Shown: positions 1 to 28,129 of the stretch, one piece after another
How the letters are laid out: each line of letters begins with the position of its first letter
Numbering within the stretch: the stretch's first letter is position 1
Assembly: GCA_041640035.1 (NCBI GenBank)
Contig: JBEQBC010000008.1
Location: 1-28,129, forward strand
Reading direction: 5' to 3'
Source of the DNA: Candidatus Nanohaloarchaea archaeon
GTDB taxonomy: Archaea; Nanohalarchaeota; Nanosalinia; Nanosalinales; Nanosalinaceae
Length of the DNA stretch: 28,129 nt
Position numbers and translations under genes: made by a program
The notes under the pieces: model-generated
Database searches by the model: none
What the model was told of the DNA's origin: nothing
The model's input: only the letters and a program-made list of their open reading frames with translations

Positions 1-23
1 CAGATCAGTGTCGCTTTTTTCAT
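1..23 (-). CDS. Possible 5' end of the next gene (MKKATLI...), running off the window edge
   Basis: ATG at 23-21 overlaps the TGA stop of the glycosyltransferase (ATGA overlap). Only 7 codons are visible. Confidence 0.35.
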
Positions 24-1159
24 TGGCTCTCAAGTATTTCATCTACTTTGGAGACAAACTTTTTCCATGTAAACTTTTCAGCATGTCTCAACCCGTTTTT
101 ACCCATCTCCTTCACCTTTTCAGGGTTTTCAAGCAGGTCGTCCATGGCTTCCGCCAGCTTCAATGGGTTGGAGTTAACCAGATAACCTGTTTCGCCGTCA
201 ACCACTGATTCCTGTGGTCCTCCTTCGTCAACTGAAATGACTGGTTTGCCGTATCCTGCTGCTTCTACCGGTGTGATACCCCAGTCTTCGTTCTCTGCTG
301 TAAAAAGTACTCCGTAGCAGTTCCTGTAAAGTTCTCGCCATTCGTCCTCATCGACATTTGTTCTTAGTTCTGCGCCTTTGACATCTTCTACCTTCTTTTC
401 TAGCTCTTGGTAATATTCTTGGTCTTCTTCTTTCAGGCTTCCTGCGACGATCAGTCGGAAGTCTTTGTCTACATTCCAGCGCTGGAAATGCTCGAACGCA
501 TCGATTGCCAGGTCCTGGCGCTTGTATGGTTTGAATCGGGATGGGTAGAAAAAGTACTCGTCGTAGTTACCAGGTAATGCGTCATCGGTATCGACTCCTG
601 GATGGACGACCGAAGTCCTCTCTCTTTCGAACAGTGATGCATCCATGGCGCGTTGACGCGTGTTCTCCGAGTTGAATATTACATGGTCGAATTTGTTCCA
701 TGCGTACTGCTCTATGAATTCGTATGTCTTTACTGCGAACCGGTAAAGGTTTCTTCCAAGTATTCCTCTTTCCTCGATGTTTCTGTTGTATACTGTTTCG
801 TCATGTGCTGCTCTCAAAGGCGTGTGGCAGAATCCGATTACCGGTATACTGTGATTTCTGAATGTGATGAACTCTGCGACTCCTGAGGTGGACACCATGA
901 AGCGGTCGTATCCTGATAGATCCATTGATGTGAATAGGTTGGCTAGTGTGAAGCTGAGGCCTCTGAAGAGGTACCCTTTGATCGGGATGTTTCCAATCAC
1001 ATTTACATCGTAGTCCTGGAACTCCTCGAATGTGTTCTCCGGTTCGTACCGTGTAGTATATATTGTGATATCATGGCTGCTGTTCTGGAGCAGTCTGAGT
1101 ACTGTTTTCTCTGCCCCTCCTTTCGTGTGGAGCCATGGATGATATAATGCTATCTTCAC
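20..1159 (-). CDS. Glycosyltransferase family 4 (GT-B fold)
   Basis: N-terminal GGAE motif, SRFxxYKR, and EDWGITPVEA (E-x7-E) followed by GKPVIS...GGPQESVVDGETG. GTG start. Confidence 0.92.
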   Translation of the reverse strand: MKIALYHPWLHTKGGAEKTVLRLLQNSSHDITIYTTRYEPENTFEEFQDYDVNVIGNIPIKGYLFRGLSFTLANLFTSMDLSGYDRFMVSTSGVAEFITFRNHSIPVIGFCHTPLRAAHDETVYNRNIEERGILGRNLYRFAVKTYEFIEQYAWNKFDHVIFNSENTRQRAMDASLFERERTSVVHPGVDTDDALPGNYDEYFFYPSRFKPYKRQDLAIDAFEHFQRWNVDKDFRLIVAGSLKEEDQEYYQELEKKVEDVKGAELRTNVDEDEWRELYRNCYGVLFTAENEDWGITPVEAAGYGKPVISVDEGGPQESVVDGETGYLVNSNPLKLAEAMDDLLENPEKVKEMGKNGLRHAEKFTWKKFVSKVDEILESQ

Positions 1160-1227
1160 TGAAATTCAGGCCTCGCAGTTTAATTATCAGGTAAGATACG
1201 GTTTAAATCCATATGATGTTGCGGTTG

Positions 1228-1386
1228 CTAGATCAGTGCACGGACGATGTTGAACATGACCATGAAGAATGCCTTGAGTGCCTGGCCGGCGGCGAAGATG
1301 AATCCGACGACGATGCTTGCCATGGTTTTTTCGAGTTGAGTTCTGTTTGTGTAGGCTTCCCAGTTCGAACCGTGATCGTCACTCAT
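1228..1386 (-). CDS. 52-aa small protein with a hydrophobic C-terminal half (not in the ORF track)
   Basis: Read manually as MSDDHGSNWEAYTNRTQLEKTMASIVVGFIFAAGQALKAFFMVMFNIVRALI*. A TATA-like TTTAAG on the minus strand lies ~30 nt upstream (1414-1419), matching a leaderless layout. Confidence 0.7.
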   Translation of the reverse strand: MSDDHGSNWEAYTNRTQLEKTMASIVVGFIFAAGQALKAFFMVMFNIVRALI

Positions 1387-1433
1387 CTATGGTTCAAGTT
1401 TCTGAGGTTGATGCTTAAATCCTGTTCGGATTG

Positions 1434-1454
1434 GTTCCACTCGAAAGAGACGGG
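1434..1454 (+). promoter_or_regulatory. ORB-like box
   Basis: GTTCCACTCGAAAGAGACGGG. Confidence 0.75.
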
Positions 1455-1472
1455 TTGCATATGAAACCAAGG
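1454..1472 (+). promoter_or_regulatory. Degenerate mini-ORB
   Basis: GTTGCATATGAAACCAAGG; 1462-1478 is a 16/17 inverted match to 1953-1969. Confidence 0.5.
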
Positions 1473-1500
1473 CTTATATACAGTACTGTGTTCAGAAATT

Positions 1501-1521
1501 CTCCACATGAAATCAGGGGGT
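1501..1521 (+). promoter_or_regulatory. ORB with G-string
   Basis: CTCCACATGAAATCAGGGGGT; 1502-1521 is identical to 1895-1914. Confidence 0.88.
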
Positions 1522-1570
1522 TGTAAACTGATTCTGGCGGATAGCAAAAACTGAAAGACGACAAGATCGA

Positions 1571-1592
1571 ACCCTGTGATTTCAAGTGGAAC
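1571..1592 (-). promoter_or_regulatory. ORB
   Basis: Reverse complement reads GTTCCACTTGAAATCACAGGGT. Confidence 0.82.
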
Positions 1593-1768
1593 TAGATAAC
1601 TGTGAGAAAGAAATAACTGATTCTAATCGAAGAACAGAAAATCTAGATCGAAATCAGCATGATTTTATTCCAGGACTGCTGTTTGCCGTAGACCGGAGGG
1701 TAAACCGGCCGGGAGTTGAGCGTCCGGTTCTAGGTCCGGATAGTTCTAGTGCGGAAATAGAGACACGC

Positions 1769-1790
1769 ACCCCCTGGTTTCGAGTGGAAC
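1769..1790 (-). promoter_or_regulatory. ORB with G-string, left flank of the DUE
   Basis: Reverse complement reads GTTCCACTCGAAACCAGGGGGT. Confidence 0.9.
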
Positions 1791-1810
1791 AGAGTTTCTG
1801 AACCGGAAAT

Positions 1811-1890
1811 CTGATTATAACAGACTTATAATTAGATAACAATGTTATAATAATATAACAGTGTTATATCATATATCTATCTATTATTTC
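1811..1890. other. AT-rich DNA unwinding element (DUE)
   Basis: 15 G/C in 80 nt (81% AT, counted by hand), between two oppositely oriented full ORBs. Confidence 0.85.
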
Positions 1891-1893
1891 GTT

Positions 1894-1920
1894 TTCCACA
1901 TGAAATCAGGGGGTGGGGGT
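1894..1920 (+). promoter_or_regulatory. ORB with extended G-string, right flank of the DUE
   Basis: TTCCACATGAAATCAGGGGGTGGGGGT. Confidence 0.9.
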
Positions 1921-1927
1921 GGTTGCC

Positions 1928-1946
1928 ACCCTGGCTTCACCTGGAA
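1928..1946 (-). promoter_or_regulatory. ORB-like box
   Basis: Reverse complement reads TTCCAGGTGAAGCCAGGGT. Confidence 0.7.
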
Positions 1947-1951
1947 TAGGA

Positions 1952-1978
1952 TTATAAACCTTGGTTTCAAGTAGAAAC
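1952..1978 (+). promoter_or_regulatory. Putative cdc6 TATA box with an abutting mini-ORB
   Basis: TTATAAA at 1952-1958, followed immediately by a minus-strand mini-ORB (GTTTCTACTTGAAACCAAGG, 1959-1978). Confidence 0.55.
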
Positions 1979-2058
1979 TTAGAGGGGAAAACGAGCGAAA
2001 TGAATACAAGATTTCTTTCACGGGGGGATGACTTCTGAGCCAGAGCAACCTGAACTCG

Positions 2059-3240
2059 ATGTTCTCGGAATACATCGAAAAGGACTCTGTCTTCAAAAAC
2101 AAAGACGCACTTACCACTTCTTGGCGTCCAAGCAATATCCTTCACAGGGACGAACAGATCAACGATCTGGCATCAATCCTCGCACCTTCTCTCAAAGGTA
2201 ATGATCCCAGCAATGTTTTCCTATACGGTTCAGTTGGAACCGGAAAAACTTTGATAGTCAAACATGTTACCGAGGAGCTCAGAAATGTTGCAGCTGAGGA
2301 AGAGATCGATCTAAACATACTATACATTAACTGCAAGATGAAGAAGGTCGCGGACACCGAGTACAGGCTTCTAGCCAAACTAGCAAGACAGCTGGGAGAA
2401 GATGTACCCAGCACCGGTCTTCCAACCGATGAGATCTACAACCGGTTCTTCGAAGCACTAAAGGACCAGAAAGGAGTAGTAATCATCGCACTGGACGAGA
2501 TCGACGCACTGGTCAAGAAGGTAGGAGATGAGTTCCTGTACAACCTTACCAGGATTAACGATGACTTAGAGGAAACTCGCGTATCAATACTAGGAATATC
2601 CAACGACCTGAACTTCACGGAATACATGGACTCAAGAGTAAAATCCAGTCTCTCAGAGGAAGAGATAATCTTCCCACCGTACAACGCGTTAGAACTTACG
2701 GAGATCTTGAGAGAAAGAACGAAGAAAGGATTCGTAGATAATGTGCTCGGCGATGGAGTGATCAGCAAATGCTCGGCGCTCGCAGCACAGGAGCACGGCG
2801 ATGCTAGAAGAGCACTGGACCTTATCAGGGTTGCTGGAGAGCTTGCAGAGCGTACAAACGATGAAAGGATTGAGAAGGCGCATGTTGATAAGGCACAGGA
2901 CAAGATCGAGCGTGACCGTGTCGTTGAAACTGTTAGAAGCCAGCCGAAGCACTCTAAGCTTGTGCTTTACACCATCCTTGACATGACTGAGGAGGATGAG
3001 GAGATCGCGACCGGCGATGTATACAGTGAGTATAAAGAGCTTTGCAAGGATGTAGATGTATCGGAGCTGACCCAGAGAAGGGTTTCAGGACTGATATCAG
3101 AGCTGGATATGCTTGGTGTTATCAACGCCAAAGTAATCAGTAAAGGTCGTTACGGCCGTACAAGGCAGATCAGCGTCGATCTTTCCGAGGATATTCGAAA
3201 TCAGATAGAGGAGCTAGTTGAAGATAATTTTTACATCTAA
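2059..3240 (+). CDS. cdc6: Orc1/Cdc6 replication initiator (true start may be CTG at 2035)
   Basis: Walker A GSVGTGKT, Walker B ALDEID, GDARRAL sensor motif and C-terminal winged helix (SKGRYGRTR). Confidence 0.98.
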   Translation: MFSEYIEKDSVFKNKDALTTSWRPSNILHRDEQINDLASILAPSLKGNDPSNVFLYGSVGTGKTLIVKHVTEELRNVAAEEEIDLNILYINCKMKKVADTEYRLLAKLARQLGEDVPSTGLPTDEIYNRFFEALKDQKGVVIIALDEIDALVKKVGDEFLYNLTRINDDLEETRVSILGISNDLNFTEYMDSRVKSSLSEEEIIFPPYNALELTEILRERTKKGFVDNVLGDGVISKCSALAAQEHGDARRALDLIRVAGELAERTNDERIEKAHVDKAQDKIERDRVVETVRSQPKHSKLVLYTILDMTEEDEEIATGDVYSEYKELCKDVDVSELTQRRVSGLISELDMLGVINAKVISKGRYGRTRQISVDLSEDIRNQIEELVEDNFYI

Positions 3241-3316
3241 AAGACTTTTTTCCAAGACTCTCTAGCTCCCTCTTTCAAAATCAGTTAAAACACAGGTTCA
3301 GAGGTTAAGACTAAGA

Positions 3317-4891
3317 ATGACAGATCAGGAGATAGTTAAAGAACTTACAAGACAAGGATGTATGCTTGACAGCGATGCAGCTGAGATGCTTGAGGAAGAA
3401 GATGTTGAGCGTATCAAGAACCTTGATGCTACACCTATGTATATCTCCAGCCAGATGATCACTCGGCTGAGAGAAAGCGACTCTGAGCAAGAGGAAGAGG
3501 TTGAACGGGAGGTTGAGACATCTTCCGGTCAGATGTTGAAAAAGGTAGAAAAGAGTTCAGAGACAGAAAATACTACAGAGGGGAGCAGCATAGAAGACAG
3601 TTACGATTACGGAGAGACAGGTAAGAAGTTCTCTAAGGACAAAACTGTCAATATCCGTGATAACAGGGATAGAACAGAGCTGAACACCAAAGTAGAGATA
3701 ATGGATGATGAAAATATCTCCCGGGAAGAAAAAGATGTACCAGAATTCTTACAGTACTACAACGACCGCTACGAGAAGATGAAGAAACTTCTTCTCCGCA
3801 GAAGAGAGATGAAATCAGCCACAACCATCAACCGGCTGGAAAGAAGAGATGAAGGAGAAGAAGCCACCACGGTAGGAATGGTGAACGACAAGTACTCTAC
3901 CAACAGCGGAAAATGGATAGTAGAGATAGAGGATAATACAGGAAAGTTTAAAGTATTAGCAAGCGAAGACGAAGGAGAAATGATAGTACAGGACGAAGTA
4001 CTAGGAATCAGAGGAAACATGGGAGGCGACATAATCTACGCCGACAACATAATAAGACCAGACCTCCCGATCCCACAGGGCGTACAGACCACAAAAGACG
4101 AGGTCAGAGCAGCCTACATCTCAGATCTACATCTCGGCAGCAAAGACACTTTGATGGAGCGTTTCAACCGGTTCGGCGACTGGCTGAACACAGAAGCTGC
4201 CAGCGACATCGGCTACCTAGTAATTACAGGTGATATAGTCGAAGGAGTAGGAACTTACCCTGGACAGGAGGATGAGCTGGAAGTTACGGATATCTACAAG
4301 CAGTATAAATTGTTTGAGAAATGGGTTGATGAGAAAGTACCTGATGATCTCCAGCTTATAATCGGTCCTGGTAACCACGATATCGTCCGATTGGCCGAGC
4401 CACAGCCGCGGATACCGGAGAAAGCGATGCCGAACATCTCAAATTATGATAATGTGCATATGGTTCAGAACCCGCAGACCGTACGGCTTCACGGCATCAG
4501 AAGCCAGGGAATCAAACACCTGATGTACCATGGATACAGCTTTGACGACCACGCGGACAGTATACAGAACCTGAGAGAGAAAGCTTACGAGGAACCGCAC
4601 CATGTTATGATTGACCTGTTGAAGAGAAGGCATCTAGCACCTACATACGGTTCCAACCTGCTCAGCCCTGAGGAAACTGACAGAATGGTTATCAAGGAGA
4701 AACCGGATGTAATGGTTTCAGGACACTTCCACAGCCACAGCAACGAAAGCTACAAAGGCGTAAATACTATCTGCAGCAGCACTTTCCAGGCACAGACAGA
4801 TTTCCAGAAAAGAGTAGGGCACGAACCGGACCCTGGAAAAGTCACTATAATGAACTTCAAAAACCGCAACACGGAGGTCAAACAGTTCTAA
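3317..4891 (+). CDS. polB: DNA polymerase D small (proofreading) subunit DP1
   Basis: OB fold plus calcineurin-like phosphoesterase motifs SDLH, GDIVEG, GNHD, YHG and GHFH; position between cdc6 and DP2. Confidence 0.96.
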   Translation: MTDQEIVKELTRQGCMLDSDAAEMLEEEDVERIKNLDATPMYISSQMITRLRESDSEQEEEVEREVETSSGQMLKKVEKSSETENTTEGSSIEDSYDYGETGKKFSKDKTVNIRDNRDRTELNTKVEIMDDENISREEKDVPEFLQYYNDRYEKMKKLLLRRREMKSATTINRLERRDEGEEATTVGMVNDKYSTNSGKWIVEIEDNTGKFKVLASEDEGEMIVQDEVLGIRGNMGGDIIYADNIIRPDLPIPQGVQTTKDEVRAAYISDLHLGSKDTLMERFNRFGDWLNTEAASDIGYLVITGDIVEGVGTYPGQEDELEVTDIYKQYKLFEKWVDEKVPDDLQLIIGPGNHDIVRLAEPQPRIPEKAMPNISNYDNVHMVQNPQTVRLHGIRSQGIKHLMYHGYSFDDHADSIQNLREKAYEEPHHVMIDLLKRRHLAPTYGSNLLSPEETDRMVIKEKPDVMVSGHFHSHSNESYKGVNTICSSTFQAQTDFQKRVGHEPDPGKVTIMNFKNRNTEVKQF

Positions 4892-5689
4892 ATGACAGAA
4901 ATAGACCTGATACCTTCAGAAAAAGACTTCGAAGTACTTGAAGACGAGAAAGTCGTACTGATGGATCTTGAAGGTACTCTGACAGCTGAAGATATGTATG
5001 TACCTCGTGATCCGAACCCGGAGCATGTTTACCGTGTCTTTGATGGTGAAGAGTTTGAGGTAAGAACTAACCTCGGTTACTGGAGCGGACTACATCTACT
5101 GGCAGGGGAGAAACCTGCAGAGTACTTTAAAAGAGTTGATAGATGGCGGAACGGCCAGATAACGAGAGATGAATTTGAGGAAAAGAATATCGATTTGATG
5201 AACAAGTTGATAGGAAGAACAGACAAGGATTCAGCTGAAGAAGTAATAGAATGGTACAACAGAGAGTTCCTGAACCTGAGAGACAGCGCCGAAGAGCTTG
5301 TAGAACTTTTCGAGGAAAATGGATTTACTACAGGCATTATTTCACATACCTCACAGAGCCTGTCTGTAAGAGCCGCGAAAGAGCTCGGAATAGACTTCGT
5401 CGTACCTACATGGATCTTTGAGACCGGGTACGGCGAGTTCAGCTATGTCAAGAAAACCAAATATGCTGAAGATAAAAGCGTTATAGTAGACGAACTAAAG
5501 CAGAACGGAGTAAAAGAAATCTGTTTCATAGGAAACGGCAACAACGATATCGATATCGCGGAAGAAGCCGATAATTCCTACATGGTGGAGAATAAGGACG
5601 GTCTCCGATACAAAGATATAGATGCCGGAACAGGTAGTTTCGAGGAAGTACTTGAAATGATAAAAACAGATTTAGGAGGAGAAAAATAA
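4892..5689 (+). CDS. HAD-superfamily hydrolase (phosphoserine-phosphatase-like) with variant motifs
   Basis: Motif I DLEGT, motif II IIS, motif III K (EDKS) and motif IV GNGNND. Confidence 0.8.
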   Translation: MTEIDLIPSEKDFEVLEDEKVVLMDLEGTLTAEDMYVPRDPNPEHVYRVFDGEEFEVRTNLGYWSGLHLLAGEKPAEYFKRVDRWRNGQITRDEFEEKNIDLMNKLIGRTDKDSAEEVIEWYNREFLNLRDSAEELVELFEENGFTTGIISHTSQSLSVRAAKELGIDFVVPTWIFETGYGEFSYVKKTKYAEDKSVIVDELKQNGVKEICFIGNGNNDIDIAEEADNSYMVENKDGLRYKDIDAGTGSFEEVLEMIKTDLGGEK

Positions 5690-8600
5690 TGGAGGTCGAA
5701 GATTACTTTGACAGCATCCGGAAACAGACTGACAAAGCCTATGATGTAGCAGAAGAAGCCCGAGAACAGTCACGGGACCCGGAGCAGCGTGTTGACATCC
5801 CTGTAGCAGAAGACCTACCGGAGAAGGCCTCCAGCCTTGTTATCGCAGCACAGTTCCCAGAACTCGAGGATCAGGGAGTAGCAGCCCGTATAAGAGAACT
5901 GGAAGACGAGTACGGTAAGAACGATGAAAGAGTAGCCTTTCAGATCGGAAGAGAAATCGCTCAGGGAGATTTCTACGAATTCGATGACCTTGAAAGAGCA
6001 TGTGATGCAGGAGTAAGAGTCGGTGCATCCTATATGACTGGAGGAATAACTACAGCGCCTCTTGAAGGTATCGGAGATATACAGATCAAAGAGAATAATG
6101 ATGGAACAGAGTATCTTGCAGTATACTACTCGGGACCGATTCGTTCAGCTGGAGGAACCGCCTCAGCGATGTCCGTACTTCTCGCGGACTATGTGAGGAT
6201 AGGTGTTGATCTTGACAGGTTCAAGCCTTCCGAAACAGTGGTTAAAAGATATGCAGCGGAGGTAGACGACTACTATACTCGTGTAACCGCAAAACAGTAC
6301 TATCCGGAAAGAGAAGAGACCGAGATGATCGCGGAGAATGTACCTATCGAGGTAACAGGTTCTCCAACTGAACAGCTAGATGTATCCAACTACAAGGACC
6401 TCGAACGCGTTGATACCAACCGTATCAGAGGAGGAATGTGTCTTGTTTATCTTGATGGACTACCACTGAAAGCTCCGAAGATCAAGAAGCGTATCGAGAA
6501 ATGGGGTAAGGACTTCGGACTGGAGCACTGGGACTGGGTAGAGGACTACCTAGAACTTCAGGAAGAAATCCACTCATCCGGAGATGACGACGAAGGAGAC
6601 GATGAAGAAGACGAAGCCAGCTACACACCTTCAGACAAGTTCCTAGGATCCATGACCGCAGGAAGACCGGTATTCGGACATCCAGGCAAGAAAGGAGGAT
6701 TCAGACTCAGATACGGCCACTCAAGAGTAAACGGATTAGCAGCAACCTCCGTACATCCAGCGACCATGGAGATCACACAGCGTTTCATCGCAACAGGTAC
6801 ACAGCTGAAAACAGAATACCCGATGAAAGGAACAGTCACAACTCCATGCGACAGTATCCATCCACCGATAGTAAGACTCGAAGACGGTTCAGTCGTCAAG
6901 GTCGAGACAAGAGATCATGCGAAGGAAATCGAGGATGAAGTCGAAGAGATACTCTTCCTAGGAGATATGCTTGTAACCTACGGAGAATTCGTGGAGAACG
7001 GAAAACGGCTGCTTCCATCACCATATGTAGCAGAGTGGTGGGAGAAAGAGGTACAGGACGAACTTGAAAGACAGGAGATGGAACTTGGAAGAGACTTTAC
7101 AGACCGCGCACCAAGTCCAGAGGAAGCTTTCAAGATCTCAGATGTGCTCGGAGTACCTTTACATCCAAAATGGACATACCACTGGAGAGAAACATCCGCA
7201 GAAAAATTCAAAGAACTATACACAGCCTTGAGAGAAGACGAATTCACAGATAAGGCGAAAAAAGCACTTGAAGACATACTACTACCACATACAGAAAGAG
7301 ACGGCGAAATATCGATAGCAGAAGACCACAAAGAAGTACTAGAAACAATTCTAGCACTGGACGAAGATAATTCGAACCTGCTGTCCGCTATCGAAGAACC
7401 AGAGGATATACCCGAGTTCATCAAACAGGTATCAGGCTACCAGGTCAGAGAGCAGGCACCTCATTATGTAGGAGCCCGTATGGGACGGCCGGAGAAAGCA
7501 GAGAGAAGAACTATCGATGGAAAGCCACAGATAATGTTCCCATGTGGAAAGGAAGAAGGAGGACGGATGAGAAACCTGACAGCATCCTACAACCAATCCA
7601 TGCACGGCGAAAAAGGCCTGGTGAAACAGGGAATACTTCACAATAAATGTACTCAGTGCGGAGAACTCACACACTTCTCATACTGCATAGAATGCGACTC
7701 ACCAGCAGAACCAGTATACTTCTGCCGCAACTGCGGAAAACAACACGACGAGAAACCGGATACATGCGGCAACTGCGGAGAAGATGTATTCAACCGGTAC
7801 AAGAGAACAGAAATCGATGTAAGAAATCTGATGGACAACGCAATGGATAATCTGGACATGCGACATCCACCGGAACTCCTGAAATCAGTCCGTGGAATGA
7901 GCGGGAAACATAAGCATGTCGAACCGATCGAAAAAGGGTTACTACGACAGGAATACGACCTGTATGTCAATAAAGATGGAACAGTCCGTTACGACGCAAC
8001 AGATATCCCGATGACACATTTCAAGCCGAAAGAGATTAGCGTATCGATTGAAACACTAAGAGATCAGGGATACACCCATGATGTCGACGGCGAACCACTA
8101 GAGAATGATGACCAGGTCCTGGCGCTTAAACCTCAGGATATAATCCTTCCTGACGGAGAGAATACTTTGAAGGCTTCAGATTACTTCGTCAGGGTTGCCA
8201 ACTTTATAGACGACCTTTTGGAGGAGTTCTACGACCTTGATCCATACTACGATGTGGAAACCAAGGAAGACCTAGTAGGAACACTGGTAATCGGGCTGGC
8301 GCCACATACATCTGGAGGAACAGTAGGCCGGATAATAGGTTTCACGGACGCAAAAGGAATCTACAGCCATCCATACTGGCACGCAGCCAAAAGAAGAAAC
8401 GCAGACGGAGACGAAGACGCAATACTACTACTTATGGACGGACTGCTGAACTTCTCAAGAGACTTCCTTCCTGATATGACTGGAGCCAGAACCATGGACG
8501 CACCACTAATCCTATCAACGGTTCTGAATCCTGATGAGATTGATGACGAGGCGTGGGCGATTGAAACAGTAAGTGAGTATCCGCTCAGCTTCTACCAGGA

Positions 8601-9186
8601 GACAGAGGACTACAAGTACCCGTGGGAGCTCGACACAGATATCGAGATTGGGGAGGACATTGTTCACAGCGATGAACCTTTCACACACGGATATACACAT
8701 GAATCAGAGACAGTAGAGGACGCACCGAACCAGTCTGAGTATGTAACGCTGGATGAGATGAGTGAAAAGACTCAGAGCCAGCTCGGAATCGGTGAAAAAA
8801 TTAAAGCGGTCAACGAGAACGAGGTTGCAGAGCTCTTACTGAATAAGCACTTTATTCCGGATATTAAAGGAAATCTGAGAAGTTTCTCCAAGCAGAAGAT
8901 GCGTTGTGTTGATTGTAATGAGAAGTTCCGGCGTGTACCGATGACCAATCAGTCGATCGCAGCTTCAGGAAAAGTAACAGCTCAGTGCCCTGAATGTGAT
9001 GGAAATGTACTACTCACGATATCTGAGGGAACTATCAAGAAGTACATGGAGCCATCCAAGGATATCATCGACAAGTACGAGATCAGTCCTTATGTCAGAC
9101 AGCAGATCCTGATACTGAACAAAACGCTTCAGAGCCTCTTCGGTAAGTCAAACCATCAGAGCGGCTTGAAGCAGTTCACTTCTTGA
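5689..9186 (+). CDS. polC: DNA polymerase D large (catalytic) subunit DP2, intein-free
   Basis: GPIRSAGGTA, GGFRLRYG, RMGRPEK, catalytic DGDED, Cys4 zinc clusters and C-terminal PIP box QSGLKQF. AGGAGG Shine-Dalgarno upstream. Confidence 0.98.
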   Translation: MEVEDYFDSIRKQTDKAYDVAEEAREQSRDPEQRVDIPVAEDLPEKASSLVIAAQFPELEDQGVAARIRELEDEYGKNDERVAFQIGREIAQGDFYEFDDLERACDAGVRVGASYMTGGITTAPLEGIGDIQIKENNDGTEYLAVYYSGPIRSAGGTASAMSVLLADYVRIGVDLDRFKPSETVVKRYAAEVDDYYTRVTAKQYYPEREETEMIAENVPIEVTGSPTEQLDVSNYKDLERVDTNRIRGGMCLVYLDGLPLKAPKIKKRIEKWGKDFGLEHWDWVEDYLELQEEIHSSGDDDEGDDEEDEASYTPSDKFLGSMTAGRPVFGHPGKKGGFRLRYGHSRVNGLAATSVHPATMEITQRFIATGTQLKTEYPMKGTVTTPCDSIHPPIVRLEDGSVVKVETRDHAKEIEDEVEEILFLGDMLVTYGEFVENGKRLLPSPYVAEWWEKEVQDELERQEMELGRDFTDRAPSPEEAFKISDVLGVPLHPKWTYHWRETSAEKFKELYTALREDEFTDKAKKALEDILLPHTERDGEISIAEDHKEVLETILALDEDNSNLLSAIEEPEDIPEFIKQVSGYQVREQAPHYVGARMGRPEKAERRTIDGKPQIMFPCGKEEGGRMRNLTASYNQSMHGEKGLVKQGILHNKCTQCGELTHFSYCIECDSPAEPVYFCRNCGKQHDEKPDTCGNCGEDVFNRYKRTEIDVRNLMDNAMDNLDMRHPPELLKSVRGMSGKHKHVEPIEKGLLRQEYDLYVNKDGTVRYDATDIPMTHFKPKEISVSIETLRDQGYTHDVDGEPLENDDQVLALKPQDIILPDGENTLKASDYFVRVANFIDDLLEEFYDLDPYYDVETKEDLVGTLVIGLAPHTSGGTVGRIIGFTDAKGIYSHPYWHAAKRRNADGDEDAILLLMDGLLNFSRDFLPDMTGARTMDAPLILSTVLNPDEIDDEAWAIETVSEYPLSFYQETEDYKYPWELDTDIEIGEDIVHSDEPFTHGYTHESETVEDAPNQSEYVTLDEMSEKTQSQLGIGEKIKAVNENEVAELLLNKHFIPDIKGNLRSFSKQKMRCVDCNEKFRRVPMTNQSIAASGKVTAQCPECDGNVLLTISEGTIKKYMEPSKDIIDKYEISPYVRQQILILNKTLQSLFGKSNHQSGLKQFTS

Positions 9187-9248
9187 AAACTTATCCAGGG
9201 GTTAAACGCCCCAACCATTAATAGCTTTAGCAGTTTGTAATCTTCTAT

Positions 9249-9779
9249 ATGAAAGAACAAGTTGAGATTAACGAGGTAATGACTGAAGGAGTTATAGCAG
9301 TTGAACAGGATAAAAGCATAGTTGAAGCTTCCCGTAAACTTGATGAAGAGGGTATCAGAGGTTTAGTAGTTGTTGATGACGGTGAAGCGGTAGGAGTAAT
9401 CGTCTGCAGAGATATTGTATACGAAGTAGTCGGACCTAAGAAAGAACCGGCAGATACAACAGTTGGAGAAGTAATGAGCACAGACTTGATTGTTGCTGAG
9501 GAAGATGAGTACCTTGACGATGTTGCCATGGCTATGGCGAAGAACAATATCTCTCGCGTACCTGTAGTCCGTGGGGACATGCTTGTAGGAATCCTTACAC
9601 AGAGCGATATTCTCCGTGCATGGCCTGGATTCGCAGAGATTATGGGCGAAGAGATTGAGATGAATGAAGCAGCAGTTCCGAATGTAGAGACTCAGAGTGG
9701 CGAATGTGAGAGCTGTGAGAACTACAGCGAAGAACTAATCGAGACCAACGGAATGCTTCTCTGCCCAGAGTGCCGATAA
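9249..9779 (+). CDS. CBS-pair protein with C-terminal zinc ribbon
   Basis: Two CBS repeats (GLVVVD...VGVI; RVPVV...VGILTQSD) followed by CESC-x15-CPEC. Confidence 0.9.
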   Translation: MKEQVEINEVMTEGVIAVEQDKSIVEASRKLDEEGIRGLVVVDDGEAVGVIVCRDIVYEVVGPKKEPADTTVGEVMSTDLIVAEEDEYLDDVAMAMAKNNISRVPVVRGDMLVGILTQSDILRAWPGFAEIMGEEIEMNEAAVPNVETQSGECESCENYSEELIETNGMLLCPECR

Positions 9780-9863
9780 AAGGTACTCCGCATCAATATT
9801 TCTTCCCTCATTTTTACCTGCATCCTTTTTTATCATAGATATCTAATTATCCATTTGTAGACT

Positions 9864-10310
9864 ATGGAGATAGAAGAGGAGATAACTCGCAGACGCCAAA
9901 CCATCGAACTGGACGACCCAGGACAGGCATACGCAGAACTGCGAGACCTTCTATCCACAAGAATGAGCTTCGACCATGTCTCCGAAGAAAAATACTTCAA
10001 CGATGTAGACGAAGGAGTCGTAAGAGCAAAAGTCGATACTACAGAAGCGTTCGACAGATACAGTATCGAAAAACTGACGCTCTTCATCAAAATTGACAAA
10101 CAGAAGGGAGAACTCGACTTACAGATTAAAGGACAGATAATTACAGAGTATCCAGAGGACTACAGTTATCAGAAAACACTTTGGTACTACGCGTACCGTT
10201 CACTTTTCGACAAGTTCCTTTACGGAGAGGTAAGACACGGTTACATTCCTGCAGTAGAGGAAAAAACCGATACAGTAATGCAGAGGGTTCGGGACCTCTT
10301 GGAGGCATGA
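9864..10310 (+). CDS. Hypothetical protein, paralogue A of a tandem triplet
   Basis: 148-aa acidic ORF that shares two motif blocks with the next two ORFs. Confidence 0.85.
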   Translation: MEIEEEITRRRQTIELDDPGQAYAELRDLLSTRMSFDHVSEEKYFNDVDEGVVRAKVDTTEAFDRYSIEKLTLFIKIDKQKGELDLQIKGQIITEYPEDYSYQKTLWYYAYRSLFDKFLYGEVRHGYIPAVEEKTDTVMQRVRDLLEA

Positions 10311-10316
10311 TTAGCT

Positions 10317-10937
10317 ATGACTGACTTCGAAGAACCTGTTATTGAAAAACAAGACCACTTCTTCGTGGAGGAAGACGCTGCCCGCATCTACAGAGATATC
10401 AAGGATATCTTGGAGGACGAACTTGGTATCGATAGAGTTGAGGAAGCTCGTATGGAGTTCTCAACAGCTAGCGCAAAGGACAAGATCCGTATGCATGCCT
10501 GGAAGGAGAAAAGCCGCCATACAGTAATTTACTTTAACCTTTCCTGGAGATGCAAGACACCAAGGCATATCTACCAGTCGCAGAGACAGAAAGATGTACT
10601 AAAAGCCCGTGTTAAGACTTCTGCCTCAGTGCTTACAACCTACCCGGGAGGAGAAGCCCTTCCATGGCTTCCACACAGCGTTAGAGATACTCCTGATGAA
10701 CGGCTTCCGGAGAATTATCTGAAGCCGGAGGATACATCTATGTTCCAGAACTCTAAGTTCTATGATCTCTTGACCGGTATCTGGTACCATACTTTTTACT
10801 CGAAGGAAGTCGATCGTTATGAAGAGGAGGCGGAAGAGATGGTGTTGCATCTTCATAACCTGATGAGAGAGAAGTTCGGAGTCGAGGAATCCATCACAAA
10901 ATCCGGAGCATCACAGTACACGCCACCTTGGCAGTGA
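10317..10937 (+). CDS. Hypothetical protein, paralogue B
   Basis: 206-aa ORF starting 6 nt after A; shared motif blocks. Confidence 0.85.
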   Translation: MTDFEEPVIEKQDHFFVEEDAARIYRDIKDILEDELGIDRVEEARMEFSTASAKDKIRMHAWKEKSRHTVIYFNLSWRCKTPRHIYQSQRQKDVLKARVKTSASVLTTYPGGEALPWLPHSVRDTPDERLPENYLKPEDTSMFQNSKFYDLLTGIWYHTFYSKEVDRYEEEAEEMVLHLHNLMREKFGVEESITKSGASQYTPPWQ

Positions 10938-10943
10938 TATACA

Positions 10944-11582
10944 ATGGGAGATAGACTTGACAAATTCCTCGGATGGTTCAAACGCCCTGACGGAAGCTGG
11001 GAGAAAGACGATGTATGGCATGAGTTCCCGCTTTTCCATGGTGACTGGGAAGAAATCCATAACAAGGTTGAGTGGTATGAAAGCCCTCACATAGTTGATA
11101 TCTATAAAGACCACAAGTACATCTTCAAAAACATCGATATGGATCGTCCAGTAGAAAGATACTATGAACAGTCTATAGGGGACGGAGGATTCCGTTCACA
11201 GATGGAGTCTGAGACCGAACTCCCAAGCGGATTAGGCGAAATGCGTATCCGTACCCGTCTAAGAACCAAGACTCCTCCTTCTGGAGAGAACGATTTTGGA
11301 TTGATTGAGTACTTCGTCAGGACCGATATTCAGTACGATATACCCGATGGAATCGATAACCTTCCGCGTTTCCTGGCTTACCCGCTTAACAAGTTCTTCA
11401 AGTGGGCTTACATGACTTTCATCGCTGAGGAACTGATTGAGCATGATGGAGAGTTTGCCAGAGAGAAAATGTACTCCTACCTAGACTACCTACGCGAATA
11501 CCATGGAGAGGAGCCTGTTCAGGCAAAGTCTAGGCAGACTGTTTACGAACCGACCGACGCAGAGAGAAGGTTCTTCATATAG
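10944..11582 (+). CDS. Hypothetical protein, paralogue C
   Basis: 212-aa ORF starting 6 nt after B; shared motif blocks. Confidence 0.85.
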   Translation: MGDRLDKFLGWFKRPDGSWEKDDVWHEFPLFHGDWEEIHNKVEWYESPHIVDIYKDHKYIFKNIDMDRPVERYYEQSIGDGGFRSQMESETELPSGLGEMRIRTRLRTKTPPSGENDFGLIEYFVRTDIQYDIPDGIDNLPRFLAYPLNKFFKWAYMTFIAEELIEHDGEFAREKMYSYLDYLREYHGEEPVQAKSRQTVYEPTDAERRFFI

Positions 11583-11642
11583 AAACCTATCTTTACTGCA
11601 GCCGATGTCAACAGGTAAAAAGCTAACCTGCCCTTTTTCAAT

Positions 11643-11749
11643 TATAGAGTTTTTGGCTGCCCATCATTGGAAACGGTCAGCAGGTGTGACCTCACGGGAC
11701 TACGCAGGAGATGATCACCTGTGTTACCAGGGCAGCCAAATTCTCTATA
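11643..11749. ncRNA. Candidate structured non-coding RNA (long interrupted hairpin), family not recognised
   Basis: 20-bp terminal inverted repeat (18/20 pairs) enclosing nested stems TGGAAAC/GTTACCA and CAGGTG/CACCTG, in a ~195-nt intergenic gap. Confidence 0.55.
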
Positions 11750-11778
11750 CACCAAAAATATGTGGTTGAAAACGGTTT

Positions 11779-12051
11779 ATGACAGATTTCTATGTTAAAG
11801 TAAATCCGGATTCCGGTGAACAGTCAGTTAATACTTCAAGTTCAATTACTGAAGTGAAACTCAAACAACCGGCAGAGATGGGCAGAGCTAATACAGAGCT
11901 TATCCAGTTGATGACAGAGATCCTGGGCGAGGAACCTGGCATTATTTCAGGTCATCAGAGCCGGAGAAAAAAGCTTAAGACAGATCTTCCTCAGAAGAAG
12001 GTCGACGAAAGGTTAGAAGATTATGGCGAAGATAGCACAGAAAAACAGTAA
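11779..12051 (+). CDS. DUF167 (YggU-like) protein
   Basis: VKVNP...PAEMGRANTELI...IISGHQSRRK pattern typical of the family. Confidence 0.88.
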   Translation: MTDFYVKVNPDSGEQSVNTSSSITEVKLKQPAEMGRANTELIQLMTEILGEEPGIISGHQSRRKKLKTDLPQKKVDERLEDYGEDSTEKQ

Positions 12052-13126
12052 ATACTTGGTAAAAGCACATGCAAAAGCATCAGGAGTAATAGAGAAAGCA
12101 GATGTAATCGGAGCACTTCACGGACAGACAGAAGGATTACTAGGCAACGACATGGACCTGGCCGACCTCAGAAAGAGAGGGAAGATCGGCAGGATGAACA
12201 TAGATGTCAAAACCGAAGATGGTAAATCCGAGGTTGATATCGAGATTCCTTCATCGCTTGATGCTGAGCAGACTGCCATACTGGCAGCCAGTATAGAGAC
12301 AGTTGAGAAAGTAGGACCTGTAAACGCCGATATACGGGTTGATGAGATCATAGATGTACGGAAATCCAAGAGAGACTACATCGTCAAGAGATCAAAGCAG
12401 CTTTTGGATGAAATTAAGACAGATAAACCGGATATCGACCAGATCAAGGAAGAAATACAGTACGAGGACAGAAAAGGCCGTATAGAAGATTTCAAAGGCT
12501 TCAAAGCTGGAGAGAAAGCAGAAAGCGCGGACGAAATTATACTTGTAGAGGGAGAAGCTGACCTCAAGAACCTGTTATCCGTAGGTATCAGCAACGCACT
12601 GGCTATCGGCGGAACATCAGTACCAGAGAACATCGTAGAGATATCAGATGAAAGAACCACTACGGCACTTCTCGACGGAGATAGAGGAGGAGAACTCATA
12701 CTGAAAGAGCTGAAGCAGAAGGCGGATATCGATTATCTGGCTCAAGCTCCGGAAGGCAAGGAAGTCGAAGACCTGAACGAGAAACAGTTGATGAAAACTG
12801 TTAGAGACAAGAAAAAAGTCGATGAAGACGGAGAAACAGAAGAAGACGCCGAAGAGAACTCCGAGGTCAGAGAGTACCTTAAAGAGATGATCGGAACCCG
12901 TGCAGTACATTTCCTGGACGAGGAACTTGAACCAGTGGAGAAAGCGCCGAGAGATAATTTCCAGGAAACAGCAGAGCAGTTACACGATGTATACGCGGTC
13001 GCGATTGATGGAAAAATCACGAATGACAAGATTGAACAAGCTGAGGAAATGGATGCACAATACTTTGCAGGTATGGAGCAGGATGGCAACGCTTCCAGCA
13101 GTGAACTCAGGATAATCAAGAGATAA
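12023..13126 (+). CDS. dnaG: Archaeal DnaG (TOPRIM primase-like protein)
   Basis: GVIEKADVIGALHGQTEGLLG N-terminus; TOPRIM motifs IILVEGEAD and LDGDRGG. Confidence 0.95.
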   Translation: MAKIAQKNSKYLVKAHAKASGVIEKADVIGALHGQTEGLLGNDMDLADLRKRGKIGRMNIDVKTEDGKSEVDIEIPSSLDAEQTAILAASIETVEKVGPVNADIRVDEIIDVRKSKRDYIVKRSKQLLDEIKTDKPDIDQIKEEIQYEDRKGRIEDFKGFKAGEKAESADEIILVEGEADLKNLLSVGISNALAIGGTSVPENIVEISDERTTTALLDGDRGGELILKELKQKADIDYLAQAPEGKEVEDLNEKQLMKTVRDKKKVDEDGETEEDAEENSEVREYLKEMIGTRAVHFLDEELEPVEKAPRDNFQETAEQLHDVYAVAIDGKITNDKIEQAEEMDAQYFAGMEQDGNASSSELRIIKR

Positions 13127-13127
13127 G

Positions 13128-13907
13128 ATGCTTGAATCAATCAACACTCAGGTATATGTTCAGCTACTGCTGTTCTTCGGATCGCTTGTAATCGGAGTAC
13201 TTTTAACCCGTGCAGTACTGATGCCAGCAGCTGGCAAGGTAATAAGGCGTAGAGATGGCGATATCAAGGCGCAGCATTCCTTTGAAAACATTATAGGGAT
13301 GACAGGTCTTTTCTTAACTTTTACCGTAGCTCTTCAGGTAGCTAACTTCGGAAACCTGCTCACAGTACTTGGAACTATCGCTGCAGCAGCAACAGTAGCA
13401 GTAGGATTCGGTATGAGAGATCAGATATCCAGTCTGGTAGCAGGTATATTCATCCACACGGATAATCCATATGTAAAAGGCGACTACATTAAGGTAGACG
13501 AGTTTGAAGGTGTTGTAAAGGAGGTAAGACTTCGTGCGACAGTTATTGAAACGGATAAGGATCCAAAGCAGGTGGTACCGAATAACATGGTTACTACAAA
13601 AACCTTGAAGAACTTTACCCGTGGAAGAAAGACGCGACGAAATATAGAGATCACTTCGGAACCGGAGAAGGCTGAGGAAACTCTGAGTATTCTGAAGGAA
13701 GCAGTTGAAGGCGTTGATGCAGTTTGGCAGAAACCGGCTCCGTCCTCAAGCTTTGAAGGTATGGAGGATGGCGAGATGAAGCTACGGTGCTCTTGCTGGA
13801 TAGGCTCTCCTGAGAACGCCGATGAGATCAAGGATCAGATTATGAGAGACTTCAACTCCCGGATGAAGGATAAGGGTATGTACGAGAAAGAGGAAGAAGA
13901 GGAGTAA
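13128..13907 (+). CDS. mscS: Small-conductance mechanosensitive channel
   Basis: Three TM helices, GFGMRDQISSLVAG pore-helix region, GDYI...EGVV...LRAT...VPN beta domain. Confidence 0.92.
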   Translation: MLESINTQVYVQLLLFFGSLVIGVLLTRAVLMPAAGKVIRRRDGDIKAQHSFENIIGMTGLFLTFTVALQVANFGNLLTVLGTIAAAATVAVGFGMRDQISSLVAGIFIHTDNPYVKGDYIKVDEFEGVVKEVRLRATVIETDKDPKQVVPNNMVTTKTLKNFTRGRKTRRNIEITSEPEKAEETLSILKEAVEGVDAVWQKPAPSSSFEGMEDGEMKLRCSCWIGSPENADEIKDQIMRDFNSRMKDKGMYEKEEEEE

Positions 13908-13915
13908 AGAATTTC

Positions 13916-14356
13916 CTAAAGCTCGACTTCAAGGTTTTCCTCTGATTCCAGTACTACATTTGTCTTGGTTCCTTCTACTCCCTCAATGCTCTGGAGATCT
14001 CTTGCGCCCTGGTTCATGTCTTGACGGTCTCTGAACCGGCATACAACCATGATGTCTGTTTCGCCGGTTACTACATATACTGAGTCGACGAATCCTACTT
14101 CCTCAAGTTTGTCTGTAGCAGCCTGTATCTTCCCGCTCTCCACAGTTAACTGTATTATCGTGGTCAGTCCGAAACCCAGTTCCTCGTAATCTAGAACCGG
14201 TCTGAAGCCTTCGATCACTTTGTTCTCCAGTAGCTTGTTGAAACGGTTGCTGACAGTCGAAGCTGATATATCGACTCTTTCCGCCAATTTCCGGAGGGAG
14301 AGCCGGCCGTCTTTTCGAAGCTGTTCAATTATTTGAATATCTGAGTCATCTACCAT
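13916..14356 (-). CDS. Lrp/AsnC family transcriptional regulator
   Basis: DxxII..LRKDGR HTH followed by a RAM domain (VTGETD). ATG at 14356 preferred over the TTG at 14365. Confidence 0.95.
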   Translation of the reverse strand: MVDDSDIQIIEQLRKDGRLSLRKLAERVDISASTVSNRFNKLLENKVIEGFRPVLDYEELGFGLTTIIQLTVESGKIQAATDKLEEVGFVDSVYVVTGETDIMVVCRFRDRQDMNQGARDLQSIEGVEGTKTNVVLESEENLEVEL

Positions 14357-14462
14357 AATAATCAAACAATTGAATGATAAAACTTATATTCTCTGGCTGT
14401 TTGTTTGCCATTTGTTATTTATATTAGCAAAACAATTGTATAAGGTAGGAGGTGTTGGCTGA

Positions 14463-14567
14463 ATGGCTAAAAAAGAGTGTACGATCTGTGGGGAGAAAAT
14501 TGAAGGACATCATGTCCATACTGAGAAAGCAAGGGCTCACAGAGAGTGTCTTGAAACTGCAATCTAG
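14463..14567 (+). CDS. 34-aa zinc-finger microprotein (not in the ORF track)
   Basis: MAKKECTICGEKIEGHHVHTEKARAHRECLETAI* with CxxC...HxxC. AGGAGGTG Shine-Dalgarno 8 nt upstream and TTTATAT box at 14418-14424. Confidence 0.8.
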   Translation: MAKKECTICGEKIEGHHVHTEKARAHRECLETAI

Positions 14568-15088
14568 ATACGATCAACTAGATCGTCTTTTTTATCCTCG
14601 AACTCCTCTTCGGAGATATTACCGCGGTCATGCTGGTCAGAAAGTTTCTCCAGCTTGTCCGCAGGGTCAGGATTCTTCTGGATATCCCTGATCAGTCCTG
14701 TTACCTTCAGGCCTTCGCCGTCAGAAACCATAAGCTCTTCTTTTCTGCCTTCAGGAAGCTGTAAAACAACCTTATCCAGGTTCTTCTTGTCGTTGACCTC
14801 CATCTTGTCGATGCTGTCGATTTTCAGATCTCTGAACTGTTTTTTCTCGCCGAGTAGAGAAATCTTGGCGTCAGTAAGGTCCAGTATACGGAGGTTAGTT
14901 ACTACTACTATTTTCTTGCCTTTGATGTTGCCTAATACGACGCCAGAGATGAGCTGTATCTTTTCCTTGTCTCCTAGCCGTTCTTTGATGCCGGAGAACT
15001 CCTCAACGGTTACATCTCCAAGCACTGTTACATCTTCGAACTCTTCTTCGTGTCCGTCTTTCGGCTCATCTCGTTCGATATCTGTCAT
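14564..15088 (-). CDS. PH-like domain protein with C-terminal SHOCT domain
   Basis: IVVVTNLRIL resembles a bacterial PH core; ADKLEKLSDQHDRGNISEEEFEDKKDDL is a SHOCT motif. Start taken as ATG 15088. Confidence 0.82.
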   Translation of the reverse strand: MTDIERDEPKDGHEEEFEDVTVLGDVTVEEFSGIKERLGDKEKIQLISGVVLGNIKGKKIVVVTNLRILDLTDAKISLLGEKKQFRDLKIDSIDKMEVNDKKNLDKVVLQLPEGRKEELMVSDGEGLKVTGLIRDIQKNPDPADKLEKLSDQHDRGNISEEEFEDKKDDLVDRI

Positions 15089-15163
15089 GTTAGCGTGTTC
15101 TACACCTTGAAATTGATCTGCGATGCCTATAAACATTAATTGCTATTAATTTACATATAAGCC

Positions 15164-16216
15164 ATGGTTCTGCAGAAAATCAAGAGAACAGGATTTGCCG
15201 TCGGAGCGATCAGCCTATTCATAATGGCTTTACAGCTTCTCAGCACCTCAACCGGCGAACTCACACCTCTACTCGAGCAGAGCCTCAAACCCTTTCTCAA
15301 CAACGACCTGAACACGCTAGGAGCAGGATGGCTCACAGCATACTTCACACTGAACGGTACAACAGGAGCCGCTATAGGCTTATCCCTATTCAACAGCAGC
15401 ATTATAACTGCGTCACAGCTTCTAACCATGCTTTCCGGCTCAAGACTCGCAGCAGCTTTCGTAGTTATACTGATTGGAGTTTTGGAGTATTTCCAGGGTA
15501 AGGCGGACAGTATCAAGGACTCAACCTCAATCGGGATGATATGCTTTCTGATAGCCTATACGATTTACACGCCAGCCATTCTGATATCATACTACTTCAG
15601 CACCAACTTTTCAACGGAGTTCCTAGAGCTTTCAGGTCCGATGTTCCTACAGAACTCACTGCTATCAGTTTTCACACCTATAACCAATACTATAGCCTCT
15701 ATAACCGGTCCAGGACTAGGATTCTTCACGGCGATAGCACTGCTTATAATCAGTCTAAGGATCTTTGGACTGGCTTTCAACGGTTTGAACGCGGAAAGCC
15801 TCCGTGGAAACTACCTGCAGTACCTGATGGGAAGCAAATGGATAGCATTCGCCACAGGATCTATTCTAACACTTCTAACCACAAGCGTATCCCTTTCACT
15901 AGGAATCATCGTACCTCTGTACAACGAAGGGTTCATCAAGAGACAGGAGATCATCCCGTATATCATGGGTGCGAACCTGGCGACGATGATCAGCTTCGTT
16001 ATATCCGCGATGATCGTGGGAACGAAACAGGGTATGGCACAGGTGCTTGTACTGACAGGCGGTATAGCAATTGTAACAGCTGTTGCACTTGTGTTCTATG
16101 ATCAGTACTTCAAAATGTTGCAGAAGGCGTTTGACACACTGGTAACCCGTACACCAGTCATGATCGCATTCATAGTCACACTAGTGGTAGTTCCGCTGGC
16201 CGCATTACTAATATAA
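15164..16216 (+). CDS. Na+/phosphate cotransporter-like membrane protein (PNaS family)
   Basis: Multi-pass hydrophobic protein with two pseudo-repeats and the YIMGANLAT signature. Confidence 0.8.
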   Translation: MVLQKIKRTGFAVGAISLFIMALQLLSTSTGELTPLLEQSLKPFLNNDLNTLGAGWLTAYFTLNGTTGAAIGLSLFNSSIITASQLLTMLSGSRLAAAFVVILIGVLEYFQGKADSIKDSTSIGMICFLIAYTIYTPAILISYYFSTNFSTEFLELSGPMFLQNSLLSVFTPITNTIASITGPGLGFFTAIALLIISLRIFGLAFNGLNAESLRGNYLQYLMGSKWIAFATGSILTLLTTSVSLSLGIIVPLYNEGFIKRQEIIPYIMGANLATMISFVISAMIVGTKQGMAQVLVLTGGIAIVTAVALVFYDQYFKMLQKAFDTLVTRTPVMIAFIVTLVVVPLAALLI

Positions 16217-16258
16217 TTTACAAAAAAAGGAAACTAGAGATGAAAAGATAAGGATTTT

Positions 16259-16513
16259 TCAGTTTATCTCGACTTTCTCATTTGTTTCCTGGTCGTTCCA
16301 TTCGATTTCTACTTCGATGGATAGATCGCCGTCTTGTTCTTCCTCAACTTCTATCTCAAACTCTACATTGTCTGCTGGAGTTAAACTGACGGAGTCGTTA
16401 CCGGAGCTTAGCTCTATCTTTCCTTCACTGACTTTGTCGGCTATCTCATGTAGTTTTTCTGCTGCTTCGGTTCTTGACATCTTTGATTCTGTCTTCAGTA
16501 GTTTTTCTGTCAT
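16259..16513 (-). CDS. Amphi-Trp domain protein
   Basis: MSRxEAAxxLxxIAD...VEFEIEVEEE...SIEVEIEW pattern. Confidence 0.88.
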   Translation of the reverse strand: MTEKLLKTESKMSRTEAAEKLHEIADKVSEGKIELSSGNDSVSLTPADNVEFEIEVEEEQDGDLSIEVEIEWNDQETNEKVEIN

Positions 16514-16617
16514 AATGTACTCTTTGTGTTTTGATTGGTTTATCTCTTTCTATACAATTGTTTAGAGGCGCTGTACTCGTCGAATTTTTAAATTTCGTGT
16601 TTCAGATGGTTTTGATA

Positions 16618-17682
16618 GTGGGTCAAGACCTTTCGATCGCACCAAGCGATTACGGTGATGAAATCGGTTCTGAAGTTGAAAACTATCTGGATGATATCCA
16701 CAGAGATGTCTCAAGGACTTTTGACGCCGCACTTCAGAAGCTTTCAGGCGATCTCAGAAGACAGGTCCAGGTCGGCTACCTGATGTGCCGGATACCAGAT
16801 ACGATAGAGGATTCCTCACAGCTTGACGGCGAAGAAAAATACGAACTACTCAACAGATACCGTGAAGTACTCGAGGAGCCCGATCAGAGAAATGTAGCCG
16901 AGTTCGTAAGAGACACATTATCCCGTGTAGAACCTGAAGAAGACTCAAGCTACTGGGACCTAGTGAAAAACACTCATACAGTTACAAGCAGCTTCCAGAC
17001 CTTCGATGAAGAAGTACAGGGGTACATGAAAGATGCTGTAGACGAGATGTCCAAGGGAATGGCAGATTTCTCAAGGAAAGCATACCAGAACGGGAAAGAC
17101 GGTATCAGAATACATACATTCGACGAGCTACATGAATACTGCCACTATGTAGCCGGAACAGTCGGCGAACTCCTGACAGGAGTATTTTCACACCACGAAG
17201 AAACACCAGAGGAACTATGGGATAACTACGAGGACTTCGGACAGTACCTACAAACCGTCAACATAATCAAAGACCCTGTAGAAGACCTGGAAGAAGAATC
17301 AGCAATATTCATACCAGAAGAACCACTGGAAGAAAACCTAGACCACAATGATCTGGAGCAAGCACTGCGAAACAGAAACTCAGAAGTTGTGAACCCAGCC
17401 ACGATGAGAATGCTAGAAAGAGCAGAACAGAAATCAGATGGAGCGCAAGAATACATAGAGATGATTCCGGAAGACTCCGAGATAAGAGGATACCTAGAAG
17501 TACCCTTCCTACTGGCCAAAGCAACAGGAAGAGAAGCCCGCAACAACCCCGAATCAGTTCTTGACGGCGAACTAGCAGTCGAAAAAGAAGAAGTCTTGAA
17601 CATACTTGGAGAAGCCGGAAGAAATGACTTGAACCAGATCACAGATACTATTTCAGAAAGACCTCTGCAACAAGCAGATTGA
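16618..17682 (+). CDS. Squalene/phytoene synthase family protein (squalene-synthase-type motifs)
   Basis: VSRTF, YLMCRIPDTIED, YCHYVAGTVG and LQTVNIIKD. Start uncertain: GTG 16618 fits the TTTTAAAT box at 16586-16593; ATG 16606 is the alternative. Confidence 0.88.
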   Translation: MGQDLSIAPSDYGDEIGSEVENYLDDIHRDVSRTFDAALQKLSGDLRRQVQVGYLMCRIPDTIEDSSQLDGEEKYELLNRYREVLEEPDQRNVAEFVRDTLSRVEPEEDSSYWDLVKNTHTVTSSFQTFDEEVQGYMKDAVDEMSKGMADFSRKAYQNGKDGIRIHTFDELHEYCHYVAGTVGELLTGVFSHHEETPEELWDNYEDFGQYLQTVNIIKDPVEDLEEESAIFIPEEPLEENLDHNDLEQALRNRNSEVVNPATMRMLERAEQKSDGAQEYIEMIPEDSEIRGYLEVPFLLAKATGREARNNPESVLDGELAVEKEEVLNILGEAGRNDLNQITDTISERPLQQAD

Positions 17683-17683
17683 G

Positions 17684-17758
17684 AGCCCCGTCCGGGATTT
17701 GAACCCGGGGCCTGCTCCTTACGAGGGAGCCGCTCTAGCCAGGCTGAGCCAACGAGGC
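17684..17758 (-). tRNA. tRNA-Thr (anticodon CGT), no intron, CCA not encoded
   Basis: Acceptor stem GCCTCGT/ACGGGGC, anticodon arm GCTCC-CTCGTAA-GGAGC, T arm CCGGG-TTCAAAT-CCCGG. Confidence 0.97.
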
Positions 17759-17865
17759 GGCTATGGTTTTGGTTTCGGTTTCAGAGTTTTTTATGTCTGT
17801 GAGGTGGCTCTACTTGTTTTATATAGCAGCAGTTTTAATCCGTAGTATATAAGGTGTAAATAGTT

Positions 17866-18069
17866 ATGGATGATAGAATCGGTAGTTTAGCCGGCAAAGT
17901 TTATCGCTTACTTGATGACGGTGGCGAGCACTCGCTTAATCAGGTCTGTAAAGCTGTAAATGCTCCTCGTTCCAAAGTGAATATGGCAATTGGATGGCTG
18001 GCCCGTGAGGACAAGCTGGAGTTTGTAGAGAAAAGCAGGGGTACAGCAGTTCAGCTTAAAGAAAAATAG
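17866..18069 (+). CDS. Small winged-helix protein (DUF2582-like)
   Basis: IGxxAGKVY...MAIGWLAREDK signature. Confidence 0.88.
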   Translation: MDDRIGSLAGKVYRLLDDGGEHSLNQVCKAVNAPRSKVNMAIGWLAREDKLEFVEKSRGTAVQLKEK

Positions 18070-18098
18070 TTTAACTTTCCTTCTCTATTTCTGTATAC

Positions 18099-19055
18099 AT
18101 GAGTTCTCTGACTGACGGAGCTGAAACTATAGTAGAACAGTGTCTTAACATCGGTAAAGAAGAGGAAGTACTGGTCCTCAACGACGGAAACGACCAGGAT
18201 CTGATAGATGCCTTAACCGGTTTCCTAGAAGAAGAAGGATACAACTTCGAACTCTTGGAGTACGAGGAACCGGATAACCACGGTGAAGAACCTCCAGAAA
18301 ATGTTTCTCAAAGGATGAAGAATGTCGATGTCGTAATAGCCCCAACCATCAAATCACTTTCACATACAAAGGCAAGAGTAGAATCATGTGAAAACGGTAC
18401 TAGAGTCGCGACCCTGCCAACTATCAACAAGGAGATATGGAATACTTCTCTACAGGCAGACTACAACGAAGTAGAAAGAATTACTGCAGAAGCATACAAA
18501 TTACTGGAGGATACTTCTGAAGTAAGGATTAAGACTCCTTCAGGCACAGATCTGACCTTGAAAGTGGATATCGAGTTCTTCCATCAAGACACAGGCATAA
18601 TACACAACCCTGGTGACTTCGGTAACCTCCCAGCAGGAGAAGCAGACGGCGGAGTACTGGATGCGAACGGCGTACTTGTAACAGACCACTTCCCTTTCGC
18701 ACCTGAAGGCACCAAGGTCGAGATCCGGGACGCAGAAGCCGTATCAGTCGAACATGTAGATGAGGAAGAATCTGAACTTGCTGAAGGTTTCCAAGAGTAT
18801 GAAGGTGCACGGAATGTTGCCGAGTTCGGTTTCGGAACCAATCCAACCGCTACCTTGATCGGAAATGTTCTACAGGATGAGAAAGTGCTGGGAACGGTTC
18901 ATATCGCTTTCGGGGACAACACAAGTTACATCCCGGAAGGCCATGAAAGGCATCAGCCGTGTGAGATTCACTGGGATACGATCTGTGAGTCACCGACTGT
19001 ATGGTTTGATGACCGGAAGGTTCTGGATGAGGGCGAGCCTGTTTTCCTCGACTAG
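18099..19055 (+). CDS. Aminopeptidase, M29 (AmpS/aminopeptidase T-like) family
   Basis: GNLPAGE, AEFGFGTN, DEKVLGTVHIAFG and IHWD motifs. Confidence 0.9.
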   Translation: MSSLTDGAETIVEQCLNIGKEEEVLVLNDGNDQDLIDALTGFLEEEGYNFELLEYEEPDNHGEEPPENVSQRMKNVDVVIAPTIKSLSHTKARVESCENGTRVATLPTINKEIWNTSLQADYNEVERITAEAYKLLEDTSEVRIKTPSGTDLTLKVDIEFFHQDTGIIHNPGDFGNLPAGEADGGVLDANGVLVTDHFPFAPEGTKVEIRDAEAVSVEHVDEEESELAEGFQEYEGARNVAEFGFGTNPTATLIGNVLQDEKVLGTVHIAFGDNTSYIPEGHERHQPCEIHWDTICESPTVWFDDRKVLDEGEPVFLD

Positions 19056-19094
19056 ATTTTAAGTACTGGCTTACCCAATTTTTCCACTGTATAA

Positions 19095-20789
19095 ATGGGA
19101 ATATTTGACTCCTCGGAAGAAGTGGAAGAGAACCTTTCAGAAGCTATGGAAGAGACGAAGAAAGTTTCTAACGCCGAGGTAAAAGTAGAGAAGAAAGAAT
19201 CAGATCAGGAATGGACACACCTGATGGATGAGATACGGAACCTGAAGTCAGGGCTTAAACAGGTAAAAAGAAAGCAGGAGAAAGTAGAGAACCGTAATCA
19301 AAGAGTTGAAGACGAGCTTGACGAACTTGAAGAAGAGCTCGAGGAAATAGATAGAGATGACGAGACTGTTCAACAGGTAAGACGCCAGCTGAACGAGATA
19401 CAGTCCGAGATGCGTGAAATGGGCGGTATCGAAAGCCTTGTACAGCTGAAAGAAGATACTGAAAGCGTTCTAGATAAAGTCCGAGACATGGAGCAGGAAG
19501 TAGAGGTAGATACTGACCGTGTAGAGGATATCTACCAGGAACTTCAGGAGAAGGATGAGAAGATCCAGCAGGCTGTAAAGGATCAGGAGGAGCTGCGTGA
19601 AGACTTCGACCAGCTACTGGACCGTTTCGACAACCTCTCCATGGAGTACGATGACCTACCTTCTGCCGAAGAATTCGACCATGTTAAGGAACAATTGGAG
19701 TCTCAGAAAGAGGTAATAGATAATGTAGTACCGGCCCTGGAATCAGTATTCGACGATATCGAAGATATAGAGGAGAAATCAATCGTCACCCTGGACGAAC
19801 TTCAGGAACTTGAACAGGAGCTGGATAATACCAAGGCAGATATTTCACAGGTCAAGGAAGTCGATGAAGAAGTAGATCAGGTAAGAGAGACTACAAAAGA
19901 GAATGATAACAAGATCAAGTCTCTGAACGAGAAGATCACGCGTATAAATGATAAGACCAGAGAGATAGAGGAGCTTGAAAGCCAGATCGAAGAACTGGAG
20001 CAAGATATAGAAGAATCGAAGGAAGAGCTCCGTGAAGAAATCGATGGAGAAATACAGAACCTGAGAGAAGATTTCGACACACTTCTAGAAGACCATCCTG
20101 ATAACGAAGATCTTGAGGAAGTTGAAGAAGATCTTCACTTTGTTGTTGAGGAGCAGAAGGAGCTTGAGGAAAGCTTCGAGGAACAGATAGAGGAACTGCA
20201 GCAGAAGGTGCAGGATCTCGCGATCGAGGAGAAAGTCGATGCTTCAGAGTTCCGTCAGAGAGTACAGGAGATAAGAGGAGACCAGCTCGTAGAGCTAGGT
20301 CAGATAAGAAAAGAGATTGAACAGCTGGAAGTTGACGAAAAGATAGATTACGAGGATCTCGAGGAAGAAATGCAGGAGCTCCGTGAGGAACTCGAGCTTC
20401 AGATAAAGTATTCCCAGAACGAGCTTAGAGAAAGACATGCTACCAAGACCGAGCTCAGCGGAGTGTACGACGCACTGGAAGTGGTTCAGGACAAGATCGA
20501 GGAGGAGAAAGCTGCCAGTAATGAGAACTCCAGAGCGGTTGAAGATGTACGGAACGACCTTGAGAACCTGGAGGAAGGAATCGACTCTCGACTTTCACAT
20601 AAGGCGGAGAGAAACCAAGTTCAGGAACTGAAGAACGAAGTTGCAAGCCTTGAGAGCCGTGTAAACCAGCTGGAAGACAAGCATCAGGAAGAGTTCGTAA
20701 CTGAATCCGAGTTCCACAGCTTCAAGGAGAAGGTCGAGCAGATATCTGATCTGCTTCTGAAGGTGACGAAACGGGTTACATCCGGATAA
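19095..20789 (+). CDS. Long acidic coiled-coil protein of unknown function
   Basis: 564 aa of near-continuous heptads, with no TM segment and no Walker motifs. Confidence 0.85.
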   Translation: MGIFDSSEEVEENLSEAMEETKKVSNAEVKVEKKESDQEWTHLMDEIRNLKSGLKQVKRKQEKVENRNQRVEDELDELEEELEEIDRDDETVQQVRRQLNEIQSEMREMGGIESLVQLKEDTESVLDKVRDMEQEVEVDTDRVEDIYQELQEKDEKIQQAVKDQEELREDFDQLLDRFDNLSMEYDDLPSAEEFDHVKEQLESQKEVIDNVVPALESVFDDIEDIEEKSIVTLDELQELEQELDNTKADISQVKEVDEEVDQVRETTKENDNKIKSLNEKITRINDKTREIEELESQIEELEQDIEESKEELREEIDGEIQNLREDFDTLLEDHPDNEDLEEVEEDLHFVVEEQKELEESFEEQIEELQQKVQDLAIEEKVDASEFRQRVQEIRGDQLVELGQIRKEIEQLEVDEKIDYEDLEEEMQELREELELQIKYSQNELRERHATKTELSGVYDALEVVQDKIEEEKAASNENSRAVEDVRNDLENLEEGIDSRLSHKAERNQVQELKNEVASLESRVNQLEDKHQEEFVTESEFHSFKEKVEQISDLLLKVTKRVTSG

Positions 20790-20822
20790 TTTTTAAAACA
20801 GTTAAACCACTACTTTTGTTCT

Positions 20823-20927
20823 ATGCACAGAATGACTGAATCCACGGTTTCTACGGAAGAGTCAATGCTGTGCATGAATTTCTTCAACTCCAAGTTTATG
20901 CTTGCTAATATCTTTACCTGGAAGTAA
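20823..20927 (+). CDS. Putative leaderless uORF / leader peptide (34 aa)
   Basis: MHRMTESTVSTEESMLCMNFFNSKFMLANIFTWK*; ATG lies ~25 nt after a TTTTAAAA box (20791-20798). Confidence 0.4.
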   Translation: MHRMTESTVSTEESMLCMNFFNSKFMLANIFTWK

Positions 20928-21018
20928 TTATCCCGTTCATGCTTCCGGGGACGCCATAAAGTTCTGTTCTGGAAACGCTGTTTTTCTACGCGTTTCTGAC
21001 TCTCTGAGGTGTTCCATC
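20823..21018 (+). promoter_or_regulatory. Structured 5' leader (three hairpins plus Shine-Dalgarno)
   Basis: Stems 20823-30/20868-75, 20917-25/20941-49 and 20971-78/20990-97; GAGGTG at 21006-21011. Confidence 0.55.
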
Positions 21019-21717
21019 CTGGATATATTACCTGACTCCGGCGCCCAACGGCTCTTGTTCGTCCTCGCACTCCCACTCGTAGATGGAGTGTTCGCCACAC
21101 TACTGGTGACAGGAGCAGTACAGACATTCTCGGAGATAATGACGATAGCACTAACCGTTTTCACAGGAGCTGGAGCACTGGCCGTACTTTACTCCGAATC
21201 AGAAAGCAAAGCAGAAGCACAGAAAATGGTGAGGAAAGTAGTACCGTACCTAGTAGGAGGAACATTGCTGGTGGCGCTTGTAGCACCTGTATTCGAACAG
21301 ATATTCTATCTGACCCGTTTGAGATACGCAGCAGCCATAGCAGTCGCAGTCATCGCACTGAAAATATCGGAAGTATCTATAGCGGAGAAGTTCACTGTTC
21401 CGAGCATAATATTCACCGGTATGGCTCTATCCTTGAAACAGCCTACATCCATACAGTTAACGCTCAGCTATGTGGTTCCAGCGGTCGCAACAGTTGCAGT
21501 GGCGCTCGGAGTACTTTACATGGCGACATACATAGATCCTGAAAGACTTGATCTGGAGATAATCAGAAAAGCAGGATCTCTAGTATTGATACTGATCAGT
21601 CTATCGCTCATAGGGTTAAATGTGCCGGCAAACCTTGGTTTACTAGTTATGTCTGCCTCCATCATCGTTGCTGCACGGACTGAGGCTCAGAAGCTTGCTG
21701 TCCTGACCTCGAACTGA
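21019..21717 (+). CDS. Multi-pass membrane protein resembling haloarchaeal DUF5794; probable CTG start
   Basis: RLLFVLALPLVDGVFATLLVTGA matches my recollection of DUF5794. In-frame CTG lies 7 nt after GAGGTG, and the upstream extension to TTG 20902 does not look protein-like. Confidence 0.72.
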   Translation: MDILPDSGAQRLLFVLALPLVDGVFATLLVTGAVQTFSEIMTIALTVFTGAGALAVLYSESESKAEAQKMVRKVVPYLVGGTLLVALVAPVFEQIFYLTRLRYAAAIAVAVIALKISEVSIAEKFTVPSIIFTGMALSLKQPTSIQLTLSYVVPAVATVAVALGVLYMATYIDPERLDLEIIRKAGSLVLILISLSLIGLNVPANLGLLVMSASIIVAARTEAQKLAVLTSN

Positions 21718-22067
21718 CCGTCAATATTATTCATAAGGTAGGCTACAAGCCGTTCTCTTAAAGGCCGGAAAACGATTAGTACGCCCATGAAGTCGCTGAT
21801 GAATCCTGGTGTTAGCAGGAATACTCCTGATAGTACTATCAGTGCTCCTTCGACCATGTTTCTTGATGCTTCTCCGGCGGTTACGGATCGCTGGAGTTTC
21901 ATCAGTATGTGTATGCCTTCTCTTCTGATTAAGTGTGCGCCGATCAAACCGGTTAGAAGGACCAGTATGAACATTCTCCAGAAGCCCATGGCTCCGGCTA
22001 CCTCTACTAGAAGCCAGATATCTATCACGGGTAGTGCTAGGAGAAATACTATCAGGTATCCTATCAT
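21687..22067 (-). CDS. fxsA: FxsA family membrane protein
   Basis: LPVIDIWLL...LTGLIGAHLIRREG...LLTPGFISDFMG pattern. Confidence 0.92.
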   Translation of the reverse strand: MIGYLIVFLLALPVIDIWLLVEVAGAMGFWRMFILVLLTGLIGAHLIRREGIHILMKLQRSVTAGEASRNMVEGALIVLSGVFLLTPGFISDFMGVLIVFRPLRERLVAYLMNNIDGQFEVRTASF

Positions 22068-22127
22068 CTCTACAATAATGGTTTGAGGATGGTTATCGTT
22101 TAAAATCTGAGTATCGCTTCTTTCTAT

Positions 22128-23168
22128 ATGAAACAGCTCTTGAAAAAACTGGTTGAGACGCCTGGAGTATCAGGTAACGAACACCGCATCCGGAACACGA
22201 TCCGGGAAGAAATCGAAGAACACGCAGATACCATCGAAGAAGACAACATGGGTAACCTGATAGCAAGAAAGAACCCTGACGCAGACAAAACACTTCTTCT
22301 GGACGCACACATGGACCAGATCGGTTTAGCGGTCAGAAGAATCGATGAAGAAGGATTCATCAGGATCTCCAGCGTAGGAGGAATCTACCCGGTCTCCGTA
22401 GCCAATCAACGCGTCAATATACATACTTCTGAAGGCGAAGATATCAAAGGAGTAATCGGGATGCGACCAGCACACATCGTCCAGGGTGAAAACCGGGGAC
22501 TTCCGGATATGAACAAGATATTCGTGGATATAGGAGCAGAAGACCGAGAAGATGTCCTAGACAAAGGTATCAGAGTAGGAGACTACATAAGCTACGATAC
22601 AGACTTCGAAGAACTTGGAAACGACTATGTCACCGGACCCGCCCTCGACGACAGGGTAGGATGTGCTGTACTCATCGAAGCCTTCAAAGATTTCGATGAA
22701 AACTACGAACTGATCGCACTGTTCTCCTCACAGGAAGAAATCGGCGGAAAAGGAGTAAAGACCTCGGTATACGGCATAGAACCGGATGTAGCAGTTTCAC
22801 TTGAGGTATCACAGGCAGGAGATGTACCACACATCGATCAGGATGAATCAGACGAATTCACAGGACAGGGATTCGGCATAACCATGATTGAAGAAGGAGG
22901 CAGAGCAATCACAGTACCTGAACCGGTAAGAGACTGGCTTATCGAAACAGCAGAAGAAAACGACTACACATACAAAAGAAAACTTTACGACAGAGGAAAA
23001 ACCAACGCAGCACAGATCAGATTCCTGAAAGGCGGAATACCAGCAGGCGTAGTAGTAATACCCACAAGACACATCCACTCACCTGTTGAAACAGTCAAGC
23101 TCTCTGACATGCACGAAACCACCAGCTATGTCTCCGATATATTCTCAACATTCGGAGAACACTTCTGA
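22128..23168 (+). CDS. M42 family (TET) aminopeptidase
   Basis: PGVSGNE, AHMDQIG, LDDRVG, QEEIG and HSPVE motifs. Confidence 0.93.
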   Translation: MKQLLKKLVETPGVSGNEHRIRNTIREEIEEHADTIEEDNMGNLIARKNPDADKTLLLDAHMDQIGLAVRRIDEEGFIRISSVGGIYPVSVANQRVNIHTSEGEDIKGVIGMRPAHIVQGENRGLPDMNKIFVDIGAEDREDVLDKGIRVGDYISYDTDFEELGNDYVTGPALDDRVGCAVLIEAFKDFDENYELIALFSSQEEIGGKGVKTSVYGIEPDVAVSLEVSQAGDVPHIDQDESDEFTGQGFGITMIEEGGRAITVPEPVRDWLIETAEENDYTYKRKLYDRGKTNAAQIRFLKGGIPAGVVVIPTRHIHSPVETVKLSDMHETTSYVSDIFSTFGEHF

Positions 23169-23180
23169 GGCGATCAAAAA

Positions 23181-24950
23181 ATGGTTAAGGAAAGAAAAGA
23201 GATCGAGCAGAAATACAAATGGGATCTGACACAGGTATTCAACTCTGAAGAAGAATGGCAGAAAAAGTACGAAGAAGTAAGATCGGAGCTCGAACAGATA
23301 GAGGAACACAGAGGAAAACTTACAGACTCCGCAGAGAAACTTCTACACGGATTAAAAGCGAAAGACCAGCTAATGAGAGATATAGCAGAGCTCTCAGCCT
23401 ATGCAAGGATGAAAACGCATGAAGATATGCGCAACCAGGAAGCGCAGGAACTGAAGTCAAAGGCAGATTCTCTTCAGAGTGCAGCAGCTGCGAAAGTAGC
23501 CTTCTACCAGCCAGAAATCAAACAGCTATCCCAAGAACAGGTAGAGGAATTTATACAGCAGGAATCGGGGCTTGAAGACTACAGACAATACCTGGATAAT
23601 ATTCTGCGTATGAAGGAGCATATTCTGGATAATGAGACAGAGTCGATGCTGAATGAGCTCGGAGAGGTATTCTCCGCACCAGAAGAGACATACTCCATGT
23701 TGACGAACGCTGATCTCAGTTTCCCTGAGATAGAGCATGAACGGGAGAAGATCCAAGTGACTGCTTCCAACCTGACAAAATTACTTAAGAAAAAAGATAG
23801 GGAGCTCCGGGAAAAGGTCTACAACCAGTTCTACGGTCGTCTTGGCGAGTTCCGTAACACTATCACTACAATGATGGATAAAGAGGTTAAGAAGAATGTC
23901 AAGCTATCCAGGATCCGTGGTCATGACTCAGCACGGAAGGCATCCCTGAAAAACGATAACATCCCTGTAACCGTGTACGATAACCTTGTAGATATGGTTG
24001 AAAACAACTTGGATGTGCTTCACAGGCATATGGAGCTGAAGAGAGAGGCTCACGGATGGAACGAGATAAAGATGCATGACTTGTATATGCCGGTTACTGA
24101 GAAAGATCAGCCGGAGATTGAGTACGAGGAGGCGAAAGAACTGGTTCTTGAAGCGGTTCAGCCGCTTGGAGATGAGTATGTTGAGAGAGCTGAAGAGTTT
24201 TTTGAGAACCGCTGGATCGATGTATACGAGAACAAAGGCAAGAGAAGCGGAGCATACAGCGGAGGAACATACGATACACCTTCTTTCATCATGATGAATT
24301 ATCAGGACGATGTAAACTCCATGTACACCTTGGCACATGAACTAGGTCACTCACTGCACTCAGACATGGCGAACGAGAACCAGGGCTACCTTGACAGCCA
24401 GTACAAAATCTTTACAGCAGAGATCGCCAGCAATGTAAACGAGATACTACTAACCAATCACCTGATTGAAGAAGGAATGTACACGGAGCACGCACTGGAT
24501 TATGTCCTAGAGAACTTCAGAAACTCACTTTACCGGCAGACACTTTTCGCGGACTTCGAAAACGAAATCCATCAGCGTGTTGAAAATAACGAACCTTTGA
24601 CAGCGGACAAGCTCGGTGAGATCTACGGAGATAAAAAGAAGAGGTACTATGAACCGGTTGAGATGGATGAAGAGATTAGAAAGGAGTGGATGCGGATACC
24701 TCACTTCTACTACGATTTCTATGTGTTCCAGTACTCGACAGGGATCGCAGCAGCACATGCAATCGTCGATATGATTGAGGAAGAATCCGCTGAGAAGTAC
24801 CTTTCGATGCTGAGGAACGGAGGTAGCAAGTATCCACTAGAGCTACTTGACGATATAGGAATAGATATGCGGAAGCCGGCGAACATTGAGAAAGCGGTTA
24901 AAAGGTACAGAAACCGTGTTGAAGAAATGGAAAACAAGTTAAATGCGTGA
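23181..24950 (+). CDS. pepF: Oligoendopeptidase F (M3B)
   Basis: KWDL N-terminus, GKRSGAYS, HELGH, AEIAS and WMRIPHFY motifs. Confidence 0.95.
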   Translation: MVKERKEIEQKYKWDLTQVFNSEEEWQKKYEEVRSELEQIEEHRGKLTDSAEKLLHGLKAKDQLMRDIAELSAYARMKTHEDMRNQEAQELKSKADSLQSAAAAKVAFYQPEIKQLSQEQVEEFIQQESGLEDYRQYLDNILRMKEHILDNETESMLNELGEVFSAPEETYSMLTNADLSFPEIEHEREKIQVTASNLTKLLKKKDRELREKVYNQFYGRLGEFRNTITTMMDKEVKKNVKLSRIRGHDSARKASLKNDNIPVTVYDNLVDMVENNLDVLHRHMELKREAHGWNEIKMHDLYMPVTEKDQPEIEYEEAKELVLEAVQPLGDEYVERAEEFFENRWIDVYENKGKRSGAYSGGTYDTPSFIMMNYQDDVNSMYTLAHELGHSLHSDMANENQGYLDSQYKIFTAEIASNVNEILLTNHLIEEGMYTEHALDYVLENFRNSLYRQTLFADFENEIHQRVENNEPLTADKLGEIYGDKKKRYYEPVEMDEEIRKEWMRIPHFYYDFYVFQYSTGIAAAHAIVDMIEEESAEKYLSMLRNGGSKYPLELLDDIGIDMRKPANIEKAVKRYRNRVEEMENKLNA

Positions 24951-24958
24951 TACAAAAA

Positions 24959-26449
24959 ATGACAGATAAATTTGAACAACTAGAAGAAGAACTGAAACCT
25001 ATTCAAAACCTGCAGTACATAAGCGGACTTTTGAACTGGGATAAAGAGGTAATGATGCCTCCAGAAGGCCAGAAAGCAAGGCTTCACCAGCAGTCAACGC
25101 TCTCCAAGCTACAGCACCGACTGACTACAAGCGACAAGATTGACGACCTTCTACAGGAGATCGATGAAGACGAACTCAGCCAGAGAGACAAGGCGGTTCT
25201 CAGAGAGTTCAAGAAGGAGAAAAAGAAGGCTGACAAGGTTCCAGAGGACCTGATGGAGAAGATCTCCGAGAAATCATCTGAAACGGTCGAGATCTGGAGA
25301 GAAGACCGCGAGGAGGACAAATTCGACAGGTTCGCGGAGAACCTTCAGGAGCTGGTTGAACTGAAACGGGAGTACGCTAACCATATCGATCCGGATGCTG
25401 AGCCGTATGAAGTGCTTTTCAAGGACTTCGAACCTTTCATGAAGTTTGAGACTATGGAGGAAATTCTTGAGACTTTGAAGGAAGAACTGGTTCCGTTCAT
25501 AGAAGAGATACAGGAATCCGATGCCGATATCACCACTGATGCTTTTGAAGGTGACTTCGGACAGGAGAAGCAGGAGAAGATAAATGAAAAGATTGCACGG
25601 GATCTTGGATTCCCGGAGGAGTCTGGAAGGATCGATCAGTCCACACATCCTTTCACTTCGGGTACTACTTTTGATACAAGGATTACTACGCGTTATAATC
25701 CGAACGATATTTCGGAGAGTATCTTGCCGACTATCCACGAGACAGGTCATGCACTTTATCAGCTAGGGCTTCCTGAAGATGAGTATAACTCGCCTGTTGG
25801 TGAGGCACGGGATCTGAGTATTCATGAGTCTCAGTCTCGTCTCTGGGAGAACCATGTAGGTCGTTCGAAGGCTTACTGGCGTCACATGCTTCCGAAGGTT
25901 GAGGAGGAGTTCCCGGAGGTTGAAGGTACAAGTATTCAGGACTGCTACGAGTCCATCAATCAGGTTTACGAAGACAACATGATCCGTGTCAACTCTGATG
26001 AGCTTACTTATCATCTTCATATCGTTATCCGTTTTGAGATCGGTAGAGCGTTGATTAACGGTGATATGGAGGTGGATGAGCTTCCGGAGGTCTGGGATGA
26101 GAAGATGCAGCAGTACCTAGGTCTTTCTCCTGATAACCATAAGGAAGGTGTTATGCAGGATATCCACTGGGCTTGGGGAGAGTTCGGTTACTTCCCAACC
26201 TACTCTCTGGGAAGCGTCTTAGCAGCACAGATATTCGAATCAGCTGAAGAGGACCTCCCTGATCTTGAGGAGAAGATTGAGGAAGGAGAGTTTGAACCTC
26301 TTCTTGAGTGGCTGCGTGAGAACATCCATCAGCACGGTAAGATGTACCGTACGGAGGAACTGGTGGAGAAGGCGACAGGTCAGAAGCCGACACCGGAGCC
26401 GTTCCTAGAGTACATTAAGGAGAAGTACTCCGATCTCTACAACCTCTAA
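24959..26449 (+). CDS. Carboxypeptidase M32 (carboxypeptidase Taq family)
   Basis: HPF, HETGHALY, HESQSRLWEN, QDIHW and GYFPTY motifs. ATG 24959 preferred over GTG 24947. Confidence 0.96.
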   Translation: MTDKFEQLEEELKPIQNLQYISGLLNWDKEVMMPPEGQKARLHQQSTLSKLQHRLTTSDKIDDLLQEIDEDELSQRDKAVLREFKKEKKKADKVPEDLMEKISEKSSETVEIWREDREEDKFDRFAENLQELVELKREYANHIDPDAEPYEVLFKDFEPFMKFETMEEILETLKEELVPFIEEIQESDADITTDAFEGDFGQEKQEKINEKIARDLGFPEESGRIDQSTHPFTSGTTFDTRITTRYNPNDISESILPTIHETGHALYQLGLPEDEYNSPVGEARDLSIHESQSRLWENHVGRSKAYWRHMLPKVEEEFPEVEGTSIQDCYESINQVYEDNMIRVNSDELTYHLHIVIRFEIGRALINGDMEVDELPEVWDEKMQQYLGLSPDNHKEGVMQDIHWAWGEFGYFPTYSLGSVLAAQIFESAEEDLPDLEEKIEEGEFEPLLEWLRENIHQHGKMYRTEELVEKATGQKPTPEPFLEYIKEKYSDLYNL

Positions 26450-26772
26450 TCCTTCTTTATTTCTATTTCATTTCCGACTACCTGTAGATCGCCTTCATAC
26501 ATATCTACTCTTCCTTTCAGAACTATGGTTTCGTTGTTGAATATGAATCCAGGGTAGTCGAACATGACTGCGTTGAGAGAATCTATTTTGAAGAAGGCGT
26601 GTTGCTGGTAGCGACTGAGTTCTCTTACCGAGCCTTCGACCGCTATCTGCTTGCCAAGCATCGACCTATCTACCTCTCCAGGGCTAACCCTCTCCGGCTG
26701 TGCTGAGACAATGGTTATTCCGAGCATAAGCAGGCCTGTTACTGTTGCCAGAATAAGTGCGATGTCCTTCAA
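26446..26772 (-). CDS. Membrane-anchored OB-fold protein
   Basis: N-terminal hydrophobic helix, then an OB-fold pattern (VEGSV...GRVDMYEGDLQV). ATGA overlap with thpR. Confidence 0.75.
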   Translation of the reverse strand: MKDIALILATVTGLLMLGITIVSAQPERVSPGEVDRSMLGKQIAVEGSVRELSRYQQHAFFKIDSLNAVMFDYPGFIFNNETIVLKGRVDMYEGDLQVVGNEIEIKKD

Positions 26773-27305
26773 AACTCGATCTCCTTCAAGGTCTTGTATT
26801 CGGATCTCTGTCCGTTGAGCCTTGACTCGAAGATTTTAACCGAATTAACTTCGATTTCTCCAAAACTATAGTCTTTGTGGTCTTTCATCCCTTTCTTCAG
26901 TTTTCTCTTCTTTTTCGAGGAAAGGTTCTGAACGCGGAAAAGCGTGATATGTGGCTTGAAGTCGTGATCGTTGTCAGAAACTAGGCCGTGTTTGCTAGAT
27001 TTCCTGTAGAGTTCTCGGAATTTATCTGACTTGGCTCCTGTCCAGACTACTCTGATATGGTTTTTTGATGGGAATGCGCCTATATCCTTTATCTGGGCTT
27101 TGAAGCTGTCCATCTGAACTTGCTCGAGATGTTTTTCCAGTTGGTCGATCTCCTTCTGGTTGAGGTCTTTGAAGAATTCCAGTGTGATATGCATTTTGTC
27201 TCTGGTTACTGAGTTGAAGTTCATGTCCAGGGTGTTTCTGATGTATTCCAGTTCGTCGAGTACTTTTTCGTTTTCGATATCTACTGCGGTGAACACCCTG
27301 GTCAT
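26769..27305 (-). CDS. thpR: RNA 2',3'-cyclic phosphodiesterase (2H phosphoesterase, LigT/ThpR)
   Basis: RVFTAVD, two HITL motifs and GAFP...RVVW. Confidence 0.93.
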   Translation of the reverse strand: MTRVFTAVDIENEKVLDELEYIRNTLDMNFNSVTRDKMHITLEFFKDLNQKEIDQLEKHLEQVQMDSFKAQIKDIGAFPSKNHIRVVWTGAKSDKFRELYRKSSKHGLVSDNDHDFKPHITLFRVQNLSSKKKRKLKKGMKDHKDYSFGEIEVNSVKIFESRLNGQRSEYKTLKEIEF

Positions 27306-27370
27306 TGTTTACATTTTTAACCGTTCGATATGTATAAACTATTAATACAACGCAGGTGTAACAATAATAC

Positions 27371-27631
27371 ATGGCTGAAAAACCACGGGCGACAGAACTG
27401 ACTGGGAAAACTATAGTATCTGAAGAACACGGTAAAAAGTTCGGTACGGTTGAGGATCTCTCCTATGTTTCCGATACTGGCGAACTGATGAACATCCTAA
27501 TCACAGATACCACAAAGCATCTCAACGACGCTAACCTACAGCAGGACAGAAAAGGAAGAAGCATTATACCGTTCTCCTCTGTAAGAAGCATCGGAGACTT
27601 CGTCATCGTATCAGAAGACGAAATAATGTAG
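27371..27631 (+). CDS. PRC-barrel domain protein (possibly CdpB-like cell-division protein)
   Basis: LTGKTIV...GKKFGTVEDL...TGEL...IPFSSVRSIGDFVIV. The CdpB role is inferred from haloarchaeal homologues of this fold. Confidence 0.88.
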   Translation: MAEKPRATELTGKTIVSEEHGKKFGTVEDLSYVSDTGELMNILITDTTKHLNDANLQQDRKGRSIIPFSSVRSIGDFVIVSEDEIM

Positions 27632-27742
27632 AAAATCGTTTTCTTCTCTCCTTATCTATTCTATTTATCGAACCAGAACTGCCTATTTTTAATTAAAGAA
27701 GTAAAGAAGAATATGAGAGAGGCTTAAGGACTCTCTACTGAG

Positions 27743-28129
27743 TTATGCGTCCTCTATACCTTTATCGGTAATTTCGAAGACTGCTTCTCCTTCAGGCAGG
27801 TAAGGGCTGTCTTCGAGCCGTGCTACGCGTGTGTCCTTCTTTCCTTTCCGTAGGTAGATGATGACTGCGCAGTTGTGTGCTACGATGTTTCCTCCGATTG
27901 CCTTTGTAGGGTCTCCAAACATCTGATCTGGGTTGTCCATGACCTGGTTGGTGACTACTACTGCTACATTATGGGTGTTTGCTACTTTCAGCAGTGTTGA
28001 CATGTGCTTGTTCAGTTTCTGCTGTCTGTTGGCCAGTTCTCCTCGTCCTACATACTCTGAACGGAAGTGAGCCATCAGAGAGTCAACTATGATCAAGCCG
28101 ATGTCGTTGTCGTTGCAGATCTGTTTGGC
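27743..28129 (-). CDS. radA: RadA recombinase, C-terminal part (5' end lies outside the window)
   Basis: Walker [37 protein letters not shown] and [10 protein letters not shown]. Confidence 0.96.

Follow-up and report, generated by a model that had tools for sequence, protein, structure and literature searches.

Three anciently diverged paralogues of an unnamed family, conserved in tandem in Nanohaloarchaeota and predicted to share a TBP-like/helix-grip core

Nearly all helix-grip proteins bind or carry a hydrophobic small molecule or lipid. Those of the Bet v1 type are built from seven strands and two helices, in the order strand-helix-helix-six strands-helix, and the class includes enzymes, namely polyketide cyclases, norcoclaurine synthase and hydroxynitrile lyase. 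Ups1-Mdm35/PRELID1-TRIAP1 is a hetero-complex that shuttles lipid between membranes, much like the job that an original prediction, made from sequence alone, had proposed for the three proteins (A, B and C) described here; the partner in Ups1-Mdm35 is an unrelated small helical protein and not a paralogue, unlike A, B and C. The TBP-like fold class takes in several nucleic-acid-binding domains, and single-domain TBP-like proteins are not known to occur as paralogue triplets. Nanohaloarchaeota and other DPANN archaea have genomes of about 1 Mb, and a large part of their conserved genes lacks an assigned function. In the part of PMC8204110 available to us, hypothetical proteins help set DPANN apart from other archaea, and no DPANN-specific family set was found there. 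Asgard START proteins are the topic of a preprint (bioRxiv 10.1101/2025.05.16.653879) in which, as far as its accessible part goes, DPANN are merely sampled taxa. Our literature search, which covered the main texts of openly accessible papers, found no description of the A/B/C family and no report of a START-like or lipid-transfer protein in Nanohaloarchaeota.

The window, that is the whole 28,129-nucleotide stretch of nanohaloarchaeal DNA analysed here, contains the three genes as co-oriented ORFs with a spacing of 6 nt at both junctions (Table 1), exactly at the coordinates originally given for them, and all of the peptide blocks quoted at that time are found in their translations. The proteins have a pI of 4.7–5.4 and a negative GRAVY, and their F+W+Y content is 12–16.5%, compared with 3–10% in most neighbours; in the GT4, HAD and Na/Pi-cotransporter ORFs it comes to 10.2–12.9%. 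No membrane or secretion signal was detected in A, B or C, and the predicted lack of a transmembrane segment was borne out by their maximal 19-residue Kyte-Doolittle means (0.18–0.71, against 2.3–3.0 in two membrane proteins of the window). By composition, A, B and C are thus soluble, acidic, aromatic-rich cytoplasmic proteins.

Table 1. Coordinates of the A-B-C genes, of their candidate signals and of the ORB-like repeats in the window.
Feature	Position	Strand	Remark
Gene A	9864..10310	+	148 aa ORF
Gene B	10317..10937	+	206 aa ORF
Gene C	10944..11582	+	212 aa ORF
T-rich TATA-like box CCTTTTTTATCA	9824..9835	+	about 30-40 nt 5' of the ATG of A
Shine-Dalgarno-like GGAGG for B	10301..10305	+	within the 3' end of A
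Weaker Shine-Dalgarno-like GTGAT for C	10934..10938	+	overlaps the B stop codon
First run of five T past the C stop	11634..11638	+	window sequence only
ORB-like repeat	1499-1521		upstream of Orc1/Cdc6
ORB-like repeat, inverted	1763-1789		upstream of Orc1/Cdc6
ORB-like repeat	1892-1914		upstream of Orc1/Cdc6

We looked at the relationship between the three proteins. BLASTP gave a best E of 0.47, out of register, for A versus B, of 15 for A versus C, and of 0.033, over 48 residues only, for B versus C. When profiles were compared with hhalign (Neff 2.39 for A alignment A1 and 2.20 for B alignment A2), A-B reached a probability of 82% (E 1e-5, 150 columns), or 91.6% with a score of 46.9 on genome-paired alignments, and A-C reached 53% (E 1.3e-4, 136 columns), or 17% with a score of 28.0 on genome-paired alignments. 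B-C gave 2.3%, or 1.7% with a score of 21.2 when genome-paired. Since the 27 controls (6 reversed alignments and 21 families of unrelated neighbouring genes in these genomes) scored 23.0 at most, over no more than 49 columns, the A-B similarity is clearly and the A-C similarity modestly above chance, whereas B-C by itself falls within the control range. The matches follow the register that the original prediction had proposed. In a cross-search of 1796 ORFs from 36 loci and the window, the A, B and C HMMs placed each other's members ahead of all unrelated ORFs, the best of which had an E of 0.44. The A HMM found 36 ORFs of type B (best 9.8e-8) and 25 of type C (best 0.0075), the B HMM found 35 of type A (best 7.8e-6) and 2 only of type C (best 3.3), and the C HMM found 36 of type A (best 4.3e-5) and 19 of type B (best 0.0062). 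P0307, a non-halophilic relative of 170 aa, matched all three end to end: C with an E of 8e-12 (24% over 169), B with an E of 6e-12 (26% over 203) and the A profile with a probability of 90% (E 1.4e-6). The order of structural elements is also identical in the AlphaFold2 models of A and C. Taken together, these results show that A, B and C are true homologues, anciently diverged paralogues of one unnamed family, and the old triplication postulated for the locus stands on the hhalign scores of A-B and A-C over controls, on the HMM cross-ranking and on P0307, which bridges B, C and the A profile.

The description of the family as unrecognised also held, since nothing significant was obtained in Pfam or NCBIfam. 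A Pfam hmmscan with E up to 1 gave no family for A, B or C, and searches of NCBIfam, PADLOC and PHROGs with the same proteins returned nothing significant. What these four libraries did yield were sub-threshold matches put down to chance, such as LARP1_HEAT (14.5 bits for a cut-off of 27), AiiA (11.6 for a cut-off of 375) and phrog_8359 (E 0.05). In PDB profile searches with four alignments (A1, A2, A3 and A8) the best E was 0.14. START, Bet_v_1, Polyketide_cyc, AHSA1, CoxG and others gave no profile match in Pfam, NCBIfam or the PDB profiles. For 28 distant relatives, Pfam with E up to 0.1 gave no SRPBCC family and nothing significant, a match of a single one of them to RNA_pol_L (E 0.068) being insignificant.

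We found 183 homologues of A, 44 of B and 111 of C. Those of A belong to Nanohaloarchaeota, and all the named ones are called hypothetical; likewise, 36 of 36 genomic loci are from Nanohaloarchaeota. One of these loci is labelled as a Colwellia MAG, yet it is nanohaloarchaeal by content. In a library of 1.84 billion proteins we also detected about 25 non-acidic distant relatives, whose closest Atlas clusters (0.90–0.93) are hypothetical proteins of Woesearchaeota, Aenigmatarchaeota and Nanobdellota. These relatives occur outside halophiles, probably in other DPANN. The notion that the family is spread over DPANN gains a lead, and a lead only, from these nearest clusters, whereas all the genomic loci are nanohaloarchaeal. 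In a quick tree the distant relatives split into several separate clades, and non-halophile sequences lay beside A (SH-aLRT 97) and beside C (98). Since such sequences adjoin both A and C in this tree, the paralogues, as placed there, are older than Nanohaloarchaeota and have stayed separate, which is what non-interchangeable subunits would predict. Mean column identity in the phylum sample is 63–67% for A, 65–67% for B and 53–55% for C; judged from these alignments, the trio is under strong purifying selection.

AlphaFold2 models, resting on shallow alignments of 36–37 rows, were obtained for A (mean pLDDT 85.4, pTM 0.75) and C (mean pLDDT 82.4, pTM 0.73). A represents the minimal core of the family. 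Its model contains a strand (2–15), a helix (19–33) and four strands (38–47, 52–62, 67–78 and 83–95), followed by a short helix (101–104) and by helices 106–125 and 128–147. In C, an aromatic-rich N-terminal extension (residues 1–35) precedes the core, which is modelled as strand 36–47, helix 50–63, strands 70–76, 83–92, 98–108 and 118–131, and helix 142–187; the conserved C-terminal tail, ending F-F-x, is of low model confidence (pLDDT <50 at 199–203 and 207–212). The common core of both models is therefore strand-helix-four strands-helix. B, which presumably shares this fold, has an A-like core in which some 30 inserted residues (roughly 112–142) separate the last strand (..TTYPGG) from the aromatic helix, and a conserved C-terminal tail ending Y-x-P-P-W-x.

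For both models, the Foldseek PDB lists were headed by Bet v1/PR-10, PYR/PYL, CoxG and aromatase/cyclase proteins, with START, Lam4 StARkin and Ups1-Mdm35/PRELID1 also among the leading matches; the best E for the two models were 3e-4 and 7.5e-4, with probabilities up to 1.00. The helix/sheet/helix fold first proposed is thus seen in the A and C models, and the closest solved structures are helix-grip proteins. In element order, the A and C models are compatible with the SRPBCC/Bet v1-like fold, in which a long C-terminal helix comes after a curved antiparallel sheet, and A, B and C resemble proteins of this fold in being small, soluble and aromatic-rich. On the other hand, A, B and C have no profile match, TM-scores against helix-grip proteins do not exceed 0.41 (A) and 0.35 (C) with an rmsd mostly of 10–20 Å, and the A and C models contain five long strands and only one N-terminal helix. 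A ends in a helical hairpin and C in one very long helix; moreover, A, B and C are encoded as three fixed operon paralogues, and their ligand cavity is putative. The lipid shuttles Ups1-Mdm35/PRELID1-TRIAP1 and Lam4 StARkin appear as structural neighbours (4xhr_A for A, TMq 0.40; 5yqp_A for C, TMq 0.35; 4ytx_B for C), but these are eukaryotic organelle proteins, and A, B and C are cytoplasmic whereas one would expect host lipids to be captured at the cell surface. The single-domain TBP-like proteins (BDI_3606, PDB 4jhy; DUF4468) show in one repeat the element order of A and C, sheet strand order aside. With A, 4jhy gave the lowest rmsd of the Foldseek PDB listing (5.3 Å over 99 columns, probability 1.00), but with a TMq of just 0.35 and without any relation in sequence, and these proteins lack the additional pair of conserved aromatic helices. 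Among viral models, A obtained one match at E ≤0.001 (TMq 0.19) and none that was convincing, the listing including a DUF4468 protein, a TBP-like protein and the RnlA N-terminal domain. By element order alone, A and C have the strand, helix, four strands and helix of TBP-like proteins. The term helix-grip used at first is supported in part, as the topology suits the wider TBP-like class but the TM-scores are low and the strands number five and not seven. We predict from the models that the core belongs to the TBP-like/helix-grip type.

Looking at the conserved positions of A-type proteins and distant relatives, E41 and D64 are invariant and T94, Y120 and R124 are kept in at least 90% of sequences; these are the only invariant or near-invariant columns, and all are polar or aromatic. 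The D64 position is lost in B and C, according to the A-B and A-C alignments. The aromatic helix had been taken for an amphipathic helix lying on the membrane surface. We dropped this idea given its low hydrophobic moment (0.21–0.30); the helix is also conserved at consecutive positions, that is on every face, and because of both properties a buried core or interface helix fits better. In the tail of B, Y201 and W205 are invariant in alignment A2, and in the genome-paired alignment A5 W205 is invariant and Y201 present in at least 90%. In that of C, F210 is invariant in the genome-paired alignment A6 and present in at least 90% in A3, and F211 reaches at least 90% in both. These conserved, aromatic tails look like docking peptides. 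The PIP-box pattern is Qxx-h-xx-aa, and both a PIP-box and an HbYX reading of the tails were rejected for poor fit to the consensus patterns.

The reading that we tentatively prefer, and which may well prove wrong, is that A, B and C form a heteromer of helix-grip-type subunits that acts as a carrier for a lipid or a hydrophobic small molecule. The three proteins would assemble into a single hetero-oligomer, with the near-invariant aromatic helix (LWYYAYR..FDKFLYG in A) as its buried core or interface. A would have retained an ancestral polar site (E41, D64, T94, Y120, R124), while B and C would have diverged there and gained the insertion, the N-terminal extension and the aromatic C-terminal tails as docking peptides, and the particle would bind or carry its ligand within the cell. 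We infer the complex, and lipid or ligand carriage is suggested by analogy only. The residual evolutionary rates covary within the trio (A-C 0.71, p 0.0002; B-C 0.58, p 0.0008; A-B 0.40, p 0.017) in an exploratory comparison of 22 genomes from which a crude proxy of species divergence was removed and in which related taxa easily produce false positives; out of 12 pairs with a control protein, A-CBS (0.46) alone was as high as the covariation within the trio. Prediction of the A+B+C complex from genome-paired alignments (A4, A5 and A6) gave a score of 0.20 (runs 0.10 and 0.20) for a mark of 0.32, with controls unfolded, and speaks neither for nor against binding. A more specific version, in which the trio is the nanohaloarchaeal version of a DPANN-wide, multi-paralogue cytoplasmic lipid-chaperone particle of minimal helix-grip domains, seems distinctly improbable to us: A would provide a head-group site, the particle would hold and distribute host-derived lipids or hydrophobic building blocks, and B and C would use their aromatic tails to dock it to an uptake or membrane-insertion machinery. 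If true, such a chaperone would make a membrane possible for cells unable to make their own lipids, and a particle that handles host lipids would bear on membrane building in lipid-auxotrophic DPANN.

The order and strand of A-B-C are kept in 34 of 34 complete loci and in the window (of 36 genomic loci, 34 hold all three positions and the remaining two end at contig ends), with inter-gene gaps mostly of −10 to +14 nt. The proposed co-conservation of the tandem is thus real within Nanohaloarchaeota, but it is less specific than it appears, because synteny across the phylum extends to the whole 12-kb neighbourhood (Cdc6, PolD DP1/DP2, CBS, A-B-C, DUF167, DnaG): among 37 sources, CBS neighbours A-B-C in 36, DP2 in 32, DUF167 in 30 and DnaG in 26. 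Lying between PolD DP2 and DnaG and some 8 kb away from a probable replication origin with ORB-like repeats (Table 1), the trio might alternatively serve information processing (replication, repair or RNA metabolism) as a scaffold or accessory factor, a TBP-like saddle module that would bind nucleic acid or dock on a replisome or proteasome-like machine via the B and C tails. The TBP-like topology, with 4jhy, DUF4468 and the RnlA N-terminal domain listed by Foldseek, and the conserved, disordered tails are in keeping with it, but these tails match neither PIP-box nor HbYX well. The residues R9, R10 and R11 of A are conserved within Nanohaloarchaeota, but no conservation of this patch was seen among the distant relatives. 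Regional synteny may reflect slow change of gene order near the origin, and replication proteins were not linked to the trio in PDB or Pfam searches. Moreover, A-B-C has its own promoter box, so that neighbourhood does not mean co-transcription: all 36 sources that hold the start of A (35 loci and the window) have a T-rich box at −42 to −18 upstream of it, counted with a loose AT-hexamer pattern, and a TTTTTTA(T/C) core recurs in the rows upstream of A. The box of the window (Table 1) is likely the archaeal promoter of A-B-C, and a short or absent leader of A is implied. We hold such a role in information processing to be unlikely; a trio functionally part of the origin cluster would be a new archaeal replisome component.

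An enzymatic function, with the polar site of A as a catalytic centre in a helix-grip pocket and with B and C as its non-catalytic partners, is rather improbable. The polar or aromatic nature of the five conserved positions, the loss of the D64 position in B and C, and the presence of ZhuI and TcmN aromatase/cyclases, norcoclaurine synthase and hydroxynitrile lyase among the Foldseek matches would agree with it. Buried salt bridges or interface contacts account for these positions equally well, and E41, D64 and R124 are in fact as compatible with ligand binding as with catalysis or salt bridges; sequence searches matched no enzyme family, and the neighbourhood has no obvious substrate pathway.

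SRPBCC proteins are mostly monomers or homodimers, and the AlphaFold2 monomers of A and C each fold confidently alone. With the several separate clades of distant relatives, this would agree with a view in which A, B and C do not assemble and are three separate binding proteins of differing specificity, kept in one operon for co-regulation only. We give such an explanation little credit, as every complete locus has a single A, B and C, closely spaced and always in that order, the invariant residues run consecutively round the whole aromatic helix, and the rates covary within the trio. GINS, PCNA, RPA, RNA polymerase D/L, RNase P and KEOPS, whose folds differ from the A and C models, were absent from the listed Foldseek matches and were discarded as disguised identities of the trio.

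Whatever its function, A-B-C is a real, conserved, unnamed family of a known fold type. With the operon at the same place in all complete loci and nameless in Pfam and NCBIfam, it makes a tractable dark-matter target, and the usable gains are one proven superfamily and a fold class that predicts cavity, ligand and heteromer. P0307 and the non-halophilic P0290-P0318 group should be easier to express than acidic halophile proteins.

As regards expression signals, Shine-Dalgarno-like sequences were scored against the anti-SD complement. Upstream of A, a match of at least 5 nt was found in 0 of 36 sources. For B, such a match is present at −22 to −4 in 33 of 36 sources, and for C in 15 of 36, several C starts being uncertain. 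The T run that follows C in the window may act as an archaeal terminator for the A-B-C transcript, and we infer that the three genes are transcribed as one unit.

The three co-oriented ORFs of the original prediction were found where it had placed them, with spacers of 6 nt between A and B and between B and C, and all the peptide blocks that it had quoted occur in their translations. The products are acidic (pI 4.70 for A, 5.44 for B and 4.91 for C) and hydrophilic (GRAVY −0.69 to −0.86), with F+W+Y contents of 12.2%, 11.7% and 16.5%, respectively, compared with 3–10% in most other ORFs of the window. Their mean Kyte-Doolittle hydropathy over 19 residues is ≤0.71 throughout (compare 2.33 for the MscS-like and 3.03 for the Na/Pi-cotransporter ORF of the window), and their N-termini are acidic and not signal-peptide-like; the absence of transmembrane segments and signal peptides, also predicted, thus holds.

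Features of the window (nucleotide positions) and predicted elements of the A and C models (residue numbers)
Feature	Position	Strand	Remarks
Probable replication origin	1462-1969		upstream of Orc1/Cdc6; from sequence
Outer inverted repeats of origin	1462-1478, 1953-1969		
Origin repeat, 23 nt, direct	1499-1521, 1892-1914		TTCCACATGAAATCAGGGGGT type
Origin repeat, inverted	1763-1789		
AT-rich stretch	1809-1856		amid origin repeats
Orc1/Cdc6	2059-3240		
CBS-pair protein	9249-9779	+	C-terminal CxxC...CxxC zinc-ribbon-like end
TATA-like box upstream of A	9824-9835		sequence, recurrent in 36/36 sources
Gene A	9864..10310	+	ORF, 148 aa
Gene B	10317..10937	+	ORF, 206 aa
Gene C	10944..11582	+	ORF, 212 aa
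88-aa ORF	11503-11769	+	overlaps end of C and entire small RNA; most likely not a gene
Small structured RNA	11655-11741	+	between C and DUF167
DUF167 (YggU-like)	11779-12051	+	29-nt overlap with next
Toprim/DnaG-like	12023-13126	+	
Squalene/phytoene synthase family	16531-17682	+	E 3e-45
tRNA	17684-17758	minus	
Metallopeptidases M29, M42, M3, M32	18099-26449	+	four genes in a run
A model	strand 2-15, helix 19-33, strands 38-47, 52-62, 67-78, 83-95		AlphaFold2
A model, C-terminal part	short helix 101-104, helices 106-125, 128-147		AlphaFold2
C model	N-terminal extension, strand 36-47, helix 50-63, strands 70-76, 83-92, 98-108, 118-131		AlphaFold2
C model, C-terminal part	one long helix 142-187, low-confidence tail		AlphaFold2

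BLASTP between the three proteins gave E-values of 0.47 for A-B (out of register), 15 for A-C and 0.033 over 48 residues for B-C. Each protein has a family of its own (183 matches among 206 candidates for A, 44 among 129 for B and 111 among 134 for C), in which all named matches are 'hypothetical protein' and nearly all organism labels Nanohaloarchaeota, with one Aenigmatarchaeota. Profile-profile comparison of the family alignments yielded 82% probability for A-B (E 1e-5, 150 columns), 53% for A-C (E 1.3e-4, 136 columns) and 2.3% for B-C (E 0.02, 153 columns), the alignments being collinear and in the same register as the two blocks originally drawn. The comparison was repeated with genome-paired alignments (35 sources each) against 27 controls, of which 6 were reversed alignments and 21 were comparisons to seven unrelated families from neighbouring genes of the same genomes; the top control score was 23.0 and the longest control alignment did not exceed 49 columns. 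By this measure the A-B homology is secure (46.9), the A-C similarity modestly exceeds background (28.0), and the B-C comparison on its own is not significant (21.2 versus 23.0).

Two further results close the triangle. Among 1796 ORFs from 36 loci (see below) and the window, the family HMMs place members of the other families above every unrelated ORF, the best of which reached 0.44: HMM A found 36 B ORFs (best 9.8e-8) and 25 C ORFs (0.0075), HMM B found 35 A ORFs (7.8e-6) and only 2 C ORFs (3.3), and HMM C found 36 A ORFs (4.3e-5) and 19 B ORFs (0.0062). In addition, P0307, a non-acidic protein of 170 residues matched by the A profile, scored 39 bits with the A model, 45 with the B model and 60 with the C model. 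End-to-end alignment gave 24% identity to C over 169 residues (E 8e-12) and 26% identity to B over 203 residues (E 6e-12), and 90% probability against the A profile (E 1.4e-6, 127 columns). At the level of sequence profiles, the cross-ranking and this bridge confirm that A, B and C are members of one superfamily, diverged homologues as proposed.

The A-profile search from which P0307 came covered 1.84 billion representative proteins and returned 43 at E ≤0.001, about 25 of which are non-acidic proteins of 150–183 residues with 10–18% D+E. When six A-type sequences were aligned with 26 distant ones, E41 and D64 did not vary, and T94, Y120 and R124 were conserved in 90% or more. A quick maximum-likelihood tree (52 rows, 163 columns, LG+G4), unrooted, deep and indicative only, with SH-aLRT support alone, put P0307 beside the C clade (98) and grouped A with six distant sequences (97); 20 distant sequences formed their own clade (99), and B stood alone, the match P0316 having no resolved position. 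The positions of P0307 and of the six sequences suggest that the paralogue types predate the phylum. The ESM Atlas clusters nearest to A and P0307 (scores 0.90–0.93) are hypothetical proteins of Aenigmatarchaeota, Nanobdellota and Woesearchaeota, a lead that agrees with the earlier mention of similar genes in other DPANN genomes. Two other matches, P0302 (967 aa) and P0308 (2978 aa), align, in 7 and 5 separate stretches, only where the A profile covers the aromatic helix, and gave no score against the B and C models; they are probably compositionally similar repeats, not relatives.

The original finding holds up, and the family has no name. Pfam and NCBIfam gave no match near cut-offs for A, B or C, nor Pfam any for 28 distant relatives; PADLOC and PHROGs gave none, profile searches of all PDB sequences with four alignments returned nothing at E <0.14, and no account of the family turned up in full-text literature searches, which bears out its having been called unrecognised.

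AlphaFold2 produced confident monomer models from the family alignments of A (mean pLDDT 85.4, pTM 0.75) and C (82.4, 0.73). Their common order, strand-helix-four strands-helix, is that of one TBP-like unit; judged from its alignment to A, B has the same core, into which some 30 residues are inserted after the last strand and before the aromatic helix. The N-block spans helix 1 plus the first part of strand 2; the C-block takes in the last strand's end together with the aromatic and final helices. In Foldseek searches of the PDB with both models, helix-grip proteins rank first, and those listed include Maqu_3174, PR-10/Bet v 1 allergens, PYR/PYL receptors, CoxG, the ZhuI and TcmN aromatase/cyclases, START domains, Ups1-Mdm35/PRELID1 and Lam4 StARkin (lowest E-values 3.1e-4 for A and 7.5e-4 for C); the TBP-like protein 4jhy gave an rmsd of 5.3 Å over 99 columns. 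A viral structure library gave no convincing match. We conclude from the models that the fold class is probably TBP-like/helix-grip-like, and the helix/sheet/helix guess came close, but with best TM-scores of only 0.41 (A) and 0.35 (C), and rmsd usually above 10 Å, the models do not establish the family as a member of the SRPBCC superfamily. The aromatic helix is the most conserved element; its consecutive invariant residues (W107, Y108, Y109, Y111 and R112 in A) and its low hydrophobic moment (0.21–0.30) indicate constraint on all faces and not on a membrane-facing one alone; the membrane-surface helix first proposed is not supported.

A genome scan with the A alignment, using one genome per GTDB species, identified 36 loci, all nanohaloarchaeal by gene content. 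The order A-B-C on a single strand is found in 34 of them and in the window; in the two remaining loci the contig stops short, after A in L028 and inside A in L036. Gaps between genes, with starts picked by HMM register, are mostly −10 to +14 nt, the exceptions being a single A-B spacer of 130 nt and some longer B-C spacers in loci with an uncertain C start. The TATA-like box is T-rich and lies about 25–40 nt before the A ATG. Of 36 sources, none has a Shine-Dalgarno-like match of at least 5 nt to the anti-SD complement upstream of A, whereas 33 have one upstream of B and 15 upstream of C. Given the order, tight spacing, box and Shine-Dalgarno pattern, the architecture is, as read from sequence, that of one transcript whose first gene would be leaderless or short-leadered, with putative ribosome-binding sites at the internal genes. 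Averaged over columns, identity within the sample is 63–67% for A, 65–67% for B and 53–55% for C, which indicates strong constraint. The data show A, B and C to be homologous, soluble, cytoplasmic proteins of predicted TBP-like/helix-grip-like fold from one conserved operon.

We infer that A, B and C may assemble into a hetero-oligomer, and such a heteromer is plausible: the loci retain a single copy of each type in an unchanging order, the aromatic helix is conserved on all faces, and B and C, in profile alignments to A, have lost the D64 position but acquired an insertion as well as an extension and conserved tails (20 residues ending in Y-x-P-P-W-x in B; ending in F-F-x, with pLDDT <50, in C). 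Evolutionary rates also covary within the trio, with residual correlations of 0.71 for A-C, 0.58 for B-C and 0.40 for A-B after crude removal of the species signal, in partial Mantel-type tests that are known to be liberal; among 12 control pairs only A-CBS (0.46, p 0.0002) was comparable. By analogy, the A/B/C particle might bind a hydrophobic small molecule or lipid; this reading as a whole is tentative, at somewhat under an even chance, and lipid transfer is speculation. An unlikely alternative is a replication- or RNA-associated scaffold, which has the support of the TBP-like fold class and of the gene neighbourhood described below. That the trio is an enzyme with A as catalytic subunit seems doubtful, and three independent binders are similarly improbable.

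The surroundings of A-B-C are also syntenic in the 37 sources, several of them truncated: the CBS-pair/zinc-ribbon protein lies directly upstream of A in 36, and PolD DP2, DUF167 and DnaG are found in 32, 30 and 26, respectively. Along the window, the probable origin repeats are followed in turn by Orc1/Cdc6, PolD DP1, HAD hydrolase, PolD DP2, CBS, A, B, C, small RNA, DUF167, DnaG and MscS. We take the 23-nt origin repeats to resemble archaeal origin recognition boxes. The CBS-pair protein may act as a regulator or as a fourth partner, although A has its own promoter box. In most loci holding both, DnaG starts roughly 210–310 nt downstream of the DUF167 start. L002 (JBLGBK010000014.1), titled a Colwellia polaris MAG, bears the nanohaloarchaeal PolD-CBS-A-B-C-DUF167-DnaG-MscS block, with A and B 86–87% identical to those of the window, and is most likely a mis-binned contig.

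The small RNA, not recognised by Rfam, has counterparts in 22 loci (for example L012:2375-2460 and L024:7859-7955), so that its motif pattern occurs in 23 of 36 sources, 19 of which were folded. Its closing stem of 8 bp and upper stem of 7 bp are separated by an internal loop of about 7+7 nt, and its apical hairpin is variable; 6 of 15 predicted pairs covary, in both stems and with changes on both sides. A K-turn could arise from its UGA and GAUGA elements. After the stem comes an A-N-A triplet, at a distance of 15 nt from the loop top; the architecture as a whole presumably matches that of an archaeal H/ACA pseudouridylation guide RNA. Further downstream, this nanohaloarchaeon carries the squalene/phytoene synthase family gene and the metallopeptidase run.

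What the first reader, a model, noticed from the sequence alone, without database searches (positions are those of the whole stretch)
20791..21021. uORF plus three-hairpin leader controlling a CTG-start membrane protein: candidate archaeal attenuator or riboswitch
Seen: a TATA box (20791-20798) places the transcript start near an ATG (20823) that opens a 34-codon ORF with 5 Met and 1 Cys. Hairpin 1 sequesters that ATG (ATGCACAG/CTGTGCAT plus TGACT/AGTCA). The uORF stop falls at the end of the 5' arm of hairpin 2 (CCTGGAAGT/GCTTCCGGG). Hairpin 3 (GGAAACGC/GCGTTTCT) sits just before GAGGTG and an in-frame CTG. A ~200-nt leader is exceptional in this mostly leaderless window. Inference: translation- or ligand-dependent control of a transporter-like gene, whose LVDG first helix loosely recalls VIT1/CCC1 metal transporters. 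Such elements are scarcely described in archaea.
Basis: partly seen in the sequence, partly recalled or inferred. Interest (0 to 1): 0.72.

Follow-up and report, generated by a model that had tools for sequence, protein, structure and literature searches.

The report
Upstream mini-gene gating a membrane protein
A tiny, unannotated 34-codon gene and a set of RNA hairpins sit in front of a membrane-protein gene in many salt-loving nano-archaea, arranged so that reading the tiny gene probably controls whether the membrane protein is made.

Summary
The window is nanohaloarchaeal and the gene is DUF5794 (PF19107).

The element is conserved well beyond this window. All 42 distinct leaders carry an ATG-started sORF of 29-41 codons; shuffles give 11%. 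A TATA-like box lies about 30 nt upstream, which suggests a leaderless first cistron.

In 39 leaders, a strand starting 0-9 nt after the sORF stop pairs with the DUF5794 start codon region (96% paired, mean z -3.3). The helix changes with the start region where that has changed. A covarying hairpin encloses the sORF stop.

In the window's genus the spacer is longer. The strand pairs with the SD and the CTG start, and hairpin 3 is genus-specific. CTG occurs in contigs of four runs, so it is not an error.

Best reading: sORF translation remodels a helix that masks the DUF5794 initiation site. The sign of control, any signal and any peptide role are unknown. No riboswitch, terminator or VIT1 link is supported. 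No experimental data exist.

The parts
20790..20798 (+). TATA-like box (TTTTTAAAA), 25-33 nt upstream of the sORF ATG
   Evidence: Sequence. A like box starts 28-36 nt before the sORF ATG in most of the 42 leaders. No TSS data exist.
20823..20927 (+). Conserved sORF (34 codons plus TAA), probably the leaderless first cistron
   Evidence: An ATG ORF of 29-41 codons is present in 42 of 42 distinct leaders, against a mean of 10.6% in shuffles. Frames +1 and +2 carry a mean of 2.0 and 2.5 stops.
20823..20875 (+). Hairpin 1, inside the sORF. In this genus the outer stem includes the sORF ATG.
   Evidence: Window z is -2.87. The mean z of 41 leaders is -2.06. G001 keeps the stem through an A-U to G-C change and an A-U to G-U change.
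20917..20949 (+). Hairpin 2: the sORF tail CCUGGAAG pairs with CUUCCGGG, and the stop codon sits at the loop edge
   Evidence: -13.2 kcal/mol, z -4.1. In other genera a hairpin encloses the stop codon and shows covariation.
20944..20955 (+). Masking strand UCCGGG-GACGCC. It can pair with the CUG start region (21018-21023) and with the SD 3' half (21008-21013). Its 5' half is shared with hairpin 2.
   Evidence: window duplex -16.8 kcal/mol, z -1.59, p 0.07; G002 z -2.82; G001 z -4.48. The MFE folds show GACGCC:GGUGUU.
20971..20997 (+). Hairpin 3, a genus-specific insert inside the loop closed by the masking helix
   Evidence: It is absent from the 39 leaders of other genera, whose spacers are 27-57 nt against 74-91 nt here.
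21006..21015 (+). SD-like GAGGTG and flanking bases, the 3' strand of the masking helix
   Evidence: It is identical in the three genomes of the genus. An SD-like element lies 9-17 nt before the start in 40 of 42 leaders.
21019..21717 (+). DUF5794 membrane-protein gene, 232 codons from a CTG start
   Evidence: Pfam PF19107, 61.7 bits against a cut-off of 25. Homologue N-termini align to this codon. G002 has ATG here and G001 has ATA. CTG is seen in contigs of X1-X4.

Best explanation
The region 20790-21021 is the promoter and regulatory leader of a two-cistron mRNA.

Transcription probably starts at or just before the sORF ATG, making it a leaderless first cistron. The DUF5794 gene is the second cistron. 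It has an SD-like element, and its initiation region is base-paired to a strand that follows the sORF stop.

In most genera that strand begins 0-9 nt after the stop. A ribosome finishing the sORF would therefore cover or unwind it and free the DUF5794 start. This is translational coupling by RNA unfolding.

In the window's genus the strand lies 17-28 nt after the stop. Its 5' half can pair either with the sORF tail (CCUGGA, hairpin 2) or with the identical hexamer at the CUG start. Ribosomes on the sORF tail would then switch partners rather than simply unwind the helix.

Shown by computation: the conserved sORF, the TATA spacing, the conserved pairing, and the helix changing with the start region.

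Inferred: that the sORF is translated, the direction of control, and any signal that modulates it.
For: 1. Organism and gene. The window is a nanohaloarchaeal contig and the gene is DUF5794.

2. sORF.
- 28 of the 30 loci fetched first carry it.
- All 42 distinct leaders have an ATG ORF of 29-41 codons that ends 27-91 nt before the main start.
- Shuffled sequences give such an ORF in 10.6% of cases.
- The other two frames carry about 2 stops each.
- Codon position 3 varies most: 0.623 against 0.534 and 0.504.
- Three further variant leaders (L090, L096, L098) also have it.

3. TATA-like box about 30 nt upstream of the sORF ATG.

4. Masking helix.
- RNAalifold finds it without prompting.
- 96.4% of cells are paired in 25 sequences, against 21-52% when the partner is slid. 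0 of 500 shuffles reach the covariation score.
- Duplex energies are -10.7 to -25.6 kcal/mol. Against shuffled 5' strands, mean z is -3.34, with 25 of 39 at p <= 0.01.
- The 5' strand begins 0-9 nt after the stop, median 3 over all 42 leaders.

5. The helix changes with the start region. In the L096/L098 lineage, L083, L081 and L005, the N-terminal codons differ and the post-stop strand differs to match.

6. GTT and CTG at codons 2 and 3 of the main ORF are nearly invariant at the nucleotide level, with no synonymous GTN variant.

7. Specificity. Model R1 hits 39 of 70 genomes of the order. There is one hit per genome, or two where there are two gene copies, each at the position just upstream of the DUF5794 match where the two lists overlap. 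Paralogues of another subgroup lack the sORF.

8. Peptide constraint is weak. Many pairs have pN/pS of 0.3-1 or above. This fits a role for the act of translation rather than for the product.
Against: - There are no RNA data. No RNA run holds the locus, so the TSS, translation of the sORF and the structures are all predictions.
- In the window itself the masking duplex is only marginal against shuffles (z -1.59, p 0.07). Its strand lies outside the likely footprint of a terminating ribosome, so simple unwinding does not explain this genus.
- Hairpin 1 has no assigned role. A single-register covariation test on it was weak: 63% paired, and 43 of 500 shuffles reached that percentage.
- Part of the peptide conservation (G-A/T-K, W-K/N) coincides with paired or mimic RNA segments. 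Peptide and RNA constraints cannot be separated.
- A C-terminal peptide motif and some low pN/pS pairs (0.2-0.4) leave room for a functional peptide.
Confidence: 0.6

Rival explanations
1. The sORF encodes a functional small protein, for example a partner or subunit of DUF5794. The masking helix only ensures that the two are made together. There is no sensing.
For: - The gene pair is conserved across at least 21 genera.
- There is a C-terminal motif F-G-(A/T)-K-F-x-W-(K/N), and a conserved Phe uses TTC 14 times and TTT 14 times.
- Some close pairs have pN/pS of 0.2-0.4.
Against: - Overall identity is low (26% mean column identity).
- Several close pairs have pN/pS near or above 1.
- The peptide is basic and aromatic, has no hydrophobic segment, and sits in an acidic proteome.
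- The best-conserved residues overlap RNA-paired segments.
- Only 1 protein in 1.84 billion representatives matches the family. This shows it is unannotated, not that it is unreal.
Confidence: 0.2
2. The sORF encodes a ribosome-arrest peptide. Its C-terminal residues stall the ribosome at or near the stop codon in response to a signal, which holds the masking helix open. This would be a SecM-, MifM- or TnaC-like logic in an archaeon.
For: - The conserved residues cluster in the last ~10 codons, with Trp at position -2 in 25 of 40 leaders.
- The stop codon lies 0-9 nt from the masking strand, so a stalled ribosome would unmask the start.
- The N-terminal peptide is poorly conserved.
Against: - The motif is degenerate. 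W is replaced by F, R, K or L.
- UGGAA also serves as an RNA mimic of the main start in 14-19 of 42 leaders.
- No signal or membrane segment of the force-sensing type is present.
- No arrest peptide in Archaea came up in my searches.
Confidence: 0.12
3. The leader is a ligand- or protein-binding RNA (riboswitch-like) or a separate small RNA. The open frame is incidental.
For: - Hairpin 1 is stable in nearly all leaders: mean z -2.06, with 36 of 41 below -1.
- A GUUUCUG(A) stretch recurs in its apical part.
- Nucleotide conservation within the genus is high, with few synonymous changes.
Against: - There is no Rfam match at E <= 10 other than three chance-level rows.
- The frame is open in 42 of 42 leaders, against 11% in shuffles.
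- ATG is invariant at the predicted 5' end.
- The stop codon keeps a fixed place relative to hairpin 2.
Confidence: 0.05
4. The leader is a transcription attenuator. The hairpins and a T-run terminate transcription before DUF5794 unless the sORF is translated.
For: The loop of hairpin 3 holds TTTTT (20981-20985). T-rich tracts lie between the SD and the start in many leaders.
Against: A run of 5 or more T occurs in only 11 of 42 spacers, and a run of 4 or more in 26 of 42. The conserved pairing targets the start codon or SD, not a terminator.
Confidence: 0.03

Closest known systems
Translational coupling by RNA unfolding (E. coli rpmI-rplT, phage MS2 coat-lysis). Passages read in the review PMC12548453.
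   Same: The downstream initiation region is locked in a helix whose other strand lies where ribosomes on the upstream ORF travel or stop. Stop-to-start spacing of tens of nucleotides is as in rpmI-rplT (+52 nt).
   Different: Here the upstream ORF is a 29-41 codon, unannotated, probably leaderless sORF with no other known function. The organisms are DPANN archaea. The downstream start is sometimes CUG or AUA. Nothing has been shown experimentally.
Leaderless poly-Cys sORF attenuators of mycobacteria (bioRxiv 10.1101/834739; abstract and outline read)
   Same: A leaderless sORF is the first cistron. [quoted passage not shown] The position of the ribosome on the sORF decides the fold.
   Different: There is no run of codons for one amino acid. 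Here the masking strand lies after the sORF stop. The domain of life differs.
Ribosome arrest peptides (SecM-secA, MifM-yidC2, TnaC). Recalled, not read here.
   Same: A short upstream ORF is conserved mainly at its C-terminal end. It is placed so that a stalled ribosome would open a structure masking the next gene's initiation site, and that gene encodes a membrane protein.
   Different: No stalling has been shown. The motif is degenerate. There is no N-terminal targeting segment. Part of the motif is explained by RNA pairing.
Pfam DUF5794 (PF19107)
   Same: The downstream protein matches at 61.7 bits against a cut-off of 25. The family also matches in Haloferax volcanii (control).
   Different: The family has no known function. 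No solved fold matches clearly.

Membership tests
Translational coupling by RNA unfolding | The initiation region of the downstream gene is base-paired in an inhibitory structure | tested here: met
   96.4% paired; mean z -3.34 in 39 leaders. Window genus.
Translational coupling by RNA unfolding | The partner strand lies where a ribosome translating or terminating the upstream ORF covers it | tested here: inconclusive
   Met in the 39 leaders of other genera, where it lies 0-9 nt after the stop. In the window the strand is 17-28 nt after the stop, outside the likely footprint. Only its alternative partner, the sORF tail, would be covered.
Translational coupling by RNA unfolding | Downstream expression depends on upstream translation | not testable with these tools
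   Needs reporters or Ribo-seq. No RNA run is listed.
Leaderless-sORF amino-acid attenuators (mycobacterial type) | The sORF starts at the 5' end of the transcript | tested here: inconclusive
   A TATA-like box starts 28-36 nt before the ATG in most of the 42 leaders. There are no TSS data.
Leaderless-sORF amino-acid attenuators (mycobacterial type) | A run of codons for the sensed amino acid | tested here: not met
   The peptide alignment and codon table show no conserved homopolymeric run. The 5 Met and 1 Cys of the window are not conserved.
Ribosome arrest peptides | A C-terminal peptide motif conserved at the amino-acid level | tested here: inconclusive
   The motif F-G-(A/T)-K-F-x-W-(K/N) is present but degenerate. 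pN/pS is mixed. The motif overlaps RNA-paired segments.
Ribosome arrest peptides | Ribosome stalling at a defined codon | not testable with these tools
   Needs toeprinting or Ribo-seq.
Riboswitch (any Rfam family) | Match to a described aptamer model | tested here: not met
   cmscan of 20500-21400, both strands, E <= 10: three rows of 13.7-15.1 bits, far below their gathering scores. None lies in the leader structures.
Transcription attenuator | A conserved terminator signal (oligo-T) in the leader | tested here: not met
   A run of 5 or more T occurs in 11 of 42 spacers.
Pfam DUF5794 (PF19107) | Score above the curated cut-off | tested here: met
   61.7 bits against 25, E 1e-16. 64.4 bits in the genome search.
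VIT1/CCC1 metal transporters | Sequence or fold similarity to the family | tested here: inconclusive
   No Pfam hit other than DUF5794 at E <= 0.1. No NCBIfam hit. Foldseek gives nothing at E <= 0.001. VIA-align lists only generic helical bundles. An unlisted family is not excluded.

The most novel reading that the evidence does not exclude
The leader is a nascent-peptide- or termination-sensing translational switch. The sORF's C-terminal peptide holds the ribosome at its stop codon in response to a cellular signal and so unmasks the DUF5794 start. The unmasked site may be used partly by re-initiating ribosomes, which would explain why CUG, AUA and GUG starts are tolerated. This would be the first arrest-peptide or uORF sensor described in Archaea, and it would sit in host-dependent DPANN cells.
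Probability: 0.15. Interest if true: 0.85.

Novelty: new variant of a known kind. Interest (0 to 1): 0.62.

Why it matters
Conserved cis-acting translational control by upstream ORFs is well studied in bacteria and eukaryotes. My searches found no described archaeal case of this kind.

This leader offers a family-wide, sequence-defined example that could be tested:
- It occurs in at least 42 distinct leaders and at least 21 genera.
- It has a clear masking helix with natural compensatory variants.
- It has natural start-codon variants (AUG, GUG, CUG, AUA).

It also adds an unannotated sORF family to the small genomes of Nanohaloarchaeota. It explains why gene callers truncate some DUF5794 proteins. 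It marks DUF5794 as a membrane protein whose dosage these host-dependent cells appear to control tightly.

Tried and rejected
- **Rfam.** The evalue-mode scan found nothing relevant.
- **N-terminal extension from TTG 20902.** Rejected. Homologues start at the CTG position. G002 has a stop 6 codons upstream of its ATG. Strain variants carry frame-breaking indels.
- **Fusion or frameshift of the sORF into the main frame.** Rejected for the same reason. The sORF is also in all three relative frames across loci.
- **Minus-strand ORF 20810-21151.** No family hit. It overlaps the conserved plus-strand features. Not pursued.
- **Archaeal BHB-intron idea.** Considered but not tested. It is not needed, because G002 has a plain ATG.
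- **Hairpin 1 covariation model R2.** Inconclusive. 63% of cells were paired, slides of +/-3 gave 56-58%, and 43 of 500 shuffles reached the percentage paired. The helices sit in different registers and GCN repeats add periodicity. I rely on alignment-free z-scores.
- **Oligo-T terminator.** Not conserved.
- **DUF5794 fold.** The model has pLDDT 77.4 and pTM 0.71. Foldseek PDB gave no match at E <= 0.001. VIA-align wide gave only generic helical bundles; the top hit was a designed protein at Z 11.3.
- **Complex prediction of peptide with DUF5794.** No verdict: score 0.00 against a mark of 0.32.
- **RNA runs.** No RNA holder is listed.
- **Metagenome scans for close relatives.** The first found none. 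The second found 2 loci of 56-60% identity. The 70-84% identical clade (P0002-P0016) could not be examined as DNA.
- **The search for homologous proteins with the 34-aa peptide.** A profile search of 1.84 billion representatives found 1 protein, which is unnamed.
- **Halobacterial DUF5794 loci.** Not reached. The genome-contig scan returned 32 loci. All that carry an organism name are Nanohaloarchaea, except one contig labelled Colwellia polaris; several are labelled only uncultured archaeon.
- **Weak R1 hit in the window** (20868-20974, 16.7 bits, E 0.51). Treated as not significant.
- **Literature.** 'DUF5794' gave 0 papers. 'Nanohaloarchaea' plus 'leader peptide' gave 0. One search failed on syntax.

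Full report
**What is in the window.**
- A TATA-like TTTTTAAAA lies at 20790-20798, directly after the stop of a 564-aa coiled-coil gene.
- An ATG at 20823 opens a 34-codon ORF with 5 Met and 1 Cys. It ends at 20927.
- Hairpin 1 pairs 20823-30 with 20868-75 and 20833-37 with 20860-64.
- Hairpin 2 pairs 20917-24 with 20942-49.
- Hairpin 3 pairs 20971-78 with 20990-97.
- GAGGTG lies at 21006-11, and an in-frame CTG at 21019.

RNAfold recovers the three hairpins. The energy is -58.5 kcal/mol against -45.9 for shuffles, z -2.96, and 1 of 200 shuffles folds as well. No Rfam family matches.

**Organism and gene.** The window is contig C8 of a ~1 Mb genome whose relatives are Nanohaloarchaea. The downstream ORF is DUF5794 (PF19107, 61.7 bits against a cut-off of 25).
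- Homologues are 221-236 aa, and their N-termini align exactly at the window's CTG.
- The closest genome, G002 (97% identity), has ATG at that codon and a stop six codons upstream. G001 (77%) has ATA.
- Contigs of four public runs keep CTG. X1 has two strain variants with CTG, and X2, X3 and X4 have it too. One X1 contig carries the C>A (ATG) variant, at depth 153 of 441.

So CTG is a real and widespread allele, and the protein does not start at TTG 20902.

**The sORF is conserved.**
- Among 30 DUF5794 loci from 30 genomes, 28 have an ATG-started sORF just upstream.
- After adding model-based hits and named records, there are 42 distinct leaders: 39 from other genera and 3 from the window's genus.
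- All 42 have an sORF of 29-41 codons that ends 27-57 nt before the main start, or 74-91 nt in the window's genus.
- Dinucleotide shuffles of the same regions give such an ORF in 10.6% of cases, 20.5% at most.
- Frames +1 and +2 of the same stretch carry a mean of 2.0 and 2.5 stops.
- Codon position 3 is the most variable: 0.623 against 0.534 and 0.504.
- The sORF lies in all three frames relative to the main ORF, so it is not an N-terminal extension.
- Three more variant leaders (L090, L096, L098) also have it. Loci of a second DUF5794 subgroup (L029, L077, L078, L030, L092) do not.
- A TATA-like box starts 28-36 nt before the sORF ATG in most leaders. This fits a leaderless or near-leaderless first cistron.
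- Only one protein among 1.84 billion representatives matches the peptide profile, and it is unnamed. The sORF is therefore essentially unannotated.

**Conserved RNA structure: the masking helix.**
- On 25 leaders from other genera, RNAalifold by itself predicts a 9-bp long-range helix. It joins a CCAGRRCCR strand just after the sORF stop to UGGUUCUGG, which is the main start codon plus the next six bases.
- Pair counts show 96.4% of cells paired, against 21-52% when the partner is slid. Purine transitions opposite U are tolerated, and 0 of 500 shuffles reach the covariation score.
- Duplex energies in the 39 leaders are -10.7 to -25.6 kcal/mol. The 5' strand begins 0-9 nt after the stop, median 3 over all 42 leaders.
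- Against shuffled 5' strands the mean z is -3.34, with 25 of 39 at p <= 0.01.
- Where the first codons of DUF5794 differ, the post-stop strand differs to match. This holds for MNSDS in L096/L098, MNLE in L083, CCG at codon 3 in L081, and CTT at codon 2 in L005.
- GTT and CTG at codons 2 and 3 are otherwise nearly invariant, with no synonymous GTN variant, across proteins that are only ~50% identical.

**Conserved RNA structure: the two hairpins.**
- A short hairpin encloses the sORF stop. Its 5' arm lies in the G-(A/T)-K codons and its 3' arm right after the stop. All four scored pairs show changes on both sides.
- Hairpin 1 is alignment-free evidence only. The first ~60 nt of the sORF fold with mean z -2.06, with 21 of 41 below -2, 36 of 41 below -1, and 1 above 0.
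- A single-register model of hairpin 1 gave no clear covariation.

**Specificity.**
- Model R1 (stop hairpin plus masking helix) hits 39 of 70 genomes of the order, in 21 of 32 genera.
- There is one hit per genome, or two where there are two gene copies, each at the position just upstream of the DUF5794 match where the two lists overlap.
- DUF5794 itself is found in 47 of 70 genomes.

**The window's genus is a variant.**
- R1 does not match it significantly.
- Its spacer is longer and holds hairpin 3, which the other genera lack.
- Its post-hairpin strand 20944-20955 can pair as GACGCC with GGUGUU, the 3' half of the SD. It can also pair as UCCGGG with CCUGGA, the CUG start at 21018-23.
- The duplex energy is -16.8 kcal/mol, z -1.59, p 0.07. 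G002 has z -2.82 and G001 z -4.48.
- The UCCGGG half is also the 3' arm of hairpin 2, whose partner is the same hexamer CCUGGA at the sORF tail (-13.2 kcal/mol, z -4.1).
- The sORF tail and the main start therefore compete for one strand.
- The same tail mimicry (UGGAA) is significant in 14 of 42 leaders. It may account for part of the 'W-K/N' peptide motif.

**Mechanism.** The best-supported reading is translational coupling by RNA unfolding, as described for bacterial pairs (passages of PMC12548453). Its layout resembles mycobacterial leaderless sORF attenuators (abstract of 10.1101/834739).
- Ribosomes start on the 5'-terminal sORF.
- At its end they occupy or unwind the strand that masks the DUF5794 start, letting that gene initiate from its SD-like element. 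Such an element is present 9-17 nt upstream in 40 of 42 leaders.
- Start codons at the masked site are ATG in 34 leaders, GTG in 5, CTG in 2 and ATA in 1. Near-cognate initiation has been noted in Haloferax ribosome profiling (passage of PMC7261190).
- In the window's genus the geometry differs, so the sign of control may differ too.

Peptide constraint is weak and uneven. pN/pS runs from about 0.2 to above 1 in pairs with at least 50% identity. This favours a role for translation itself, but does not exclude a functional or arrest peptide.

A conserved terminator is not present.

**What DUF5794 does remains unknown.** The model is a helical membrane protein (pLDDT 77.4) with no clear solved relative. 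Nothing links it to VIT1/CCC1.

**Limits.** There are no transcript, ribosome or probing data. All structure and translation claims are computational. The genomes are related, so the counts overstate independence. The 70-84% identical clade and the halobacterial homologues could not be examined as DNA.

Noticed in passing
window 21019-21021; L003 (G001); L059 (G070): Non-canonical start codons recur at the conserved DUF5794 start. The window has CTG, G001 has ATA and G070 has CTG. Five other leaders use GTG. Public gene calls of a related clade (P0009-P0016, 203-205 aa) begin about 30 residues late, probably for this reason.
   Followed up: partly
window 20780-21120 in run X1: At least three co-existing strain variants of this leader occur in one hypersaline-lake run. 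Indels are concentrated in the hairpin 1 loop and around hairpin 3.
   Followed up: partly
window 20961-20974: GTTCTGTTCTGGAA resembles the start motif ATGGTTCTGGAA of other genera but is out of frame. It could be a relic of a duplicated or displaced start region. The R1 hit is weak (16.7 bits, E 0.51).
   Followed up: no
window 21687-22067 (-): An FxsA-family gene (PF04186, E 1e-27) converges on DUF5794. The two 3' ends overlap by 31 nt.
   Followed up: no
window 19095-20789 (+): A 564-aa, very acidic coiled-coil protein has weak SMC-, Rad50- and ASRP-like hits, all far below their cut-offs. ORFs with similar C-termini precede the leader in several other genera, so the synteny is conserved.
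   Followed up: no
L062 (JBLGBK010000012.1): A contig labelled as a Colwellia polaris MAG carries a nanohaloarchaeal-type DUF5794 locus (76% identity to the window). It is likely mis-binned.
   Followed up: no
L005, L006, L009, L017, L023, L024: The genome search flagged one TAG inside the open frame around the DUF5794 match in several genomes. I did not check whether these lie beyond the gene ends.
   Followed up: no
hairpin 1 apical region, e.g. window 20846-20853: A GUUUCUG(A) stretch, encoding V-S-E/G, recurs in the apical part of hairpin 1 in many genera. Its role is unknown.
   Followed up: no
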